From a candidate division TM6 bacterium UASB124 (GTDB lineage: Bacteria; Babelota; Babeliae; Babelales; RVW-14), in contig CAMDFF010000001.1 in the NCBI GenBank assembly GCA_945897315.1, forward strand, positions 106,366 to 170,365: a DNA stretch of 64,000 nt, given 5' to 3'. Made by a program: the position numbers and the translations under genes. The first letter of the stretch is position 1, and every line of letters begins with the position of its first letter. A model generated the notes under the pieces. It saw nothing but the letters and a program-made list of their open reading frames with translations. It had not been told where the DNA came from and made no database searches. Positions 1 to 64,000 of this stretch are shown here, piece by piece.

Positions 1-340
1 TATTAGTTGGGGTCTTTTTGCTAGTCATAACGTGTATGTTTTTTATATATTAACTACGATTATTAGCTGTACCATTGGGGGTCTTGTCTGGTATACACTG
101 CGGCGTGCATTGCGCTTTAGGCCGATTATTTTTGAAACATTGGCTATTGCTGGGGCGCTATCAAATCTTGTTGATCGGCTGTTTTACGGGGCTGTAATTG
201 ATTTTATTGAGTTGTACGCAGGGTCGTTGTTTTTCCCTGTTTTTAATCTTGCTGATGTAGCAATTTTTATTGGGGCTGTCGGTATGATATGTAACTCGTT
301 CCAAAAAGAGCCTCATGGTTGTTATAAAGACCGTGATTAA
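1..340 (+). CDS. lspA: Lipoprotein signal peptidase II, C-terminal part (5' end lies outside the window)
   Basis: Frame 2 is open from nt 2. The translated end, NLVDRLFYGAVIDFIE...FPVFNLADVAIFIGA, carries the conserved LspA Asp motifs (NxxDR, FNxAD). Confidence 0.8.
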   Translation, partial: ISWGLFASHNVYVFYILTTIISCTIGGLVWYTLRRALRFRPIIFETLAIAGALSNLVDRLFYGAVIDFIELYAGSLFFPVFNLADVAIFIGAVGMICNSFQKEPHGCYKDRD

Positions 341-998
341 GCGATTATTTTCCCTAGTCACTAATATTGTATTTCCTCATCAGTGTCGTGAGTGTGCGTG
401 TATTATTGATGCTGAGAGTGTGTTTTGTCCTCCGTGTCTTGCGCGTATTTGTCCGATTGTTTCAGTATTTTTACCGCTTACCACAAAAAAAATACTACGG
501 GTTATTGCGCTTGCTTCATATACAGAGCCTATTCGTCAACTCGTACTCAAGAAGTTTAATGGAGATCGTCTTGCCAGCAAGCAACTTGCGCGGTTGATGC
601 TACAAATGAGTCCTCTTGCAGGTCTTCCGGTTGATATTGTTGTGCCGGTACCGTTGCATTGGACGCGTTATGCCTGGCGTGGTTTTAACCAGGCCGTAGA
701 AATGGGGCGAGTGATTGCTCATGCTAAAAATGCACGCTTGAGTTGTTGCATTATGAGACACAAAAAAACTACGTACCAGTCGCGCCTTTCGGCAGAAAAA
801 CGGCGTAATAATGTACGCAATATTTTTTCTCTAAACCCATGGTATCGTTTCATTGGTATGGAGCAATTGCGCGGAAAACATGTGATAATTGTTGATGATT
901 TGTGCACAACCGGTGCTACATTAACACAGGTAGCAAAAATGTTGTTGCCCTACGAGCCTGCATCATTAACGGCTGTTGTTGCGGCGAGAACGCTGTAG
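315..998 (+). CDS. comF: ComF-family protein (phosphoribosyltransferase domain)
   Basis: N-terminal paired CxxC (CRECA...CPPC) and a C-terminal PRTase motif HVIIVDDLCTTGATL. Overlaps the lspA end. Confidence 0.75.
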   Translation: MVVIKTVIKRLFSLVTNIVFPHQCRECACIIDAESVFCPPCLARICPIVSVFLPLTTKKILRVIALASYTEPIRQLVLKKFNGDRLASKQLARLMLQMSPLAGLPVDIVVPVPLHWTRYAWRGFNQAVEMGRVIAHAKNARLSCCIMRHKKTTYQSRLSAEKRRNNVRNIFSLNPWYRFIGMEQLRGKHVIIVDDLCTTGATLTQVAKMLLPYEPASLTAVVAARTL

Positions 999-1541
999 TT
1001 GCAGAGTTATTTCGGTCTTAATGCCTTTGTCGCATGTAATAGTGCCTGTTTGCAGATTGATAGTTGCTTGTGGTGCTATGGTACGTGCTTTTTCGCTCCT
1101 CAATTCAAATATCCCCGGAATCTCTAGAATGTTCGAAGAAAATGTATAGAGGCATGATGTTGTTATAAGTGTCATGCCATGCATACTGCCAGTAATGCTG
1201 TGCGAGCAAGTAATCATTTTATGTATACGATTAATATGGGCTTGTGCAATACAGAGCGTTGCCGTTGTGTGGTGGTCTTTGTTTATGAGGTAGGCTGTGG
1301 CCTGATTGCACAGTATATTTTGCTGCTGCTGAGGAATCGTAAAATTTTTTGCATGCAAGACAAAAACACACCCACTTTTTTCATCGTATTCGCGAATAGA
1401 AAGTTCCTCAGCTTGAGCGATTGGCGCTTGGTGATCAATAATTATTTCGGTTGCATGGTATTGGTATTGAAAAAAAAGCATCAAACCGCCTAATAGGCAG
1501 CTGAGCAAAGAAATAGAAATAATTAATTGTAAGTAGCGCAT
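966..1541 (-). CDS. Membrane-anchored periplasmic protein, possibly LptC-like
   Basis: Single N-terminal TM helix (LIISISLLSCLLGGLMLFF) followed by ~160 aa. It is 191 aa long and lies directly downstream of kdsC, as in the proteobacterial kdsC-lptC arrangement. Direct sequence similarity is weak. Confidence 0.35.
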   Translation of the reverse strand: MRYLQLIISISLLSCLLGGLMLFFQYQYHATEIIIDHQAPIAQAEELSIREYDEKSGCVFVLHAKNFTIPQQQQNILCNQATAYLINKDHHTTATLCIAQAHINRIHKMITCSHSITGSMHGMTLITTSCLYTFSSNILEIPGIFELRSEKARTIAPQATINLQTGTITCDKGIKTEITLQLQRSRRNNSR

Positions 1542-1547
1542 AGATTT

Positions 1548-2141
1548 CTAGAGAGCCAAGGATTGTGTAATTAAATCCTGGTCAAAATGCTTGCCATGAA
1601 TATAAAGAATGAGATCGAGCAGTAAGCGTGCAGCTTGGTTGCCACCAGCTCGTGGCAATACAATATCAGCATATGCTTGATAGTAAAAGGGAGCATCGGC
1701 AGGGCAAGCAAAGAGGCTAGCCATACCAGTTTTTTTGACTATGGCGTCGAGGTGGTCATCGCCAACCATGAGCGTTTGTGCGGGGGTAAAACTATGGTCG
1801 GTTTGTAGTTTATGAATAGCTTCTGGCTTAGTGAGTATGCCTACGCTACAGAGATTTTCAGGAACGCCTAGGGCCGCGCCACGATGCATAGTAGATTTGT
1901 TATTTTTGCCACTCATGAGAGCAAGTGTTAGTCCTGCTTTGGTGGCAGGCCGAAAAATAAAACCATCTTGTACTGAAAAAATCCGACCGCCTTCGCCTTG
2001 GTCGTCAATGTAAATGCCAGCATTAGTCAGTGTGCCGTCGACATCAAAAACAACGAGCTTGATTGCCTTGAGTGCTTCTATGAGCGGTTGATTTGCTAGT
2101 GTATTTTTGAACCAAAGAGCGTCTGTTTGGCAGGTATTCAT
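1548..2141 (-). CDS. kdsC: 3-deoxy-D-manno-octulosonate 8-phosphate phosphatase (HAD, KdsC type)
   Basis: Motifs KLVVFDVDGTLT, SGKNNKS, MVGDDHLDAIV and RAGGNQAARLLLDLIL parallel E. coli KdsC. The ATG at 2141 gives a KdsC-like N-terminal length; the ORF track extends to 2195. Confidence 0.7.
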   Translation of the reverse strand: MNTCQTDALWFKNTLANQPLIEALKAIKLVVFDVDGTLTNAGIYIDDQGEGGRIFSVQDGFIFRPATKAGLTLALMSGKNNKSTMHRGAALGVPENLCSVGILTKPEAIHKLQTDHSFTPAQTLMVGDDHLDAIVKKTGMASLFACPADAPFYYQAYADIVLPRAGGNQAARLLLDLILYIHGKHFDQDLITQSLAL

Positions 2142-2257
2142 AAAAAAGCTTTCTTTTATATTCTTGAAAAGCGCGTTCAATCGATAGTCTAGCAATGCTG
2201 TTTTTGTATATGTCCCATACTAAAGTGAATATAGCGTCTGCGGTGAGCGAAGGGGAG

Positions 2258-2935
2258 TTAAATCTTTTTGAGGGCTTCTTCTGCTTCGTGATAATTGCTA
2301 ATAGATTCATGAACGTGTTCTAAAAAACTATGATTGAACTCATTTTTAATTGCAATGCATTTCATGCCAGCAGCACGCGCTGCGAGGAAGCCAGGCATTG
2401 AATCTTCAAAAACCAAGCACTCTTCTGGTTTGACGCCAAGTTTTTCTGCCGCGTGCAAAAAGAGAGCAGGGTCTGGTTTGGGACGATAATTTACATCTGC
2501 CTGGGAGTATAAATTTATACCAAAAAAACGTTCAAAATTAAGTTGCTTTGATAGTGAAAGTAAGTTGTCTGGCATTGCGTTTGTTGCAATGCTAGTGGGG
2601 ATATTGAACTGTTGTAGGCGTGCATGAAACAGTTCAAAGCCTTCAATAAACTCTACGTGATTGGCTAACACTGCATTAGCAATGACGGTCTTATGCATAA
2701 CAATTGTTTCAATGTTGTCATCTAAGTTGAAGTGTAACTTCAGTTGTGATGCAACGCTGATCATTGCTACGCCCGAAAAAGATTTCAATAATGCTTCTTG
2801 CTCTTCTGTCAGTGTTGTAATGCCATAATGAGCCAGCAGGTCAAGTGTAATTTTTTGCCATGCCGATTCAGTTTTGATAATAGTGCCATCCATGTCAAAA
2901 ATGATGGCTTTAATTTTATTTTTTACTTGTTCCAT
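2258..2935 (-). CDS. HAD-IA family hydrolase (beta-phosphoglucomutase/phosphatase-like)
   Basis: Motifs IIFDMDGTII, SIATN and VFEDSMPGFLAARAAGM. The ATG at 2935 is preceded by GGAG; the ORF track extends to 2986. Confidence 0.75.
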   Translation of the reverse strand: MEQVKNKIKAIIFDMDGTIIKTESAWQKITLDLLAHYGITTLTEEQEALLKSFSGVAMISVASQLKLHFNLDDNIETIVMHKTVIANAVLANHVEFIEGFELFHARLQQFNIPTSIATNAMPDNLLSLSKQLNFERFFGINLYSQADVNYRPKPDPALFLHAAEKLGVKPEECLVFEDSMPGFLAARAAGMKCIAIKNEFNHSFLEHVHESISNYHEAEEALKKI

Positions 2936-3121
2936 GGTGCATTCTCCTTTCAAAATACCCGCCCAGATGCATTCAATAAGATGCACTTAATCACATAATT
3001 ATATATTTTACTGAAAATATCACTTTTTTAGTAATGTGTCAAATAGTCAATAATAGTTGGTTTTATTTGAGTAAATGCTTGAAAGGGGCAGGGTTTTTAG
3101 CTTTTTGGGTTTTTTGTGTAC

Positions 3122-4075
3122 TTAGAAGGAAGCATCATCTAGTAGTGGGTTGTATCGTTCCTTGTTGCGAATAAAGTTGTCAGCTGTCTTGATATCTTTT
3201 GTATCATAGATCTTAAATTCATTCATTATTGTAGCGCAATTATAAATATGCAAAATATCTGGAATAAATTGTGCGCGTTTTCCAGCCATTTCTAACATTG
3301 GAAACATAAGCCCTAAGTCAGGAGCTCGCTTAAAAAAGGCATCTTGATAAAACAAATCTTCTTTTTTTATACGCTGAAAAAGGCCAGCTTTAAATGTTCG
3401 CAGGTGGCTTGTTACCCATTTGTAACTACGAATGCTGTTATTTTCAATTACAGAGTTTGGTATTTCACTACAAAAAGATTTTTTGTGAGGATGGGGATAT
3501 TTTTGGAAGGATCCATAGGTCATTAAAGCATTGTATTGACTGTAAACTTTATTGAGGAGTGAAAAGACCGAAGGCTTTGCGAGCCAGTCATCTGCGTCAA
3601 TCGAAACAATTATAGTGTTTGGATCTAAGGGCGTTATTGCTTTGTACCAATTTGCGCAGGTGTCTTGGTTTGTATTGTTGCTAATGACGATTGTGCGATT
3701 TTCCTGTTTTTGTTCTTTTACATATTGAGCAACAAGCGCGCCCGTGTTATCAGTAGAAGCATCATCAACATATACTACACAATAGTTCTTATAATCTTGT
3801 CCATATATTGATGCTAGGTTTTTTTTGTACCATAGGGCTGTGTTATATCCTGTTAAGACAACGGTTATGTGTAGCTCTTTGCCGGGCTTAAAGTCGCTTA
3901 ACTTTGTTTCTAACAATTTTGATTTAGATACAAACTCTTTTATCGGGTCACTGAAGGGAACGATAGGATCAGAAAAATGGCAGAAATCTTCTAGTGGTTT
4001 TGTTTGATTTTCAATGTTGCTTGTCAGTCCATTACGCAAGATTGTTGAGAGTAATAGAAAAAGAATTATTTTCAT
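3122..4075 (-). CDS. Family 2 glycosyltransferase with N-terminal signal/anchor
   Basis: GT-A signature: VVLTGYN...VVYVDDASTDNT...SIDADDW (DxD). Confidence 0.7.
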   Translation of the reverse strand: MKIILFLLLSTILRNGLTSNIENQTKPLEDFCHFSDPIVPFSDPIKEFVSKSKLLETKLSDFKPGKELHITVVLTGYNTALWYKKNLASIYGQDYKNYCVVYVDDASTDNTGALVAQYVKEQKQENRTIVISNNTNQDTCANWYKAITPLDPNTIIVSIDADDWLAKPSVFSLLNKVYSQYNALMTYGSFQKYPHPHKKSFCSEIPNSVIENNSIRSYKWVTSHLRTFKAGLFQRIKKEDLFYQDAFFKRAPDLGLMFPMLEMAGKRAQFIPDILHIYNCATIMNEFKIYDTKDIKTADNFIRNKERYNPLLDDASF

Positions 4076-4242
4076 ATTTTTGCTCTAGGTTTAAAGTATT
4101 GCAATGAAGCGATGTCGGCTCATAAGACTATTCATTTTAGTTATGCAGTATTATAGAAAAGCACAATTGATTGCAACTTATGCAAAATTCGATAGGCTGT
4201 TGTCTGTGCGTTTTGATCGCATATAGAAAAAAAGGATCGTAC

Positions 4243-4929
4243 ATGCAACATCTTGCCATAATTCCCGATGGTAATCGACGCTGGGCAATGCGCAATAAGC
4301 TTGCTGCTATTTTTGGCCACCAGCGAGGAGCCGATGGTTTTAGAATGACGCTCAAATTTTGTTTAAAAAATAGCATTTCGTTTGTCTCTTTTTACACTTT
4401 TTCATTAGAAAATTTTCGTAGAAGTGAGAGCGAGAGTACCAATCTATTCATGATGTTGAAGCAATTAATATTAAAAGATCTTCCAGATCTTTTGCATAAT
4501 AATATTCGCATTAAATTTGTAGGCGACAGGTCAGTGTTTCCTGTTATTTTAAAGGCAGATATCGAACATATTGAGCAAGCAACGAGCGCCGGTACATCAT
4601 TAACCGTTAATTTACTTTTTTGTTATGGTGGGACGGCAGAAATTGCCTATGCAGCAAAACATATTGCACAGCTTGTTAAAGATGGCGTTCTTGCTGTCAA
4701 TGACATTACTGAGCAGACCGTGGCTGACGCTCTATGGACTCATGGGACCCCTGCTCCTGACGTTATTGTGCGTACGAGTGGGATCAAACGCTTGAGCAAC
4801 TTTTTGCTTTTTCAGGCAGCATATAGTGAGTTTATGTTTCTTGATAAATTCTGGCCTGATATTACAGAAGCAGACTTAGCTGCGTGTTTAGAAAACTTTA
4901 ACACTATCAAACGTAATTTTGGCACATGA
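4243..4929 (+). CDS. uppS: Undecaprenyl-diphosphate synthase (cis-isoprenyl transferase)
   Basis: Motifs HLAIIPDGNRRWA, FYTFSLENFRR and RTSGIKRLSNFLLFQAAYSEF. The ATG at 4243 follows AAGGA. Confidence 0.88.
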   Translation: MQHLAIIPDGNRRWAMRNKLAAIFGHQRGADGFRMTLKFCLKNSISFVSFYTFSLENFRRSESESTNLFMMLKQLILKDLPDLLHNNIRIKFVGDRSVFPVILKADIEHIEQATSAGTSLTVNLLFCYGGTAEIAYAAKHIAQLVKDGVLAVNDITEQTVADALWTHGTPAPDVIVRTSGIKRLSNFLLFQAAYSEFMFLDKFWPDITEADLAACLENFNTIKRNFGT

Positions 4930-5900
4930 GTAAGCGTATAACAATTTTTGGCGCAGGTGCATGGGGAACGGCTGTTGCTCAGCTGCTGGCTAGCAATGGA
5001 CATCAGGTGACCTTGTGGACGAGAGAGCTTGCTACAGCAGTAGAAATTAATACATTGCATACCAATAAAAAATATGTGCCTACTGCATTACTGCACACGC
5101 AGATTACGGCAACAACAGATATTGAGCAGGCGCTTGATTCGCCTGATTGGCTAGTTGAAGCGCTTCCTGTAGCGCATTTACGTGCGATTCTTACTGCTAT
5201 TTTTCAGCATTCTGTTGGTCAAGATATTCCATGGCTCATGCTGAGCAAAGGGATTGAGCAGAAAACTAATTTATTACCAAGCGCTCTACTTGACGATGTA
5301 TGTGGTTTTTCTGTCCCTAAGGTTATTGTAGCGGGTCCTACCTTTGCAAAAGAGCTTATAGTTGGTGCTTTTACTGCGACGATGCTTGCAAGTGATAGCG
5401 CACTATTATTACAAGAAGCGCAGTTGCTGCTTCAGTCGGCATACTTTAAGACCTATCTGACGAGCGATGTGATTGGTGTACAGGTAGGTGGTGCAGTAAA
5501 AAATGTTATTGCATTGGCGGCTGGGTTTGCACATGGGATTGGAGGTGGCGAAAATATGCATGCATATTTACTGACGCAGGGATTTGCAGAGCTCGCTCAA
5601 GTGATCGAGATATATGGTGGGCGGTCAGCAACCAGTACAAGCTTGGCTGGTCTGGGCGACCTTGTACTTACAGCATCAAGCAGCATCAGTAAGAACTTTC
5701 GTGCTGGGGTGTTATTGAGCAAGGGAGCGACACTGGAAACTCTCCAGCAGGAGATTGCTTGTTTACCTGAGGGTATTAATACGGTTCAGTCATTACATGC
5801 TCTGAGTATCCAGCGCGGCGTTACATTGCCGCTTTGTTCGCTTGTGTACGACTGTATTTTTAATGGTGCTTCGTTTAATGTCAAACTACACAATTTGTAG
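4926..5900 (+). CDS. gpsA: NAD(P)H-dependent glycerol-3-phosphate dehydrogenase
   Basis: Rossmann motif ITIFGAGAWGTAVA, plus GPTFAKE, GGAVKNVIALAAG and GLGDLVLT. ATGA overlap with uppS. Confidence 0.88.
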   Translation: MSKRITIFGAGAWGTAVAQLLASNGHQVTLWTRELATAVEINTLHTNKKYVPTALLHTQITATTDIEQALDSPDWLVEALPVAHLRAILTAIFQHSVGQDIPWLMLSKGIEQKTNLLPSALLDDVCGFSVPKVIVAGPTFAKELIVGAFTATMLASDSALLLQEAQLLLQSAYFKTYLTSDVIGVQVGGAVKNVIALAAGFAHGIGGGENMHAYLLTQGFAELAQVIEIYGGRSATSTSLAGLGDLVLTASSSISKNFRAGVLLSKGATLETLQQEIACLPEGINTVQSLHALSIQRGVTLPLCSLVYDCIFNGASFNVKLHNL

Positions 5901-5949
5901 TTTTCTCTTGGTCGGTACGATGGATGCTGACTTATAAACTGATCAAAGT

Positions 5950-6699
5950 CTATAACTTGAGTGAGCGCATGGCTCCAACTATAAGCTGTACAGCGTCTTG
6001 TGTCCGCAAAATACTTTTTCCGAGCGCTACCTGCTCTATGCCGCTATGAGCAACTTTTTGCTCTTCATCATCATCAAGGCCTCCTTCAGGGCCAACAAAA
6101 AGTGTAAGCTCCTGCGGTAAGATTCTAGAGATTTTTTGCATCATGATAAGTAGCGGCTCTCCATTAGGTGAGCACAAAAAAGTATTGGGCATGCTTGGCA
6201 AGAGGATGTTATCAAGGTGAGATGGCTGTCGAAGCATAGGAAGTACAAATTGCTTTCCTTGTTCGCATGCTGCAATCATAATTTTTTTGAGACGGACGCT
6301 ATCTTTTTCTGTCAGCCAGTTGCGATGTATGCGCTCAGTGAGTATCGGTGTGATTGTTGTAACGCCCATCTGTGCGCATGAATAGACAAGATCCTCAAAG
6401 GCTTCTCTCTTTGTTAGTCCAACAATCAGATGGACAGCTGGTGTCAGCGAGGCTTGGTGATGAACGGTGCCCACTACTCCTGTAATCATATTTTTCTTAT
6501 TGGAAAAAGTACTATGATCAAGAACTAAAAGTGTGTTCACAATATGATTAAACAAGATTATTTTGTCACCGCTTACAAGGCGTAAAACTTGTGTGATTCT
6601 TTGCCAAACATCAGAATCAGAAAAAGATATGTTCATGTTGTTTGTTATGTGCTCTGGTAGCCCTGTTGAAAAGAGCGCAAAAATATGTGATGAGCTCAT
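5950..6699 (-). CDS. rsmE: 16S rRNA (uracil1498-N3)-methyltransferase RsmE-like
   Basis: Length of ~250 aa, C-terminal FVGPEGGL...LGKSILRTQDA typical of the RsmE SPOUT fold. Confidence 0.72.
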   Translation of the reverse strand: MSSSHIFALFSTGLPEHITNNMNISFSDSDVWQRITQVLRLVSGDKIILFNHIVNTLLVLDHSTFSNKKNMITGVVGTVHHQASLTPAVHLIVGLTKREAFEDLVYSCAQMGVTTITPILTERIHRNWLTEKDSVRLKKIMIAACEQGKQFVLPMLRQPSHLDNILLPSMPNTFLCSPNGEPLLIMMQKISRILPQELTLFVGPEGGLDDDEEQKVAHSGIEQVALGKSILRTQDAVQLIVGAMRSLKL

Positions 6700-7091
6700 G
6701 ATTCAGTTGCTGGCCGATTTTTATAACGATAAACAACATAGACAATTGCTACACCAATAGCTGTCCCGATATACTTTCCTTTGTGCTCTTGCCAGTGAGC
6801 GCCAGCAAGATCTTTAAAAACAGCAAAAGCGACTTTTGCCTTCATGCTAAGTGAATCATCAATAGGAATAGCAAGATCTTCAAGGAGAAACATCTCTGCA
6901 TCAAGAGCAGCAATATCTTCTTCTGTAAGTTCATCAGCAATCCCCATCATTAAATCTTCTCCTGTCATAACAGGTATGTTGATAGTCATTTCGCTAGCGG
7001 CCTCTGATGTTCCTGCTGGTAGAGCGGCAGCATACAGAGGGGTTGATAAATAGTTTGCAACAATGAAGACGGCAATCAGCCTACACAGCAT
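6696..7091 (-). CDS. Hypothetical exported acidic protein with C-terminal TM anchor
   Basis: Signal-like N-terminus, an acidic middle (EEDIAALDAEMFLLEDL) and a C-terminal helix GTAIGVAIVYVVY. 4-nt overlap with rsmE. Confidence 0.5.
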   Translation of the reverse strand: MLCRLIAVFIVANYLSTPLYAAALPAGTSEAASEMTINIPVMTGEDLMMGIADELTEEDIAALDAEMFLLEDLAIPIDDSLSMKAKVAFAVFKDLAGAHWQEHKGKYIGTAIGVAIVYVVYRYKNRPATES

Positions 7092-7109
7092 AATAATCCC
7101 TTTTAATTA

Positions 7110-7142
7110 ACAGTTTGTTTGCATTTCAAACTGTCTTTTTTT
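7110..7142 (+). terminator. Intrinsic-terminator-like hairpin between divergent genes
   Basis: ACAGTTTG-9 nt-CAAACTGT followed by C+T7 on the plus strand. No plus-strand gene lies upstream. Confidence 0.3.
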
Positions 7143-7212
7143 AGTATGTCTTAGTAAAGTATAACTTTACTGGGGGTGATTGTAAAACAAAGTTCAGCAA
7201 GTGGGGAATTCT

Positions 7213-8742
7213 ATGAATAAACCAACTGTGCTTATTATTTTAGATGGTTTTGGGCATGCAGAGGCATCGAGTGGAAATGCCGTTGCTCTTGCAAATATGC
7301 CATTTTGGCGGCAGCTATGTACGCAGTATCCAACGGCACTGCTGAATGCATCTGGTGATGCGGTTGGGCTGTTGCCTGGCAGTGTTGGCAACTCTGAAGC
7401 TGGCCATATGACGCTTGGTGCTGGCAGGGTTGTGCCATCTGCATTGTTGCATTTTGACCAGCTGCTTGAACAGGGTCTTATTGCTACAAGCCCTGTGTTG
7501 CATGATTGCCTGGCAAAACTAAAACCTGGTACGCGTATTCATCTGCTTGGGCTAGTCTCTAATGGGGGTGTCCATAGCGATGAGAGACACTTGCATGCTT
7601 TACTAAAAATAATTATAGCTTACACAACAGCGGATATTTTTATACATCCGATACTTGATGGTCGAGATGTGCTTCCGTCTTCAGCCGAGGAGTACCTTGT
7701 CCGGTTAGAGCTTGTTTGTAAAACGCTTGGTCGTGGCTCTATCGCATCCATTCAAGGGCGCTTTTATGGGATGGACAGGGATCACAATGAAGAGCGTACA
7801 TCTGTTGCGGTACGAATGCTTTTAGGTCAGGTGCCAGTGATTGCGTCTACGTGGCGAGATGTGCTTGAGAAATCATATAAGCATGAGGTGACTGATGAAT
7901 TTATTGTGCCTATGCTGTTCAGTCAGGAAGCTAGTATGAAAGCGGGGGATGGGGTTATATTTTTTAATACTAGGCCTGATCGTGCGCGCCAAATTACTGA
8001 TGCTTTGCTTTCGGTAGAAAAAACAGGTGTCCCGCTAGCATTTTTCTTGACTCCAGTTTACTACGACCCTGCGTTTGCACATCGTAATAACCAGGCACTT
8101 TTTGAGCAGCCAGTGCTGAATGATACCCTGTTGCATGTTCTTGCACAGCAAAAAAAAAAGGTTTTTGTTATAGCAGAAACAGAAAAATATGCTCATGTAA
8201 CGTATTTTTTTCAAGGGCTTCACGAAGAGGCTTTGTCAGGGCAAGAGCGTGTCCTTATTCCATCGCTTAAGCTGAAAAATTATGTTGCCCATCCAGAGAT
8301 GGCGGCTCATCAAATAACATCAACCTTGATCAAATCTTTACGCTCTCATCCTGCATTTTTTTATGTGGTTAATTTTGCTAACGCTGATATGGTTGGGCAT
8401 TCTGGAAATGTTCAAGCAACGAGTAAGGCGTGTGAAATTATTGACCAACAACTAGCGCTTTTGTACCACGAGGTAGTGGTATTAGCCGGTGGAGTTTTAT
8501 GTGTAACTGCAGATCATGGGAATGCTGAGTGCAAGAAAAACTCGGAAGGGCATATGATTACTGCTCATACAAAAAATCCGGTACCATTTGTTCTGGCTGG
8601 AAAGCACTTTAAATTGAAACATATGCAATCAGCGCCGTTTGGAAAGTTATCGGAATGGGGATTGGCAAGTGTTGCCCCAACACTTTTGTGGGCAATGAGA
8701 CAAGAGATTCCAGAGGGAATGGGGGAAAAAATAAAACTGTAA
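7213..8742 (+). CDS. gpmI: 2,3-bisphosphoglycerate-independent phosphoglycerate mutase
   Basis: Motifs LIILDGFGH, SEAGHMTLGAGR, DGRD, ADMVGH and TADHGNAE, with a length of ~509 aa. Confidence 0.92.
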   Translation: MNKPTVLIILDGFGHAEASSGNAVALANMPFWRQLCTQYPTALLNASGDAVGLLPGSVGNSEAGHMTLGAGRVVPSALLHFDQLLEQGLIATSPVLHDCLAKLKPGTRIHLLGLVSNGGVHSDERHLHALLKIIIAYTTADIFIHPILDGRDVLPSSAEEYLVRLELVCKTLGRGSIASIQGRFYGMDRDHNEERTSVAVRMLLGQVPVIASTWRDVLEKSYKHEVTDEFIVPMLFSQEASMKAGDGVIFFNTRPDRARQITDALLSVEKTGVPLAFFLTPVYYDPAFAHRNNQALFEQPVLNDTLLHVLAQQKKKVFVIAETEKYAHVTYFFQGLHEEALSGQERVLIPSLKLKNYVAHPEMAAHQITSTLIKSLRSHPAFFYVVNFANADMVGHSGNVQATSKACEIIDQQLALLYHEVVVLAGGVLCVTADHGNAECKKNSEGHMITAHTKNPVPFVLAGKHFKLKHMQSAPFGKLSEWGLASVAPTLLWAMRQEIPEGMGEKIKL

Positions 8743-8769
8743 CAATCTAATAAAACAAGGAGAGTCTTT

Positions 8770-9297
8770 GTGGGAAAGATATCGCTACATGATCGGATAT
8801 GGGGCTGTTTTGCTCACGTTCCCATTATTACTATTATTTGGATTTCATACCTGGTTTACCATGTGTGGCCACACGTCTCAATCCAAACCTTGCTACTTAG
8901 TGCTAAAAGCTTTGAAACATCATCTGTACCAATCTTGCCGCTGATTTTTACATGTTGTAGCATTCCAATTTTAATGACGATTCGCTATTTGCAGAGTAGA
9001 TCATCATTTGTTAAAAAAAATGCTGCAGAATCGTATGCATTCAACTGGTGGCTTTTAAAGTTATATTTTGTGCTGTTTGCTGTTGTCTTGGTTGGCTTCT
9101 GTGTTCCTTCAGACATGGTCATGAATATTGCTGGCAGCATTGGTGTTTTTTTATCAATGTTATGCCTTTTTCAATCACTAGCTGGTGTCTATATGGCTCT
9201 ACGTGGCGACGTGTATAAGTACTGGTTTCCCTTACCCGCGCTTTACGCCTGTTATGTATTGTTGCGCAATTGCTGCAATGCATCCCGTAAGAAATAG
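8770..9297 (+). CDS. Hypothetical polytopic membrane protein
   Basis: Four or five hydrophobic helices. GTG start preceded by AAGGAGAG. Its 3' end overlaps the convergent permease by 66 nt. Confidence 0.5.
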   Translation: MGKISLHDRIWGCFAHVPIITIIWISYLVYHVWPHVSIQTLLLSAKSFETSSVPILPLIFTCCSIPILMTIRYLQSRSSFVKKNAAESYAFNWWLLKLYFVLFAVVLVGFCVPSDMVMNIAGSIGVFLSMLCLFQSLAGVYMALRGDVYKYWFPLPALYACYVLLRNCCNASRKK

Positions 9298-10518
9298 CAC
9301 AATAAATGGCACAGAGACGCCAGAGGTTGCCACTTTGTATCCAGCAATACCAAACAAAAAGCAGCATGAAAGTAAAGCTAACAGCGGTGTCCAACGAGGC
9401 AGACCTTCTGTTGCCTTGCTGGACACCGCAAAAAATGCAGCGACTACGGCGATACTGAATGAGGCAATTTGTGCTAATACCGACATGTTTTGCAAAGGTA
9501 TCTGGTTGGTGGTAATTGATAAAATGAATACCGCTATGCCAGATTCAATTAACAAGCTTATCCATGGCACGTTGTGGTGATTAACTTTTGTCAAAAATGC
9601 TTTACCGGGCAGATGATTGTTATGTGCAATTGTGTGTAGATTCCAGCAGTTGCTTGTAAGTAATGAGAAAAAACCACCGACAATGGAAGCGAAAACTAGT
9701 CCATTGAGTAGGCTGCCAATGAAAGGATTGGTAGCAAAAGTTTTCATTCCAAGAACTAAAATGGGCTCTTGTGCATCAATTAAATCATAGCCAATAACGC
9801 CAAAGATAATGGTTTGAAAAAGTGTGTTGATTGCAGCGACAATAAAAAATGATGTCAATATTACACGCTTGATATTTTTTTTTGCATCGTGAATTTGATT
9901 GCCGATGGCACAGATAACTTCAAAGCCAAGAAGAGCAAAAACGGCTATAGGAAGTGAAGAGCATACTTCCTGAAGTGAGACAACCTCTTGAAAGTTTTTT
10001 GTATCAAATAAAAAGAATCCGATAGCAAATGTAGCAAGTACCGGTGCTGCCTTGAGCGCACTAAAAAAATAAGTGATATTGCCACCTATAGAAACGCCGC
10101 CAATGTTGAGTAGCATAAAAAAGAGAATCATCGCAATGTCGATTAACAGTACGGGTGTGTCTTGTAAAAAGTACGCACGTGCTTGAAAAAACTGTACAAA
10201 TTTGTGCATGAGTAGCGCGGCACTAACTGTTTTACCCACAAAGTAAGCCCAGGCGCTTAAAAAACCAGCCCAGCGGCCGATATATGTTTTGCTATAAATG
10301 TAAAGACCGCCTGCAACAGGGTGTAGTTTTGCCAGTTCGGCAATGCATAAAATGATGGGAAGTATAAGTAGTGCGCCAAGCACATAGCCAAGAAAACCAT
10401 ATGGACCAGCGATCTTTGCGAGCGAGCTTGGATTGATAAATAAACCTGCACCAATGATTGAATTGATACAGAGTAAAATTGCTTTAGATGGGCTAATGCC
10501 GGTAGCTGTCTTGTTCAT
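9232..10518 (-). CDS. APC-superfamily amino-acid permease
   Basis: About 12 TM helices. N-terminal INSIIGAGLFI motif and the pair AELAKLHPVAGGLYIYS typical of the APC family. Confidence 0.8.
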   Translation of the reverse strand: MNKTATGISPSKAILLCINSIIGAGLFINPSSLAKIAGPYGFLGYVLGALLILPIILCIAELAKLHPVAGGLYIYSKTYIGRWAGFLSAWAYFVGKTVSAALLMHKFVQFFQARAYFLQDTPVLLIDIAMILFFMLLNIGGVSIGGNITYFFSALKAAPVLATFAIGFFLFDTKNFQEVVSLQEVCSSLPIAVFALLGFEVICAIGNQIHDAKKNIKRVILTSFFIVAAINTLFQTIIFGVIGYDLIDAQEPILVLGMKTFATNPFIGSLLNGLVFASIVGGFFSLLTSNCWNLHTIAHNNHLPGKAFLTKVNHHNVPWISLLIESGIAVFILSITTNQIPLQNMSVLAQIASFSIAVVAAFFAVSSKATEGLPRWTPLLALLSCCFLFGIAGYKVATSGVSVPFIVLFLTGCIAAIAQQYITGVKRG

Positions 10519-10542
10519 AAAATCTTTCGTTTAAAATAAAAT

Positions 10543-10575
10543 CCCCCTATGGTTCGAAAATTGTACCATAGGGGG
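10543..10575 (-). terminator. Rho-independent terminator
   Basis: CCCCCTATGGT-11 nt-ACCATAGGGGG, followed on the minus strand by ATTTTATTTT. Lies downstream of the 10607 stop. Confidence 0.7.
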
Positions 10576-10606
10576 CTGCATTTTGCACGAAACGGGCGAT
10601 AGTAAC

Positions 10607-11428
10607 TTAGCGACCACCCATGGTGAAGTTTAGTTTCGCGGTTGGTCTACCGGCAACAAGGTGACGATCTTTATCGTTTTCTTTGCGTTTGTAGTCGCGC
10701 TCTTTATGGTTTTCCCAGCTATCGTGTGATAGTTTGTCGCTTTGCAATGTTTTTTCATGTTGTTGCTTGCGCATCTGAGCCATATGTTTTTCAAAGAGGC
10801 CTACTTGTAGGTCATACTTTTCATGCTTAGTAATGATTTGTAAGAGTAGCTCTATATTGTTATAAATTGCTGGAATAGAAGCACGCAAACCATGGTAGCC
10901 TTGTATGATAAATGGATAATTATCTGGAGCCTGGATGGCTTCGTTATATGCAAGATCTAGCTCTGTGGAGGCGCTGCCAAGATTTATAGAATTACGCATG
11001 AGTGATTCACGGGCGGCAACAAGTGGCCAGCTGGTCCCATAAATACTAATAATGCGTGCTACGACTGCATCCTGATTATCGCCAGCGCGTGCAATAAGCT
11101 TGTTAGCGTGCAGCGATGCAATAACGCCTTGAGCGTATGCAAAGCGACCAGTTGGTGTATATTTGCTCATGATATTATGAATGAGCGCGCCAGCAGCAAA
11201 ACCAGCAGCCGCGGAGCCAAGGCCGGTTAGAAGCCACGTGCTGGTATTTGAACAGCCATTGTGACGAGCTAAGAGGTGGATACCGTATCCAGTCAGTGCG
11301 CTACAAGCTATGCCTCCGCCAACTGCACATGCAGTAACAGTTGTTTCGCTGATAGGGCTGACATCGTGCACAAAAATTACGAGCACAAGGCTGAGAACAA
11401 CTGTTTTTATCGAAATAGATGAGAACAT
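10607..11428 (-). CDS. Hypothetical membrane protein with glycine-zipper-like helices and a basic C-terminus
   Basis: N-terminal TM, then AVGGGIACSALTGYGI and GLGSAAAGFAAGALI segments. No recognisable catalytic motif. Confidence 0.5.
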   Translation of the reverse strand: MFSSISIKTVVLSLVLVIFVHDVSPISETTVTACAVGGGIACSALTGYGIHLLARHNGCSNTSTWLLTGLGSAAAGFAAGALIHNIMSKYTPTGRFAYAQGVIASLHANKLIARAGDNQDAVVARIISIYGTSWPLVAARESLMRNSINLGSASTELDLAYNEAIQAPDNYPFIIQGYHGLRASIPAIYNNIELLLQIITKHEKYDLQVGLFEKHMAQMRKQQHEKTLQSDKLSHDSWENHKERDYKRKENDKDRHLVAGRPTAKLNFTMGGR

Positions 11429-11542
11429 GGGACGCCTTTCAGTATCGAGAGTATGGGGGTGGGTCTATCAAAAATGTCCTGCCAGACTAGCTTAGGCTGC
11501 CCAAATGTCAACAAACAGCTAGTGATACGTAGCTTGATAACA

Positions 11543-12373
11543 CTAATCAAGATAAACGATAGTAGCTTTTTCTCGTAACGTTTTTTCAAGGTTTTTTACA
11601 ATTTTGCTTTTGCGTTTATTTTGAATGGTTCGTTCAATATTGTTGTAGCGCTCAGCAAGAGTTTTGAGTCGCATGTCTTGCTTATCGATAAGCTTAACTA
11701 ATTCGTAGCTACTGTCTTTATGGAGCGGTGCCATAGTTTGTCCAGGCTGAAGATCTTTTACACCAAGATAGTCGTCATTGAGCTCTGCTGTTTCAATAAA
11801 CCCATGCTCTTCCCAGATAAGGCTAGGGTCGCTAGGGATAGATTCTTTTTTTTCTTCATATTGCTCCTCTGTCACGGTAGCAATGGAGAGGCAATACGCC
11901 TCTTTAGTGTATTCAGGGTTTTTTTGATAGTACTCTTCAACTTCTTGTGCGCTAACGATAATTTTTTCACTCATCTCAATATGTTTAACATTATCAGCAG
12001 CTATGCGCCTGCCAAGTTGTTGCTTGTAAGAAATCAGCGTAAGCCCATTCTCTTTCAGCTCTTTTTCAAATTCTTCATCTGAAAGTTCTTGTAGGCCATT
12101 GTGTGTTTTGAATGCAAGTAATTGGCGGTCTATGTCGGCCATGGATGGTAACACATGCATAGTAGCGGCGTATTGAGCCATAAGCTCATCATTAATCGCA
12201 TCATCAAGTGAAAAAATATTGTTTTCTGCGGCAATCCGTGGCAACTCTAAGTCTGATTGTAGAATATTGGTTCCATTTACCCGTGCAACTATCTTGTCAA
12301 CTACGACACGTTCAGCGTGCACGCTACAGGTGGTAGCGAGTAGTGTCGTGACTAAAAGGCCAAAATTTTTCAT
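11543..12373 (-). CDS. SurA N-terminal-domain chaperone-like protein
   Basis: Signal peptide plus VDKIVARVNGTNILQSDLELP, typical of SurA/PpiD N-domains. No intact parvulin signature seen. Confidence 0.55.
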   Translation of the reverse strand: MKNFGLLVTTLLATTCSVHAERVVVDKIVARVNGTNILQSDLELPRIAAENNIFSLDDAINDELMAQYAATMHVLPSMADIDRQLLAFKTHNGLQELSDEEFEKELKENGLTLISYKQQLGRRIAADNVKHIEMSEKIIVSAQEVEEYYQKNPEYTKEAYCLSIATVTEEQYEEKKESIPSDPSLIWEEHGFIETAELNDDYLGVKDLQPGQTMAPLHKDSSYELVKLIDKQDMRLKTLAERYNNIERTIQNKRKSKIVKNLEKTLREKATIVYLD

Positions 12374-12445
12374 CTGCTTTCTCCTATTGAAAAAGGGCGA
12401 ACTGTTGCCAGCTCGCCCTAAAAAAATTATGAACAGTGATATTAC

Positions 12446-13450
12446 TTAAGCTGCTTCAGCTACTGCGTGAGCAGCGCTAGGAGCGTCGTCTTCGCCTTTT
12501 TCGGCTACAGGTTCTTTACTGTTGAAGAATGATTCATTTACGGAAACATTCATCTTGCTACGAATATCTTTGAGGCGAGCATCAAGAACATCTTTGAACT
12601 TATTGCTCTTAAGCATGCCTTCGATATGAGGCTTAACTTCAGCAAGTTCGAAGAGTTCAGTGTTCTTTTTATCCCAAGCTTTAACAATCCAAAAGTCTTT
12701 ACCAGCTTTAACTTTTTCTAGGTAAGGAGCTTTTGGTACAGCCAAGACAGCTTCTTTGATTGGTGCAGGTACGATTTCAAATTGCATACCGCGAGAATCT
12801 TTGCTGACGCGGCCAAAATCTCTGAATTTGCCATCCTTTTCAGCTTTTGCCAATGTTTCAAAGGCCTCAATGTTTTGACGAGCCTTTACTAAGAAGGCAT
12901 CAGCTGCTGCGTCTGTATCAAAGCGAACACCAGCAGCAAGAACGCCACCAGCGACTTTAACAAATTTTTCTTTGTTTTCGTTATAGTGCTTGCTCATTTC
13001 TTCATCGCTGACAGAAATGCCATCGTAGATTTCTTTTTCAACAACTTGCACTTTAAGTGCGCTCTTGAGCTGTTTGTCAGCTTCTTGGTAGGCTTTAATA
13101 AACGCAGGATGTTTCTCAATGTTGTTTTCGTTAGCATGTGCTTCGATCAATGCTTGGGTAACGAGTTGTTCAAAGAATTTGCGTTGTAATTCTTTGGGAA
13201 GTGATTCAGCGGTGGCGCCACGGAAATACTGATTTGCTTGAATCATTTGGTTCAAGTTATTGAGAAAATCAGACTCGTTAATAACCGGCTTGCCGTTGAT
13301 AGAGCAAAGAACTGCGCCGTCTCCCGACCCTGATGCTGTCGTCTCTGCGGAGGCTTTTTTCTTAAAGGGGTTCCAGTCACATCCAGTAAAAACCATGAGC
13401 GACAAGCTCAAAAGTGAACCTTTAATCAGAAGGCTTGATAATTGCTTCAT
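12446..13450 (-). CDS. PrsA/SurA/PpiD-like lipoprotein chaperone (parvulin-like domain degenerate)
   Basis: Lipobox LMVFTGC, VLCSINGKPVINESDF (SurA-N-like) and a weak rotamase-like stretch near DFGRVSKD...FWIVKA. Confidence 0.5.
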   Translation of the reverse strand: MKQLSSLLIKGSLLSLSLMVFTGCDWNPFKKKASAETTASGSGDGAVLCSINGKPVINESDFLNNLNQMIQANQYFRGATAESLPKELQRKFFEQLVTQALIEAHANENNIEKHPAFIKAYQEADKQLKSALKVQVVEKEIYDGISVSDEEMSKHYNENKEKFVKVAGGVLAAGVRFDTDAAADAFLVKARQNIEAFETLAKAEKDGKFRDFGRVSKDSRGMQFEIVPAPIKEAVLAVPKAPYLEKVKAGKDFWIVKAWDKKNTELFELAEVKPHIEGMLKSNKFKDVLDARLKDIRSKMNVSVNESFFNSKEPVAEKGEDDAPSAAHAVAEAA

Positions 13451-13600
13451 AATGGTATAAATCCTCTATGAGTTATTGAGTTGGACAACAAAACGTGTTT
13501 AATGCTAGCACACCTTCGTAATTTTTCAAGGAGGCGATGTTTTGTGCTACACTGTGTGCGGTCTGATAAAGTTTAATCTTTTTTACAATGAAGGAAGTTC

Positions 13601-14899
13601 ATGTCAGGACGCGGAAAAATAGGTTTTTGGTCAGCAGTTCTTATGAATATCAATATTATTGTTGGGGCAGGTATTTTGTTTTCGCCAGCACCAATGGCTG
13701 CGCTCGCAGGCTCAGTAAGCTTTTTAGCATGGGGCTTTGTAGGCCTTCTTGTTTTCCCAGTAATTTGGTGTATTGCGCAAGCACCACGGCTTTTCCCTGG
13801 TGAAGGCGGTTTTTATAATTATTGCACAAAAGGGATCAATCCAACAGCCGGCTTTATTGCACAGTGGGCTTATTTGCTTGGTTACTTGGGCACAGCAACA
13901 ACGATGCTGATTGTTATTCGTGATGCGTTAGTAAATAAACTAGGCTGCTCTTTTGTTGGCGAGCATCCCTTACTTATTAATACATTGCTTATTGGGGTGT
14001 TTACGCTGCTTAATATGCTTCCTGCTGATAAAATTGGTAAAATACAGAGCATTGCAACAGTGCTGAAAATGGCCCCACTCTTGCTAGCTATTGGTTTGCT
14101 ACCATTTTTCTTCAACACTGCAATTGTGTATGATTTAACGAAAGTGCCAAGCTTGTTTATGACCTTGCCGCTCGCAATCTATGCATTCTGGGGCTTTGAG
14201 GCATGTGCAAGTATTGGTGGCTTGCTTAAAGATGGTCCACAAAGTGTTGGCCGCGTTGTGTTGACAGCATTTGCTATTACGGTTGCCCTGTACACATTGT
14301 TCCATTTTAGCGTTATGCATATCATGGGTGTTGATGCTCTTGCTCAATTTGGCCCAGCAGTATTTCCAAACTATCTTGGTTTTGCACCGGGCCTGACACA
14401 AGGTCTAGCAAGTGGTATTTTGGTGGCTATTGTTTTTAGCTACATGAACAGTTTATTTGGCGTTATGCTTGGCAACATGTCCAATTTTTATTTGTTGGTA
14501 AAAAACCGATTATTGGTTGGTTCAGATACGTTGAGCAAAACAAACAGTGCAGACCGCCCGGTGATGACAGCGGTTGCCCTTGCAGCTGTAACGTGGTTGC
14601 TTGCATTCTTTATCGATACGCTTAACTGTGCGGTTGCAATTACTAATGTTGGAGTTTCTACCGCGTTTGTTTTTACGCTTGTTGCGCTACTACTTTTCTA
14701 TAAAAAAACAAATAATATTAAACAGCTGTTAGTTACGCTGCTTGGCTGTGCTTCTTGTGGTATGTTGATTTACTATAGCTGGATGAGCATTGACCCTGAT
14801 GCAACGCAAAGGCTTATTTATGCATCACCGTTGGCAATTGGCCTTGTGATAGGCCTTGCTATGAAGTATATGGCTCCAACACAGCACGTCAGAAAGTAA
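13601..14899 (+). CDS. APC-superfamily amino-acid permease
   Basis: About 12 TM helices, with INIIVGAGILF and QAPRLFPGEGGFYNY motifs. RBS GAAGGAAG. Confidence 0.8.
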   Translation: MSGRGKIGFWSAVLMNINIIVGAGILFSPAPMAALAGSVSFLAWGFVGLLVFPVIWCIAQAPRLFPGEGGFYNYCTKGINPTAGFIAQWAYLLGYLGTATTMLIVIRDALVNKLGCSFVGEHPLLINTLLIGVFTLLNMLPADKIGKIQSIATVLKMAPLLLAIGLLPFFFNTAIVYDLTKVPSLFMTLPLAIYAFWGFEACASIGGLLKDGPQSVGRVVLTAFAITVALYTLFHFSVMHIMGVDALAQFGPAVFPNYLGFAPGLTQGLASGILVAIVFSYMNSLFGVMLGNMSNFYLLVKNRLLVGSDTLSKTNSADRPVMTAVALAAVTWLLAFFIDTLNCAVAITNVGVSTAFVFTLVALLLFYKKTNNIKQLLVTLLGCASCGMLIYYSWMSIDPDATQRLIYASPLAIGLVIGLAMKYMAPTQHVRK

Positions 14900-14906
14900 C
14901 TAATTC

Positions 14907-16169
14907 ATGCAACAAGTAATCCCATTTTGGCTTGCCGTACTCATTAATATTAATATTGTTATTGGGGCCGGTTTTTTTCTTGTTGTGCAAAAGATCTCTA
15001 TAGCGAGTGGCGCGCTTGCGCCATTCGCATGGCTTTTATGCGGCATCCTTCTTCTGCCTTTTGTTAATGCGATTGCACAGCTTTCACAACGTTTTCCACG
15101 GGCTGGTGGCATCTATGTCTTTAGTAATGAGCTGCTCGGCGACACCTGGGGAGTGGTTAGTGGCTGGGCATATTATCTTGGCACTGTTGCTGCGAATGCT
15201 TGCGTTGGCCACGCGCTGGCAGAAGCATTGATGCAGTTTCCTGGTATTAATAATTATGTGGTTGCTTATAATATTCCTGTTCTGTACGGGGATATTTTTG
15301 TGGTTGGGCTCTTCACATTGCTTAACTTGCGCAATATTGATTTTTTGGAAAAGGCGCAATTGCTTTTTACTAGCTTTAAAATGCTTCCGTTGGTTGCCAT
15401 GGTTATTGCGTTGCCACTACTTTTTTCTTGGAGCAATGTGATGAGCGGGTCATTTGAACCATTAAGTTTATTGCCGACGCTGCCAAAAGTATTTTTTGCA
15501 TACATTGGCATCGAGGCATGCTGCTCAGTCATGGATAAAATAGACAACGCAAAAAAAAATGCATCACGGCTTATTTTTACTTCGTTTGCTGCAATTGTTG
15601 CCATCTATGGCCTCTTGCAGCTGGCAGCGCTCAGTATTCATGGGACTACTGATGTGGATGCATTTTTAAGCTTGCCGGGCTTACTGTTTTCAAATCCAGT
15701 ATTGGCTGGTTTAACGAATTATGCTATTCGCATTGGGCTGCTAGCATCTTATTTGGCCGGATTTTATGGGGTTTTTTACTTCAACAATTGGAATCTTTAC
15801 ACCATGGCAAAAGAGACAGGAATAAAACAGATAGCATTCCTAACAAAGCTTAATGCTGATCAGGTGCCTTGGGTTTCTGTGTTGGCTCAATCGGGCCTGG
15901 TGCTCTCATTTCTGCTTTTTTTACACAGTGACTATATTTATATTTTAGCTGATGCTGGTACGGTTATAGCTTACGTGTTAACTGCTGTTGCATTCTTTGC
16001 TTGGCAGCGCTCGCTTGTTGCTCTGCTTGCAATTATTAGCTGCTCATCGCTTTTGTATGTTTTTGGTAAAAATTTATTGGATAGCGGATTGGTTACGCTT
16101 ATCCCAGCGATATTAATGTTGGTTGGCGGTGTTATTTTTTATTGGTTGTGCAAACGCACACATGCGTAA
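14907..16169 (+). CDS. APC-superfamily amino-acid permease (paralogue of 13601-14899)
   Basis: INIVIGAGFFL and QLSQRFPRAGGIYVFS motifs, ~12 TM helices, in tandem with the previous permease. Confidence 0.8.
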   Translation: MQQVIPFWLAVLININIVIGAGFFLVVQKISIASGALAPFAWLLCGILLLPFVNAIAQLSQRFPRAGGIYVFSNELLGDTWGVVSGWAYYLGTVAANACVGHALAEALMQFPGINNYVVAYNIPVLYGDIFVVGLFTLLNLRNIDFLEKAQLLFTSFKMLPLVAMVIALPLLFSWSNVMSGSFEPLSLLPTLPKVFFAYIGIEACCSVMDKIDNAKKNASRLIFTSFAAIVAIYGLLQLAALSIHGTTDVDAFLSLPGLLFSNPVLAGLTNYAIRIGLLASYLAGFYGVFYFNNWNLYTMAKETGIKQIAFLTKLNADQVPWVSVLAQSGLVLSFLLFLHSDYIYILADAGTVIAYVLTAVAFFAWQRSLVALLAIISCSSLLYVFGKNLLDSGLVTLIPAILMLVGGVIFYWLCKRTHA

Positions 16170-16179
16170 GGTTTTTGAC

Positions 16180-16905
16180 ATGAAAAAATGTACAACAGGT
16201 TTAATCTTGTATTGTGTTGTTGTTGCATCGCTGAGTGCTGCAGCGATCCAGGTTATTAAGCCATATCGGCCGAAAACTCACGCGTGTTTTTTTGATAAAT
16301 GCTCTCAGGTGTTCAAAGATGCAGCCGAACAACAATCTTTCGTGATTTCGTTGCGTCATGAAACTGCCTACACTGATTATCGCGAAAACGCCAAAGTTTT
16401 TTGTGATCAATGGCAGCGTACCCCATCAAGCGGTAGCGTTATATATAATCGCAAAGAACAGAGACTAGCCTATGGAAAGATTGTTGATTTTCTTATAGTT
16501 CTGAGCATTGTTTCTTTTGAGGATGATAAATATATTAAAAATGATCTTTTCGGTTGGGAAATAGCCAATACGTTAACGACTCTTATTGTTTTGAGAAATC
16601 CTACTGAATTAAGGCTAGATGAGCTAGTCGTTCTGAGTGAGGTATGTATTGTGTTCGGTTATCCAACTGAACAAGCAGTGAAATACAAAAAAATTAAAAA
16701 CGGCCGCGACATGATGCAGGCAGCATGGGGCGACAATTTTGATATTGTTGTTGCTCAGATTCGATCTTGCTTGGAAGCTAAAATTCTACAAACTGAGGCA
16801 GAGCAAGGAGCAGCACTTGTGCTCCGTCGATCTAATGCTGTTTGTTCATACTTTGATTTACCGCTTAAGCGATCAAATGCAGTTTTGCCGCATGGCGTAA
16901 AGTAA
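16180..16905 (+). CDS. Hypothetical exported protein
   Basis: The ATG at 16180 gives the signal peptide MKKCTTGLILYCVVVASLSAAA. No family motif recognised. Confidence 0.5.
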   Translation: MKKCTTGLILYCVVVASLSAAAIQVIKPYRPKTHACFFDKCSQVFKDAAEQQSFVISLRHETAYTDYRENAKVFCDQWQRTPSSGSVIYNRKEQRLAYGKIVDFLIVLSIVSFEDDKYIKNDLFGWEIANTLTTLIVLRNPTELRLDELVVLSEVCIVFGYPTEQAVKYKKIKNGRDMMQAAWGDNFDIVVAQIRSCLEAKILQTEAEQGAALVLRRSNAVCSYFDLPLKRSNAVLPHGVK

Positions 16906-16918
16906 TAAAATAAAAATA

Positions 16919-16991
16919 GGCCCCTCTAGATTAGTGAATAGCAGTGAGAGGGGTCATTGCCAGAAAAAAGCCCCAGCATGAATCGCCAGGG
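16919..16991 (-). terminator. Two tandem hairpins between convergent genes
   Basis: GGCCCCTCT...AGAGGGGTC (16919-16955) and CCCCAGC...GCCAGGG (16971-16991, uses G:U pairs). Both are followed by T-runs on the minus strand. Confidence 0.5.
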
Positions 16992-17010
16992 CCATGGATT
17001 GGATAGAGGT

Positions 17011-18342
17011 CTAGTTGATACACGTGCCAAGCGCAATAAACTTAAAGTCTGTTGCGTTGAGCAGCGATGCAATGCGCATGTTAAATACTGTGTCCCGTGA
17101 AACAGGCTTGCGCAATTGTTTCACAACAATACTTAGATCTTCAGGGAATTGATTTGGCTCAATCATCCAGCCATTCAAAAATTGAGGCAAAGAGATAAAA
17201 TATAATTCATTGAACGACATCAGCAACGTTTCGTTAGCAGTAGCGTTAAAATCCTGCTGATTGCAAAAACGGCGATCAAGTTGATATGTGCCTAGGGCGA
17301 TGCTGTTTTCGTCTGTAATCGTCCATGTTGTTATGCTGCGAGGAATTTCAATAACGCTATCATTGTTTAAACGAGCCTTAAAGGTTTCGCCCGTCAGTGT
17401 AAATTCTGTGCGTTCCATGGTTAGTGTGCGCTCTGGAAGAGGAATAACAATTTTATCACCAATTCCACCATCTGCACTTGCGCTACGTACTAAAAACTCC
17501 CAGCCATTTGCGTAATAAACTGGTTGCGATGGAAGTTGGGGGTCGATATTTTTAATGTTATAAACACCCGCGCGAAGCATCTGAAGAATGTCTGATCCGC
17601 CAGCGATGTATTTAATAGTGTTGCCTGCATCAGCTTTTTCTTTGAGCGTTTTCAGGCTATTTTCATGCCAGTGCTTCCAGCCATTTCCTGCCAAATTATA
17701 CCAAGCAACTGCGTAGAGCATGCGCCCTAGTGGTTGGTCTTTTACATTTAACATGATGCGTTCAAAGGTTGGAAATGTTTTTGTTTCAAAGCAATATTCA
17801 AAGAAATGGTTCGCTACCGTGAACAGATATTTGTGTGCTTCTGCTTGATTTGGGTGAGCAAACAGCAAGCGAAACAGTGCATTATAGCGATCAATAATTT
17901 TAGTGGAGTCAGTGCTTGTGCTTTCTTCTATGGCATCTGCCGTGCTGCATAGAGGGAGCTCGCGTAGTACAGCAATAAAAGTAGCCATGTCATTTTGCAT
18001 AAGCTCGTATACCGCACTAAAATTCTGTTTAATAGGGTCTGCTACGGGGTTGCGCAATATAAATCCGTCAGGGTTAATATGTGATGCAGTAAGTTTATCA
18101 AGGAGCTGTTCGAGTGGCTTCAGAGTGCTTATTGCGCTTACGTACTGCTGTTTTATGTGGGAAGCATCAAGATGTGCAGTCATGGTTGTAAGATCTTTGT
18201 CCGGCATAATTTGTTGCCATTCAAGCCATTTGGCAAAAACTTCGTTGGCCTGCTTGGTAATTGGTTGTGCCTGCAAGCACATGGACATGCTTATATTTAG
18301 TGCCGCGAGCAGAGATAGGCGTTTAATCAGAGTAGAAATCAT
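17011..18342 (-). CDS. Hypothetical secreted protein, tandem paralogue A
   Basis: The ATG at 18342 gives a signal peptide (LSLLAALNISMSMCLQA). Shares blocks with 18371-19720: W.HWH.N.L, Y[IV]AGG.D..Q.LR.G.YN, DP..P.Q..YY..GW.[FY]LV and [VI]KQ.RKPV.....N.RIAS.LN. Confidence 0.6.
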   Translation of the reverse strand: MISTLIKRLSLLAALNISMSMCLQAQPITKQANEVFAKWLEWQQIMPDKDLTTMTAHLDASHIKQQYVSAISTLKPLEQLLDKLTASHINPDGFILRNPVADPIKQNFSAVYELMQNDMATFIAVLRELPLCSTADAIEESTSTDSTKIIDRYNALFRLLFAHPNQAEAHKYLFTVANHFFEYCFETKTFPTFERIMLNVKDQPLGRMLYAVAWYNLAGNGWKHWHENSLKTLKEKADAGNTIKYIAGGSDILQMLRAGVYNIKNIDPQLPSQPVYYANGWEFLVRSASADGGIGDKIVIPLPERTLTMERTEFTLTGETFKARLNNDSVIEIPRSITTWTITDENSIALGTYQLDRRFCNQQDFNATANETLLMSFNELYFISLPQFLNGWMIEPNQFPEDLSIVVKQLRKPVSRDTVFNMRIASLLNATDFKFIALGTCIN

Positions 18343-18370
18343 AGGACCCCTTTTTTTGGTTAAGATGATT

Positions 18371-19720
18371 TTAGGTTGGATCTGACGCAAATTTAATAAA
18401 TTTAAGCTCATGCATATTTAGCATGGAGGCGATACGGACATTTTGTAAGAACAGTTTGTCCACGGGTTTTCGAAACTGCTTTATCACCATGGTGAAATTG
18501 TCATCAAGTTTAGATGGGTCGGTGCCCCAGCCGTCAATAATGTCTGGCTGAGCAATACAGATCATTTCATCGTACGACATAACGAGCAGCTTGTGAGGAT
18601 CTGATGCAAGGTCTTCTTGTTCAACAGGGCGTCGCTTAAAGGTAAAGACACCACGTTTGTTACCGTCTTCATCAAGAATATCCCACTGTGTTTCGCTTCG
18701 TCTGATTTTTGTCACTTTATCATTCGAAAGTTTGGCATAGAAGTAGTCAGCTTCTTTGGTGTAGCTGCGTACTAATTTTATATTGTTGCACTCGGTCCCA
18801 CAAATAATCTCATCGCCAAGACCCTTGTTTTTCGCAGTGCTGGCAACTAAGTAGTCCCAACCAGGAGAGTAATAACGGTCTTGTGTTGGATAAAAGGGGT
18901 CTAAGATGGTCACGTTATAAATGCCAAGGCGTAGAAATTGGTATAAGTCAGCGCCGCCAGCAACATAGACAATTTCTTTGTTTTCTTCTGCGGCTGTTTT
19001 AACGGCAGCGAGCGCATTTTTGTGCCAATGTCGCCAGCCTTCCCCAACCAGAGTGCTCCACACCGCAGTATTGATAAAGCGAAGTATTGGATAGTTTTTT
19101 TTATCTTTGTACAGTGATGAATAGTGTTGAAATGTTGCTGGTTGGAAACAAAACTCAACCAAGCGGTTGCCAAGGCTAAAAAGGCGTTTGTTTTCAACGA
19201 GTGGGTCTTTATGCGCAACGAGCAAGCGGATTATCGTTTGCTGCTTGCTAAGGGTGTCTGCAGTAGAAGCTTTTTCTTCGATGCTATTAATAGAAGCGCT
19301 CGTAAGTGTTGATTTGCATAGCTGATCTACAAATGCTTCAGGTGTGTCGTCCAAATTGCGCAAGAGCGATGCAATGGTATCTTTTATTGGATCAATAGCG
19401 GCTCTTGTAATCATAAAGCTATCTTTTGGCATCGTATAAGCAGAGATAAATTGTAAAAACTCATGTGAGCTGTTAACTGACCGAGCACTAGAAAACACAT
19501 GCTCTTTAAAAGCAGTAATAAATGTCTCATCAACGGGGATATCTTTTAGTGAAACATCATTTAAAATACGTTGATCTTTGAGCCAGCGACCAAATACATC
19601 GGTGTAATTTCTTTGATGTGGTTTTAATGCGCCATCGGCATGAGTAGCCGATTTAACATGAGCAGCAGCACTATGTGCCATGCACATGAGTACTGCTATT
19701 AGTAGAACAGAGAGCTTCAT
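18371..19720 (-). CDS. Hypothetical secreted protein, tandem paralogue B
   Basis: Signal peptide MKLSVLLIAVLMCMAHSAAA. Collinear motif blocks with 17011-18342. Confidence 0.6.
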   Translation of the reverse strand: MKLSVLLIAVLMCMAHSAAAHVKSATHADGALKPHQRNYTDVFGRWLKDQRILNDVSLKDIPVDETFITAFKEHVFSSARSVNSSHEFLQFISAYTMPKDSFMITRAAIDPIKDTIASLLRNLDDTPEAFVDQLCKSTLTSASINSIEEKASTADTLSKQQTIIRLLVAHKDPLVENKRLFSLGNRLVEFCFQPATFQHYSSLYKDKKNYPILRFINTAVWSTLVGEGWRHWHKNALAAVKTAAEENKEIVYVAGGADLYQFLRLGIYNVTILDPFYPTQDRYYSPGWDYLVASTAKNKGLGDEIICGTECNNIKLVRSYTKEADYFYAKLSNDKVTKIRRSETQWDILDEDGNKRGVFTFKRRPVEQEDLASDPHKLLVMSYDEMICIAQPDIIDGWGTDPSKLDDNFTMVIKQFRKPVDKLFLQNVRIASMLNMHELKFIKFASDPT

Positions 19721-19816
19721 TCCAAATCCCTTTTTATAAGATTATTGAATCATGTCAGTGAGTGTAATTACTCTTTTTTCTAGCGGGTTCTAGCATCATA
19801 ACTGATCGAGTGTATC

Positions 19817-20635
19817 ATGCTTGTTTTTTTTTCCAATCAGCTCATTTGCATCCGTATCGTAGTGAGCATGTGGTCTGTTTTTATGTTTTTGTTATGTAGT
19901 TTGGAGGCTGACGCAGGAAAAGCGCATTGCGACGCAGTGCGTGTAAGACGACAGCGCGCAGCGTATCACTATGTCCAAGAGGTGCTTGGTCCGCCAGCAG
20001 AGCAGATCGAAGACCAGGGGGCGCTACAAAGCCGTGTATATAATGCTGGCCGCATGGTTGCCTTTGGAGGTCTTAGTGTGCTAGGAGGAGAAGCATTAAT
20101 GTTTGTGATACATAAAACACCATGGGTAAGTAATATCATGGGGGTGCTTGATCGGCGCATAAAAATTTGTCATGACACTATAGCCATAGCAAGTAGCTTA
20201 AGTCGGCACAGAACAGAATTGCGCGATCTATTGCTTGGTCGCAATGAAATGGATCAGGTTCAAAGGCTTGATGGGATGGTTGTCATACCCAACTTCCAAG
20301 ATCACCTGCTTAACTATCTTGCAAAAAAGACAGCTATAGAAAATATTTTTGCATGGGTAAAAAAAGGAGCGACAAGTCTTATTTTTTTTGGTCTTTGTCG
20401 CTATTTCTCTAAAGATGACGCAGCAACATGGACCTATAAAAGCATTTTACAAAAAGTGATAGAGGAATGGCCTGTGCATCAATATTTTTTTCCTAAAGAG
20501 CTCAGGCCAAGATTTATCTTGTTGTATGATGCTTATATTGCTCGTCATAAGACGTTAGTAATGGATGAAGAGGATGCTCAGCAGTTTATCGAATGGACCT
20601 GTTTGGAGGTTATTGATACGCTTATGCTGCTTTAA
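19817..20635 (+). CDS. Hypothetical membrane/exported protein
   Basis: Long ORF with a hydrophobic N-terminus and internal helices. The start is uncertain (alternative ATG at 19868). Confidence 0.45.
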   Translation: MLVFFSNQLICIRIVVSMWSVFMFLLCSLEADAGKAHCDAVRVRRQRAAYHYVQEVLGPPAEQIEDQGALQSRVYNAGRMVAFGGLSVLGGEALMFVIHKTPWVSNIMGVLDRRIKICHDTIAIASSLSRHRTELRDLLLGRNEMDQVQRLDGMVVIPNFQDHLLNYLAKKTAIENIFAWVKKGATSLIFFGLCRYFSKDDAATWTYKSILQKVIEEWPVHQYFFPKELRPRFILLYDAYIARHKTLVMDEEDAQQFIEWTCLEVIDTLMLL

Positions 20636-21900
20636 ACGTCTTCATTTTTGACTTGGTCTTCGGCAAAAATAAGTACTTGTAAAACACGACGCGGAGAGGC
20701 TTGTTGCACTTGAAAGTAATAGCCTTCATACAATACACGCTCTCCCTTTTTAGGCAGATGCTGTAGCTTTTCGCCTAAGAAACCACCAATAGAGATAGAG
20801 TTATCAGCCATCATTTGGATGCCCAGCAAGTCCTCAATTTTTTCAAGGCTTGCGGTACCATCAACGATCCAGCCGCCTTGCTCAAGGGGAACGATATCAG
20901 CAACCGTTTTTTCATGCTCATCAACAATTTCACCAACAATCTCTTCGATAATATCTTCCAAGGTGACCAAGCCAGCAATGCTGCCGTACTCATTAAGAAT
21001 GATAGCCATATGAATATGCTTTTTGAGTAGTTCACTCAATAGCTGATTAATTTTTTGTGTTTCAGGAATAAACATAACTGGTCTTACCAACTCACGCAGG
21101 GTTTTGACCTCTTTTTTATAGAGCAGGTCAAAAATATCTTTTTGGTGTACAACACCGATGATATTGTCGTCATCATCTTCATAAATTGGTAGGCGTGAGT
21201 AGCGGGAGCTTGCAAAGATATCCATTGCTTGCTCAAGAGTGGAGCCAACATTGAGAAGTGTCATATCAGCTTTTGGAATCATAATTTCACGAACGACGGT
21301 TTGTCCGAGGCTGAAAATGTTTTGCAGCATTTCAGTCTTCTCTGACTCCATAAGGCCTTTTTCATCACTATAGTCAATTAAAAACTCGATCTCTTTCTCG
21401 GAAACAACATCGTGCTTATCAAGTACATGTTGCCCGCCAACCTTGGAAAAAAATTTATCGGCAATCTTGAGCAGAATGGTGACGAATGGGTATTCGAGGT
21501 GGTACAGCAGATTGATCAACCATAAGAATGAGCCGAATAGGCGCTCGTGGTGTGTTTTAGCAAAACTTTTTGGGATTATTTCGCCAAATATTAGGATCAT
21601 AATAGTTGCAAGCCCTACGCCAATAGCGAGGCCAAATGTACCGAGATAGTATTCCATTGCGCTTGAAATAAGTACTGATGCTAAAACGTGAGCCAGGTTG
21701 TTTGCAATTAAAATAGTAATCAGGATGCGCTGTGGGTTTTTTTCCCAAGAATCAAATAGGCTGCGGTATTTCGAGACGGAAAGGGCTAACTCTTTAAGCT
21801 TAAAAAGACGCAAAGCAGTGAAAGCTGTTTCTAAGAAAGCAAAAAGGGCTGCGAAAAATAGAGCTATAATAAATAGCATAATTTGTACTAAAAGAGACAT
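20632..21900 (-). CDS. CNNM/HlyC/CorC-family transporter (DUF21 + CBS pair + CorC_HlyC)
   Basis: Four N-terminal TM helices, the GEIIPKS motif, a CBS pair and the C-terminal YYFQV...RRV transporter-associated domain. Confidence 0.85.
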   Translation of the reverse strand: MSLLVQIMLFIIALFFAALFAFLETAFTALRLFKLKELALSVSKYRSLFDSWEKNPQRILITILIANNLAHVLASVLISSAMEYYLGTFGLAIGVGLATIMILIFGEIIPKSFAKTHHERLFGSFLWLINLLYHLEYPFVTILLKIADKFFSKVGGQHVLDKHDVVSEKEIEFLIDYSDEKGLMESEKTEMLQNIFSLGQTVVREIMIPKADMTLLNVGSTLEQAMDIFASSRYSRLPIYEDDDDNIIGVVHQKDIFDLLYKKEVKTLRELVRPVMFIPETQKINQLLSELLKKHIHMAIILNEYGSIAGLVTLEDIIEEIVGEIVDEHEKTVADIVPLEQGGWIVDGTASLEKIEDLLGIQMMADNSISIGGFLGEKLQHLPKKGERVLYEGYYFQVQQASPRRVLQVLIFAEDQVKNEDV

Positions 21901-22047
21901 GAAAACAACTCCTTAAATCTATTGGCCTGCTCTGTTTTAGCGCTGTCAAAGGACGATGCCTGCAGCGTGGGAAAGAGTAGGATTGTAAATAGCATTAATA
22001 ATTTTATAAAACAGCGATAAATATGTTTTAGTTAGGCAGGGCCTTGA

Positions 22048-23637
22048 TCATACGTTCATGTTTAACAACTGTTTTTTATTAATTTTACCTGTTGCGTTCA
22101 TTGGTAAGTCATCAAGGCAGATGATTTTACGTGGTACTTTGTACGTTGCAAGGTTGTGTGCACAGAGTTTACGCAATACTTGCTCCATATTTGGTTCGCG
22201 GTTTCTAACGGCTACAAAAGCAACGGGGACCTGCCCTGTCATGTCTTCCTCCTGTCCTACCACAGCGGCTTTAAAAACTGCCGGGTGCATCATGAGAACA
22301 TTTTCTATTTCGGCTGGATAAATATTAAATCCTTTGTGGATTATTATATCTTTAGTGCGCCCGCGTATAGCAAGATTTCCGTGTAAGTCGATTGAAGCTA
22401 GATCGCCAGTATTAAGCCAGTTATTCTGTAAAATAACAGCAGTGGCATCGGCGGCATTATAGTAGCCCATCATGATATTATCACCTTTAATCCATAATTC
22501 GCCAATGCTATCTATGGGTAATTCATTGCCCGTTTCATCACGTATTTGAATAGTAATGCCGATAGCAGTTTTGCCTACAACATAGGTAGCGGCAGTATTG
22601 TTTTCTAGGTTGAAAGCTACAACAGGAGAGGCTTCAGAGAGGCCATAGCCGGTACAAATTTTTCTACCATAGATCACAGAAAAGGCTGCTCTAATTTTAT
22701 CGGGAAGCATATCCGCACCAGAGATGAATAATTTTACCGAACTGAGTGGTGCTGTTTTCATGAGACAAAGAAGGCCGTATAGCGGAGGCACTCCGAAAAA
22801 AAGAGTAGGTTTTTCTTTGAGCCCGTCAAGAATGAGAGTGCGATCAATTTTTTGCACCAAGATAACAGAAGCCCCAATAAGCAGGGGGAGCCAGAGACAT
22901 GTATTTTGAGCAAAAACATGAAAGAGTGGGAGCACGCAAAAAAAACGTTCATCTTTCCCAAGCCCAATAGAGGCAAGGCGCGTGAAGCATTGCATGACGT
23001 TTGTCATAATATTGCGAGACGACAGCATGACTCCTTTTGGTGCGCCAGTAGTGCCAGAAGTGTAAAGCAACGCGCATAATTCTTCAGCAGCAAGGTCTTG
23101 CAATATTATATCGTGGCATGCAGCTTCAGGATTTTCTGGTACTGGTGTTTGCCAGTCGAAATCGCTATCTGTAAGAACAACAGGAGTTGATCCTCTGGAG
23201 AGAAATATAGCGTCAGTAATAGGTTTTAGCGCTGTTGAAACAATGAGTGCTTTTGGTGTTGCATCGTCAATAATAAATGCTAACTCACGCTCATGTAAAA
23301 ACGTGTTAACAGGGACGCAGACAGCGCCAATTTGCCAGGCTCCAAAATAAGCTATATAAAATGCAGGAGCATTTTCATACAAAATCATTACTCGGTCGTG
23401 TTTTTTTACACCAAGCTCGAGTAGCTTTCTGCTCATCAAGAGCGCCCGGAAATATAAATCTTTGTAGGTAAGTCGTTGGCTAGGAGTAATAAGAGCTAGA
23501 TTGTTTTGATACAGCCTGTAGGCCCGCTGTAGGAGGCGACCAGCAAAGAGTGGGATGTCATGAGGGCTACAATTTTTTTTTATTTCATCAAACAAGGCTT
23601 GTTCAGACAACCCCATAAAGGACTTTCGGAATGGCAT
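22048..23637 (-). CDS. AMP-dependent acyl-CoA ligase (long-chain fatty-acid-CoA ligase-like)
   Basis: Motifs LLYTSGTTGAPKGV, TGYGLSE, GDLASID and a C-terminal GKINKK. Confidence 0.85.
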   Translation of the reverse strand: MPFRKSFMGLSEQALFDEIKKNCSPHDIPLFAGRLLQRAYRLYQNNLALITPSQRLTYKDLYFRALLMSRKLLELGVKKHDRVMILYENAPAFYIAYFGAWQIGAVCVPVNTFLHERELAFIIDDATPKALIVSTALKPITDAIFLSRGSTPVVLTDSDFDWQTPVPENPEAACHDIILQDLAAEELCALLYTSGTTGAPKGVMLSSRNIMTNVMQCFTRLASIGLGKDERFFCVLPLFHVFAQNTCLWLPLLIGASVILVQKIDRTLILDGLKEKPTLFFGVPPLYGLLCLMKTAPLSSVKLFISGADMLPDKIRAAFSVIYGRKICTGYGLSEASPVVAFNLENNTAATYVVGKTAIGITIQIRDETGNELPIDSIGELWIKGDNIMMGYYNAADATAVILQNNWLNTGDLASIDLHGNLAIRGRTKDIIIHKGFNIYPAEIENVLMMHPAVFKAAVVGQEEDMTGQVPVAFVAVRNREPNMEQVLRKLCAHNLATYKVPRKIICLDDLPMNATGKINKKQLLNMNV

Positions 23638-23840
23638 TAATCTTCATCTTCGACTTGTATAACCGACACGGGACACAGGTCAGCTGCTTCACGTACAAGC
23701 TCGTGATGAGCTTGTACGTCAGCATTTGGTAATACTTCAGCAGTTGCTTTGACTAGAAACACTTTGGGGCATACTGCCTCACAAGTGCCGCAAGAAATGC
23801 ACCCTGGTTGTATTTGTACACGCTTAATTTTTTTGCACAT
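23637..23840 (-). CDS. Small single-cluster ferredoxin
   Basis: 67 aa with CISCGTCEAVCP ... LCP. Its stop overlaps the ligase ATG (TAATG). Confidence 0.75.
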   Translation of the reverse strand: MCKKIKRVQIQPGCISCGTCEAVCPKVFLVKATAEVLPNADVQAHHELVREAADLCPVSVIQVEDED

Positions 23841-23859
23841 ATAAGCTTAAAAAATTAGG

Positions 23860-24633
23860 TTAGTGTTGAGTTTTGTCATCAGCTTTATCAAGCAATGACT
23901 CTTCATAATCTTTGAGATTGCCAAAGATATCAGCGCCTTCAGATGAGCCACAGCCTTTGCCGCTGCCGCAACCGTTGCAACCGCCACAAGAGCCACCGCC
24001 AGCTTCACCATCTTCAGTGTCGCTGCCACAGCCACCACCGGTGCTGCAACAACCGTCTGCTTCTTCATCTTCTGTTCCGCAATCTTCATCTTCACATTCT
24101 TCATCGTCGCAACAGTTTTCTTCGTCTTCATCAAGATCGCCATCGTCTTGAATTGCAAGGATAGACTCAAGGTATTCAGCAACTTCTTCAGCGCTGCCTT
24201 CATTGATTGCGTCTTTGATGTCGTTGATCATAGCAACCAAGCTTTGCTTGGATGATTCTGATTCAGCTGCAACTTCTTCTTTAAATATATCTGTGTCTGT
24301 TACTTCAGCATCTTCGTCAATGATCATAGCGAGTAGCTCACGTGCTTGTGCAGGATTGCCTAGCGCTGAAACTTTTGTAAGAGCATCAAGCTGTTCCGTT
24401 AAGAACTCAATATCAATAGTAGCATCTTCATTGATACGTGCAGATTGTGCTTCAATAAGTTGAGCTACACGTTCAAGTGCTTCAGCATCTGCTGATCCCA
24501 TTGGGTGTTCTGCAATGCGCGCTTTAACTGCTTTAAGCAAGTCGTCAAACATTGAGCCGCACTCAGCAAGCGCTTCTTTTTGAGAATCGAGGAGGAATGA
24601 TGTTTGTTCAATAATCGTTTGGAGTCTGCTCAC
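23860..24633 (-). CDS. Highly acidic protein with Cys/Gly-rich C-terminal tail (unknown function)
   Basis: Long ORF. The GTG at 24633 is preceded by AAAGG; the ORF track extends to a TTG at 24690. Tail sequence: NCCDDEECEDEDCGTEDEEADGCCSTGGGCGSDTEDGEAGGGSCGGCNGCGSGKGCGSS. Confidence 0.55.
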   Translation of the reverse strand: MSRLQTIIEQTSFLLDSQKEALAECGSMFDDLLKAVKARIAEHPMGSADAEALERVAQLIEAQSARINEDATIDIEFLTEQLDALTKVSALGNPAQARELLAMIIDEDAEVTDTDIFKEEVAAESESSKQSLVAMINDIKDAINEGSAEEVAEYLESILAIQDDGDLDEDEENCCDDEECEDEDCGTEDEEADGCCSTGGGCGSDTEDGEAGGGSCGGCNGCGSGKGCGSSEGADIFGNLKDYEESLLDKADDKTQH

Positions 24634-24822
24634 GGGCGACCTTTCATAATAGTAATCAGTGACGTTATGCGAAGAAAAAGCAACGAACAATTAGTTTACC
24701 TATTTTTTAGATTTACGCGAGAGGGGGGTCCTAAAATACCCGTATTTAGCTAAGTATTGCCTGAAAATGGTCTTTTAACCTACGGTAGCAGTGTTTAATG
24801 TGCTATTTTTAATAGGAGTCAT

Positions 24823-26727
24823 ATGTTTAAATTCAGTTTGATGCTAGCTTTGCTGCTGGCTGTTCCGTTTTCTTTGCAGGCTCCAGCGCCAAAAACTGCT
24901 CCGAGTAGTAAAATTAAAAAGCCAGCAGGGCTGCAATCTTTACCAAAACCAATAAATAAACCTGGGCTACCACCAGCTTTTCCTGTGCCTCCATCACCTC
25001 CTATTATGTCAAATGCATCAGTTGGTGGGGCAAATCTTGCTTTGCCTCCGAGCACAGAGAGCCCAGCTGATTCAGCGCAGCTAACCAAACAAGCACAAAA
25101 AGCAAAGATTGGTTGGGCAGCGTATATGCAGTCAGACAATAATTTATGGGCATTTGCGCAACAAAATGTTGCTCAAATGGTTGCGGCAACATTTGGGCCG
25201 GACGTAGCGTGCTTTATTGAATGGGACAAGCCAACCGATAATGAAACATGGCGGCTGCAAATTGTTGCGAATAATATTGTTGATGCTGGAAGCTTTATTG
25301 GCGCGCATGACCTTGGTTATGATCCTCGTCTTGAGCTAATTGATATGTTTAGTTGGTTTAAGAATTCGGTTGAAGCGCCCGTAGTTATCTTTGATTTGTG
25401 GAATCATGGTAGCGGTGTCATTGATCCAACATGGTCGGGAGGCAGGGAAGTGAAAGGCAAGGGGGTTGATCTTCGTGCCTCGGTAGCATTGTCAGTTGCC
25501 CATAAGCAGATTGCTAATTTTTCACCTCCTGCAAGAGATCGCAGGGGGCGGAAGCGTGACAGGAGCAAAAAAATTGCTACGCAAAAAAATGTTACGTACC
25601 CGCTTGTATCAATTCCAGGCAAGGAGAATCAGTGGCCGTCAACGAGCGATAAAAGTATTCAGAAGGGCATTTTGTTTGATGATACGCAGAATACGTATCT
25701 TACGACAGAGGGAATGAAAAAAGCTTTTGCCTCAATGAAAAGCATGCTAGGAAGGCCTCTTGATATTATTCTCTTTGATGCGTGTTTGATGTCGATGATT
25801 GAGGTTGTTTATCAGCTTAATGGGCTTGCAACCTTTATAGTAGCTTCAGAAAATACTGTGCCAGGTAATGGGTTGCCGTATAATACTATTTTTGACTGGC
25901 TTGGCAGTAATAGCAATGCTAGTGCCAGAGATATTGCTAAACAAATAGTGATCTTGTCTGGGGAATATTATAATGTTGAGGGCTCTCATGAAAGACGAAC
26001 AACCTTTGCCGTGACTGATGTGGCTGCAATGGACCCTGTTGTTGCTAATTTAAAACGTTTAGTTTCAGCGATTAATTCATGTAATCAAACAAATCGAGCA
26101 AAAACCTATGCAGCAATAAAAAAAGCACGTATGGAGATGCTCAGTATTAATGATTTTACATTCGATGTGCCGATGTATGTTGATTTAAAAGAATTTTATA
26201 ATCAAATTATTGCCTCGTTTAAGTCTCTTGCTCCGGTGTCAGATCCAGTGCTTGTTCCCATTCCTCCAATCGCATCTCCTGCAGTGCCCGACACAGATAA
26301 AACTATAGTTAATGAGCCATCTATTCAATCACCTGCAACAGATCAAGCTGTTGGCGATGGGATAACTATAACTAAAGCGATTACGGTGAAAAAGCCAATA
26401 CCTAAACAAGCAAAAAAGACAGCATCTAAGACCGCTAAAAAACAAAATACTGGTGCTGTGCAAAAATCAGTGAGTGTGTCGCCACCCTTAGTGCCTCCTG
26501 CCAATCTTGACTGCTCGACACAAGCGCAAGCGGTTATTGATATTGCGACAACAGGCTTGAATCTGTTGAGTGAGGCAATTATTATGAAAGCCATTGGGCC
26601 AGATTTGCCTGATGCCTGTGGTATGACGATTTATTACCCGCAAGAAGGACCAATTGACGCATTGTATCCAAATACCGATTTTGCAAAAAAAACCGGATGG
26701 GATACATTTATTACGAAGTATTTTTAA
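24823..26727 (+). CDS. Clostripain-like (peptidase C11 family) cysteine protease, exported, with Pro-rich regions
   Basis: Signal peptide, AAYMQSDNNL, a His motif LWNHGSGV and a Cys motif ILFDACLMS. RBS AGGAG. Confidence 0.7.
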   Translation: MFKFSLMLALLLAVPFSLQAPAPKTAPSSKIKKPAGLQSLPKPINKPGLPPAFPVPPSPPIMSNASVGGANLALPPSTESPADSAQLTKQAQKAKIGWAAYMQSDNNLWAFAQQNVAQMVAATFGPDVACFIEWDKPTDNETWRLQIVANNIVDAGSFIGAHDLGYDPRLELIDMFSWFKNSVEAPVVIFDLWNHGSGVIDPTWSGGREVKGKGVDLRASVALSVAHKQIANFSPPARDRRGRKRDRSKKIATQKNVTYPLVSIPGKENQWPSTSDKSIQKGILFDDTQNTYLTTEGMKKAFASMKSMLGRPLDIILFDACLMSMIEVVYQLNGLATFIVASENTVPGNGLPYNTIFDWLGSNSNASARDIAKQIVILSGEYYNVEGSHERRTTFAVTDVAAMDPVVANLKRLVSAINSCNQTNRAKTYAAIKKARMEMLSINDFTFDVPMYVDLKEFYNQIIASFKSLAPVSDPVLVPIPPIASPAVPDTDKTIVNEPSIQSPATDQAVGDGITITKAITVKKPIPKQAKKTASKTAKKQNTGAVQKSVSVSPPLVPPANLDCSTQAQAVIDIATTGLNLLSEAIIMKAIGPDLPDACGMTIYYPQEGPIDALYPNTDFAKKTGWDTFITKYF

Positions 26728-26750
26728 TATTATAAAATTGCTTGATGACC

Positions 26751-26795
26751 TGCCCATGGACGCTACATAACCTGTTCGTTCGTGGGCATTTTTTT
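26751..26795 (+). terminator. Rho-independent terminator
   Basis: TGCCCATGGACG...CGTTCGTGGGCA followed by T7. Confidence 0.6.
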
Positions 26796-26885
26796 ATAGT
26801 ACAACAACGTTTTTCCTGTATTATTGTGAAACTGTAAAATTTATACTCGTGTTTTATTCTATGAAAACACCAAACAATAATGTGA

Positions 26886-27704
26886 ATGAGACTTTTTATG
26901 CGTTTGCACCGTGCCGCAATGACAGCGTTTGTTTTCTGCAATATTAATTTTTTATGTGAATCGGCATGCCCGTCGGGCTCTGGTAGTAGTACCTCAGGAG
27001 GGCCCGTAAATATTCTTACTCGAATAGTTGCCCGCCAGATTGGGCTGATGGGCGAGATACAGAGTCTTCAACAAGGACAAAAAAAATATCTCCGTGCACA
27101 CCCTCAGGTGGCTGCTACAATAGCACCATGGCTGGACGATAGTTGGTTGTGCTGCAAGCCAGAGGGTCACGGTTCTATGCTGAGTCATCCGGAGCTTGCC
27201 CACACCGTTAAAAGCATCACATTGTGGGTTGATGATCAGATCTTACCAGATTCATTAAGAATGTATTCCAGTATTGCTGAGCTTGATCTGCGAGAACCAC
27301 TAGGGGTGCGAAACGATGCTCTGTCGGATGCTTATGTTGCTCTCTGGCCGCGACTGAGAAAGCTCACTGTGCATCAAGGGTTTGTTTTCCCTGTTGTTTT
27401 GCCAGAGTTACTACAAGAGCTAGTCTTGCAGGATTGTGCTCTTCTTGAGCTGCCTGCCGGTCTATTTTCTTTAAAACATGTAACAAAATTGGTGCTGCGC
27501 TTGAATCCAGGTATTATACTGCCGGAGAGTTTGCCCTTTCCGGATCTTGAAATTCTTGATCTCGCGCATTGTGGTCTGACTCTTGTGCCACCCTGTCTTG
27601 CAATGCTTCCCAATTTGAAAAAAGTTCACCTTGGCGGCAACCATGCAATTGTCCGGCAAGACATTCGCAATGCGCGTGGTAAGCTCGTTGAAGTTCTGTG
27701 GTAG
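26886..27704 (+). CDS. Leucine-rich-repeat protein
   Basis: Repeated LxxLxLxxN/CxL units (LRKLTVHQG, LQELVLQDCALLELPAGL, VTKLVLRLN, LEILDLAHCGLTLVP, LKKVHLGGN). Confidence 0.65.
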   Translation: MRLFMRLHRAAMTAFVFCNINFLCESACPSGSGSSTSGGPVNILTRIVARQIGLMGEIQSLQQGQKKYLRAHPQVAATIAPWLDDSWLCCKPEGHGSMLSHPELAHTVKSITLWVDDQILPDSLRMYSSIAELDLREPLGVRNDALSDAYVALWPRLRKLTVHQGFVFPVVLPELLQELVLQDCALLELPAGLFSLKHVTKLVLRLNPGIILPESLPFPDLEILDLAHCGLTLVPPCLAMLPNLKKVHLGGNHAIVRQDIRNARGKLVEVLW

Positions 27705-27766
27705 GTAGCTACGTACGCTATAAAATTTAGTTTAATTCTCTGCGTGATACATGATGAGACAGTGTG

Positions 27767-27802
27767 ATGCCCATGAGGCTGTAAAACTCATGGGCATTTT
27801 TG
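27767..27802 (+). terminator. Rho-independent terminator
   Basis: ATGCCCATGAG-9 nt-CTCATGGGCAT followed by TTTTTG. Confidence 0.7.
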
Positions 27803-27814
27803 TGTTCGAATGTA

Positions 27815-28561
27815 CTACTGGTTGTTAAAACCGCCAGTTTCTATTTGTGCAGCAAGCTCAGGGCCACCAGATTTGGTGATTTCGCCATTTTGCAAAATAT
27901 GCACAAAATCAGGCTGCAGGTAATTTAAGATACGTGCGTAGTGGGTAATGAGCAAGACAGCCATAGAAGGGTTGTCTTTTTTGACTTGGTTGAGTGCTTG
28001 GCAGACGGTCTTAAGAGCGTCAACGTCGAGCCCAGAATCGATTTCGTCCAGAATGACGAGCTTTGGTTCAAGGACAGCTAGTTGGAGCATCTCAGCACGT
28101 TTTTTTTCGCCGCCAGAAAAACCAACGTTAATTGAGCGTTCAGCAAAACTCAGATCCATGCCTAGTAAATGACACTTATTGATGAGGTGCTCTGCAAACT
28201 CTTTAAGGCGTTTTTGTTTTGGGGTGCCATCATACAGCGCATTGTATGCTTGGCGTAAAAAATCTTTCAGCGTTACGCCTTCGACTTCGAGGGGGTGTTG
28301 CATTGCCAAAAATACACCGAGCTTGGCGCGCTTATCTGGTGTGAGGTCGTTAATAACTTCGCCATCAAAGCTGACGGTTCCATTAGTAATTGCATACCGC
28401 GGGTGTCCCATAAGGGTGTATGAAAGAGAGCTTTTACCTGAGCCGTTGGGGCCCATAATGACGTGAAATTCGCCTGCGTTGATACGCAAATTAATGCCAT
28501 TTAAGATGGCTTTATCTTCAACAGATACTTTAAGGTTTTCAACAGAAAGAAGGGTATTCAC
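27815..28561 (-). CDS. sufC: Fe-S cluster assembly ATPase SufC
   Basis: Motifs GPNGSGKSSL, GFSGGEKKR, LVILDEIDSGLD and LLITHY, with a length of 248 aa and a GTG start. Confidence 0.9.
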   Translation of the reverse strand: MNTLLSVENLKVSVEDKAILNGINLRINAGEFHVIMGPNGSGKSSLSYTLMGHPRYAITNGTVSFDGEVINDLTPDKRAKLGVFLAMQHPLEVEGVTLKDFLRQAYNALYDGTPKQKRLKEFAEHLINKCHLLGMDLSFAERSINVGFSGGEKKRAEMLQLAVLEPKLVILDEIDSGLDVDALKTVCQALNQVKKDNPSMAVLLITHYARILNYLQPDFVHILQNGEITKSGGPELAAQIETGGFNNQ

Positions 28562-28598
28562 GGCACAATCCCGGTTCAGAAAATTAATGTATTATTCA

Positions 28599-28716
28599 GG
28601 TTAAATCTAAATTCTTCGACTGCTTCTGCCTGCCGACCTGTCAGCCGTAGCCACGACAGAGCTAGGATGATTAGGTCTTGGGAGAGCCGGGAAGAATTAT
28701 CATCGACTAGGTTACC
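28599..28716 (-). ncRNA. Candidate structured RNA or 5' leader upstream of sufC (family unassigned)
   Basis: A GC-rich ~75-nt core sits in AT-rich spacer and is closed by AATTCTTC (28610-28617) pairing with GAAGAATT (28691-28698). Internal pairings on the minus-strand RNA are UAGC/GCUA and GACCU/AGGUC. It also contains ACAGGUCGGCAGGCAGAAGCAG, which resembles the SRP helix-8 sequence. Confidence 0.25.
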
Positions 28717-28725
28717 ATGAAAAGC

Positions 28726-28764
28726 AAAAAAGGCGTAGTCCTACATGAGAACTACACCTTTTTT
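28726..28764. terminator. Bidirectional intrinsic terminator
   Basis: A6-GGCGTAGT-11 nt-ACTACACC-T6. Lies downstream of the minus-strand stop at 28779. Confidence 0.7.
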
Positions 28765-28778
28765 GGAGATGGGATTAC

Positions 28779-29066
28779 TTATTTTTCATAATCATAGTTT
28801 GCTTGCTTCTGAGAACAGTTGGCTTGCGTTCCACATGTTCTCTTCTTATTTTTCGCTGTGGAATGACCAACAACGCCACCGAGTAGTCCGCCAGCAAGGC
28901 CTCCGGCAACTGCACCGCCTCCGCCACCGGCAATACCGCCGATACCAGCACCAGCAGCTGCACCAATCAGTGCACCACCAATAGTTCGTTGCTTTTTAGA
29001 GCACCCAGAGGTAACCAACAGGACGCCTACTAAAAGAATTCCAAAACATACGACAGCTTTTTTCAT
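28779..29066 (-). CDS. Glycine-zipper lipoprotein
   Basis: Lipobox LVTSGC, then GGALIGAAAGAGIGGIAGGGGGAVAGGLAGGLLGGVVG. Confidence 0.6.
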   Translation of the reverse strand: MKKAVVCFGILLVGVLLVTSGCSKKQRTIGGALIGAAAGAGIGGIAGGGGGAVAGGLAGGLLGGVVGHSTAKNKKRTCGTQANCSQKQANYDYEK

Positions 29067-29183
29067 GACAAAAACCTTCTATTTATTTATTATTAGAAAC
29101 ATTCACTAATAATATCCTAATAGAAAATATCAAAAAAAGAGAGGATTAAGAAAAATAATTTTAAAGTAAGCTGCTAGTCAGTA

Positions 29184-29717
29184 TTATCGCCCTATCAATC
29201 GTACGCCGCCACGGCAGTAGGGGCAGCAGCTATAGCCTGATGTTGGGCTATAAGTCCGTGTGCACTTGCTGCACATCAGATCGGTGATCAAATCGCCACC
29301 GCATACCGTGCATGAGTGGGCGCCAATCAGTGTTGACTGCCTGCGGCAATCTGCGCACCATCGAGCGCTTGCCTGCCTGAGAGCACGATTTTCAGCTTCA
29401 ATTTCTTGTGCGCGAGTATTGGCTGACGCGATATGGCGAGCATGAGCACGTTCGCGCATTTCTGCTACTTCATCGGCTTCTTGTTCATCTGCTGCTCGAC
29501 CAATGCTTGAGCCAACAAGGTGTCCAGCAAGGCCACCAATAACGGCGCCAGCAGCAGTATTGTGCCTACCAGCAACAGATGCTCCAATCAAAGCCCCACT
29601 GACGGTACCAACGGTACCTGCAGCGCCTTCTTGTCGTCCGCATCCACTCAGGATCAAAAGCCCTGCGAGTGCGCATAGCGAAACGATCAGTATCTTCTTA
29701 TTTAATTTCTTTGACAT
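29184..29717 (-). CDS. Lipobox/glycine-zipper protein with C-terminal double zinc-ribbon
   Basis: LILSGC lipobox, a GALIGASVAG...GAVIGGLAGHLVGSSIG zipper, a charged helix, and four Cys pairs (CADC, CTVC, CSKC, CPYC). Confidence 0.6.
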   Translation of the reverse strand: MSKKLNKKILIVSLCALAGLLILSGCGRQEGAAGTVGTVSGALIGASVAGRHNTAAGAVIGGLAGHLVGSSIGRAADEQEADEVAEMRERAHARHIASANTRAQEIEAENRALRQASARWCADCRRQSTLIGAHSCTVCGGDLITDLMCSKCTRTYSPTSGYSCCPYCRGGVRLIGR

Positions 29718-30123
29718 GGTCTATTCCTATCCAAACGGTAGCCCCTTTGTAGCGTGCTTTTACGAAAGCACCACTCTCTTGCAGTTTAATCAGCTCTTCG
29801 TTTGCTGGCAACTGCCCCAAGATAGTAAAATTGCTTCCAGGGCCAGAATACATAGTAATGTTGTTACCGTTAGTTTTTAGGTAAACACGCGTTTCGATCG
29901 TATATTTGAATGCCAGCATGAGACCAGAGGTTGCCAATAATACAAAAAGAAAAGCTACCAGCGCACGATTTTTGTGTTGGAGCAGTTTGCGCAAATAAAC
30001 AAACAGAAAAACCCATAGTGTCAGCACTGCTAACTGGATATAAAGCATGGGGGTGCTACGAATCGCTGTTGTGACCGTTGCTATGACTATGGACTCGGTA
30101 TTAAGAAGCGTAGACGGTTGCAT
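29698..30123 (-). CDS. Membrane protein with bacterial SH3 domain (BatE-like position)
   Basis: Two or three TM helices, then YSGPGSNFTILGQLPANEELIKLQESGAFVKARYKGATVWI (SH3b-like). It is the last gene after batD. Confidence 0.5.
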   Translation of the reverse strand: MQPSTLLNTESIVIATVTTAIRSTPMLYIQLAVLTLWVFLFVYLRKLLQHKNRALVAFLFVLLATSGLMLAFKYTIETRVYLKTNGNNITMYSGPGSNFTILGQLPANEELIKLQESGAFVKARYKGATVWIGIDHVKEIK

Positions 30124-30141
30124 AAAACTCTCATTCGTTAT

Positions 30142-31884
30142 TTATAAAAGCATCAAAAACCAGTAGTGAGCTTTGCTCAGAAGAGACTCTTTTTCTTGTG
30201 GTGAAAGGTTGTGAGATGCATATTTACCACCAGAGCAACTTCCTAAAAAGCTCATAAAATCATCAATTTTTTCATATTCAAAGCTACGTTGAATCAGGTA
30301 TGCTTCCACGTCATCCATGCTAAGAGATGCACTTGCTATGTTGTTTTTCTGGGAAATATAATTCATAAAAAATGTATATATGCCGTCTAAATCTTGTTTC
30401 TTTATAAGTGCCTTAAATGTCTTATTGTAATGAGCCTTTGTGCGGCTTTGCTTGGCGTAAATGTAAGCTAATACTGTTTTTAGCAATTCAATAATTTGTT
30501 TTGCTAAAAATGGCAGCGGGATCAGTAAGAGCAGCGCAAAAGCCCACCATGGCAATGCAGCCGGCGGGGTAGTGGGATTTTTGATTGGTATTGGTTTATC
30601 CGACTTTTCTGGCTCATGGTCTGGTGGTGTTGTTTTTGCTTCGGCTCTATCCCCGGTCTCTATCTGCGTGTTTGTTGGGTTGCCTGTGATACTTACGTTT
30701 AGCTGGGTGCTATGCAACGTTTTGATCTGGCGTGTGTTAGTATCAAAATATACGAAAGTCTGCGCAGGAATAGTAAAAGTGCCAGGATGAGTTGCCTGTA
30801 GCACAAACTCAAAATGCTTTTTACCAGTCATGAGTGGGTTGTTGGCATCCTCTATTGTTTCATTTTTCGATTCATAATACTTGATGCTCGGTGGCAGTTT
30901 GAGCTTAGGAATAGTTATATGGTCCAGGTCGCCTTTACCCTCTAAGTCTAGAGTAAAGGTGAGTGGTTCGTGTGTGTGTGCTTCGCCTGCTGAAAGCGTT
31001 GCCGTGTACTTGGTAAAATCGCCAACTCCATCGATGTGTTGATCTGTAGGTAGAGGCTTTACGGTGATGGCAACGGGGTTAGTTTTCAGCTGTACGCGCT
31101 CGGCTTGGTTGCCAAAAAAAGTGGCGAAAAAATCATCATCAAAAACACCTCCGTTGCTTCGACGCTGTCGCTGCACGGGAACCATTGCCTCAAGAGTGAT
31201 GGGGCCCAGAGTAAAAGATCCCTCTTTGTGGGGAGTGAGAAGATATTTTTTTTCAGAAATATTGTGGACTGTGCCATTTATTACCTCTTGTCGCTGTTGT
31301 AGCTGCTTAAGCTCTTTTATGGTGAAATCTGGTGATTCAAATTTGCCCATAGCCGCTTCAATAATAGGTTGGTTCGACATCAAGGTGAACGACAATTCAA
31401 TGACCTCGCCAAGGACTGCTTCGTTCTTGTTGGTAGTTAGCTTGGTAGACATCCCGTTCTGTTTGCCAGCGCTTTGTTGCTGAGCTGCTTGGGAGGGGGG
31501 GGTGATAGTCAGCGTTAGGATGTTTGATGCAACCTCGCGGCCTTGGTGGTGAACTTTGGCAGGGCCAATAGTAATAGTGCCAGGGGCTGCTGCTGCGACA
31601 GTGAAATGATATGATACATTAGATGAAAGCACCCCATTTATCATAGCCATATGGTTTGAGTTTTGTTGCCCAATCAGCTGCAACTGGTTGAGTCCATCAA
31701 GAACTGCTCTGCCTGTATTGCGGTCCCCATCACTTACTTCAACAACAAGATTAAATGCCTGTTTTGCCGGCTGACTGGTGCTATTATTTTGTGTTCGTAG
31801 TGTGATATTAAATGCCTGCGCGGTAGAGAACAATGCGCATACGATAAGTACATAAAGCATAAGAGAGATCCTCGCTACTACCAC
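30142..31884 (-). CDS. batD: BatD-like protein
   Basis: Signal peptide, ~450 aa of beta-rich repeats, a TM helix (WWAFALLLLIPLPFL) and a helical tail. Its position after batA-batB-batC matches BatD architecture. The start may be 31860. Confidence 0.6.
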   Translation of the reverse strand: MVVARISLMLYVLIVCALFSTAQAFNITLRTQNNSTSQPAKQAFNLVVEVSDGDRNTGRAVLDGLNQLQLIGQQNSNHMAMINGVLSSNVSYHFTVAAAAPGTITIGPAKVHHQGREVASNILTLTITPPSQAAQQQSAGKQNGMSTKLTTNKNEAVLGEVIELSFTLMSNQPIIEAAMGKFESPDFTIKELKQLQQRQEVINGTVHNISEKKYLLTPHKEGSFTLGPITLEAMVPVQRQRRSNGGVFDDDFFATFFGNQAERVQLKTNPVAITVKPLPTDQHIDGVGDFTKYTATLSAGEAHTHEPLTFTLDLEGKGDLDHITIPKLKLPPSIKYYESKNETIEDANNPLMTGKKHFEFVLQATHPGTFTIPAQTFVYFDTNTRQIKTLHSTQLNVSITGNPTNTQIETGDRAEAKTTPPDHEPEKSDKPIPIKNPTTPPAALPWWAFALLLLIPLPFLAKQIIELLKTVLAYIYAKQSRTKAHYNKTFKALIKKQDLDGIYTFFMNYISQKNNIASASLSMDDVEAYLIQRSFEYEKIDDFMSFLGSCSGGKYASHNLSPQEKESLLSKAHYWFLMLL

Positions 31885-32936
31885 GGCTTTTGCCCTTGCT
31901 GTTGCTGCTGCTGATTATTGCCGAGTTGTCGTAATAAAATATTTTTTTGTTTTTTTGATTCGTCTGCCTGTAAGTTTTCAAGAATAGCTTGCATGCGTCG
32001 ATCCTGCATAGTTTCTTGTTTTTTGTCGGCACTTTGCATACCCTCATTTAAGGCGTGTTGCTCAGTGGAATCATCTTGTTTTTCAGGTGATGTTTTATGA
32101 TCAAGGTCTTTTTGCTTCTGCTGCTCTTTGTCTTTGGTGGTATTGTCGTCAGGTTTGTCTTGTTTCCCTTGATCGGTTGGTGCGCTCGCATCTTCAGGGC
32201 TCTCTTTTCCGCCGTCTTGTTTTTTGTCTTTATCACCTTGCTGCTTGTCTTGGTCTACTTTCTCGTTGTCATCTGATGACGGATTATTGTCTTGCTGCTG
32301 CCCATTGTTTTTATTATTAGCGTCTGATTTCTGTTTGTCTTGCTTGCCATCTTGTTGGTTTTGATTGTGGTCTTGGCCATCCTGCTGTTGATCTTGCTTG
32401 TCTTGTTCGTCTTTTTTATCTTTATCTTTGTCTTTGTCTTTGTCTTTGTCTTTGTCTTTGTCTTTGTCTTTGTCCTGCTCTTGCTGCTGTTTCTTGCGAC
32501 GCAATTTTTCCAATATATCTTCAGCGCGAGCTAGATTTGTTTTTGTTTTTTCATCTGATGCGTCTTTTTTATATTCCACCACAGCGCTTTCTAGTGCTTT
32601 AATAGCTTTTTCAAGAGTAGGATCAGGAATTTTTTTGGAAGCATCGTCCCAATTTTCTGGTAGCAGGTGCACGCCATATTGCTCAAAGCTTTTACCAGCA
32701 TTAAACTGTGCTTGTTTTGCAAGTTTCTGATTGTTTTCGGCATGCGTGAGCGCACGTTGAAAATTGTGTGCTGCGCTTTCATATGAACTTGTTTTGTACT
32801 GAGCAACCCCCAAATTATAATTAATGAGAGCATCTTCAGGGTTTGCTGCTTGCTGGGCAAGCAAATTCTGTACGTCGTAGCCATATAAACTACCGGATCC
32901 GGTACATAATATAATGAGCAAAAATACGTAACTCAT
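31878..32936 (-). CDS. batC: TPR protein BatC-like with long K/D/Q low-complexity region
   Basis: N-terminal anchor and TPR (ALINYNLGVAQYKTSSYESAAHNFQRAL). The ATG at 32936 overlaps the batB stop (ATGA). Confidence 0.6.
   Translation of the reverse strand: MSYVFLLIILCTGSGSLYGYDVQNLLAQQAANPEDALINYNLGVAQYKTSSYESAAHNFQRALTHAENNQKLAKQAQFNAGKSFEQYGVHLLPENWDDASKKIPDPTLEKAIKALESAVVEYKKDASDEKTKTNLARAEDILEKLRRKKQQQEQDKDKDKDKDKDKDKDKDKDKKDEQDKQDQQQDGQDHNQNQQDGKQDKQKSDANNKNNGQQQDNNPSSDDNEKVDQDKQQGDKDKKQDGGKESPEDASAPTDQGKQDKPDDNTTKDKEQQKQKDLDHKTSPEKQDDSTEQHALNEGMQSADKKQETMQDRRMQAILENLQADESKKQKNILLRQLGNNQQQQQQGQKPW
32418..32474. repeat. Hexanucleotide tandem repeat (ATCTTT)2(GTCTTT)7 inside batC
   Basis: Read directly from the sequence. 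It encodes the (KD)n run DKDKDKDKDKDKDKDKDKDKK on the minus strand. Confidence 0.9.
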
Positions 32937-33922
32937 AGTAGCCACTCCAGTGCTAGTAGTAACCACGCGGCACCTAAAAACCATGGGTACTGATCGTGGA
33001 ACAGCGATACTGTTTTATTCTCGTAGCGCTCTTTTTCGTGCGATTGCACAAAACGCACAATGCTTTGCACATCATCATCGCCATACGCCGCACGCTGATA
33101 CTCGCCATGTAACGAACTGGCAAGCTCTTGGAGTATCTGCTCATTAAGCTTTGAAAGGGCAATGGATCCCTGTTCGTCGGTTTCATGTCCTTGTGGCTTT
33201 CCGTAGACATCAAACTTTGGAATTGGTGCGCCTTCTGGTGTTCCAACACCTAGAGCAAAGAGTGATATCCCATCATCAGTGGCCTGTTTTTTGATGCGGT
33301 GAAGATTTGTAGAAAAATCTTCACCATCGGTAAGCAAAAGAACAAGCTTGTTCTTACGTTGGCCAGCTTGCTTGAAAGTCTCAAGCGCTTTTTGTAAAGC
33401 ATGATCTAGCGCTGTTGTTCCGGAAGAAATTACTTCAGGGTCAACATTTTCAAGAAACATTAAAAAGGCGTGCTTGTCAGCAGTCATGGGGCATTGCAAG
33501 AAAGCAGAGCCAGAAAACAAAATAAGCCCAACGCGCTCACAACTGAGTTGCTGTAGCAAGCTTCGTATTTTAAGTTTAGCGAAAGAAATACGGTTTGGTT
33601 TGAGATCTTGTGCTCGCATGCTGCCAGAGATATCAAGTAACACGAGTAAGTCTCGCCCCTCTTGCATAACGCTTTGTTCTTGCTTCCCCCATTGTGGTCG
33701 TAAAAAAGCAAGGAAAATTGACCCAATAGCACAGCACGTGAGCAGTGCTTTGGTAAAGCTGCGCTTGCTGCCCATGAGGTGCAGCATATTTTTATGTGTT
33801 TTTGCGAGCAATGCAAAAGCACCCATTGTTTTGTAGGTTCTAAAAATAATTAGTGCCACGGCCAGCATGAAAAGTGGAAGCCACACTGCATTTTCTATAT
33901 GCGCCCAGTGAATAAAGCTCAT
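32933..33922 (-). CDS. batB: VWA-domain membrane protein BatB-like
   Basis: Two N-terminal TM helices, a MIDAS motif LLDISGSM, and LLTDGED. Confidence 0.8.
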   Translation of the reverse strand: MSFIHWAHIENAVWLPLFMLAVALIIFRTYKTMGAFALLAKTHKNMLHLMGSKRSFTKALLTCCAIGSIFLAFLRPQWGKQEQSVMQEGRDLLVLLDISGSMRAQDLKPNRISFAKLKIRSLLQQLSCERVGLILFSGSAFLQCPMTADKHAFLMFLENVDPEVISSGTTALDHALQKALETFKQAGQRKNKLVLLLTDGEDFSTNLHRIKKQATDDGISLFALGVGTPEGAPIPKFDVYGKPQGHETDEQGSIALSKLNEQILQELASSLHGEYQRAAYGDDDVQSIVRFVQSHEKERYENKTVSLFHDQYPWFLGAAWLLLALEWLL

Positions 33923-34908
33923 GCAACACCTCGCCAGATAGTTATTCGTAACAATAGCTCAAAGAAAAATAGGGCTAAAAACAGCCATATAAAAGATTCA
34001 AAAGCTTCATAAAATGTATGGAAAATATCTGTTTGCATATCAGTTTTTTCAAGCCTATCTATTTTTTCATACACGCTACGCATCTCTTTTGGGTTTCGCG
34101 CTAAAAAGAACTCTCCGCCAGTTTTTTCTGCGATCGTTTTGAGAAGGGTGGTATTTACTTTAGTTTGTCCAGATTGCAGGCCAAACAGAGGATGCATAAA
34201 AAATCCACCTTGGTCATTACCTATCCCAATTGTATAGACTTTTATCTTGTGCTGTTGCGCAAGCTCGATAGCAGTTTCTGGTGGTATTTTTTCAGGAGAT
34301 GGCTCCCCGTCCGTTAACAAAATAATGATTTTACTTTTTGCTTTAGCATTTTTAAGACGATTAACTGCTGTCGCAAGTCCGGTGCCAAGCGCTGTGCCCT
34401 GTGGGTCTAGAAGTCCGATCTGAACGCTCCCAACAAGCTCTTTTAAGATATGTTTGTCCAGCGTGAGCGGACAGCGTGATATGGCATCATTAGCAAATAG
34501 AACCAATCCAATAGGGTCGTTGGTCCTCTTTTCAATAAAACGAATAGCCTCTGCTTTTGCAACATCAACACGCATGCGTCGATCCTGTGCATCATCAAAG
34601 AGTTCCATACTGCCAGAGATATCGAGCGCAATCACAATATCAATACCCTCAACATTAACTTTTGATCGCTCGTCAGCCCACTGTGGGCGTGCTGCTAAAA
34701 ATGCCAAAAATCCAAGGATACATAAGCGACACGCATAGAGGAAATATTTAATGCCACACGATTTTTGTAGTTGGTTTTTGGTGATCATGCTTGTTAGCGG
34801 GTAGACGTACCAAGTGCGCCGCATAATAAAGAATTTTATGCATGCTACGGCAACTAAAAGTGCGCCAAGCACATAAAGAACGTAGGGGTAGGCGATGTGT
34901 AAAAACAT
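33919..34908 (-). CDS. batA: VWA-domain membrane protein BatA-like
   Basis: N-terminal TM helices, a MIDAS motif ALDISGSM, LLTDGEPS and a C-terminal TM helix. ATGA overlap with batB. Confidence 0.8.
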   Translation of the reverse strand: MFLHIAYPYVLYVLGALLVAVACIKFFIMRRTWYVYPLTSMITKNQLQKSCGIKYFLYACRLCILGFLAFLAARPQWADERSKVNVEGIDIVIALDISGSMELFDDAQDRRMRVDVAKAEAIRFIEKRTNDPIGLVLFANDAISRCPLTLDKHILKELVGSVQIGLLDPQGTALGTGLATAVNRLKNAKAKSKIIILLTDGEPSPEKIPPETAIELAQQHKIKVYTIGIGNDQGGFFMHPLFGLQSGQTKVNTTLLKTIAEKTGGEFFLARNPKEMRSVYEKIDRLEKTDMQTDIFHTFYEAFESFIWLFLALFFFELLLRITIWRGVA

Positions 34909-34928
34909 GTAATAAAGCCTCCGTAGGG

Positions 34929-35660
34929 TTAAATGGCTTTGCTAAGCATGCTTGCACAGGTACTATGCACGCGTTGTACAAATGCTTCTCGTGATTCGTT
35001 ACTGTCTCGTCGTAAGAGGTTACCTATGATTATTTTAATCGTCTTATCTGAAGAATCAATCAATAATCCATGCTTTGGTAGAATGAGATGTAAATCTTTT
35101 ACTGTTATTGGCAATACCGGGCGCTTGGTTAGCTCTTCTGCAAGGGCAAAGCCAGCCTTAAAGGGATGTAGCTTTCCGTCAGTAAATCTGGCGCCTTCAG
35201 GAAATATGAGCATGTGCGCTTGAAACTGTTGTGCTTTCTGGGCAAAGAGAGCAATGCTTTTTGCTGCGTTGCTTGCGTGTAGCCTATCTACGCTGACATG
35301 CATGCGTTGTAAAATAGTTCCGCCAATAGGAATTTTTTGATAACTTACTTTGCTGAGCCACACAAATGGTGCCCCCGCCATAAGAGCTTCTAGTAGGGGT
35401 ATATCAAGACTTGATGCGTGGTTCATAATGATTATTGCTGGCTGCTGCTGTAGAAGCTCACGAGGTCCGCTGATTATAAGTCTGATGCCGACGATCTTCA
35501 GTATGCAGAGGCAAAACCATGAGCTAGTTTTATAAAACCAGCGACGAGCAAGAGAGCTTCGTGAGGCGAGCGCTAGGGGGAAAAGAATACATGGTACGAT
35601 GAGCGCTGCCAGCAATCCTATGAACAGCCAGATAAAAAATGATTTTATTCTAGAGGCCAT
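34929..35660 (-). CDS. plsC: 1-acyl-sn-glycerol-3-phosphate acyltransferase
   Basis: HX4D motif NHASSLD and the FPEGARF motif. Confidence 0.8.
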   Translation of the reverse strand: MASRIKSFFIWLFIGLLAALIVPCILFPLALASRSSLARRWFYKTSSWFCLCILKIVGIRLIISGPRELLQQQPAIIIMNHASSLDIPLLEALMAGAPFVWLSKVSYQKIPIGGTILQRMHVSVDRLHASNAAKSIALFAQKAQQFQAHMLIFPEGARFTDGKLHPFKAGFALAEELTKRPVLPITVKDLHLILPKHGLLIDSSDKTIKIIIGNLLRRDSNESREAFVQRVHSTCASMLSKAI

Positions 35661-35668
35661 AGTCTTAC

Positions 35669-36520
35669 TTAGCTAAAGAACATCGTTGTGTATTCTTCGT
35701 TACGTTTGCGGCGATAAATACTGAGCATAAATGCTGTCCATATGGATTCAACAATAAAAATACCGTACTTGAAGCATAGGATAAGGCAACGGCCTTTCAG
35801 TGTAGCGGTGTGTGTGCTCAGTGTTGTTGTAATGTTTCCGAGCAAAATCTGGGGTGTTGGCTGGTTAAAAACATAAGCAATAAGCATAGACCCTCCAAGA
35901 TTTATCAGAAGCGCTATGCCGATAAAAATGGCAATAAGTGGAAGGTTGTAAATGCATAGATTAACACCGCGTTCTATGGCGCTGAAGAAGCTGTTGAGAG
36001 AGGGTATTGCTATATCAAGCCAGTAAAAAATAACCATAAGGCTGAGAGCACGTAGACAGATGGTTGCAAACCAAGGAATGCTAGGCAGTACGGTAATGCC
36101 ACCTGCGGTAATGAGAATGTAGAGCGCCATTACCAAGGCAAGTGGTGGAAGCATAGTGATTTGGCAGTATTTTAGCACGTTAATTGCGCAGTAGACGTAA
36201 TCATCAGATGCTTCTTCGCGGTGCATGAGTAGGAAAAAAAAGGTAGAGGCAAGAAACCAGATCATTGATTGGATGAAAAGAATGATAATAAGTAGGAGCG
36301 AATGGCTTTTGCCAATAGCGAGCAATGCTTCAGGGCTTGTTGTGTAGCTGCCAAGCACTATAAATAGCACTACGTCAGCAACAAAGAGCCACCAAAATGA
36401 TCTACCAAAAGCGTATGCGCCTTTTCCAAAACTTTTAAAACTAGATATTGTCATCCCCAGAAGACGGTGAGGACTGAGCGTATGGAGTGCGTTTTTCCAG
36501 GCGAGTAATAGTGCATGCAT
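35669..36520 (-). CDS. Hypothetical polytopic membrane protein (paralogue pair, member 1)
   Basis: Six to eight TM helices. Its N-terminus (LLLAWKNALHTL...FWWLFVADVVL) resembles that of 36529-37200. Confidence 0.5.
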   Translation of the reverse strand: MHALLLAWKNALHTLSPHRLLGMTISSFKSFGKGAYAFGRSFWWLFVADVVLFIVLGSYTTSPEALLAIGKSHSLLLIIILFIQSMIWFLASTFFFLLMHREEASDDYVYCAINVLKYCQITMLPPLALVMALYILITAGGITVLPSIPWFATICLRALSLMVIFYWLDIAIPSLNSFFSAIERGVNLCIYNLPLIAIFIGIALLINLGGSMLIAYVFNQPTPQILLGNITTTLSTHTATLKGRCLILCFKYGIFIVESIWTAFMLSIYRRKRNEEYTTMFFS

Positions 36521-36528
36521 AGCGGTTT

Positions 36529-37200
36529 TTATTCGAAAATAAGGTGAAAATAATTATGTTTCATGCGGATATAAAACACGGTCAACGAAGCGCAATTAAT
36601 CATATGTATGATGGCTAAGAGTGGAATAAAAATTCCAGGAATATAGGCATCTAATGTGTATGCTAATTTGTACCAGCAGATGTTTAAGGCTGTTGTGCCG
36701 AGAGCTAAAATTATCACTGCTGGAAGTAAATAAAACAGTGCTTTTCCTGTGCGTTGTAACGATACTCTGTAATCATTAATTGTTTGATTTGTATCAAAAA
36801 AAAATAAGAGCACGAGTGTTGCTAATGGCAATAAATAAGGACCAAGGAGCAGATACGTAAGCGCTACTGCCCATATGCTACGCGGTAAATAGGCTAGATA
36901 ATAATCGCTATCTTTTTGTTCAATTGATGGTCGCATGCTGGTTACGTAAGCAAAGAGCAGAATGATATGCAAGAGGATGCTTATATTTGTTCCAAAATTT
37001 GGTAACGTTCCATTGATTCTTGGTGCATTTCCGATGTGTAGCACTGTTAGTGCAACAAAGGCCCACCAGAAATATCTGAGTATGCAGGGTGTTGCCAGCT
37101 TGATAGTGTTGAGGCAGCCGAGCAGATAGAGCGAAAATGTTGCTCTATGAAATAACTTAAGTGAATCTTTCCAGTGTGTTAAAAGCACGGCGTAGTTCAT
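36529..37200 (-). CDS. Hypothetical polytopic membrane protein (paralogue pair, member 2)
   Basis: N-terminus VLLTHWKDSLKLF...FWWAFVALTVL and six TM helices. Confidence 0.5.
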   Translation of the reverse strand: MNYAVLLTHWKDSLKLFHRATFSLYLLGCLNTIKLATPCILRYFWWAFVALTVLHIGNAPRINGTLPNFGTNISILLHIILLFAYVTSMRPSIEQKDSDYYLAYLPRSIWAVALTYLLLGPYLLPLATLVLLFFFDTNQTINDYRVSLQRTGKALFYLLPAVIILALGTTALNICWYKLAYTLDAYIPGIFIPLLAIIHMINCASLTVFYIRMKHNYFHLIFE

Positions 37201-37298
37201 AGCATGGTCCTTTGCATCTTACGGGTGAATGAGCCAAGAAGGTACCGTAAAGTTACACCAAAAGCAAAGATGAAAGTAAAGATGATAGTCATAAGCAT
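37197..37298 (-). CDS. Possible 33-aa hydrophobic micro-ORF coupled to 36529-37200
   Basis: Encodes MLMTIIFTFIFAFGVTLRYLLGSFTRKMQRTML. GAAGG lies 9 nt upstream, and the stop overlaps the next ATG (ATGA). It is below the ORF-track size cut-off. Confidence 0.25.
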   Translation of the reverse strand: MLMTIIFTFIFAFGVTLRYLLGSFTRKMQRTML

Positions 37299-37348
37299 TG
37301 CTAGGCCTTCGTAAATGAAAATAAAAAACCATCAAATGAAAACCTTCA

Positions 37349-37378
37349 TTGACAAGTGTAAAATTTAAAAACTACAAT
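37349..37378 (+). promoter_or_regulatory. Sigma70-like promoter upstream of topA
   Basis: TTGACA-18 nt-TACAAT, about 125 nt upstream of the topA start. Confidence 0.4.
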
Positions 37379-37503
37379 AGATATAGTGAACGCATAAAGT
37401 CTTTGACAAATGTGTTGCACTTGGTAAAACAAAGACCTTGCATTGGAAAACAATGACGGCATGCATGAAATAGGGACATGCGTGTTGTAAGTAACTGGGG
37501 GGA

Positions 37504-39783
37504 ATGGGCATGCGAAGAAAAAAAACTATGAATGAATCTGGACCAAAATTATTAATTGTAGAGTCACCGGGTAAGATCAAAACGATCTCAAAATTCCTTG
37601 GCAAGGATTTTAAGATCATGTCTACCATCGGCCATATCAAAGATTTACCACAGCGCCGCGTGGGGATTGTTATTGATGAAAAAACGGGTGCTATCGATTT
37701 AAAGTATGACGTACTAAAAGATAAGGCGACCGTGATTGCTGATATTTGCAAGCAAGCGCGTGTTTCGAGTGAAGTGTTTCTAGCGGCTGACCCTGATCGT
37801 GAAGGGGAGATTATCGCCTGGCACATTGGTCAGGAGATAGAAAAAGTTTTTGGTGATCCTACACGTATTCACCGTATAGCGTTTAATGAAATTACTAAAA
37901 CAGCTATTCAAGAAGCAATTCAGCATCCTTCATCTGTAGATCTGAATAAAGTTGGCGCGCAGCAAGCGCGACGTGTTTTGGATCGCTGGGTGGGCTATGA
38001 AGTTTCACCAATTTTATGGCGTAAAATTAGTAAGGGTCTTTCTGCTGGTCGTGTACAGTCTGTGGCCTTGCTGTTGATCTGTGACCGCGAAGCAGAGATC
38101 GTAGCCTTTAAGGTTGAAGAATACTGGTCGATCCATGCTATTTTCTTAGCAACAGGCAAATCTGAAATGTTGTCTGAGCTGGTGAAGATTAGCGGTAAGA
38201 CGGCAGTAATTGATTCTGAAGAGCAGGCCAATAAAATCCTTGAAGAGATCAAGAAGCAATCGTTTGCCATTACTAAAATCACTGAAAAAAAGCGCTTAAA
38301 GAACCCATCGCCGCCGTTTATGACGAGTACATTGCAGCAAGACTCGTACAACAAGCTTGGCTTCTCTGTTGATAAAACCATGTCTGTTGCCCAGCGCTTG
38401 TATGAAGGTATTCAGCTGGCTGACAAAGGTGGTGCTGAGGCACTGATTACGTATATGCGTACTGACTCGTTGCGTATTGCAGATTCAGCATTAGCTACCG
38501 TTCGTGATTTTATTGGCAAAGAGTACGGTAAAGAATATTTGCCAAAATCTGCGTTTATGTACGGCAAGAAGGGCGCCCAGGATGCGCATGAAGCCATTCG
38601 TCCTATTGATGTGAATATCACGCCAGCGTACGTTGCAAAATATGCCTCAGCTGAAGACGCCAAACTTTATGGTTTGATTTGGAAGCGCTTTGTTGCGTGC
38701 CAAATGGAGCCTGCAGAATACCATCAACGCCAAGTGACCATTGATGGTGGCAAGTACCAGTTTAGAGCTACCGGCTCAACACTCGTCTTTGATGGATTCT
38801 TAAAAGTCTATGAAGTTGAAGATGAAGAAGATGAAAAGGCCGTCAAGATACCTAAAGACATCAAAGAAAATGACGCTTTGACGGCGAAGAAATTTGACCC
38901 TAAGCAGCATTTTACGCAGCCACCCCCACGGTACACTGAAGCATCGCTTGTTAAAGAGCTTGAAAAACGTGGGATAGGTCGACCAAGTACTTATAACGCA
39001 ATTATCTCGACCATTCAAAAAAGAGCGTATTGCTCGCGAGAAAACAAGCGCTTTGTTCCTACCGAGCTAGGTAAAAAAGTCAGTGACATGCTTTCGCAAA
39101 ACCTGCCAGACATTATCAATGTTACGTTCACTGCAAAGATGGAAGAGGATCTTGATAAAATTGCTCAGGGCGAAGCTGTTCGTGATAGCGTGCTGAACGA
39201 GTTTTATACGAAGTTTAAAAAAGATTTAGTCGCGTTTGGTGGCAATGTCACCGACAAAAAAGCGATTGAGACAGATCTATCATGTCCAACTTGCCAGAAC
39301 CCCTTGGTTATTCGGTTTAGCCGCAATGGTGAATTTGTTGGCTGTTCTAAGTTTCCTGAGTGTACGTTTACTTCAAATTTTTCTCGCAAAGAAAGTGGGG
39401 AGATTGTGCTAGAAGACAAAGAACAAGCTGATTTTGGGGCGTGTCCTCAATGCAGCAAGCCTATGGTCAAGCGTATGAGTAAATTTGGTCCGTTTATCTC
39501 CTGTTCTGGCTACCCGGAGTGCAAATATATTCATCAAGAAAAGCTCAAGATGCCATGCCCAACCTGTGGCGGCGAGCTGGTGAAGCGTCGCTGGAAAGGT
39601 GGTTCGTTTTGGGGGTGTGGCAAATACCCTGGGTGTAAGTTTGCTATCTTTGGCCAGGTCGAAGAGTCGCCGTGTCCACAGTGCAAGAGCCCGTATTTGC
39701 TCTCGCTTTTTGATAAGAAAAATGAGACAACCAAGCTCAGCTGCCCTAATAAAGAATGTGGATATTCGATAGCTAAAGAGTAG
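37504..39783 (+). CDS. topA: DNA topoisomerase I with C-terminal zinc-ribbon repeats
   Basis: Toprim LLIVESPGKIKT and DPDREGE, GRVQSVA, the active-site region TYMRTDS, and several C-terminal CxxC...CxxC modules. The start could be 37504, 37510 or 37528. Confidence 0.92.
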   Translation: MGMRRKKTMNESGPKLLIVESPGKIKTISKFLGKDFKIMSTIGHIKDLPQRRVGIVIDEKTGAIDLKYDVLKDKATVIADICKQARVSSEVFLAADPDREGEIIAWHIGQEIEKVFGDPTRIHRIAFNEITKTAIQEAIQHPSSVDLNKVGAQQARRVLDRWVGYEVSPILWRKISKGLSAGRVQSVALLLICDREAEIVAFKVEEYWSIHAIFLATGKSEMLSELVKISGKTAVIDSEEQANKILEEIKKQSFAITKITEKKRLKNPSPPFMTSTLQQDSYNKLGFSVDKTMSVAQRLYEGIQLADKGGAEALITYMRTDSLRIADSALATVRDFIGKEYGKEYLPKSAFMYGKKGAQDAHEAIRPIDVNITPAYVAKYASAEDAKLYGLIWKRFVACQMEPAEYHQRQVTIDGGKYQFRATGSTLVFDGFLKVYEVEDEEDEKAVKIPKDIKENDALTAKKFDPKQHFTQPPPRYTEASLVKELEKRGIGRPSTYNAIISTIQKRAYCSRENKRFVPTELGKKVSDMLSQNLPDIINVTFTAKMEEDLDKIAQGEAVRDSVLNEFYTKFKKDLVAFGGNVTDKKAIETDLSCPTCQNPLVIRFSRNGEFVGCSKFPECTFTSNFSRKESGEIVLEDKEQADFGACPQCSKPMVKRMSKFGPFISCSGYPECKYIHQEKLKMPCPTCGGELVKRRWKGGSFWGCGKYPGCKFAIFGQVEESPCPQCKSPYLLSLFDKKNETTKLSCPNKECGYSIAKE

Positions 39784-39805
39784 CTGTTTTCTTAGCAAAA
39801 ATATA

Positions 39806-39837
39806 AAGCCCAGAGATTTTAACACATCTCTGGGCTT
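39806..39837. terminator. Hairpin terminator between topA and the convergent ATPase gene
   Basis: AAGCCCAGAGAT-8 nt-ATCTCTGGGCTT. A T-rich tract follows on the minus strand. Confidence 0.6.
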
Positions 39838-39916
39838 CGCACAGTCCATAAAGCCCTACTTGTAGTGTGATTGACGGTGTTTGTGCGAAATTCAACATCA
39901 ATGTTAATATCTGCAC
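39828..39916. repeat. 89-bp direct repeat, copy 1 (49-bp conserved core at 39868-39916)
   Basis: The core TGATTGACGGTGTTTGTGCGAAATTCAACATCAATGTTAATATCTGCAC matches 41272-41320 with 2 mismatches. CTCTGGGCTT lies 40 nt upstream of the core in both copies. Confidence 0.9.
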
Positions 39917-39921
39917 AGAAT

Positions 39922-41091
39922 TTATAGCATAACTTTTTTTAGTTCATTCCATCCAACGATCGAGCATTGTTCTTGTTCAAGGCTAATGGTGCCTCCATAC
40001 ACGAGGAATGATGTATGTGGTGTGAGTCCAATATGCTCTTGTCCAAAACGAATACCGTTAAGCATGTCGGCTTTAAACGTGGTGCTAGATTTAATTTCTA
40101 TACCCCGAATGTTGCCCTCTAGCTCAAGAATGCAATCAATTTCGTTGTTGTTGCTATCGCGCCAAAAATACATCTGGGGGCGTTGTTTGCTGTGGCAAAA
40201 CTGTTTTGCAATGTCGCTGATGACATAGTTTTCAAAAAAAATACCCTTCATTGTTGGGTTCATAACCAATTGCTCTGCACTAACACCCAATAACCGTGCT
40301 GCCAAGGCTGTTTCATAAAAATAAAGCTTTGGTGATTTAGTAATCCGTTTGCTAAAATTTTTATAATAAGGGGCCAATAAAAAAATGCAGTAGCTTGCTT
40401 CCAGCAGAGAAAGCCAGTTTTTTACTGTTGGGAGGGAAATTTGCAAGTCTCGTGCTAGGTCACTATACGAAACAATCTGCCCAATGCGGAGTGCACAGGC
40501 TTTCATAAACTGTTTAAAAGCAAACAAGTCACCAACATGTTTTAGGCCACGGACATCCCGTTCAAGGTAGGAAAAAAGATAGTCATCATACCATTCATCA
40601 AAGGGTGTCTTTTGCCAATAAATGCGGGGGAAGCATCCTTGAATTAACACCGTTTCTGCCGATGCTGGCAACAGGTTGGCCAACGACATTTCTTGCTGAT
40701 CAAGGGGCAAAAGAGTAAAGAGTGCGACTCTGCCTGCAAGTGATTGGCTGATATGCTCGCTCATTAAATAATTTTGTGACCCGGTTAAGACAAACTCGCC
40801 CATGCGTCCTGATTCATCGACAATGCCTTGGAGGTACGATAATAACTGTGGCTCGCGTTGAAACTCGTCAAAAATAACTCCCTGTTTGCCAGTGACACTA
40901 TTTAAAAAACCGCGCAAGTCTGCTTGAGCTACGGCTTGAGTGTCCATATTTTCAAATGAGTAGTAGGCATAGTCAGGAAATGCCATCTTTGCCAGTGTTG
41001 TTTTTCCCGACTGTCGAGGCCCAAGAATCGCAACAATGGGGTTGTACGTTGCGGATTTTTTGATTTTTTCGGTTAAGAGGCGGTGGTACAT
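39922..41091 (-). CDS. AAA+ ATPase with DUF4143-type C-terminal domain
   Basis: Walker A GPRQSGKTT, Walker B VIFDEFQ, a central wHTH-like region (SYSDLARDLQISLPTVKNWLSLLE) and a C-terminal EIDCILE...IEIK (PD-(D/E)XK-like). RBS AAGGAG. Confidence 0.8.
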   Translation of the reverse strand: MYHRLLTEKIKKSATYNPIVAILGPRQSGKTTLAKMAFPDYAYYSFENMDTQAVAQADLRGFLNSVTGKQGVIFDEFQREPQLLSYLQGIVDESGRMGEFVLTGSQNYLMSEHISQSLAGRVALFTLLPLDQQEMSLANLLPASAETVLIQGCFPRIYWQKTPFDEWYDDYLFSYLERDVRGLKHVGDLFAFKQFMKACALRIGQIVSYSDLARDLQISLPTVKNWLSLLEASYCIFLLAPYYKNFSKRITKSPKLYFYETALAARLLGVSAEQLVMNPTMKGIFFENYVISDIAKQFCHSKQRPQMYFWRDSNNNEIDCILELEGNIRGIEIKSSTTFKADMLNGIRFGQEHIGLTPHTSFLVYGGTISLEQEQCSIVGWNELKKVML

Positions 41092-41105
41092 GCATTACTC
41101 CTTAT

Positions 41106-41153
41106 TATGAAACTTTCATATATTCTCTGTTCAAGTTTATGAAAATCATAAAC
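41106..41153. promoter_or_regulatory. Two operator-like palindromes upstream of the ATPase gene
   Basis: TATGAAACTTTCATA (41106-41120) and GTTTATGA-AAA-TCATAAAC (41135-41153). They share the half-site TATGA and lie 15-60 nt upstream of the start codon. Confidence 0.3.
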
Positions 41154-41231
41154 TCCGGTCTATTTTTTGTAAAAATACATACAAAACAGGAGTGTCTAGT
41201 TACATTTTTGAATTTTGCGAGCATGTGCCTC

Positions 41232-41320
41232 CTCTGGGCTTTATTCTGTTCCTAATATTTTGCTGGTCGTTTGATTGACGGTGTTTGTGCGAATTTCAAC
41301 GTCAATGTTAATATCTGCAC
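41232..41320. repeat. 89-bp direct repeat, copy 2 (core at 41272-41320)
   Basis: See copy 1. In this copy the core carries a perfect inverted repeat, ATTGACG-N20-CGTCAAT. Confidence 0.9.
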
Positions 41321-41503
41321 GTTATTGTGCTATGTGTTGATCTAGGCGAACAATAGGAGTCTGTATGTTTAATCGAAATTTAGAATCAACGCTCTACTTC
41401 TATGCAAATTTTCCTGTTTTTATAAGAAATACATAAACCTGCTGCCTGTGTGCTAGGGTGAGATAGCGATGGGAAATGGGTTGGGTTTCGAGAAGGGGAT
41501 GGC

Positions 41504-42034
41504 ATGAAAATAGTTATCGTATTATTGTTTTGCTCGGTTGCCTTAGGTGTTCTCCATGCCGCTGATAGCGATGGTAGCGGCAATGACTATTCAGAGGACG
41601 AAATAATAGCAAAAAAGCGCTTTGACGTGCTGTTTGATTTGCGGCCATGGTTATGGCGAGCAGCACACGAGGGAGACGTGCCAGGCCTTGTTGAACTTGT
41701 ACGCGATGGGGTGTCGGTTGATGCGGCAGACTGCCATGGCGTGACGGCGCTCATGCTTGCGGCACATAGTGGCCACTGTGATGCGGTGAAATTTTTACTG
41801 ACTGCGGGGGCCGATGTGAATGCTGCGATGGGCAATGGCATAACGGCGATCATGCTTGCCGCTCATCAGGGGCATCGGATGATTGTTGATGTATTGCTTG
41901 GCGCAAGGGCCGATCTTGGTGTCATGACAGCTGAGCACGAGACGGTGTTGACCATCGCGCTGCCAGGAGCTGACTGGTATTTAATCTGTACATTGCTTGA
42001 CGCAGAAGGCATGAGGGGGCCGGCAAAGCTGTAG
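41504..42034 (+). CDS. Ankyrin-repeat protein with signal peptide
   Basis: About 3-4 ANK units (GVTALMLAAHSGHCDAVKFLLTAGADVNA; GITAIMLAAHQGHRMIVDVLLGARAD). Confidence 0.8.
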   Translation: MKIVIVLLFCSVALGVLHAADSDGSGNDYSEDEIIAKKRFDVLFDLRPWLWRAAHEGDVPGLVELVRDGVSVDAADCHGVTALMLAAHSGHCDAVKFLLTAGADVNAAMGNGITAIMLAAHQGHRMIVDVLLGARADLGVMTAEHETVLTIALPGADWYLICTLLDAEGMRGPAKL

Positions 42035-42063
42035 TGGGGTGTGATGGAAGCTTTTAATCGTGC

Positions 42064-42120
42064 AAAATAACCCACTGCCTGGCAAGCAGCGAGGCTGCCA
42101 GATAGTGGTTCTGGGTCAGG
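42064..42120. repeat. Hairpin repeat element, copy A
   Basis: AAAATAACCCACTGCCTGGCAAGCAGCGAGGCTGCCAGATAGTGGTTCTGGG. Same family as copies B and D. Confidence 0.8.
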
Positions 42121-42202
42121 CAATGGAAGGTGGTATTTGACTAAGGCAGATGATAGACTGGGGCGCTAGAAAGTAAATTGAGCCTTGAAGCAAGGGAGAG
42201 CA

Positions 42203-43795
42203 ATGCAAAAAATATGTGTTACCGAAAAAGAGTTTAAAGCAATACGTGAGGCTGGTGGTGTTTACGTCGATAAAACGAAACATATCAGCGATCTTTTTAG
42301 TGATGATAAATATTTTTTTCTTACCCGCCCGCGTCGCTTTGGCAAATCACTGCTTTGTTCAACATTAGCGGAGTTATTTTCAGCTAACCGTGCATTATTC
42401 AATGGTCTGTGGATTGACAGCAGTGACTGGGTTTGGAAAAAGTACCCCGTGCTTCGGTTTGATATGAGTAAGATTGCATCCCCAACGGCGACCGCAGCAG
42501 ACGTACGGCAGGGGATTGTTAATCTTCTCTCTGATAATGCTCAGCATATCGGCGTAGCTGATCTCAAAGAAGGGACCCCCTATTTAATGTTTGAGCAGCT
42601 GATTAAAAAAACAAAAGAAGTGCATGGAGAAAACGTAGTTGTTCTTATCGACGAGTACGATAAGCCCTTGCTTGACGTTATTAATGATCAGTCTCGTTAT
42701 AGAGACATTCAGAAAGAGCTGTGCGCTTTTTATAGTCAGCTTAAGCCAGCAGAAGAAGATTTAAAATTTGTCTTGATAACGGGGGTTTTTAAATTTACCC
42801 AGGCATCGATATTTTCTGGTCTGAACAATTTAAATGATATTTCTTTCGATCCGCATGCAGCAGAGTTACTTGGATATACGGAGCAAGAAATTAGAGCGTT
42901 TTTTCCGGAACATTTAGCAGTATTAGCTGCTAAAAATAACATATCTGTTGATGCAATGATGTTGAAGCTGCAAAAACACTACAACGGCTATTTTTTTGGT
43001 GTAGATGTTGATACGGGTGAGCCTTTTGGTGGAGTTTATAATCCTTTTGCTTTAAATTATGTTTTTAAAGCACAGCAACAGTTGGATAAGTGGTTTGAAT
43101 CAGGTTCGCCAGCGGCATTAATTAAGAAGCTGACAGCAACCCAGTTTGAAGATCTTGATCCAGAAAATCTAACGGTACATTTTTCAACGCTTGTAAAATC
43201 ATGCAGCGCAGATGACATAACTGCTTTGAGTATGTTGTACTATACAGGTTATGTAACCCTAAAAAAATACCACAATAAAAGAGTAACTCTTGGTTTTCCT
43301 AACGCAGAAGTAGCATGCGCCTTTACGGAGGCATTGTTGCCATTGCTCTTGCACAAAAGCTCAAGCGCTGTTACCAAAATTATGGATAAAATTCATGATT
43401 TATTTGAAGAGGAGCGGCTCAGTGATTTAAAGCAGTTGCTGAATGATGCGCTTGCCCCCGTTGCCTACCCGGTCCTTGCCAAGCCGCAAAATGATTCACC
43501 ACAAGAGCATTTGTATCAGATCGCATTTTATTACCTGTTTATAGGTAGCAAAATGCCTACGACGCTAGAAGATATGACTAATCGTGGCCGCATTGATATT
43601 GTCGTACAGCTACCGTCAGTAATTTATGTTTTTGAACTGAAGATGGATGAGCCAGCGGCAGTCGCGATTCAACAGATCAAAGATAAAGATTATTCGGCAA
43701 AGTTTCGTCATATGGGTAAACAGGTATACGCCATTGGCATTTCGGTAAATTCAGAAAAACGATACGTCAAAGAGCTTGAATGGGAATTGCTATAA
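42203..43795 (+). CDS. AAA-ATPase-like domain protein with PD-(D/E)XK (PDDEXK_9-type) C-terminus
   Basis: N-terminus FKAIREAGGVYVDKTKHISDL...FFLTRPRRFGKSL and VVLIDEYDKPL. C-terminus RIDIVVQ...VFELKMD. The ATG at 42203 follows GGGAGAG; the ORF track starts at a TTG at 42185. Confidence 0.75.
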   Translation: MQKICVTEKEFKAIREAGGVYVDKTKHISDLFSDDKYFFLTRPRRFGKSLLCSTLAELFSANRALFNGLWIDSSDWVWKKYPVLRFDMSKIASPTATAADVRQGIVNLLSDNAQHIGVADLKEGTPYLMFEQLIKKTKEVHGENVVVLIDEYDKPLLDVINDQSRYRDIQKELCAFYSQLKPAEEDLKFVLITGVFKFTQASIFSGLNNLNDISFDPHAAELLGYTEQEIRAFFPEHLAVLAAKNNISVDAMMLKLQKHYNGYFFGVDVDTGEPFGGVYNPFALNYVFKAQQQLDKWFESGSPAALIKKLTATQFEDLDPENLTVHFSTLVKSCSADDITALSMLYYTGYVTLKKYHNKRVTLGFPNAEVACAFTEALLPLLLHKSSSAVTKIMDKIHDLFEEERLSDLKQLLNDALAPVAYPVLAKPQNDSPQEHLYQIAFYYLFIGSKMPTTLEDMTNRGRIDIVVQLPSVIYVFELKMDEPAAVAIQQIKDKDYSAKFRHMGKQVYAIGISVNSEKRYVKELEWELL

Positions 43796-43860
43796 AAACA
43801 ACCCGCTGCCTGGCAAGCGGTGAGGCTGCCAAGGCAGTGGGTTTTAGGTGATGCAAGGGA
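43795..43860. repeat. Hairpin repeat element, copy B (abuts the stop codon)
   Basis: AAAACAACCCGCTGCCTGGCAAGCGGTGAGGCTGCCAAGGCAGTGGGTTTTAGGTGATGCAAGGGA. The arms CCCGCTGCCTGGC and GCCAAGGCAGTGGG pair. Confidence 0.85.
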
Positions 43861-44090
43861 AGCTTTAGGCTTAGTAGGTTAACTGATCATCTTCTCGTGC
43901 TCTACGATTCATGTCTGCAATCGCGGTTTTTTCAGCTAGGTCAATCGTGGCGTACGAGTTAATATATTATTTTTCTTTATTGATCCGTTTTGCTAGCTCT
44001 TGCATAAGCACATAGTGGCTTTTGATAGCGGCAAAAACTTCTCTTGGTTTTGGCTACGGCAGGGATAAAAGACAGCGGGCAAATATAGGA

Positions 44091-44117
44091 AATGCCCACT
44101 GCCTGGTTGGTAAGCGG
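44091..44117. repeat. Hairpin repeat element, truncated copy C (left arm only, abuts the stop codon)
   Basis: The 12-nt run CCCACTGCCTGG is identical to the left arm of copies A and D. Beyond it the sequence diverges and runs into the stop at 44118. Confidence 0.6.
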
Positions 44118-45668
44118 CTACATGGTCCAAACGTGGATAGTTTTAGCCCCAACTAATTCATCAAACTGGGCAATTTTTTCTTCCCACGTTTTTTTATCTG
44201 ACTGGTCAAAAATAACCAAGTGGGCTTCGGTAGCGTTCATGACGTCCATGTATTCTGCCGTCTGCACAAGACCTTCTGGAAGAGTTTTTGTCCCGCGGTG
44301 AATTTTAAGCTCAATTAAAATGCGCTTCTTGCCAAAAACAAGAGTCAGGTCAACACGGCCACGGCCAAGGGCATACTCGCGCTGCAGCGTTCCGCCGCCG
44401 TTGATAATGCGTTGCAGGTAGGCAAACATAAGCAAATGTGGTCCAGACTCTTTGTACTGGAACTGCTCTGCCCACATTCCGCTGTTTTCACGATAAAAAG
44501 TTACCCAGTCGTTCATCATTTTATTCATGTTAAACGACCCATCGGGGTGCAGATAATCTAGCGGTCGCTGCGTCATTGTTTGTTGCTTGACGTATGTTAA
44601 TGCCCGAGGGAAAACTTCTTTATAAATTGGGTTAGCAATCGCGAGATCTTTTTGCGTCACGATTCCCAGGTCGCGAGCATATTGCAAATCGTCCATCGGT
44701 AGGTTGTCAGGCGGGGTGCTTCCTGCAATAAGAGCATCCACAATAGCTCGCACACGAGGTTCTTGCAGTTTATGCACCAGTTGGTCGATATGCGTATCGC
44801 GTCGCAGAATAAGCGCTTCTCGCGCTGCCTCCATCGCTTCAAGCGTGATGGGCTGGGAGCGGTCTTGCACTGCACGAAAACAGGCTTGATAGGCGAGTGC
44901 GTTCACCAGCCAGGGCTGGCCCTGCGTCTGGTCGAAGGCGTAATCGATGGCTTCGTCAGTAAAAAGTTGCCCCGTCGCAGCCGTGTGCTGGAGGTACAGT
45001 GCTTTAACTTCTGCGAGAGTAAAAGATTCTATGGTCAGGCTTTCAGCTTTAATATTAAAAGCGCTTCCACCCAAGATCATGTTATTTTCTTGCTTTGAAT
45101 AAATCATGTAATCACGCACATCCCGTACGCCGATGAGGCATAAAGATTGGGGGAAATGCTTGGGGCGGTTGGTGTAGCCTGTGCGAAGCTGGCGAAGGAC
45201 TGAGATGAGTGTGTCGCCAATTAAAGCGTCAATTTCGTCAATAAAAAGAACAATTGGCTTTGTGCTATTTTTTGACCAATTATTTAAAAATGAGACAAGA
45301 GTTGTGGCGGGACTGAGTCGCCAATTGTCATCGCTAAAAAAGCTCAGAGAGCAGTGATCAGCTCCCCAAGCATTACTAATTTCTTCTTTAAGCCGCATGA
45401 GTACCGTAGTAATGCCACGAACATAGTTTTGACGATCTGCCTGAGCTGCTTCAACATTCACATACAGGGCTTCATATTTGCCAGTCGCATTAAGCTTATT
45501 GACCAGCTCTAGCATCGCCGTTGTTTTGCCACTTGGTCGGGGGGCGTGCACAATAAAATATTTTTGCTGATCAATCAGCTGCATGAGCAATGTTTCGTTC
45601 ATGCGAAATGGTACAGAGTAATGATTTTCAGGCTGAATTGGCCCAGCGATACAAAACGTTTTTTCCAT
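44118..45668 (-). CDS. P-loop ATPase (AAA-like) with PD-(D/E)XK-like C-terminus
   Basis: Walker A APRPSGKTT, Walker B LFIDEIDAL, and C-terminal GRVDLTLVFGKKRILIELKI (D...ExK). Confidence 0.65.
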   Translation of the reverse strand: MEKTFCIAGPIQPENHYSVPFRMNETLLMQLIDQQKYFIVHAPRPSGKTTAMLELVNKLNATGKYEALYVNVEAAQADRQNYVRGITTVLMRLKEEISNAWGADHCSLSFFSDDNWRLSPATTLVSFLNNWSKNSTKPIVLFIDEIDALIGDTLISVLRQLRTGYTNRPKHFPQSLCLIGVRDVRDYMIYSKQENNMILGGSAFNIKAESLTIESFTLAEVKALYLQHTAATGQLFTDEAIDYAFDQTQGQPWLVNALAYQACFRAVQDRSQPITLEAMEAAREALILRRDTHIDQLVHKLQEPRVRAIVDALIAGSTPPDNLPMDDLQYARDLGIVTQKDLAIANPIYKEVFPRALTYVKQQTMTQRPLDYLHPDGSFNMNKMMNDWVTFYRENSGMWAEQFQYKESGPHLLMFAYLQRIINGGGTLQREYALGRGRVDLTLVFGKKRILIELKIHRGTKTLPEGLVQTAEYMDVMNATEAHLVIFDQSDKKTWEEKIAQFDELVGAKTIHVWTM

Positions 45669-45764
45669 CTGTTGAGACCTTTGCTTTGTGATCTTTATGC
45701 TATTTTTGAAGCTAGCAAGCTTTGCTTAGCATAGCAGATAAGGTGTATCTTCCCAAACTGATGG

Positions 45765-45830
45765 AAAACAACCCACTGCCTGGCAAGCAATGAGGCCGCC
45801 AAGACAGTGGGTTTTAGGTGATGCAAGGGG
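45765..45830. repeat. Hairpin repeat element, copy D
   Basis: AAAACAACCCACTGCCTGGCAAGCAATGAGGCCGCCAAGACAGTGGGTTTTAGGTGATGCAAGGGG. Nearly identical to copy B, including the 3' extension. Confidence 0.85.
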
Positions 45831-45845
45831 AGAGTGGGGCGTTGA

Positions 45846-46937
45846 TTAGACAAAAATATCGATATTTTGGGTTCTACGTTTTGCTTCTAACATGGCGTTT
45901 TTCTCCGCTTGGAGTAATATTTTTTGTGTTTGCTTGGCAAATGATGAGACGTCTTTAAGGCTATCATTTCTTGCCGTCTTTTCAGCATCGGTCATCTGAG
46001 AATCTGGTGGCGGCAGGAAAAACGTTGAAGGGGGTTTTTTGGAGCTAGTAGCATTCTTATCTGCTTCTAACTGTCTATACACCGGGCCGTCATCTTGCTT
46101 AGTGGTTGCTGGCTTATTGCTGCCATCAGGTGAACCAGTATTGTTTTTTCGAGCCCCTGTGCCGTGGTGCCCAGGCGTATAATAATTTTCAGTGGTATTC
46201 ACGATATTTTCGTCATCTATAAGTGAATCATCGTGATCTACAGGCTGGTCGCTATAGTTATTATCCCATGCATTATTATTGAAATCTGTCTGTGGTGTGG
46301 AGCTGCTTTCATGCTCTGCAGGTGAAGCAGCAAGAGGGCGCAGATTGGGAGCTTTAGAAGCAAATTTGTGCGTTGTTGCCGGGAGAGTAGGATTGATTGT
46401 TTTGAGGGCTTGAATTTTTCTAGGGGCAGCAGGTCCAAATGGCATGTGCAGGGTATTGGCGTTCACATTGTTTTGTGTTGTGGTGAAGAGGTCATACACG
46501 TCACTGCGCCATGCATTAGCAGAGGTTGCAACTTCGGCATTGTAGCTGCTGTCTGGAAGTTGGAATTCATCTGCAATAACTTCAATATTGGTAAGCACTG
46601 TGCTTATGGACTTTTGATCATATGTGCCCTGCAAAACACCTTTAACAGTGCGGACAGTTGGGTCAAATAGATCGCGTTTCCAGGAAAATTTTTTTATATC
46701 AAAGCCTGCTTTTTTAGCTGGGTCTTTGATGAGAGTGCGCTTGAGGGCGTCAAGTAGCTTAAGGGTTGCTTGCAGGTGCAGCGCCGACGGGGTGCGTTGT
46801 ATTTGTTGTACGTCATTTTGAAGGGTGAGATGAAATGATGGCGATGCGCATAGAAAGTAGAGTGCAAGGCTTATGGCAAAGATTGGAGCGAGTAGGAGCC
46901 CGAGTGCCTTCCCTGTAAATAGTTTATCTGTAACCAT
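45846..46937 (-). CDS. Hypothetical membrane-anchored protein with low-complexity C-terminal half
   Basis: N-terminal TM helix (ALGLLLAPIFAISLALYFLCA). No family motif recognised. Confidence 0.5.
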   Translation of the reverse strand: MVTDKLFTGKALGLLLAPIFAISLALYFLCASPSFHLTLQNDVQQIQRTPSALHLQATLKLLDALKRTLIKDPAKKAGFDIKKFSWKRDLFDPTVRTVKGVLQGTYDQKSISTVLTNIEVIADEFQLPDSSYNAEVATSANAWRSDVYDLFTTTQNNVNANTLHMPFGPAAPRKIQALKTINPTLPATTHKFASKAPNLRPLAASPAEHESSSTPQTDFNNNAWDNNYSDQPVDHDDSLIDDENIVNTTENYYTPGHHGTGARKNNTGSPDGSNKPATTKQDDGPVYRQLEADKNATSSKKPPSTFFLPPPDSQMTDAEKTARNDSLKDVSSFAKQTQKILLQAEKNAMLEAKRRTQNIDIFV

Positions 46938-46960
46938 CGCAACACCCCTTTCTATTGTTT

Positions 46961-46999
46961 CGGGCGAGCTGCAAATATTTGCAGCTCGCCCGTTTTTTT
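46961..46999. terminator. Perfect 32-nt palindrome plus T7
   Basis: CGGGCGAGCTGCAAATATTTGCAGCTCGCCCG followed by TTTTTTT on the plus strand. Both flanking genes are on the minus strand. Confidence 0.45.
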
Positions 47000-47017
47000 A
47001 TGCTATGCGTATGCTAA

Positions 47018-47785
47018 TTAAGCAACAACACCAGCGCCTGCTGCAATTGCTCGAACAGGTGTCTTTGATGCATCAACAGTTTGTTTGACGAGAGCAAATA
47101 GGTTGTTGATAGTATCCTTGAAACCATTCCAGGCTTGGCTAATAGCTGCTTTTACGCCGCCGCTAAAAACAGATGCGACAGAGTTTTTGATGTTGCGGAA
47201 CAGAACCCAAAAACCGACCGTTTTGTCCGCATTTTGGCCAGAGGCTGCTTGTAAACCTGTAATAACTGCTGCTTTGTCACCATCTGGTAGTGCATCAACT
47301 ACAGCAAGGAGTTTGACCTTCGTGAAGGTGGCATAGTTGTTTTCATTGGCAACCTGGATATGAATATCATCATGGCGTGCTAATCCATAAAGATTAAGGC
47401 GATCAACATTTTGGCCACGGATAGCTGCCAGGATATCCTCATTTGTGGTATCTGCCACAAGGGAGCTTACGGCCAACTGTGCTGCTTTGACAACAGCATT
47501 TAGTATGATCATGCGTGTGGTGCTTGATCCGTTGTACGGATTGACATCATTGCGCAAGCCATTCAAGTAGTTTTGTGCTTGCTCTGTGGCTAGAAACTCT
47601 ACGATATCAGTATGGTTTTTTGATACTGTAGCATCATTTCCGTCTGTGTGTGTAAACAAACATGCCATAAATGTAGTCGGGTTGTCTATTGCGTCTCCGC
47701 CTGCGCCTCTTCTTGCAGCAGCAGAAATCGCTTGCGTACTCATTAAAATGCTGACCAGTAACATAAGTTTTTTGAAATTATTCAT
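47018..47785 (-). CDS. Hypothetical exported protein (array member 2)
   Basis: The ATG at 47785 lies downstream of GGAGG. Signal peptide MNNFKKLMLLVSILMSTQAISAAA, followed by RRGAGGDAI. Confidence 0.55.
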   Translation of the reverse strand: MNNFKKLMLLVSILMSTQAISAAARRGAGGDAIDNPTTFMACLFTHTDGNDATVSKNHTDIVEFLATEQAQNYLNGLRNDVNPYNGSSTTRMIILNAVVKAAQLAVSSLVADTTNEDILAAIRGQNVDRLNLYGLARHDDIHIQVANENNYATFTKVKLLAVVDALPDGDKAAVITGLQAASGQNADKTVGFWVLFRNIKNSVASVFSGGVKAAISQAWNGFKDTINNLFALVKQTVDASKTPVRAIAAGAGVVA

Positions 47786-47861
47786 GAGAACCTCCATTGA
47801 AATAGTAAAAAAACGAACAACTAACTAATAAACAACAATTTTAAAAATTCACATTAAATAT

Positions 47862-48725
47862 CTAGGCCAAGTATGGTTCGAGTTTGAGCGGTGCTTGATA
47901 ACTCATCCAAGCAAGGCCAGCAAGCATTGCTGCGCAGGTTGGAACCACAGCAAGTGTGGTTAAAGGCGTTGTTCCTCCGTCCATGCGTATTGCATCAACC
48001 ATTCCACTACCAATACAGTAGGTTGTGCTTGCAGCAGCTGCATAGCCGATATACGAAAGCACTTTACGCGTTAAAGACGGTCCAGTTGCAACACGCGGTC
48101 CAGCCATAATCGTGGCTCGTAGTATTGCTACACGGGCTAGCACAAAATTTCCAAAGCTTATGTTTTCACCGGCAAGCGTGGTGAGCTGTTCTCCTCCGTG
48201 TGCCGTGATAAGTGCATTATAAAGCTGTGAGACGGGATCTGTCTGCACGAGCAGGCCACCTGTTGCTGTCGGAGTAAGCATCGTAGCGTGATCTGCAAGA
48301 TATGCTTGCCGTGCAGTGTGTGCTTTTTCAAAAAAAGATCTCATAAAATTATGAAGTCGTAAAAATTTCACAAGGGCAGGATCTCTCGTTTGTCCATCTC
48401 TGGCAAAATGTCCATCATTGCCGACCCACGCATTGAACGTTGGTGCTAGTTGCAGTGTTCTAATGCAAGCGGCATCAAATCCATCTTGTCGGACAGATTC
48501 TTCTAGCGTGAAGTTTGTATTGCTAAATATGCGGGCAAGGGCACCGCGTATAAGCACTTTGTTTGGCATAGCAATTTGTGTATTAAACGCATCGCCGCCT
48601 CCAACGCTGGCAACATATTCATTTGTGATAGTTTGTGCTATCGCAGCATGGTCTGCTGCGCGTAGAGTCTGTCCAATGAGAGTTGCGCTCAAGAAAGCAG
48701 CTACTGTAAATATTTTTTTAATCAT
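47862..48725 (-). CDS. Hypothetical exported protein with hydrophobic C-terminus (array member 3)
   Basis: Signal peptide MIKKIFTVAAFLSATLIGQTLRA, a C-terminal hydrophobic stretch, RBS AGAGGA. Confidence 0.55.
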   Translation of the reverse strand: MIKKIFTVAAFLSATLIGQTLRAADHAAIAQTITNEYVASVGGGDAFNTQIAMPNKVLIRGALARIFSNTNFTLEESVRQDGFDAACIRTLQLAPTFNAWVGNDGHFARDGQTRDPALVKFLRLHNFMRSFFEKAHTARQAYLADHATMLTPTATGGLLVQTDPVSQLYNALITAHGGEQLTTLAGENISFGNFVLARVAILRATIMAGPRVATGPSLTRKVLSYIGYAAAASTTYCIGSGMVDAIRMDGGTTPLTTLAVVPTCAAMLAGLAWMSYQAPLKLEPYLA

Positions 48726-48752
48726 TATTGTATCCTCTTAAAAATTTTCTTA

Positions 48753-49865
48753 TTACTGTTTAATGCCTGGAACCCAGCTAAATGCCCAGTTGAGTGCTTT
48801 AGTTACATCTCGTGTAATTCCAAAACCTGTGCGGCACTTAGATTCCATTGTTTCAGCAACAACGTCAGCGCATGGCCCTGTGAAATCTTTTGCGGAGTAG
48901 AAAGCTTGTCCCACGGTGTTAACGAAAGCTTTCTTGAAGCCAGTAGGAGCTGAGCATTCACTCAAAAGCGTTCTCTTTGCGACGTCTGCACAATTTTCTA
49001 CCACTGCTTCTACCGCTGCGCTTGGCGCAATACTAGGCATAGGCATTGGACAGCTGCTCCGAGCAGCACTGGCGAATTTTGTGGTAAGTTCAGCAACGCT
49101 TGCTTCCAAACGGCTGAGTTTAGCAGGCATGGTGAGTACATCGCGTACCATCCCCGTAACTTGTCCAATAACCTGCATAATTTCACCTGAGTAAGCGTAC
49201 GTTATGTACGTTGCAGCACCGACAACAACAAGGCCAAACGTTGCCTTGAGTATGGTGGTACGACGTTGTGTTGCAGCGCGTGTCTTGAGTTCACGTATTT
49301 TCAGCCCTGCATATGCGTTATTGTAACGCATATCTTTGTCGATTTTTTCTCTGCGACCATTTCCTGATAGATAAGCAGGAATAGTTGTGCTTGTTGCAGC
49401 ACTAGTATCTGTCATAACGTGAGCAGTTGGCACAACAACCGGGCTAGTTTCAACAATTCTAACCTCTGCTTGGCCAGTGGCCAATACAAGATTAACGTGT
49501 GCTGCTACTACGGGAGCAACAGGCACAACATCAGCAGGACGAATATCGAGCTGTTCAAGTGCTTGCAGGTAGTCCCGCATAAAATTTCTGGCAGCGACAG
49601 ATGTCGTCTTATCTGTTTCAAGATCTCCACCTGCAAGCAAGCGATCAACAATAGCCATAACAGCTTTACGTGTGCTCGGATGTGTCTTGTCATTTCTTAA
49701 CTTTGTTTCTACTGCTGCACGGTCAAGTGCTCCGGCAACACGGCGAGCTGCTCGTGCATGAAGAGCATCGGCACCGGCTCGTACTGGTCCAGCTGCAGCG
49801 CTCAAGCCTACAAAAGCTTGTGAAGCAAGCAGTAGTCCTGTGAGTACTAATTGTAACGTTTTCAT
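48753..49865 (-). CDS. Hypothetical exported/TM protein (array member 4, paralogue of 50680-51594)
   Basis: Signal peptide, AAAGPVRAGADALHARAARRVAG, a Val/Pro/Ala linker, a TM helix (FGLVVVGAATYITYAY) and a Cys-containing tail ending NWAFSWVPG. Confidence 0.6.
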   Translation of the reverse strand: MKTLQLVLTGLLLASQAFVGLSAAAGPVRAGADALHARAARRVAGALDRAAVETKLRNDKTHPSTRKAVMAIVDRLLAGGDLETDKTTSVAARNFMRDYLQALEQLDIRPADVVPVAPVVAAHVNLVLATGQAEVRIVETSPVVVPTAHVMTDTSAATSTTIPAYLSGNGRREKIDKDMRYNNAYAGLKIRELKTRAATQRRTTILKATFGLVVVGAATYITYAYSGEIMQVIGQVTGMVRDVLTMPAKLSRLEASVAELTTKFASAARSSCPMPMPSIAPSAAVEAVVENCADVAKRTLLSECSAPTGFKKAFVNTVGQAFYSAKDFTGPCADVVAETMESKCRTGFGITRDVTKALNWAFSWVPGIKQ

Positions 49866-49907
49866 AATAACCTCCATTATTTATTTCTATAATTCTATTC
49901 AGTTTGT

Positions 49908-50627
49908 TTATTCATAGCCCGTGACAACAAGCGCCACTTTGGTCAGCACGCCTACTAGCGGGTAAGAAATAAGGGCTTTGATGGGTATAGCAATCAATAG
50001 TGCCGGTATTTCAGGATCTATTGTTGAACAGGCAAACGCTAATGCAATTACTGCTGGCGCTACGCGACGGAGTCTTGTTGCATCCTCAGGAACGCCGAGG
50101 TAATTTGTTGTTGCTGTACGTTTACAGCGCTCCCAGAGGCTGGTAGCCAATCTTTTACCTGTTGCACATGCTTTACTGGTTGTTTCTTTAATTTTAGCTT
50201 CAATTGCTTCATAGGGTACTTGTTTTGCTGCGCAGAAAGCGATGACGCCACTGCCTGCGCCATAGTAGGCACCAAGGGTTTCATTGGCAGCTGCAAATGC
50301 AGCTGTAGCAATTACTAGTGGTGCAATCTGGCGCGAGCGACACAGCGGTGCTGGCGCAGGTGCAGGTAGGGCAGGAGCAGGTGCTGGAACAGGTGCAGGT
50401 GCTAGTGCTGGCGCAGGTGCTGGTGCTGGCGCAGGTGCTGGTGCTGGAACAGGTGCAGGTGCTGGTGCTGGAACAGGTGCAGGTGCTCGCGCAGGTTGCG
50501 GGGCAGTCGAAGCATGAACATGTGCCAGAGTACGTCTAGCAGATCGTAGAATACCTGTAGCGGGCATGGCGCAAATGTTGCCAATAGTTACTAAACAGCT
50601 CAAGCTAATAATTAATAATTTCTTCAT
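49908..50627 (-). CDS. Hypothetical exported/TM protein with (P-A/V)n linker (array member 5)
   Basis: Signal peptide, ~60 aa of PAPAPV repeats, and several hydrophobic helices. Confidence 0.55.
   Translation of the reverse strand: MKKLLIISLSCLVTIGNICAMPATGILRSARRTLAHVHASTAPQPARAPAPVPAPAPAPVPAPAPAPAPAPAPALAPAPVPAPAPALPAPAPAPLCRSRQIAPLVIATAAFAAANETLGAYYGAGSGVIAFCAAKQVPYEAIEAKIKETTSKACATGKRLATSLWERCKRTATTNYLGVPEDATRLRRVAPAVIALAFACSTIDPEIPALLIAIPIKALISYPLVGVLTKVALVVTGYE
50347..50495. repeat. Imperfect tandem repeat built on GCAGGTGCTGGT units
   Basis: Repeated GGTGCTGGCGCAGGTGCTGGTGCTGGAACAGGTGCAGGT blocks. They encode the PA/PV linker on the minus strand. Confidence 0.85.
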
Positions 50628-50679
50628 TGTATTATCTTTCTTTAAATATTAAACAAATTTTAATCGACTATTACTTTTT

Positions 50680-51594
50680 TTAACTACGGATTACTTGGAA
50701 CAACCAAGACAAAACTCCGGGGCTTGCTTCTTCTGGTGTGCGTATCATGGTCTTTAGGGCGGCGGTAGCAGCTGCATTGTCTAGTAGAACGCTGGTCTGT
50801 TCAGCGCATAGCTTGCTGAAATTTGGTGTTGGGTCTGAGCAAAAACATTCATAACCATGTGAGCACAGTGCGTCTTGGGCAAACTTCGTCGCACGGTCTA
50901 GGTAGGGCGTGTAAAATTCAACGGCTTTGTCTACATACGGGGCACACAAAGCAGAGGCTTTTTCTAGATACGGGGTGCAAAACTCAGCTGCTTGGGCATA
51001 TCTCGGAGATGCTTTAACCATTTCCACTGCTGCTGGAATAACCTCAGGAAAGCTATAGGTGAGCACCAAGCCAATTCCCGCGATTGAGACCACAGAAATA
51101 GTGACATATTTATGGCGAGCAAAAAAGCTTCGTGGGGCTGGTTGTATAGCGATGATCTGTGCAGTCTTGAGTTGCTGTTGGAGAGAGATGATTTCGGCTT
51201 CAGCTTTCTTTAAAGCCTCAAGCATTGCCTCAGGCGTTGCATTGGTTGTCATTGTTGTTTGAATTAGCTCTAGAACTGCCCCTGTTTGTATCGCATGTTG
51301 AATAGTAGCAGTTTGTGTCGCCGTGGCTTGGATCACTGCAGGAGCTACAGTTGAAGGGGTAAGCGGTGCTGTAGGTACTGTCGCTGCAGGCATTATTGCC
51401 GTAGGCATGGTAGCTTTCGGTGATTTTGTAGATCTTCTACAGCAAAGCCCCGCGAGCCTTGCTTCTCTTTTTATATGAAGATTGGTTGCGCCGCTTCGTT
51501 CTGGCCCGGCTGAAGCATCAAGGCTAATAGCAGCCTGTGCTGCAATAAGAAGACTTATTGCTAATAATTTAAATACTGTCTGTGATGTGTTCAT
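50680..51594 (-). CDS. Hypothetical exported/TM protein (array member 6, paralogue of 48753-49865)
   Basis: Signal peptide, ASAGPERSGATNLHIKREARLAG, a Thr/Pro/Ala linker, a coiled-coil-like EAEIISLQQQLK, a TM helix (VTISVVSIAGIGLVLTY), three F.TPYL.KA-type repeats, and a Cys-rich tail ending SWLFQV. Confidence 0.6.
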   Translation of the reverse strand: MNTSQTVFKLLAISLLIAAQAAISLDASAGPERSGATNLHIKREARLAGLCCRRSTKSPKATMPTAIMPAATVPTAPLTPSTVAPAVIQATATQTATIQHAIQTGAVLELIQTTMTTNATPEAMLEALKKAEAEIISLQQQLKTAQIIAIQPAPRSFFARHKYVTISVVSIAGIGLVLTYSFPEVIPAAVEMVKASPRYAQAAEFCTPYLEKASALCAPYVDKAVEFYTPYLDRATKFAQDALCSHGYECFCSDPTPNFSKLCAEQTSVLLDNAAATAALKTMIRTPEEASPGVLSWLFQVIRS

Positions 51595-52041
51595 AATAAC
51601 CTCCATAAACTCATCGTGTTAAACTTTACATAAAACCATGTACTCACCCTACAAGACATTAAAAACAATGTCAAATGGGTAATATATACTGGATATGCGG
51701 TGCAATATTTGTTCAATAGAAATAATTAATCAAAAAAAGCTAACCAACAATAAGCCTTGAACCTGGAGTAAACCTCCAGTGACTCTCGCAGATAGCTCAG
51801 GGCAATTTCAAAGGTTGATTTAGCCTAGCGCGTTACAATCGCAATAAAAAACGCCACAAAGTGTTGTTTAATAGATAGCGAATGCGCATTAATTGGCAAA
51901 AACTATAGTTTTTTGTTTAAAAGAGCTGGTTTTTTTAAAAGCAGGGGGCTCTTGAGATTAAAAAAGGGAAATTGTGGCTGAAATGAAAGCGTGAATGACA
52001 AAGAGATTTTTTAAGATGAGGAGCTAAAAATGGCTGAACGC

Positions 52042-52081
52042 AAAAAAGGGCCTGCTACCGAATCTACGATAGAAGGCCCTT
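52042..52081 (-). terminator. Rho-independent terminator
   Basis: On the minus strand: AAGGGCCT-20 nt-AGGCCCTT followed by TTTTGCG. Lies 30 nt downstream of the stop at 52112. Confidence 0.65.
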
Positions 52082-52111
52082 CTCTGAAAAAAGTTATGAA
52101 TAGCTTTCGCG

Positions 52112-52450
52112 TTACATAACCGAGCTCCTTTGTTCATACTCCCAATAACGAGTAACTCCTGGTTGATATTCATGAAGCATCGCTGTTCGAGAAGCCATTT
52201 CTGACCCATAAGCAGCGCTTGCTACAATCTGCGACCCGCCACTGGCTTGCGCCATAGGCTTGACAATCGATCTCATCATTCCTGAAGTCTCCTTTATAAG
52301 GGGGGTACACTGACCTTGGCCTTTTTCTTTGCGATCTGCTATCACACCAGCATCAGTAGATATCTCTATCGACGGAATATGCTGCGAGAGCGAGCACGAA
52401 GAAAGCATCAGCAACAATAGCTTCAGCTTAAGACGTTTGGTTACTGTCAT
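52112..52450 (-). CDS. Hypothetical small lipoprotein
   Basis: The ATG at 52450 follows GGAGAGG. Signal plus lipobox: MTVTKRLKLKLLLLMLSSC. Confidence 0.5.
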   Translation of the reverse strand: MTVTKRLKLKLLLLMLSSCSLSQHIPSIEISTDAGVIADRKEKGQGQCTPLIKETSGMMRSIVKPMAQASGGSQIVASAAYGSEMASRTAMLHEYQPGVTRYWEYEQRSSVM

Positions 52451-52859
52451 ACGACCTCTCCTTTCGTTAAAAACGATATGGCCTGCCATTCTTTTTATCC
52501 TCCGTAGCCACGCAGGGCGCAGGGGGAAGCTACAAGCCCTTTAGGGAGCAGAGCATAGAATGGTTTTGATGAACGAGCATTTCATGTTTTTATGATAGCA
52601 CAGTATTTTAAAAAATACAAATAGAAAAATCAAATAATTTTTTAAAAGGGCTATTTATGCAATAATTGTTCAAAAAAGCTCTGTTTTTATGCGAAATAGT
52701 ATCAGGCTGGAAATTTATAATATTCAATTGTAGCTCTAAAAAAGACTATTTTGTGCTGCCGAAAACAGTGACAGGCGCGCTGTATGACAGCATAGCCTCT
52801 GAAAAAGACGACTGTGCCGATCTATCCAGCGTGCTCGGGGAAGGGGGTGGTTTTTTGGC

Positions 52860-54558
52860 TTAAGAAATAAACGGGCTGTTAAACGCGCGCAGTGCTTCCA
52901 GTGCATTAACTTCGGTAATCTGTTTATTATTTACCAAGAGCATGCGGTCGACATTTTGTAAAATGCTGGGACGATGTGAGACAATAATCACCGTCTTCTG
53001 CCCGCGAAGTGTTTCGATGGTCTGGCGGATCATGCTTTCAGATTCATCATCCAGTGATGACGTAGCTTCATCGAAAATAAAAATCTCAGGGTTTTTGAGG
53101 AGCGCTCGAGCAATGGTTAAGCGTTGCTTTTGGCCGCCAGAGAGCTGGCCGCCATTTTCACCAACAGTCGTATCGTACCCCTGGGGTAATTGGCGAATAA
53201 ATTCATCTGCGTGTGCCGCTTTGCAGGCACTAATCACATCTTCTCTGGTTGCTGTTTTATTTGAATAGGAAACGTTATTGGCTACCGTATCATTAAATAA
53301 AAATGTTCGCTGCCCAACATAACCGATATTATTGCGCAAGCTGACAAATGAAGCCTTAGTGATAGGTGTTCCATCCATATAAATATGACCTGATAGCGGA
53401 ATGCTGAATCCGAGCAGCAGGTCACACAAGGTGCTTTTTCCTGCTCCTGAGGGGCCTATGATTCCAACAAAGTCGCCTTTGTTAATCGTGAGCGAAGCAT
53501 CGTGGATTACTTCTGACTGCTGGTCTTCGTAGGCAAATGAAACATGGTCAAACCTGATATGATCACGAAAAGGAGGCAACTCGAAGGTCCTGTTTTGGGT
53601 AGCAGGAAAAACGCTATCAGTCAGTGCAAATATGCGCTCAGCGGCAGCAAGGCCGTACTGGACATCAGAGTAGACATTGACGATTTTTTTGAGCGGGACG
53701 TACGCTAAAAGCACTGCTGCAATAAACGATGTTAGCTGTCCGGCGGTGATAACGCCATCAAGTACTTGGTGGGCGGCAACGTAAAAAATAACACTACACC
53801 CTAAGATTGCAATTGCTTCGATCATTGCAGGTAGCGCACATTCAATATTTGCGCTGATCATGATGGCATCAAAGCAGTGCTGGAGGCGATTTCTAAATCT
53901 TTTCTCCTCTGTTTTTTCAGCGTTAAACGCTTTGATTTCGCGAATTCCTACAAAGACTTCTTGGAGCAGGGAGCTGATCATGCCAAGTTGTGTTTGAATA
54001 GAAATGGACGCACTTTTGCGCGCTCGGCCGAGATTGCGAATGGTGATGGCCATAATCGGTCCAATGATGATCATCAAAATGCCAAGCGTTTGATTTTGAT
54101 AAATTGCAAAGCTTACAAGACACAGCGCTTCAAAAAAGCTCCGGATGCCGTCTTTGATCGCTGATGTTGCTGCCTGCTGTACCATCTGTACATCATTGAG
54201 GAAGTGAGACATGAGCATGCCGGTAGGATTTTTTTGGAAGAAAGAGAGTGGATAATTAATGAGCTTTGAAAAAAATATCATGGCGCAAGTCATTAATAAC
54301 TTTATTGTTTACCCAGTGCATGGTGTAGCTGGAAAGGTACATGAACAGGCCTTTGAGAAAAAAGACCGCTATAAACATGAGTATAAAGGGGACAATAAGA
54401 TGGCTGTAGCGGTTGATAAAAACTTCATCAACGGTGTGCTTGAGCACGTAGGTTGGCAGCGCAGAAACGATTCCAAAAAGCGTAGCACTCACAAGCGAGA
54501 AGGTTAATGTTTTCCAATAGGGCTTTGTGTAGCGCAAAACGCGCATTAATGTATTCAT
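52860..54558 (-). pseudogene. MsbA-like ABC exporter (permease + ATPase) interrupted by a frameshift in a homopolymer
   Basis: ORF 54256-54594 encodes TM1-2 up to ...VINDLRHDIFF. ORF 52860-54293 continues with IFFSKLINYPLSFFQKNPTG..., Walker A GPSGAGKST, LSGGQKQR and IFDEATSSLD. The two frames meet at the A7 run 54269-54275. Confidence 0.7.
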
Positions 54559-54610
54559 AAAAATTATATAAAGTAATGGGTGATATATCACCAAAACTAT
54601 AGCATAAATG

Positions 54611-54676
54611 TATTTATTCAGCTAACGAATCATACAACAAAAAAGGCTGTAAAGAAAACCATAGCCATGGAAAACG
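54611..54676. repeat. ~70-bp direct repeat, copy 1 (31-bp identical core at 54616-54646)
   Basis: The core ATTCAGCTAACGAATCATACAACAAAAAAGG is identical to 56051-56081. Flanking similarity continues (GTAAAGAAAACCA.. versus GTAAAAACCACCA..). Confidence 0.85.
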
Positions 54677-54679
54677 ATA

Positions 54680-55378
54680 TTACTGTTTACATTGCAGGCG
54701 GAGCAAAAAAATTGTTTCAGAAACTAAATGCGCTTTGACCCAGGCTTTTTGTTTTGCATCAAGCAACTCACCAAGCCCCGATAAGATACTTTTTGTATTG
54801 ATAGATTCAAGTGTTGTAATTGCTTTTTGAGTAAATTGAGGCAATGTCATATTTGTCCTTAGCTTGATAATATTTTCATTGATAGCCCAATTATTTTTAA
54901 GTAAAAACCAGACGTCATAAATATCGCGATTCGCTTTACCTGCACGTTCTAGCATGGCAACTAATTTGTGTGCAGCCATGTCTGCTTGAACCATTACATT
55001 TATGGCAATTCCCAAATAAGATTTTACTTCGTATCGAGAGCCGAAATTTCTTCTATTGATCTCAATTTTAATGTTGTAGCCGTCTTGTATTTTTTGATCG
55101 TAGGACAACAAAAAAAAGAGACTATAGCGTTTTTTGCGAGCATCTTTGATGGTGCCATAAGTTTGTAATATTTTTTGTATGGATTCAAAAATAGCATCTT
55201 CATTTGTATCATCAAGCAAATCAAAATCTAGATCAACTGAAAAACGTGATAAATCATAGAACAGATAGGCTGCTGTGCCACCCTTAAAGCCCAGTAGCGG
55301 GCCTATTTTGGTATTTGTATAAATATCTTTTAAAATATGAATAAGCATATTGTGGTGAATGGCAGGAACAAGCGTCAT
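54680..55378 (-). CDS. abiEii: Nucleotidyltransferase AbiEii/AbiGii-family toxin (type IV TA)
   Basis: GFKGGTAAYLFYDLSRFSVDLDFD motif typical of DUF1814/AbiEii. 232 aa. Confidence 0.75.
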   Translation of the reverse strand: MTLVPAIHHNMLIHILKDIYTNTKIGPLLGFKGGTAAYLFYDLSRFSVDLDFDLLDDTNEDAIFESIQKILQTYGTIKDARKKRYSLFFLLSYDQKIQDGYNIKIEINRRNFGSRYEVKSYLGIAINVMVQADMAAHKLVAMLERAGKANRDIYDVWFLLKNNWAINENIIKLRTNMTLPQFTQKAITTLESINTKSILSGLGELLDAKQKAWVKAHLVSETIFLLRLQCKQ

Positions 55379-55965
55379 TGTAATCCTTCGTCTATTTCAA
55401 AGCCTTTGAAATAGGATCGTACTTTTTGCTCCATGCGTTTATTGGAGTACAGGGGGAGGAGCTCAAAAATTTTATCTTTATTGAGAGGGGCTAAATTATC
55501 AAAATGATAATCTTTACTAAGGTATAGAACGTCCAGAAATGCTCGTTCTGGTGATGCTGCATAGTAGTTATCTCTACGCTCAATACCCATTTTGTTGGTT
55601 AGAATCGTATCTTTTAGCTTTTTAAATGAAAAAGCTTGTCCGCCGCATACAATATCTTTTGTTTGGTAAGATGCTACAAAAATGGTGCTGTAGTACTGAA
55701 AAATAACACCTGCTTGGGCAAGAATAGTTTCAAAACTGACATAGGCAGGAGTAAAAATTTTTGTAGCGAGCTCATAACGATCGTAATTGCTATCTTTTGC
55801 GTAAAGGCCCCTACGAATTGGGTGCAGTTCTTTTTGTTTTACATAATAGCTAATACGTCTTCTTAAAAGAGCGGGTATTGTTTCACGAGAAAGCAGCAAA
55901 AGCTCTTTAAAGGTGAAAACAGTGGAGGTTAGGCGTAAGAAATTAAGAAGATTTGTTTTTCTCAT
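55375..55965 (-). CDS. abiEi: AbiEi-family antitoxin/transcriptional regulator
   Basis: N-terminal wHTH-like region with LHPIRRGLYAK, then PAYVSFETILAQAGV. ATGA overlap with abiEii. Confidence 0.65.
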   Translation of the reverse strand: MRKTNLLNFLRLTSTVFTFKELLLLSRETIPALLRRRISYYVKQKELHPIRRGLYAKDSNYDRYELATKIFTPAYVSFETILAQAGVIFQYYSTIFVASYQTKDIVCGGQAFSFKKLKDTILTNKMGIERRDNYYAASPERAFLDVLYLSKDYHFDNLAPLNKDKIFELLPLYSNKRMEQKVRSYFKGFEIDEGLQ

Positions 55966-56044
55966 GAAAACACCATGTTTCAGTTAATGGTTACATTTAT
56001 TGTAACATTTAGCTTACGGTATAGATATTTTCCCAAAAAAGCAA

Positions 56045-56115
56045 TATTTTATTCAGCTAACGAATCATACAACAAAAAAGGGCGGCAGTAAAAACCACCA
56101 CCCCAGAAATAGCGA
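56045..56115. repeat. ~70-bp direct repeat, copy 2 (core at 56051-56081)
   Basis: See copy 1. On the minus strand this copy contains a G:U-rich hairpin (GGTGGTGG...CTGCCGCC) followed by a T-run, plausibly the ankyrin-gene terminator. Confidence 0.85.
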
Positions 56116-56138
56116 ATTAAAATGTGCTAGAAAATTGT

Positions 56139-56933
56139 TTACTGTGCTGGGCATTCACCAGGGTAGTCTGCAACCATAGCACGTCGTGCTGCTCGATCGC
56201 TGACTACTTTGGTGTATTTTCCTGTGTGTGTTGCTCCAGTCTCTCTGAGCATTCCAGCAATACACGCATGTTTTTTGTCCACAGCGTAGTCTAGCGCATT
56301 GAATTCTTGTTCGTTGATATTATGCACCACTGATGCAGCTTCTGCTAAGCCTAAAAACCAGCCTACAAAATGCTCATCGCCTTTCTTAACAGCACAGAGA
56401 AGGGCGGTATCCTTATCGTTATCAGTAGCAGTTGCGTCAGCACCAGCCTCATATAATGCCTGAGCTAGTCTGACATTGCCCGTGCAGGCTGCCATGATAA
56501 AGGGGGTTGGTGCAGGATTGTTATGTAAGTCAACTGAAATGCCTTTTGTGGTATAAGCTTTAATTAATATCAGGGCATTTTGAGTTTTATCTGGATCAAT
56601 AGCTGCAAGACCTAGGGCTGTGTTTCCCTTGGCCGTACATTCATCCAGTGCTACATCGTGCTCACAGAGTATTTGTACTATGGTTGCGCTGGAAGATGCT
56701 GCTGCATAGTGCAACAAGCTTATGTCCTCGTCGCATTCGATGGGTACTCGTACTGCACATAGTTCAGGATAGTTGCTGATTAAAGAGTTTACTTCGCTAC
56801 TATTGCCTGTGCAAATTGCAGTTATCAGTGCTGCACGTTGATCTGGCGCTGGCGCTGGTGCTGAAGCTTGTACGTGTTGGCCAAAGAGTAGCCCACTTGT
56901 CATCGCAAGTGTTAGAAAACGTGTATTCATCAT
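56139..56933 (-). CDS. Ankyrin-repeat protein with signal peptide
   Basis: Signal peptide, then ANK units (ISLLHYAAASSSATIVQILCEHDVALD; GNTALGLAA; TPFIMAACTGNVRLAQALYEAGADATA; DTALLCAVKKGDEHFV; FNALDYAVDKKHACIAGML). Confidence 0.8.
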   Translation of the reverse strand: MMNTRFLTLAMTSGLLFGQHVQASAPAPAPDQRAALITAICTGNSSEVNSLISNYPELCAVRVPIECDEDISLLHYAAASSSATIVQILCEHDVALDECTAKGNTALGLAAIDPDKTQNALILIKAYTTKGISVDLHNNPAPTPFIMAACTGNVRLAQALYEAGADATATDNDKDTALLCAVKKGDEHFVGWFLGLAEAASVVHNINEQEFNALDYAVDKKHACIAGMLRETGATHTGKYTKVVSDRAARRAMVADYPGECPAQ

Positions 56934-56981
56934 GAAATCTCCTCGCTTGGGGGTAAAAAATATAACTCTATGTTGTGAATA

Positions 56982-58181
56982 TTAACGAATTTTATAGATC
57001 TTATGCTTGCCCGCTTTGATGATCATGCCTGATTGTGGAGTAATGGTTGCTTTGAAATCAGTTACGGTTTGTTGGTCAACATCAACTGCTTTAGATTCAA
57101 TTAAGCGTTTTGCATCTGAAGAGCTTACCACAGCGCCAAGGTGTTTGAGTACATCAACGATCCAAACAGCAGAGCCAATAAACAGCGAGCAATCAATTTC
57201 TGTAGCGGCGCTATAATCATGTTTTTGGAATAGTGATTCAAATTGCTCTTGTGCTTTAGTTGCTTCAGTTGGCGACCAAAAACGGCTAACAAGCAGGTGA
57301 GCCATCTCTTTTTTGACCTTCATAGGGTGCTGTGTGCCTGCTGCCACGTCAGCTTGCATGGTAGCAATTTCAGCTTCAAGCTTGTTGCCAAGCAGCAGCA
57401 AATAGCGCCACATGAGTGTGTCAGAAACTGACATCAGCTTGCCGTATGCAGTTTCTGCAGGCTCCCAAAGACCAACGTAATTTCCATAACTTTTTGACAT
57501 TTTATGAACGCCGTCAAGGCCTTCAAGTAACGGCATGGTAAGAATGCATTGGGGCTCTTGGTTGTAGTGCTCTTGCAGGTGTCGACCCATGAGTAAATTG
57601 AATGTTTGATCAGTGCCGCCAAGCTCAACGTCAGCTTCAAGCGCGACCGAATCGTACCCTTGCATCAGCGGGTACAGTAGTTCATGCAAACTGATGGGCG
57701 TTTTCTCAGCAAGGCGTTTTGCAAAATCTTCACGTTCAATAATCTGTGCAACGGTAACTTTGGCACACAGTTTAATGACATCAGCAAAGGTAAGTTTTGC
57801 AAGCCATTCGGAGTTGTAGCGGACGGTAGTTTTGGCGGGATCTAAAATCTTAGTAACTTGTTGGAAGTAGGTCTTGGCGTTGCTAGCAATTTCATCGGCA
57901 GTGAGCGCAGGCCGTGTTTTTGAGCGTCCCGTAGGGTCACCAATCAGCGTCGTGTAGTCGCCAATCAAGAAAGTAATCTTGTGTCCAAGGTCTTGAAACT
58001 GCCTCATTTTACACAATACAACAGCATGTCCAAGGTGCAAGTCTGGTGCGGTTGGGTCCATGCCAAGTTTGATATTTAGCGGTGTTTCTTTGCTGAGCTT
58101 TTTTATAAAAGCATCAAGTGGAACAATACTGCTGGTGCCGCTTTTCAAAATCTCGAGAGCTTTTTCTGTTGATGGGTTCAT
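56982..58181 (-). CDS. tyrS: Tyrosine-tRNA ligase
   Basis: HIGH motif PDLHLGHAV, the KMSKS motif, and a C-terminal S4-like domain. Confidence 0.9.
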   Translation of the reverse strand: MNPSTEKALEILKSGTSSIVPLDAFIKKLSKETPLNIKLGMDPTAPDLHLGHAVVLCKMRQFQDLGHKITFLIGDYTTLIGDPTGRSKTRPALTADEIASNAKTYFQQVTKILDPAKTTVRYNSEWLAKLTFADVIKLCAKVTVAQIIEREDFAKRLAEKTPISLHELLYPLMQGYDSVALEADVELGGTDQTFNLLMGRHLQEHYNQEPQCILTMPLLEGLDGVHKMSKSYGNYVGLWEPAETAYGKLMSVSDTLMWRYLLLLGNKLEAEIATMQADVAAGTQHPMKVKKEMAHLLVSRFWSPTEATKAQEQFESLFQKHDYSAATEIDCSLFIGSAVWIVDVLKHLGAVVSSSDAKRLIESKAVDVDQQTVTDFKATITPQSGMIIKAGKHKIYKIR

Positions 58182-58190
58182 AGAGTTCTC

Positions 58191-58976
58191 TTAAAAAAAG
58201 ATGCTAAAAAAGAAGCTTTTAATAATTGTCGACACAACATGCAAGCCACCAAAGAAAATACTGCTTACTCCTGGTGCAAAAAAGAGCACAAGCATGATAA
58301 AGAAAGAATATTCTTCAAGCCATTGTACGATATGCTGCATTTTATACGGTAATGCAAAACGTAAAATCTTGCCGCCATCAAAGGGAGGCAATGGGATAAG
58401 GTCAATGACCCCAAAAAATATTGCGATACTGATGAGGTTTTTTAAAATTTCTAGCAAGCTGATCAGCGCGTATTGAGCAAGAGTCATCTGTAAGAGCAGC
58501 TTGAGTATGCCAACACTAATAAAAGCAAGAAACAAGTTGCCAATAGGCCCTGCAAGTGATGTTACAATCCCGCCAAGGCGGTAATGAGTGAACCGTGTTT
58601 CATCAACATGGACGGGATGTGTCCAGCGAACGCCCATAATAACAAGCATCATCAGCAGTACGGTGCGTGGAATAGCCCCTGTAAAGAAAGCTGAAATAAT
58701 AAAAAAGACGCCTAGAATTGTTAGTAGGCCTAGCAGATCTATATGTGCTGTTGGGTTGAGAGTTAAAAAACCATCCTCTTCAGGCGTTGTGTCGCCCATC
58801 AGCTTGGCAAACAGTGCTTGTATAAAACCTCGCCAGGTAAAGATAATCAGAAACACGGGTAATAAAATAACGACTTCACTGAGAGCTGAAAGCAACTGGC
58901 TTTGCGAGCCCCAGGATGATGTGGCAAATGTATCCATATCCATAAGTAGACCCTTCGTTTTAATGCCTGTGAGCAT
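58191..58976 (-). CDS. Site-2-protease (M50) family homologue lacking the HExxH motif
   Basis: The family frame is conserved (LMGDTTPEEDGFLTLNPTAHIDLLG, LAGPIGNLFLA, IDLIPLPPFDGGKI). The expected HExxH position reads RGFIQ, and there is no HExxH anywhere in the ORF. Confidence 0.6.
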   Translation of the reverse strand: MLTGIKTKGLLMDMDTFATSSWGSQSQLLSALSEVVILLPVFLIIFTWRGFIQALFAKLMGDTTPEEDGFLTLNPTAHIDLLGLLTILGVFFIISAFFTGAIPRTVLLMMLVIMGVRWTHPVHVDETRFTHYRLGGIVTSLAGPIGNLFLAFISVGILKLLLQMTLAQYALISLLEILKNLISIAIFFGVIDLIPLPPFDGGKILRFALPYKMQHIVQWLEEYSFFIMLVLFFAPGVSSIFFGGLHVVSTIIKSFFFSIFF

Positions 58977-59024
58977 AAAATATCTTTACAGAAGGGTCAA
59001 TTGAAGATTGTGATAGCTTATTGC

Positions 59025-59555
59025 TTAGCTTGGTGTGCTTGGTGTGCTTGCTTTGTTTTTTATCCACGCGGTAACTTTATCAGCAGTGTCCTGTGGGCCG
59101 GTGTACTCAGTGCATGCAATGACAAAGGGGTCTTCTTGTGCGAGTACATCATTTTTCAGGTGCACTGCCCACGTAATATTGTCGCTAATCAGCTCTTCGT
59201 TCCAACAACGATCTTGTAAGCGTTGGCGAATAATTTTTTCAGGGACATCTAGCAGGCCAAAATAAACGGGGGCTGTGGGCTTGATGCTAGCTGCTATAAT
59301 CTCTGAAGGGACACAGACACCACAAATGATGGTTGACTTACCTGCAGCTGCATAGGTATTTGCTATTTTAAGCCAGTGCTCAGTTGTCTCTTGTCGCCAG
59401 GCAGTGCCAGCATGGGACGGTACCCCAAAGGCATCAAAATCATGCACAGCGCATTGGCTTTTTGGGAGTGTTTGTTCAAGAAGTTCCACGAGTGTAGATT
59501 TTCCTGCTCCACTGGTTCCTGTGATAAAAAAAATACTTGGATTTAAATGTTTCAT
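59025..59555 (-). CDS. P-loop NTPase/kinase-like protein
   Basis: Walker A FFITGTSGAGKST. 176 aa. No further specific motif. Confidence 0.55.
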   Translation of the reverse strand: MKHLNPSIFFITGTSGAGKSTLVELLEQTLPKSQCAVHDFDAFGVPSHAGTAWRQETTEHWLKIANTYAAAGKSTIICGVCVPSEIIAASIKPTAPVYFGLLDVPEKIIRQRLQDRCWNEELISDNITWAVHLKNDVLAQEDPFVIACTEYTGPQDTADKVTAWIKNKASTPSTPS

Positions 59556-59727
59556 TGAATCTCTTTATGGTTGCGAATTACTTGTTTTGCTTAGCAAAGC
59601 AAAATTTAGTGATCATTTCCAGGATTGTTTGAAGCCATCATAGAATCATTGTTTTCGAAAGCACATAGAAATTTATCTTTTTTCAGCTAGAATCACAGGA
59701 AGATCTTTTTTACAAAAGGAGAAGACT

Positions 59728-62061
59728 ATGAGAGCTACGACTGCTGTGCCAAAAAAAGCACAATCACTAAAAGACAGCATTTTTACCACGGTATTTCCGC
59801 CGGCTGTTCTTGTTTTTTTAACAGGGCTAATTTATTTTCCGTCGCTGAAATACCCCTTTCAGTTTGATGATATTGCCAATATTGCAAAGCGGTTTTGCAT
59901 TCGCACAGAATCAACATTTTCTGTCTGGGCAGGTAGTACACGGTGGGTGAGCGACTGGCTTAATAACTTAAATTATCGACTAGGTGGATTTGATCCTTTT
60001 TGGTATCGCGCTTTTAATTTAGGAATTCATCTGAGTGCTGGGGTTGTTGCTTTTTTTCTGACCTATGCGCTGTGCGATATGCTTGATAAAAAGTCATTTT
60101 TCACAAAAAACGCTCTGTATATTAGCTTCACAACGGCAGGTTTATTTTTGCTTCATCCCGTACAGACACAGACGGTATCGTATGTGATTCAGGCGCGACA
60201 AGAGGGGCTTGCAAGTTTATTTGTGCTGATGACATTATTGGCTTACGTTAAAACGGTTACGGCAAAACAGGGAGCATCGCGTATTGCCTATGGTACGTGG
60301 TTTACCGTTGCTGCGGTGTTGTCACGCGGGACCAAAGAGTTGGTTGTTGTTTTGCCCTTTCTTATGCTGCTGGTTGAGTGGTTTTTTGTTGCCCAAGAAA
60401 ATTGGTCAGTTTTTAAAAAGAGGCTTGCTGTTGGCGCAGCGATAGCTGGTGTCGTGTTGCTTGCGGTACTGTATCAACATTCATGGCACTTCCTCAAAGA
60501 TGTACTGACCTTGAATGCCACAACGGTTAATAATCGTGGCAATATTTTAACGCCAGACCCGTACACTATTATTACGCCATGGATGTATTTTATTACTGAA
60601 CTGCGCGTTTTGGTGCACTATCTCGCAATATTTTTCTGGCCCTTTGGCATTAGTGTTGAATACGATTGGAAAATGGCATCAGGGTTTTTCACCCCACAGG
60701 TTTTGATTCCTGCGGCCATCTTGCTTGCTTTGCTGGCAATGGTAATTCGATTTTTATGGCGCAAAGAGCACATGATGGTTTCATTTGGTCTGATTTGGTT
60801 TTTTCTTGTTATGGCGCCGCGCACAACAATTATCGCTTCCCCTGAATTAGTGTGCGATTATAAAACATATCTTGCTTCGTATGGCGTGTTATTGGTTATA
60901 GGCGTTTGGTTGGTTCAAGGGGCGCATAAAATTGCTGACTCCTTAAAAGATAGCGCGGCATGGTTGGTATCTTCACAAGCGCACATGGTTACTCTTTCGT
61001 TGATGTTGCTTCTTGTTGGCGTGAGTACGTATGAGCGAAATAAAGTATGGGCGACAGCAATTGGCTTTTGGGAAGATAATGTTCGCAAAGCGCCCGGCAA
61101 AGCGCGCGTGCACAATAACCTGGGGGTGGCCCTTTCTGAGGCTGGTCGCTATGACGAATCGGTGCCATTGTATTATAAAGCAATTAGTCTTGATGGTTAT
61201 TACGCTGATCCGTACAGCAATTTAGCTGTTGCCTATTCGATGCAAAATAAAATAGATGATGCTATTCAAGCTCTACGTAATGCGATCCACATTTTTCCTG
61301 ATTATCCAGAAGCGTACAATAACCTTGGTACCTTGTTATTGCAAAAGGGCAATACAGAAGAGGCTGAAGCTGCGTTGCATGCTGCTGTTAAGTTGCGACA
61401 CTATTATGGAAAAGCTCACTACAACCTTGCTCGCCTGCACGAAGAGCGTGGCGACCTCGTTAAGTCATGGGAGTCGCTACAAAGTGCGGTGAATGGCGAC
61501 CTTGATGTTGCAGAGGTCTATTTTAAGTATGGCCAGATGAGCCTAAAACTACAAAAGTATGATTATGCTGTTGATGCATTTCAGTGGATCATCAACAAGG
61601 GCGAGGGCCATGATCAGGTCTGGTTTAATCTAGCAAACTCTTACTATATGCTTGGCAGGCAAGATGAAGCACGCGGTATTTATCAGCGTTTAGCAAAAAA
61701 TAATCCATTAGATCCACGCTATACATTTAATCTTGCTGAAGCGTATTTCGCACGTAACGACTTTGAAAAAGCTTACGAATTATTTAAAAAAGTAACGACA
61801 TTACCGCAACCGCTACCACAAAGTTTCTTTCGCGTAGCTGTTTGTCTTGAGCGCCTGAAGCAACCAGAAAAAGCAATCCAGTGGCTAGCGGCTTTGGAAT
61901 CGGTTAAAGCAGATGACGAATTTAAGAAGATGGTTAAATCTGAAATGGGCAGGATTGAGCTGCAGGCTGCGGTAGAAAAAGGCAAGGGATCAGTTACGTT
62001 AACCCAGTTGAAAAAATCAATAGCAAGCGGTGCATCTGGAACCATTAATGTGCGCGCTTAA
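59728..62061 (+). CDS. Polytopic membrane protein with C-terminal TPR array (TMTC/PMT-2-like glycosyltransferase-fold candidate)
   Basis: About 11 TM helices with an early-loop FQFDD motif, then at least 8 TPR units (e.g. AHNNLGVALSEAGRYDESVPLYYKAISLD, PEAYNNLGTLLLQKGNTEEA). Confidence 0.6.
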   Translation: MRATTAVPKKAQSLKDSIFTTVFPPAVLVFLTGLIYFPSLKYPFQFDDIANIAKRFCIRTESTFSVWAGSTRWVSDWLNNLNYRLGGFDPFWYRAFNLGIHLSAGVVAFFLTYALCDMLDKKSFFTKNALYISFTTAGLFLLHPVQTQTVSYVIQARQEGLASLFVLMTLLAYVKTVTAKQGASRIAYGTWFTVAAVLSRGTKELVVVLPFLMLLVEWFFVAQENWSVFKKRLAVGAAIAGVVLLAVLYQHSWHFLKDVLTLNATTVNNRGNILTPDPYTIITPWMYFITELRVLVHYLAIFFWPFGISVEYDWKMASGFFTPQVLIPAAILLALLAMVIRFLWRKEHMMVSFGLIWFFLVMAPRTTIIASPELVCDYKTYLASYGVLLVIGVWLVQGAHKIADSLKDSAAWLVSSQAHMVTLSLMLLLVGVSTYERNKVWATAIGFWEDNVRKAPGKARVHNNLGVALSEAGRYDESVPLYYKAISLDGYYADPYSNLAVAYSMQNKIDDAIQALRNAIHIFPDYPEAYNNLGTLLLQKGNTEEAEAALHAAVKLRHYYGKAHYNLARLHEERGDLVKSWESLQSAVNGDLDVAEVYFKYGQMSLKLQKYDYAVDAFQWIINKGEGHDQVWFNLANSYYMLGRQDEARGIYQRLAKNNPLDPRYTFNLAEAYFARNDFEKAYELFKKVTTLPQPLPQSFFRVAVCLERLKQPEKAIQWLAALESVKADDEFKKMVKSEMGRIELQAAVEKGKGSVTLTQLKKSIASGASGTINVRA

Positions 62062-62093
62062 AATAATAAGCAACTGAATGGAAATATGAAAAT

Positions 62094-63119
62094 ATGGAAA
62101 TTATGCTTCAAGAATTATTACGATGGCCCCAAAAATTACAGCAAGGGGTTGCGCTTACTGATCAGGTGCTAGCTGCGCATGCTGCATTATTGCTTGTGCC
62201 GTATGACAAAATTGCCTTTGTTGGTATGGGTGGCTCAGGAATTGCAGGGCGTATTTTTAAAACATTGCTTGATCGTCATACATCGGTCACGACTATTGTC
62301 GTTGATTCGCCTATGGTGCCATTGAGCATCGATCATAGAACGCTTACATTTGTAATCTCTTACTCCGGCAATACCTGGGAAAGTTTAGAAGCATTCTCAA
62401 CGCTGGTTAAGCGCAAGGTACCATTAGTAGCAATTTCTCATGGTGGCACCTTGCAAGCGTATGCACAAAAGTGTGGCATTGCGCATATCAAGCTTCCTGT
62501 TGCCCTGCAGCCGCGTACAGCCCTTGGTTTTTTTATGGGCTTTTTTTGGCAGTTGTTTCAGCAACGTGGGGTAGTTGGTATCGAGACGATGATGCAGGAG
62601 TGGATGCAAACAGCGGACGCTCTTTTGCCGGAGTATAGCCAGAAGAGTGCATTCGCTGACCTTTTGCCGTTATTGGTTGATCTCGATATGTTCCATGTGT
62701 GGGGGGTGAGTGATGATTCAGCCTCGGCAGCGTACCGCGGCGCAACGCAATTCAATGAAAATGCAAAAATTCAGGGCGTATACTCAAGCTTCCCAGAATT
62801 AGCACATAACCTACTGGTTGGTTTTGAGCGTGTTGCTCAGCGCCCGGTGGTTGTTTGGTATCAAACAACATTTCAATCTGAAAACATGAATCGTGCGATT
62901 CAGTCACTTCATGCGATTTTACGTGATTCAGGGGTCGATCTTTACAAAGTACCAGTTTTCGGAGATACTTTTGGGAGTCAGTTTTTTTCCATGATTCTGT
63001 GGACTGATTTTGCGTCCTTTTATCTCGGGCATGAGCGTGGCGTTGATACGCAGCGCGTGCGAATAATAGAAGAGCTCAAGCAGCGGCAACAATCAAGTGG
63101 CATTTTTGTAGAGGTTTAA
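62094..63119 (+). CDS. Bifunctional phosphoglucose/phosphomannose isomerase (SIS domain)
   Basis: [21 protein letters not shown] and the C-terminal [12 protein letters not shown] motif typical of bacterial/archaeal PGI/PMI. Confidence 0.65.
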
Positions 63120-63334
63120 TGATGAAAAAAGGTCTTCACCCAGAAATTTTTGATGTAACAATCCGTTGTGCTTGTGGTACCACTGTTGATACTATCTCAA
63201 CCCAGCAGCGTTTAGATGTTGATATCTGCTCTGGCTGTCACCCATTGTTTACTGGCCAACAAAAGTTTGTTGATACAGCCGGTCGCATTGAAAAATTCCA
63301 AGCTCGTTACAACAGCCAGAAAAAACAAAGCTAA
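63119..63334 (+). CDS. rpmE: 50S ribosomal protein L31
   Basis: MKKGLHPE...C.C...[28 protein letters not shown]. The alternative ATG at 63122 is equally likely. Confidence 0.9.
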
Positions 63335-63355
63335 TTTGTTTTTTCTACTATAGTT

Positions 63356-63412
63356 TTACCGTTCGCCCTGTATGCTTGCCATGTGCAACTTAGTGCGAAC
63401 GGTAATTTTTTT
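63356..63412 (+). terminator. Rho-independent terminator after rpmE
   Basis: TTACCGTTCGC-28 nt-GCGAACGGTAA followed by T7. Confidence 0.6.
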
Positions 63413-63429
63413 ATCTTAGGAATAATTCT

Positions 63430-64000
63430 ATGCTAGATTGGTCTGTCCTTCAGAATGAGTATGATGACTTACAGAGTAAGCTTGTTGATTCATCTCTGGA
63501 GCAGAGAGCGCGTGCGACTATGCAGCGACGCTCTTCACAACTTTCTAATGTGCTTGATACGCACAATCAGATAGTAATACTCGAAAAAAATATTACCGAG
63601 AGTCAGTCTCTTTGTTCTAGCGATGATGCAGAAATGCGTGAGATTGCTCAGCAAGAAATTGCAGAAGCGACAATCAAAAAAGATTTATTAGAAAAAGAGC
63701 TGGAAGATGTTCTTTATCCTGCCGATGAGCGCGATGACAACTCAGTATTTATAGAAATACGCGCTGGCGCTGGCGGGCAAGAAGCAGCATTATTTGCAGC
63801 ATCGTTGTACGAAATGTATTTTCGTTATGCTGAAAAAAGAGGCTGGCAGGCTTCTATCATTGAAGAAAGCGTTACTGATCTTGGTGGATACAAAGAACTT
63901 GTGATGCACATTGATGGTAAGCGTGTTTATAAATTTTTGAAATTTGAATCTGGCGTTCATCGCGTGCAGCGTGTACCCAAGACTGACACCGCAGGGCGTG
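63430..64000 (+). CDS. prfA: Peptide chain release factor 1, N-terminal ~190 aa (3' end outside the window)
   Basis: My own translation from the ATG at 63430 gives MLDWSVLQNEYDDLQSKL...FIEIRAGAGGQEAALFAASLYEMYFRYAEKRGW...ESGVHRVQRVPKTDTAGR. The P-x-T tripeptide context points to RF1. Confidence 0.85.
   Translation, partial: MLDWSVLQNEYDDLQSKLVDSSLEQRARATMQRRSSQLSNVLDTHNQIVILEKNITESQSLCSSDDAEMREIAQQEIAEATIKKDLLEKELEDVLYPADERDDNSVFIEIRAGAGGQEAALFAASLYEMYFRYAEKRGWQASIIEESVTDLGGYKELVMHIDGKRVYKFLKFESGVHRVQRVPKTDTAGR

Follow-up and report, generated by a model that had tools for sequence, protein, structure and literature searches.

A single ATPase gene between duplicated copies of local sequence beside topA in a Dependentiae bacterium: a possible one-sided insertion-duplication

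Introduction

Site-specific elements target the 3' ends of protein-coding and tRNA genes, and some of these have no recombinase of their own, e.g. the CIMEs associated with ICESt1/ICESt3 at fda and the tRNA-tail arrays of the tycheposon type. Campbell-type insertion-duplication is the principle of suicide-vector integration and of insertion-duplication mutagenesis. Many horizontal-transfer and defence hotspots are without mobile-element genes. [quoted passage not shown] The accepted explanation for hotspots without mobile-element genes is double recombination at both conserved flanks; as this leaves no trace, its support is statistical only. Do other routes of gene gain leave a visible mark?

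The locus described here is from an uncultured Dependentiae (TM6) bacterium and consists of one ATPase gene enclosed by direct repeats downstream of topA. The window is the whole 64-kb stretch of DNA that was analysed (64,000 nucleotides), taken from a contig of at least 200 kb; positions refer to it, and other loci are designated L001, L002, etc.

The repeat pair

Two direct repeats of 89 nt are present on the plus strand at 39828-39916 (copy 1) and 41232-41320 (copy 2), where the original prediction had placed them. They are 80% identical, with a start-to-start period of 1404 nt, the same spacing as first claimed for equivalent points of the copies. They enclose a single intact AAA_14/DUF4143 gene, whose stop codon is 5 nt from the end of copy 1, again as predicted. 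The distal 49 nt (39868-39916) differ between copies at 2 positions, which agrees with the earlier count; the conserved core (about 39869-39916 in copy 1, 48-49 nt) is 96% identical, and two stretches of it, of 22 and 19 nt, match perfectly between the copies. The proximal 40 bp had been described as having about half identity. This holds, with a finer structure of 10 identical nt, a 21-nt block of ~38% identity, which is near random, and then 10 nt at 70%. The 21-nt block of copy 1 (39838-39858, plus strand) is also unlike the post-terminator sequence of relatives, and ACAGTCCATAAAGCCC, which lies within it, resembles in reverse complement the beginning of copy 2 (p = 0.008). By local alignment the copies match over 58 nt at 91% (z = 33.6 versus shuffles). 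Both open with CTCTGGGCTT, which in copy 1 is the right arm of a perfect 12-nt hairpin (39806-39817/39826-39837), a feature that was correctly read at the outset. The identical 2.7-kb structure is found in an independent Logan assembly of run ERR3719148 (L001); it is therefore not an artefact of a single assembly.

Could the core be a generic dispersed repeat? There are just two copies in the 64-kb window, where neither the whole core nor either half occurs a third time, and 0 of 100 shuffles matched. No copy was detected in 1.1 Mb of relatives or in plasmid or phage records. Genome collections totalling 596 Gb gave one match, a chance 21-mer from an Acidobacteriota MAG (L002), and viral contigs gave one chance 19-mer (L093), both with unrelated flanks; on these collections the core was rejected as a dispersed genomic or viral sequence. 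The core displays no significant fold (z -1.2 to -1.5; -0.6 to -1.6 for the 89-nt copies), no Rfam match and, by promoter scan, no promoter-like site. A tRNA, tmRNA or known RNA as the integration target was likewise discarded, given that the window is devoid of tRNAs and that Rfam gave no match.

The enclosed gene and its signals

The cargo gene (39922-41091, minus strand) encodes an ATPase with AAA_14 (Pfam E-value 1e-26) and DUF4143 (2e-46) and a PD-(D/E)XK-type C-terminus; DUF4143 is counted among the PD-(D/E)XK families (PMC3424549). It matches the PADLOC candidate defence family PDC-S01 (PDLC04790) at E 4.6e-95 over residues 1-372, i.e. full-length. PDC-S01 is a candidate single-gene defence system (ATPase + PD-(D/E)XK), with a defence function that is without experimental validation (PMC12988326), and the cargo, as a member by similarity, is a candidate phage-defence gene.

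Expression signals on the minus strand occupy 41098-41173. Reading of the sequence gives an AAGGAG ribosome-binding site (41098-41103) and two upstream palindromes (41106-41120 and 41136-41152), and the promoter scan a promoter-like TTTACA-17-TATGAT (41173-41145). The palindrome motif also precedes the homologues in L008 and L009. An intact minus-strand ATPase gene with its own AAGGAG site and upstream palindromes had been claimed, and these features were borne out.

The topA site and the native copy

topA, encoding DNA topoisomerase I (37504-39783, plus strand; Pfam Topoisom_bac, Toprim and Zn_ribbon_Top1), marks the point where gene conservation ends and a variable region begins. The synteny BatD-VWA-VWA-acyltransferase-topA is conserved in relatives (L003-L007), and the downstream genes are different in every one of them. 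The site thus has the conserved flank and fast-changing content of a core-gene-flanked HGT hotspot (sensu Oliveira et al. 2017). Beyond the module lies a lineage-specific ankyrin-repeat gene (41504-42034, plus strand, 53% GC). The relatives' downstream genes were considered as a marker of the far edge of the islet and dismissed, since they share merely generic ankyrin-repeat similarity. By-eye AT-rich similarity of the post-topA stretch 39784-39810 to positions 41160 and 41414 is not significant (p 0.24-0.64), and that between window positions 43985-44012 and L004 positions 11990-12018 has no BLAST support.

Is there an empty site? The check proposed at the outset was for a relative with topA, the terminator, a single repeat and the ankyrin gene. 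L004, with a topA 90% identical, has topA, terminator and an ankyrin gene and is without the DUF4143 gene; L003 (topA 91% identical) also does not have the gene at the site. Of about 75 metagenomic topA loci, 0 carry a DUF4143 gene within 8 kb, and the gene is absent from this site in about 70 topA loci besides L003 and L004. That part of the check was borne out. The part that was not is the single copy of the 48-nt core: it was found neither in 1.1 Mb of relatives nor by way of the ankyrin gene, for which no orthologue was found, so that this gene gave no closer empty site.

The hairpin after topA (39805-39838; 12-nt perfect inverted repeat, terminator scan), whose right arm is part of copy 1, is terminator-like on the minus strand, i.e. 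for the ATPase gene; the plus strand is now without a T-tract. The stretch 39786-39920 folds with z = -4.0. Which of the two copies is the original? It is copy 2, rather than copy 1, that carries on the relatives' terminator arm and T-tract. Its first 24 nt are complementary to the terminator left arm (p < 0.002) and its T-tract is kept; copy 2 is for these reasons probably the native terminator arm and spacer. A site reconstructed from left arm, loop and copy 2 scores higher than the actual sequence in comparison with L004 (58 vs 46) and L008 (42 vs 32). In both L004 and L008 the terminator-arm part of the repeat is present once.

Other repeat-bracketed modules in the window

Three further modules, two ATPase-nuclease genes and an AbiE pair, are bracketed by local repeats of unrelated sequence. 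A hairpin repeat of ~70 nt occurs in three plus-strand copies: D5 at 42061-42133, upstream of a second orphan ATPase, D6a at 43795-43862 and D6b at 45765-45832. D5 and D6a bracket an AAA-ATPase_like + PDDEXK_9 gene (42185-43795, plus strand) with a period of 1731, and D6a abuts the stop codon of this gene. D6a and D6b, 91% identical and with a period of 1970, bracket an AAA_35-like ATPase with an LmuA-like nuclease tail (44118-45668, minus strand). The AbiEii + AbiEi module (54680-55965, minus strand; Pfam; PADLOC AbiEi 1.7e-56 and AbiEii 4.1e-75) is of foreign composition (GC 35-36%). It is flanked by a perfect 34-nt plus-strand direct repeat with a period of 1435, copy 1 of which (54613-54646) lies between the AbiEii stop codon and an ABC-transporter start; copy 2 is at 56048-56081.

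Similar footprints in relatives

The closest homologue of the cargo (72% identical) is in L008, where it lies beside topA and is convergent with it. The L008 repeat is at least 67 nt long, 97% identical and made up of the terminal topA codons; in its orphan copy the sequence is KNETPKLSCPNKECGYAVDKE followed by a stop. Among relatives further removed, single minus-strand genes bracketed by orphan topA tails are also present in L032, L031 and L025, the last with an array of three tail copies, and in L080 one gene is bracketed by an orphan ABC-transporter tail. In all five loci the repeats contain the 3' end of the target gene and the target is left intact; the window repeat starts 45 nt past the stop codon. 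Relative to the topA stop codon the repeats extend from -228 to +5 in L032, -143 to +61 in L025, -37 to +26 in L031, -67 to 0 or beyond in L008 and +45 to +133 in the window. Altogether, ten repeat pairs at five kinds of site have different boundaries, different sequences and a local origin. Perfect runs within every repeat are 19-54 nt (22 + 19 nt in the window, which is marginal, and 25-54 nt in the other cases), a length that suffices for homology-dependent exchange. Repeats in L030, L014, L040 and L059 were rejected as insertion footprints, as they represent shared 5' ends of tandem paralogues, and these were left out of the argument.

How do the orphan tails differ from the true ones? In three independent cases 34 of 46 differences are at third codon positions (P = 2e-8 if 1/3 is expected there and 8e-4 if 1/2 is), and the reading frames of the orphan tails are still intact. 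The bias and the intact frames together signify that the differences arose in functional genes. Such differences are as expected for alleles of related lineages rather than for decay of an old target duplication. The synonymous pattern could also arise from self-duplication followed by allelic replacement of the functional gene. In L025 both orphan copies share one allele, unlike the true tail. Because that later replacement yields the same pattern, the codon-position test was downgraded as proof of a donor allele in the insert.

The sequence comparisons support an insertion of the gene just after topA, with an 89-bp local stretch doubled on either side. This is the single-gene insertion duplicating pre-existing local sequence that had been proposed from the letters alone, and it is favoured by the absence of the gene in relatives, the native-like copy 2 and the recurrence of the footprints.

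Searches for a recombinase and for end signals

No Pfam hit to an integrase, transposase or resolvase (Phage_integrase, Resolvase, rve, DDE) was obtained in the 57 larger ORFs of the 64-kb window, and terminal inverted repeats are absent from the module ends; the prediction had likewise recorded transposase, integrase and such repeats as absent. There is no recombinase in the scanned cargo of L025, L032, L031 and L080, and among 113 ORFs that follow topA no family of recombinases recurs. Nor was a conserved signal found at module ends, with 9 weak AT-rich hits in 360 tests against ~3.6 expected by chance. Independent insertions at topA do not share a crossover core, as the extent of the window repeat overlaps neither that of L032 nor that of L031. 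The long att-like site first suggested is not borne out, since boundaries and sequences vary by event and no recombinase is nearby in the scanned window ORFs. For the same reasons ordinary homology-dependent recombination fits better. An unknown cassette mechanism, the other suggestion, need not be invoked.

A proposed route and its alternatives

How might the gene have entered? The reading we put forward, and to which we give an even chance, is a single-crossover, Campbell-type integration of a circular DNA that carried the gene and a copy of one conserved flank, with no dedicated mobile-element enzyme. In this scenario one reciprocal crossover, joining the chromosome to a circular DNA molecule, would have brought the DUF4143/PDC-S01 gene and its own promoter and operator into the spacer behind topA. 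The putative circle would comprise the gene together with a duplicate of the stretch that immediately follows the topA terminator; its most probable source is a related strain that already had the gene beside topA. One crossover within the shared segment would leave a copy of the segment on either side of the module. Host homologous recombination of the RecA type, rather than a recombinase in trans, would presumably carry this out; for the first circle, an origin by illegitimate end-joining is assumed. Recombination between the copies could pop the module out again, so that populations could lose the gene and acquire it anew. As the route needs homology on a single flank, it works at a synteny breakpoint where topA alone is conserved. 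The perfect runs of the window core (22 and 19 nt) are marginal for RecA-type recombination, and this weighs against the Campbell route.

Another explanation is an element of the CIME or satellite type, lacking a recombinase, on which a tyrosine or serine recombinase encoded elsewhere acts in trans at an att site near the topA 3' end, the repeats then being attL and attR. Site-specific integrative elements are classically recognised by direct repeats made from a conserved gene's 3' end, four of the topA-anchored repeats overlap in the last ~37 nt of topA and its stop codon, the L025 tails form a serial array as at tRNA integration hotspots, and the first cargo genes are all in one orientation, convergent with topA. 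We nevertheless regard it as unlikely. The 57 window ORFs, the scanned cargo and the 113 ORFs downstream of topA yielded no recombinase or no recurring one, the window repeat (+45 to +133) does not overlap those of L032 (-228 to +5) and L031 (-37 to +26), and no conserved signal is common to the module ends. The core has neither a recombinase-like inverted-repeat geometry nor a significant fold. In addition, the three other modules in the same 64 kb have unrelated repeat sequences, so that several recombinase specificities would be needed. Could the repeats instead be true target duplications, made by two staggered breaks set 34-240 nt apart or by a replicative template switch at the terminator hairpin, followed by fill-in? 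The PD-(D/E)XK nucleases encoded by several cargo genes (DUF4143, PDDEXK_9, the LmuA-like tail and PDDEXK_2 in L025) may promote such events. A repeat copy also abuts the cargo stop codon (at 5 nt in the window module, 0 nt in the second window module and 5 nt in L032), the left edge of copy 1 is exactly at the hairpin arm, and copy 1 has a left-arm-like inverted segment inside it. But the AbiE module, like several further cargo genes, does not code for a nuclease, and homologous ATPase genes at the same locus in two lineages have different boundaries, where a target specificity is needed and no signal is seen. The copies are moreover mosaic: in the window the 21-nt block is wholly unrelated, and the relatives have patches with synonymous differences only. 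A fresh self-duplication needs an extra event to explain this. We know of no enzyme that makes variable 34-240-nt duplications in bacteria, which also counts against this explanation, and it appears decidedly unlikely.

The window and L008 could share a single ancient insertion beside topA in their ancestor, with gene conversion having kept the repeats similar, lineage-specific trimming, and loss of the gene in L003, which represents a sister lineage of L008 that is without it. Identity at synonymous sites between the window and L008 is 133/267 (50%) for the ATPase gene and 47/85 (55%) for the topA tail, which is compatible with vertical co-inheritance; the difference is not significant (Fisher p = 0.39), and synonymous divergence was set aside as an arbiter of one ancient gain versus two gains. 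The repeat positions, however, do not overlap (-67 to 0 or beyond in L008, +45 to +133 in the window), and there is no topA-tail remnant by copy 2. Sustained gene conversion between 60-90-nt repeats that never deleted the module would be required, the first origin of the repeats is left unexplained, and the presence of like footprints around other cargo in distant lineages suggests that such events recurred; an ancient insertion therefore seems very unlikely. It is also conceivable, with a probability that we consider slight, that there is no insertion footprint and that the 48-nt core is a functional element used twice, such as a regulator site or small RNA, or a chance match. The core (96%) is indeed far better conserved than the neighbouring 21-nt block, and copy 2 is within the promoter region from which the ATPase and ankyrin genes diverge. 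But chance is excluded by the alignment z of 33.6 and the 0/100 shuffles, and the core has no Rfam match, significant fold or promoter-like site. An operator at copy 1 would have no target, as copy 1 lies in the 3' region between convergent genes, and the repeats in L008, L025, L032 and L080 are plainly duplication footprints, as these are made of coding sequence.

Significance

The event at this locus leaves a physical scar, a duplicated flank and often an orphan in-frame tail of a housekeeping gene, and a scar of this type signifies that only one conserved flank was used. If Campbell-type integration is general, these scars provide a simple sequence signature by which gene gains in uncultured host-dependent bacteria can be found and ordered, and the integrase-free movement of candidate defence genes such as PDC-S01 and AbiE would be explained. 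More tentatively, one-sided insertion-duplication, by circles with one conserved flank, might be a principal recombinase-independent route in Dependentiae for gain and loss of small accessory modules (defence genes, toxin-antitoxin systems and effector-like genes) at synteny breakpoints. Were this true, the orphan and still-translatable tails could serve as scars by which horizontal transfers are dated. On a bolder view, PDC-S01 and the related cargo genes for PD-(D/E)XK ATPase-nucleases would take an active part in bringing about their own insertion.

The repeats predict an excisable module. The deletion junction should read terminator left arm and loop, one hybrid repeat and then GTTATTGTGC; the circle junction should end its left side in GCATGTGCCTC, followed by the repeat and then AGAATTTATAGC.

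Comparison with known systems

The original prediction that the geometry does not fit a classical IS element or a short target-site duplication was upheld: the ATPase gene is the sole gene of the module and is no transposase, there are no inverted repeats at the ends, and the duplications, of 34-244 nt, vary in length. Integron cassettes and CALINs bear a superficial likeness, as single genes, with or without a promoter, are each followed by a 60-140-nt repeat and the three-copy hairpin repeat (42061 / 43795 / 45765) is attC-like. In contrast to cassette repeats, the repeats here duplicate local sequence of the chromosome, which in relatives includes coding sequence. The attC/integron reading was rejected, as the 89-nt copies are without an attC-like fold (z -0.6 to -1.6) and no IntI or other integrase was hit in the scanned window ORFs; on direct reading the paired attC boxes R''(RYYYAAC)/R'(GTTRRRY) are absent, a minus-strand GTTGAAT having no complementary R'' partner.

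In common with site-specific elements and CIMEs are the repeats of the target 3' end, the gene kept intact, the serial tail array of L025 and the small integrase-less modules. The differences are that no integrase was found in the window or at the relatives' hotspot, that there is no common crossover position and that repeats elsewhere in the window are unrelated. PDC-S01 resembles the cargo in its full-length family match and in the AAA_14 + DUF4143 architecture, a likeness that covers the cargo and not the mechanism of insertion.

HGT hotspots (PMC5635113) share with this locus a variable, defence-rich islet by a housekeeping gene, no integrase and signs of allelic exchange in the flanking core gene. 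The model for those hotspots is a double crossover at both flanks with no repeats left, whereas here only the topA flank is conserved and it is duplicated, with orphan tails as scars.

The closest parallel in form is the Campbell-type product, which has the same order of repeat, insert and repeat; in that product the repeat is a homologous segment that is single at the empty site. In both, the length and sequence of the repeat are set by the event and not by an enzyme and no recombinase is encoded by the element, and the insertion at this locus, like a Campbell-type one, should be reversible via the repeats. Laboratory Campbell integration differs in setting and scale: at the loci described here it would act naturally and repeatedly as a means of gaining genes in an intracellular phylum that is uncultured, with short shared segments of 34-244 nt.

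The repeat pair and its cargo gene

The direct repeat of 89 nt at 39828-39916 (copy 1) and 41232-41320 (copy 2) has a period of 1404 nt and 80% identity overall; aligned locally, the copies match best over 58 nt, with 91% identity and z = 33.6 relative to shuffled sequences. L001, an independent Logan assembly, has the identical structure at the locus. The original prediction of a single gene between such repeats thus holds, both on self-comparison and in a second assembly. What had been described as a near-identical distal core and a poor proximal part is a mosaic: the first 10 nt are identical (CTCTGGGCTT), the next 21 nt have ~38% identity, and the 58-nt part follows, with perfect matches of 22 and 19 nt. 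As predicted, copy 1 begins with the right arm of the topA terminator, a perfect 12-nt hairpin 3' of topA (37504-39783, plus strand), and 5 nt separate the other end of the copy from the stop codon of gene 39922-41091 (minus strand). Is the core a dispersed repeat? Within the 64-kb window it is not, as the 48-nt core and either half occur only twice, at the two copies, with no match in any shuffled sequence. In a collection of genomes from 185,579 species, which does not include this one, the sole 21-mer match is a chance one.

The cargo gene is intact, encodes AAA_14 and DUF4143 domains, and is preceded by an AAGGAG ribosome-binding site of its own, two palindromes, as predicted, and a promoter-like site. 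Its protein matches the PADLOC family PDC-S01 (E 4.6e-95), a very common unvalidated candidate defence family in which an ATPase is fused to a PD-(D/E)XK domain (PMC12988326; PMC3424549). The palindrome motif (TATGAAAnTTTCATA / TTTATGAnnnTCATAAA) is present at 41106-41120 and 41136-41152 of the window and in contigs L008 (112-162) and L009 (45-85). It is conserved 5' of DUF4143/PDC-S01 genes in three lineages, overlaps the promoter-like site and is probably an autoregulatory operator. Two independent assemblies, L011 and L012 (1-223), both stop 223 nt 5' of the DUF4143 homologue P0125, and the end adjoins a 31-nt near-tandem repeat, which suggests a repeat boundary there also. The adjoining ankyrin gene (41504-42034, plus strand) has a GC content of 52.9% (window 42.8%) and no orthologue among 5.8 billion proteins, the next best match being 39% identical; it is therefore probably itself recently acquired cargo.

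Evidence for insertion

Homologues of topA place the window in Dependentiae/TM6 (Babeliales). Gene order upstream of topA is kept in all close relatives, and the downstream genes differ in each. In relative L004, where topA is 90% identical to that of the window, the order is topA, terminator hairpin, a spacer of ~350 nt, ankyrin gene, hairpin and AAA-ATPase_like, with no DUF4143 gene; nor does such a gene lie within 8 kb of topA in any of about 75 further metagenomic topA loci. The gene order of L004 is like that of the proposed empty site; no empty site with a single copy of the core was found. The first 24 nt of copy 2 are 83% complementary to the terminator left arm (p < 0.002), and the T-tract needed by an intrinsic terminator is present in copy 2 (GGGCTTTATTCTGTT) and absent from copy 1 (GGGCTTCGCACAG). 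Beyond the terminator, the alignment of a reconstructed site (left arm, loop and copy 2) goes further than that of the actual site, both with L004 (58 vs 46) and with L008 (42 vs 32). Of the two copies, it is copy 2 that resembles the native sequence. With the gene absent at the L004 topA and copy 2 native-looking, the repeat-bracketed gene is a real insertion footprint, and the duplicative insertion first proposed is supported.

The closest ATPase homologue, P0122 (72% identical), lies on L008, a 1.9-kb contig. One end of the contig is the topA 3' end (98 aa, 91% identical to the window topA), so that in L008 too the ATPase gene and topA converge. The repeat on either side of the P0122 gene (at least 67 nt, 97% identical, period 1582) is made of the last 21 topA codons with the stop codon, and its second copy is an orphan topA tail 5' of the ATPase gene; the repeat may be longer, because the contig stops within the orphan copy.

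How old is the gene at topA? Comparison of topA tails makes L008 and relative L003 sister lineages, with the window outside. At synonymous sites the window and L008 are 50% identical in the ATPase and 55% in the topA tail (p = 0.39), and the gene may have been at topA since these lineages split. The repeats must be young, given their 96-97% identity and their different positions in the window and L008. Repeated loss and regain within populations fits best; a single ancient gain, with the repeats kept alike by gene conversion, would suit the age of the gene and is improbable.

Other bracketed modules

Further cases came from comparing 1.07 Mb of related loci with themselves and from searching with each topA tail as anchor. 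L025 (topA 71%) has an array of three topA tail copies bracketing a gene of 314 aa and then, as second module, a pair (11825-13068) of PDDEXK_2 'transposase-like' (Rpn-type) nuclease and ParD-like antitoxin. In L032 (topA 61%) a duplication of 244 nt, 229 of them topA, brackets a 166-aa gene whose stop codon is 5 nt from the repeat. A decayed topA tail brackets a 240-aa gene in L031, and in L080 the duplicated final 159 nt of an ABC-transporter gene bracket one 632-aa gene. Repeats in L030, L014, L040 and L059 were set aside as common 5' ends of tandem paralogues. Three tandem ORFs 3' of topA in L030 (10297-14122) have 5' regions of ~200 nt that are 97-98% identical, a pattern suggesting recent duplication in tandem or strong gene conversion. 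L092, a non-Dependentiae topA locus, has two copies of a 120-nt internally palindromic element (2218-2337 and 5672-5793), 3.45 kb apart around three genes.

The window has three more repeat-bracketed modules. An imperfect hairpin repeat of ~70 nt (42061-42133, 43795-43862 and 45765-45832; fold z down to -3.2) flanks two different orphan ATPase-nuclease genes with successive pairs of copies: an AAA-ATPase_like/PDDEXK_9 gene and one for an AAA_35-like ATPase that has an LmuA-like tail. L004 has a diverged counterpart 5' of its AAA-ATPase_like gene (about 12160-12215). A complete AbiE system (AbiEi/AbiEii), of low GC (35-36%), is flanked by perfect 34-nt direct repeats (54613-54646 and 56048-56081) and inserted between an ankyrin gene and the start of an ABC-transporter gene. 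The latter (52860-54594, minus strand) is split into two overlapping ORFs, the N-terminal ABC_membrane part being separate, which is a frameshift, pseudogene or sequencing error; in the 83% relative it is intact (563 aa), two genes downstream of topA. In-frame tandem repeats occur in ORF 49908-50627 (50353-50508, 18-nt Gly/Ala-rich unit GCAGGTGCTGGTGCTGGN) and ORF 31878-32984 (32398-32475, TTGTCT units). Two neighbouring ORFs of the minus strand, both lacking Pfam matches, share a 33-nt similarity of 82% (49845-49877 vs 51574-51606) that takes in their ribosome-binding sites and starts; the ORFs are probably tandem paralogues.

Mechanism

In all cases the repeats are local sequence, unrelated between loci. 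Relative to the topA stop codon they extend from -228 to +5 (L032), -143 to +61 (L025), -37 to +26 (L031), -67 to 0 or beyond (L008) and +45 to +133 (window), with no common signal at module ends. A scan of the 57 larger ORFs of the window gave no recombinase match, in agreement with the predicted lack of transposase or integrase, nor did the scanned cargo of relatives, and in 113 ORFs downstream of topA no recombinase family recurs. Most differences between true and orphan tails fall at third codon positions (13/17, 10/14 and 11/15; pooled 34/46, P = 2e-8 against an expected 1/3 and 8e-4 against 1/2), and orphan tails are still translatable; the differences therefore go back to functional genes, rather than to the decay of an old duplication.

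Local and variable repeats, the lack of an end signal and of a recombinase match, and the codon pattern favour Campbell-type integration, in which a circular fragment carrying the cargo and a copy of the one conserved flank would be integrated by a single crossover. Such an origin would account for the duplication of a conserved gene's end, and for homologous cargo having differing repeat boundaries at one locus. Of the recombination at a long att-like site originally envisaged, recombination is favoured, as a single crossover, and a dedicated att-like site fits less well, given the varying boundaries and the lack of a recombinase match in the ORFs scanned. Allelic differences could instead have been imported after a self-duplication, and in L025 the true tail has one allele and both orphan copies another; the perfect matches in the window repeat are short, and no circle or donor was seen.

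Comparison with known systems

Insertion-duplication by a circular donor yields the same product, an insert between direct repeats. Att-flanked elements at the 3' ends of genes, and derivatives of them that lack a recombinase, are similar, but here no recombinase matched among the ORFs scanned and the insertions have no core in common. No paper tying Dependentiae to mobile elements and direct repeats was found. For hotspots free of mobile genetic elements (MGEs), the model is a double crossover (PMC5635113), which is scarless, whereas here a one-sided crossover would have left orphan tails. A one-sided crossover would thus extend the MGE-free hotspot model (PMC5635113).

Follow-up and report, generated by a model that had tools for sequence, protein, structure and literature searches.

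Here we describe six consecutive minus-strand genes, m1 to m6, in the window (the whole stretch of DNA that was analysed, 64,000 nucleotides long). They are real genes with genome-like codon usage, and their operon anatomy is coherent, with short spacers, ribosome-binding sites, a hairpin and a terminator. In our judgement the chances are about even that they encode an envelope-embedded, lineage-specific set of proteins within the fast-evolving orphan secretome, marked by signal peptides, of a protist- or host-associated bacterium.

Gene array and operon anatomy

The first-pass annotation had called six minus-strand ORFs with short spacers, and these were borne out, with intergenic spacers of 27-80 nt:

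m1, 45846-46937, minus strand, 363 aa, ORF confirmed
m2, 47018-47785 (or 47797), minus strand, 255 aa (259 with the ATG at 47797 as start)
m3, 47862-48725, minus strand, 287 aa, ORF confirmed
m4, 48753-49865 (or 49877), minus strand, 370 aa (374 with the ATG at 49877 as start)
m5, 49908-50627, minus strand, 239 aa, ORF confirmed
m6, 50680-51594 (or 51606), minus strand, 304 aa (308 with the in-frame upstream ATG at 51606 as start), opens the operon

All six genes have a Shine-Dalgarno (SD)-like sequence 5′ of the start. The in-frame codon log-likelihood is 0.20-0.29 per codon, compared with 0.23 ± 0.07 in a set of 49 further window ORFs, while the other five frames are all below zero for five of the six genes; only m5 has a single, barely positive alternative frame (0.06, reverse strand). 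Alanine, said earlier to be strikingly abundant throughout, makes up 14.8-22.9% of m2-m6 against a background of 8.9 ± 2.5%, but m1, at 9.9%, is not Ala-rich. The GC content of the genes is indeed higher (0.44-0.51 versus 0.43), yet GC3 is equal or lower (0.30-0.40 versus 0.39). Since the excess lies in codon positions 1 and 2, it reflects amino-acid composition (Ala/Pro-rich codons) and not foreign DNA, and so is a by-product of Ala/Pro content, not an independent signal.

Two structured elements accompany the array:

46961-46992, minus strand, intercistronic hairpin between m2 and m1, 14-bp perfect stem, A-run at the 5′ side, minus strand without U-tract
45765-45832, minus strand, palindromic ~68-nt repeat 3′ of m1, hairpin then U-run

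In the window the m2/m1 hairpin has a folding energy of -34.8 kcal/mol (z -6.6). At the same position a diverged relative, known from the metagenome contig L082, has a hairpin with another sequence (-27.6 kcal/mol, z -4.1), which makes the element a candidate for stabilising or attenuating the mRNA. The ~68-nt repeat has further copies at 43795-43862 and, partial, at 42061-42100, and it is also found 3′ of the m1 orthologue in L082. Among m1-m6 a terminator-like hairpin with a U-run occurs 3′ of m1 only, and the copy there is likely the operon terminator. The whole would be read as a single operon in the order m6-m5-m4-m3-m2-(hairpin)-m1-terminator.

Export signals and the six proteins

Each of the six proteins has an N-terminal hydrophobic segment after a basic residue. 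The earlier count of five signal peptides and one anchor agrees with what we see: m2-m6 show A-x-A-like cleavage sites, judged by eye (so that "classical" is a heuristic term only), and m1 reads as an anchor because its 21-residue segment is followed by Pro, with no cleavage site. The hydrophobic peaks of m1-m6, both N-terminal and internal, reach KD19 values of 1.5-2.1, inside the range of the window's bona fide membrane proteins (median 1.73). The flanks of the internal segment are harder to reconcile with a simple topology. On the N-terminal side, K+R/D+E counts are 5/0 in m4, 4/1 in the m4 orthologue and 3/0 in m6, with neutral or acidic C-terminal flanks, and under the positive-inside rule this basic N-flank is at odds with an N-domain placed in the periplasm by a cleaved signal peptide. 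From these features we infer Sec export and membrane topology; co-assembly would be suggested by the operon structure only, and any contact with a host is putative.

The signal-like N-terminus of m6 ends in ASA, followed by GP, and leads into a post-signal motif, AGPxRxGAxxLH...R.AG, that is common to m4. Next come a stretch rich in Pro/Thr/Ala, a coiled-coil-like helix, a single hydrophobic segment at residues 167-186 (308-aa numbering, start 51606) with a basic N-flank, and a tail that holds six of the protein's eight Cys and three 11-residue repeats (FCTPYLEKASA, LCAPYVDKAVE and FYTPYLDRATK). Logan contig L081, which belongs to the same strain, carries an identical copy of m6. In m4 the signal-like N-terminus and the post-signal motif are followed by a Val/Pro/Ala/Thr-rich linker, a single hydrophobic segment at 212-229 whose N-flank is strongly basic, and a C-terminal tail whose four conserved Cys form two repeats of CxDxV-x8-C-x(1-3)-TGF. 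In m5 a signal-like N-terminus and a basic stretch lead to a (Pro-Ala)n run of about 60 residues in which Val/Leu are scattered. An imperfect tandem repeat (6/18 nt) at 50347-50496 encodes this run, and paired hydrophobic segments come after it; the protein is 23% Ala and 14% Pro and has 7 Cys. No exact copy of its sequence is present in the protein collection, and short-read contigs of the same strain end within the tandem repeat.

The remaining three are built differently. In m3 a signal-like N-terminus is followed by a domain of ~190 residues predicted to be helical and by two moderately hydrophobic C-terminal helices; m2 has a signal-like N-terminus, is predicted to be helical throughout and shows no membrane segment inside the chain. 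The signal-anchor of m1 leads into a conserved domain of ~120 residues, a variable Asn/Asp/Thr/Pro-rich linker of ~170 residues, and a conserved C-terminal helix. AlphaFold modelling, proposed earlier for each protein, was carried out for m2 and m3; with pLDDT values of 33 and 38 both models are unusable for fold assignment, so a fold search was not worthwhile.

Relatives and origin of the set

L082 is the sole diverged relative known. Since this contig is 3.4 kb long and spans m4 (partial) to m1, m5 and m6 have no confirmed orthologue. It keeps the gene order m4-m3-m2-m1, and the proposed array thus withstood a check for the genes and their adjacency in a related genome. The best conserved member is m2, 52% identical to its orthologue P0010; m3 shares 36% with its L082 counterpart, or 38% with that protein (P0011) in the HMMER search, and m4 shares 28% with its partial orthologue over the C-terminal half (E 9e-19), where all four tail Cys are kept. 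Identity in m1 is 42% overall, divided into 56% in the ~120-residue domain and 29% in the linker, which carries many indels, a pattern typical of a spacer.

No significant match for m1-m6 was found in Pfam, NCBIfam, PHROGs or PADLOC, in keeping with the claim that they belong to no known family, and PDB sequences and plasmid/phage tblastn likewise gave no match for the operon's proteins. The NCBIfam matches of m5 (TonB, SslE, GltG and others) all fall on the (Pro-Ala)n spacer, far below cut-offs, and a match of the m2 C-terminus to a bacteriocin-like peptide model (E 0.11) is sub-threshold and not significant. When m3 was run exhaustively with HMMER against 1.84 billion proteins, m3 itself and P0011 were the sole matches. 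As far as these searches reach (m1, m5 and m6 were not among the individual queries to large protein databases), m1-m6 appear to belong to no described family and to have no known relatives outside one other uncultured bacterium.

The shared build and initiation sequences of some members had been taken as a sign of local gene-family expansion. The evidence for this is marginal: m4 and m6 are homologous over residues 1-57 only (hhalign probability 92%, E 6e-7; z = 9 for the post-signal 35-mer in a shuffling test), and the remaining 14 pairs are indistinguishable from shuffled sequence by shuffling tests and hhalign. The collinearity of m4 and m6 thus holds for architecture (a signal, then a linker, a lone hydrophobic segment and a tail with Cys) but not for sequence, in which similarity ends after ~57 residues. 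The initiation sequences themselves are present:

51590-51606, minus strand, motif ATGGAGGTTATTATGAA at m6: Shine-Dalgarno GGAGG, 5-nt spacer, start ATG
49861-49877, minus strand, identical copy of ATGGAGGTTATTATGAA at m4
47781-47797, minus strand, variant ATGGAGGTTCTCATGAA at m2

The window contains exactly two copies of ATGGAGGTTATTATGAA, those at the m4 and m6 starts. The m2 variant is identical at 17/17 positions in L082 although the m2 proteins are only 52% identical, which points to constraint on initiation and not to recent duplication. The 17-nt sequence is an initiation region, not evidence of duplication, and by sequence comparison m1-m6 are not an expanded gene family.

Genomic setting

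The operon lies in an accessory segment between the 3′ ends of two genes:

37504-39783, plus strand, topA
39922-52859, accessory segment of ~13 kb
52112-52450, minus strand, small lipoprotein ORF within the segment
52860-54594, minus strand, msbA, frameshifted in this assembly

Besides the six genes and the lipoprotein ORF, the segment holds three ATPase genes and an ankyrin gene with a signal peptide. The nearest available genome is without the segment, and topA and msbA abut there. As had been reported, ankyrin, LRR and C11 genes are present in this part of the genome, and their products have signal-like N-termini.

Possible functions

Under the reading we prefer, six mutually unrelated, probably largely helical orphan proteins would leave the cytoplasm via the Sec pathway. 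Here m2 would be a soluble exported protein and m1 a signal-anchored one with a long disordered linker, while m3-m6 would be proteins with an export signal at the N-terminus, hydrophobic segments further on (internal or C-terminal), and extended spacers rich in Pro/Ala/Val/Thr. Jointly they would form an envelope-embedded, lineage-specific assembly, fixed by the membrane segments, with the extended linkers pushing domains across or out of the envelope. A precedent in kind, not homology, is the secretome of Chromulinavorax destructans (Dependentiae), in which 44% of CDS have signal peptides, a subset enriched in ORFans, as do 78% of ankyrin proteins (PMC6561590). There, as here, orphans carry N-terminal export signals, ankyrin-repeat proteins and proteases of the same genome have signal peptides too, and a role in the envelope or in host manipulation is presumed. 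The organism here, however, is counted as a different lineage, its nearest TyrRS relatives being MAGs labelled Pseudomonadota, and m1-m6 form a tight operon whose order is kept in a second lineage. A host-interface role would be plausible.

It is possible, if rather unlikely, that m1-m6 are instead host-directed membrane effectors. After export they would insert into a membrane of host origin (vacuole or organelle), functionally like chlamydial Inc proteins or Legionella/Coxiella transmembrane effectors, and their Cys-bearing tails and Pro-rich spacers would face host compartments. Intracellular parasites of protists offer a precedent for Sec-signal orphan secretomes (PMC6561590). The export signals of the ankyrin, LRR and C11 genes nearby and the fast, uneven divergence (28-52% identity) with indel-rich linkers would suit this reading, as would the basic N-flank of m4/m6, which misfits a simple bacterial inner-membrane topology but would agree with insertion into another membrane. 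Like the chlamydial Inc clusters (incD-G), the array consists of small, lineage-specific, fast-evolving proteins with hydrophobic segments, clustered and (here by prediction) co-transcribed, and m3 and m5 have paired hydrophobic segments. To our knowledge, however, Inc proteins have no Sec signal peptides such as are predicted here; four of the six proteins (m1, m2, m4, m6) are without the bilobed domain, the nearest relatives are not chlamydial, and there is no sequence similarity. Within the 64 kb no secretion system, type III included, is visible and no host or intracellular lifestyle is shown. The hydrophobic segments are indistinguishable from ordinary bacterial membrane helices, and the tight operon, conserved initiation motif and hairpin look more like those of a stoichiometric complex than of independent effectors.

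We consider it improbable that the genes are antagonistic or self-protective cargo of an accessory island, such as a helical toxin or a bacteriocin-like protein (the insignificant m2 match) that is exported, together with membrane immunity proteins. The absence of the segment from the nearest genome would agree with this. So would its defence-type genes, ATPases of the PADLOC PDC-S01 type (E 5e-95) and of the PD-(D/E)XK type, its repeat elements, and the AbiEii toxin gene adjoining it. Yet none of the six proteins matches PADLOC, PHROGs, plasmid or phage collections, no integrase or transposase lies near the operon, and GC3 and codon usage are native. That the ORFs are spurious or decaying and without function is close to refuted: homologues are almost absent and the neighbouring msbA is frameshifted, but ORFs of 239-370 codons with SD-like sequences have native codon usage specific to the called frame, and their intact L082 orthologues keep order and domain-specific conservation.

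Two well-known architectures also invite comparison. Mce operons consist of six consecutive exported MCE-domain proteins. The present array recalls them in having six genes in a row on one strand, all with a hydrophobic segment at the N-terminus and some with Pro-rich regions, although m1-m6 have no MlaD/MCE domain or YrbE permease genes and are not paralogues of one another. The envelope-spanning, rigid Pro/Ala-rich spacers of TonB, TolA and the OmpA hinge resemble the (Pro-Ala)n of m5 and the Pro/Val/Ala/Thr-rich spacers of m4 and m6, and m1 likewise runs from its anchor through a long linker to a C-terminal module. Unlike those proteins, m1-m6 have no TonB_C, TolA or OmpA domain (matches lie far below cut-offs), and in m4-m6 the orientation is reversed, with an N-terminal signal and the membrane segment after the spacer. 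Among the neighbouring ankyrin and C11 proteins with signal-like N-termini, two continue into APAPAP.

Results

The six genes studied here, all on the minus strand and transcribed from m6 to m1, are real, they keep their order in a second lineage, they did not arise by paralogous expansion, and they occupy an accessory location between topA and msbA. The ORF listing agrees with the first-pass annotation on all six reading frames.

The six minus-strand genes in the ORF listing (window coordinates)
45846-46937, minus strand, m1
47018-47797, minus strand, m2, probable start 47785
47862-48725, minus strand, m3
48753-49877, minus strand, m4, probable start 49865
49908-50627, minus strand, m5
50680-51606, minus strand, m6, probable start 51594

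The spacers, from m1 to m6 in coordinate order, are 80, 64, 27, 30 and 52 nt. Under a codon log-likelihood model trained on 49 other ORFs in the window, the called frames score 0.20-0.29 per codon against a background of 0.23 ± 0.07, and all five alternative frames fall below zero for five of the six genes, the exception being m5, where one frame on the reverse strand is marginally positive (0.06). Because the called-frame scores are native and a Shine-Dalgarno-like sequence is visible upstream of every start, m1-m6 are judged genuine coding regions. A 17-nt translation-initiation motif, ATGGAGGTTATTATGAA, is found in the window at the starts of m4 and m6 only, with a variant, ATGGAGGTTCTCATGAA, at m2. 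Its GGAGG lies 5 nt 5' of the second ATG, which makes 47785, 49865 and 51594 the probable true starts of m2, m4 and m6, as the first-pass annotation had assumed. That annotation also called the proteins Ala-rich, which is right for m2-m6 (14.8-22.9%, against a background of 8.9 ± 2.5%) and wrong for m1 (9.9%). The DNA, said to be richer in GC than its flanks, is indeed so (0.44-0.51 against 0.43); however, the excess is confined to GC1 and GC2, and since GC3 is not raised (0.30-0.40 against 0.39), the higher GC is due to codons for Ala, Pro, Gly and Thr. Horizontal transfer of foreign DNA was rejected as its source on the same ground.

Conservation of the genes and of their adjacency in a relative, to which the first-pass annotation had looked, was found on a metagenome contig. 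A search with m2 matched the protein P0010 at 51-52% identity, encoded on the 3.4-kb contig L082 (SRR15198247) and on an identical contig, L083 (SRR15198263). L082 comes from a diverged relative and carries four orthologues on one strand, in the same order as in the window.

Orthologues on L082, in gene order
m4-like gene, 3' half: 28% identity to window m4, E 9e-19
m3-like gene: 36-38% identity to window m3, E 8e-41
m2-like gene: about 52% identity to window m2, E 6e-86
m1-like gene: 42% identity to window m1, E 6e-80

The initiation 17-mer of m2 is identical in L082; kept across species while the protein diverged to 52%, it is therefore taken as a constraint on translation initiation. Between m2 and m1 there is a hairpin in both the window (-34.8 kcal/mol, z -6.6) and L082 (-27.6 kcal/mol, z -4.1), with different stem sequences, and 3' of m1 both carry the same palindromic repeat of about 68 nt, which forms a hairpin with a U-run behind it and is the likely terminator.

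Copies of the palindromic repeat (hairpin and U-run)
43795-43862, window
45765-45832, window
42061-42100, window, partial
3331-3399, L082, after the m1 orthologue

The order of m4 to m1, the 17-mer, the hairpin and the terminator repeat are present in the window and in L082 alike; the putative transcription unit is thus m6-m5-m4-m3-m2-hairpin-m1-terminator. Stem-loops between the genes of other operons offer an analogy: the m2/m1 hairpin, which has no U-tract, might make the message upstream of it more stable or attenuate m1. The repeat itself resembles terminator elements of the REP or MITE type; after the m1 orthologue in L082 it is kept at 85% identity, and within the window all its copies lie in the accessory segment of about 13 kb between topA and msbA (39922-52859). 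Two further contigs, both from ERR3719148, are identical to the window (L084) or differ from it by a single 1-nt indel (L081), and are therefore of the same strain.

The likeness of m4 and m6 had been read as local gene-family expansion, and of this a single N-terminal module survives. All 15 pairs were compared, the mature parts by Smith-Waterman against 200 shuffles and the proteins by hhalign with two-sequence orthologue-pair profiles. The Smith-Waterman z was below 2.4 in every pair; hhalign related residues 1-53 of m4 to residues 1-57 of m6 (probability 92%, E 6e-7) and gave the other 14 pairs a probability of 3% or less, and BLASTP among the six proteins agrees that the N-terminal part of m4 and m6 is the sole relationship. 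On the low z values and these 14 pairs, paralogous expansion is rejected. The 35-mers that follow the signal in m4 and m6 score 57 against 20 ± 4, a value that none of 2000 shuffles reaches, and the two proteins have a motif in common after their predicted cleavage sites (AGPxRxGAxxLH...R.AG); the relationship goes beyond signal-peptide composition. At the nucleotide level the similarity begins at the 17-mer, identical at 17 of 17 positions, and fades after about 130 nt, and the DNA upstream is unrelated. The two genes thus carry a common 5' module of initiation region, signal peptide and post-signal motif, beyond which they are alike in layout only, and m2 has just the initiation motif in common with it.

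All six proteins had been called exported or membrane proteins, which heuristic signal features and hydropathy support. The protein m1 begins with a 21-residue N-terminal anchor without a cleavage site and continues with a domain of 120 residues (56% identity to the orthologue), an Asn/Asp/Thr/Pro-rich linker of about 170 residues (29% identical, 31 gapped columns) and a conserved C-terminal helix. Signal-like N-termini are found in the other five. In m2 the mature part runs to about 230 residues without a membrane segment, and in m3 a domain of about 190 residues is followed by two moderately hydrophobic C-terminal helices. In m4 the post-signal motif leads into a Val/Pro/Ala/Thr-rich spacer, one hydrophobic segment and a tail with two CxDxV-x8-C-x(1-3)-TGF repeats, whose four Cys are kept in the orthologue; m6 likewise has the motif, then a Pro/Thr/Ala-rich spacer, a coiled-coil-like helix, one hydrophobic segment and a Cys-rich tail of three 11-residue repeats. 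In m5 a (Pro-Ala)n stretch of about 60 residues, with interspersed Val and Leu, precedes paired hydrophobic segments. This stretch is coded by an imperfect 6/18-nt repeat at 50347-50496, inside which a same-strain short-read contig ends, at 50458, and the protein collection in which its neighbours are found has no exact copy of m5; the repeat may be length-variable or simply hard to assemble. AlphaFold2 models from two-sequence alignments are mostly helical and of low confidence (pLDDT 33 for m2, 38 for m3).

Hydropathy scans place paired segments in m3 (at the C-terminus, peaks on the KD19 measure of 1.47 and 1.68) and m5 only, a single internal segment in m4 and m6, and none beyond the N-terminus in m1 and m2. 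The internal segments of m4, its orthologue and m6 have a basic N-flank (K+R/D+E within 15 residues 5/0, 4/1 and 3/0) and a neutral or acidic C-flank, so that the positive-inside rule predicts a cytoplasmic upstream region and an external Cys tail, whereas the orientation predicted from a cleaved signal at the N-terminus is the reverse. Two explanations offer themselves: the N-terminal segments of m4 and m6 may be other than ordinary cleaved signals, or the bacterial inner membrane may not be where the internal segments insert. Hydrophobicity does not settle this conflict, since their KD19 values, 1.5-1.9, fall within the range of the window's real membrane helices (median 1.73).

Homology searches agree with the claim that the proteins have no described counterpart. 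Scans of all six against Pfam, NCBIfam, PHROGs and PADLOC gave no significant match, the best being E 0.0024 in PHROGs, to a family of unknown function, and E 0.0055 (12.8 bits) in PADLOC; the few sub-threshold matches of m5, among them TonB, SslE and GltG, are confined to its (Pro-Ala)n stretch. In the PDB, neither the single sequences of m2, m3, m4 and m6 nor the two-sequence profiles of m1 and m2 had a sequence match below E 0.5. When 5.8 billion proteins were searched by word index, m4 retrieved itself alone, and an exhaustive HMMER search of 1.84 billion representative proteins with m3 found m3 and its L082 orthologue P0011 (38% identity) alone. There was no tblastn match to plasmids (m1, m4, m5, m6) or to phages (m6), and no homologue of any of the six in 80 loci around TyrRS genes, four closest relatives included. 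Two metagenome-contig scans with the orthologue alignments of m2 and m1 gave pattern matches and no true relatives.

Discussion

Of the first-pass interpretation as a whole, the export and membrane features and the lack of a counterpart stand, the family expansion shrinks to one N-terminal module common to m4 and m6, and the proposed part at the host interface is conjectural. Our preferred reading, on which we are evenly divided, is that m1-m6 are co-transcribed, Sec-exported orphans, some membrane-anchored and some soluble, acting together in the bacterial envelope or at the surface within a fast-evolving secretome of signal-peptide orphans. The operon would then belong to the kind of orphan secretome that intracellular protist parasites are known to have. 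Such a secretome is a kind and not a homologous family; here we find export signals (by heuristic), orphan status and signal-bearing, eukaryote-like neighbours. In Chromulinavorax destructans, signal peptides occur in 44% of CDS, a subset enriched in ORFans, and in 78% of ankyrin proteins (PMC6561590).

A rather unlikely alternative is that the proteins are effectors with an Inc-like function, translocated and then inserted into host membranes. The paired segments of m3 and m5 would suit it; chlamydial Inc proteins, however, have a bilobed hydrophobic domain (two segments of about 20 residues with a short loop), whereas m1, m2, m4 and m6 have no paired segments, and Inc proteins use a type III secretion signal, in genomes that encode such a system, whereas the N-termini of m1-m6 look Sec-like. 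Cargo of the island, with an antagonistic or immunity role, is very unlikely. A candidate defence ATPase in the same segment speaks for it; against it, m1-m6 themselves appear to lack the matches to PHROGs, PADLOC, phage or plasmid DNA that would define a phage or anti-phage defence module. That the six are non-functional ORFs, orphans though they are, is scarcely credible beside their coding scores and conserved order, and the probability left over goes to something else.

Several known systems were tried and rejected. For an Mce/MlaD operon there was no MlaD match in Pfam or NCBIfam at E <= 1, and the neighbours are ATPases, an ankyrin gene and msbA, not YrbE. For type IV pilins or pseudopilins there was no N_methyl match in Pfam or NCBIfam, and by eye the N-termini lack G-F/M-x-x-x-E. 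TonB/TolA-type spanners carry a TonB_C or TolA domain C-terminal to a Pro-rich spacer, which m1-m6 do not, the sole TonB match being on the (PA)n spacer of m5 (E 0.021, 14.7 bits against a cut-off of 315). Outer-membrane beta-barrels are beta-rich and close with an aromatic residue (the beta-signal); the six proteins have V, A, A, Q, E and S as their last residues, and the models of m2 and m3, though of low confidence, are helical almost throughout. As far as their sequences tell, m1-m6 thus appear to lack the defining features of Inc, Mce, pilin, TonB/TolA, outer-membrane-barrel, phage and defence families.

A bolder and quite improbable proposal is that the six proteins, whose order and m2/m1 hairpin are conserved, build a previously undescribed apparatus, envelope-spanning or inserted in a host membrane, in which the N-terminal module of m4 and m6 would be exported, the basic-flanked segment would sit in a second membrane, be it the outer one or a host's, and the Cys tails, linked by disulfides, would lie on the far side. 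If true, a lineage of protist-associated bacteria so far undescribed would have a Sec-dependent surface or effector system of a new, membrane-inserting class. As it stands, the operon is one more conserved cluster of exported orphans, common in host-associated genomes, and the topology paradox or complex prediction could yet reveal a new kind of apparatus. Should it prove to work as an assembly at the surface or the host interface, it would offer six new protein families to study and an experimental handle on envelope building or host contact in a poorly known, probably protist-associated lineage.

Genomic context

The nearest available genome is L001, a MAG labelled uncultured Pseudomonadota, whose TyrRS, TopA and MsbA are 69%, 69% and 58-69% identical to those of the window. 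There the convergent topA and msbA abut, against about 13 kb between them in the window, which places the operon, for all its native codon usage, in a variable, accessory region. The segment also holds a signal-peptide ankyrin gene, an AAA-ATPase/PD-(D/E)XK gene, another ATPase gene and a small lipobox ORF.

Features of the accessory segment and signal-bearing genes of the window
39922-41091, AAA_14/DUF4143 ATPase, PADLOC candidate defence family PDC-S01 (E 5e-95)
39828-39916 and 41232-41320, 89-nt direct repeats, 80% identical, flanking the AAA_14/DUF4143 gene
52112-52450, minus strand, small ORF lying 5' of the operon; it has a Shine-Dalgarno site of its own, a lipobox-like signal (MTVTKRLKLKLLLLMLSSC) and, beyond the stop, a hairpin
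41504-42034 (plus strand), 56139-56933 (minus strand) and 24823-26727 (plus strand), both ankyrin proteins and the C11 (clostripain-family) peptidase, with signal-like N-termini

The 89-nt repeats may be the footprint of a gene insertion. The small ORF is called as a gene on L081 too, has no family match, and may add a seventh exported protein to the region, with a transcript of its own. More widely, the window holds three amino-acid permeases, a Bat operon, the C11 peptidase, an LRR protein, the two ankyrin proteins and an AbiE pair. APAPAP follows the signal-like segment in two of the three ankyrin and C11 proteins, resembling the spacer of m5, which suggests a common design for exported proteins in this organism.

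A one-base homopolymer difference at 54269-54275 breaks the msbA-like ABC-transporter gene (52860-54594, minus strand): the run is 7 long in the window and 6 in L081, where a 565-aa gene is intact. Either the assembly is wrong here or the gene has very recently become a pseudogene. Between msbA and an ankyrin gene lies an AbiEii-type nucleotidyltransferase toxin gene (54680-55965, minus strand). Its start and the stop of the ORF upstream (196 aa, no Pfam match) overlap by 4 nt, and the two are probably a type IV toxin-antitoxin pair. At this place L001 has duplicated ankyrin and small exported genes: its TyrRS-msbA interval contains a tandem duplication (11332-14131) of an ankyrin gene and a small signal-peptide gene, which marks the interval as a hot spot of accessory exported proteins within the lineage.
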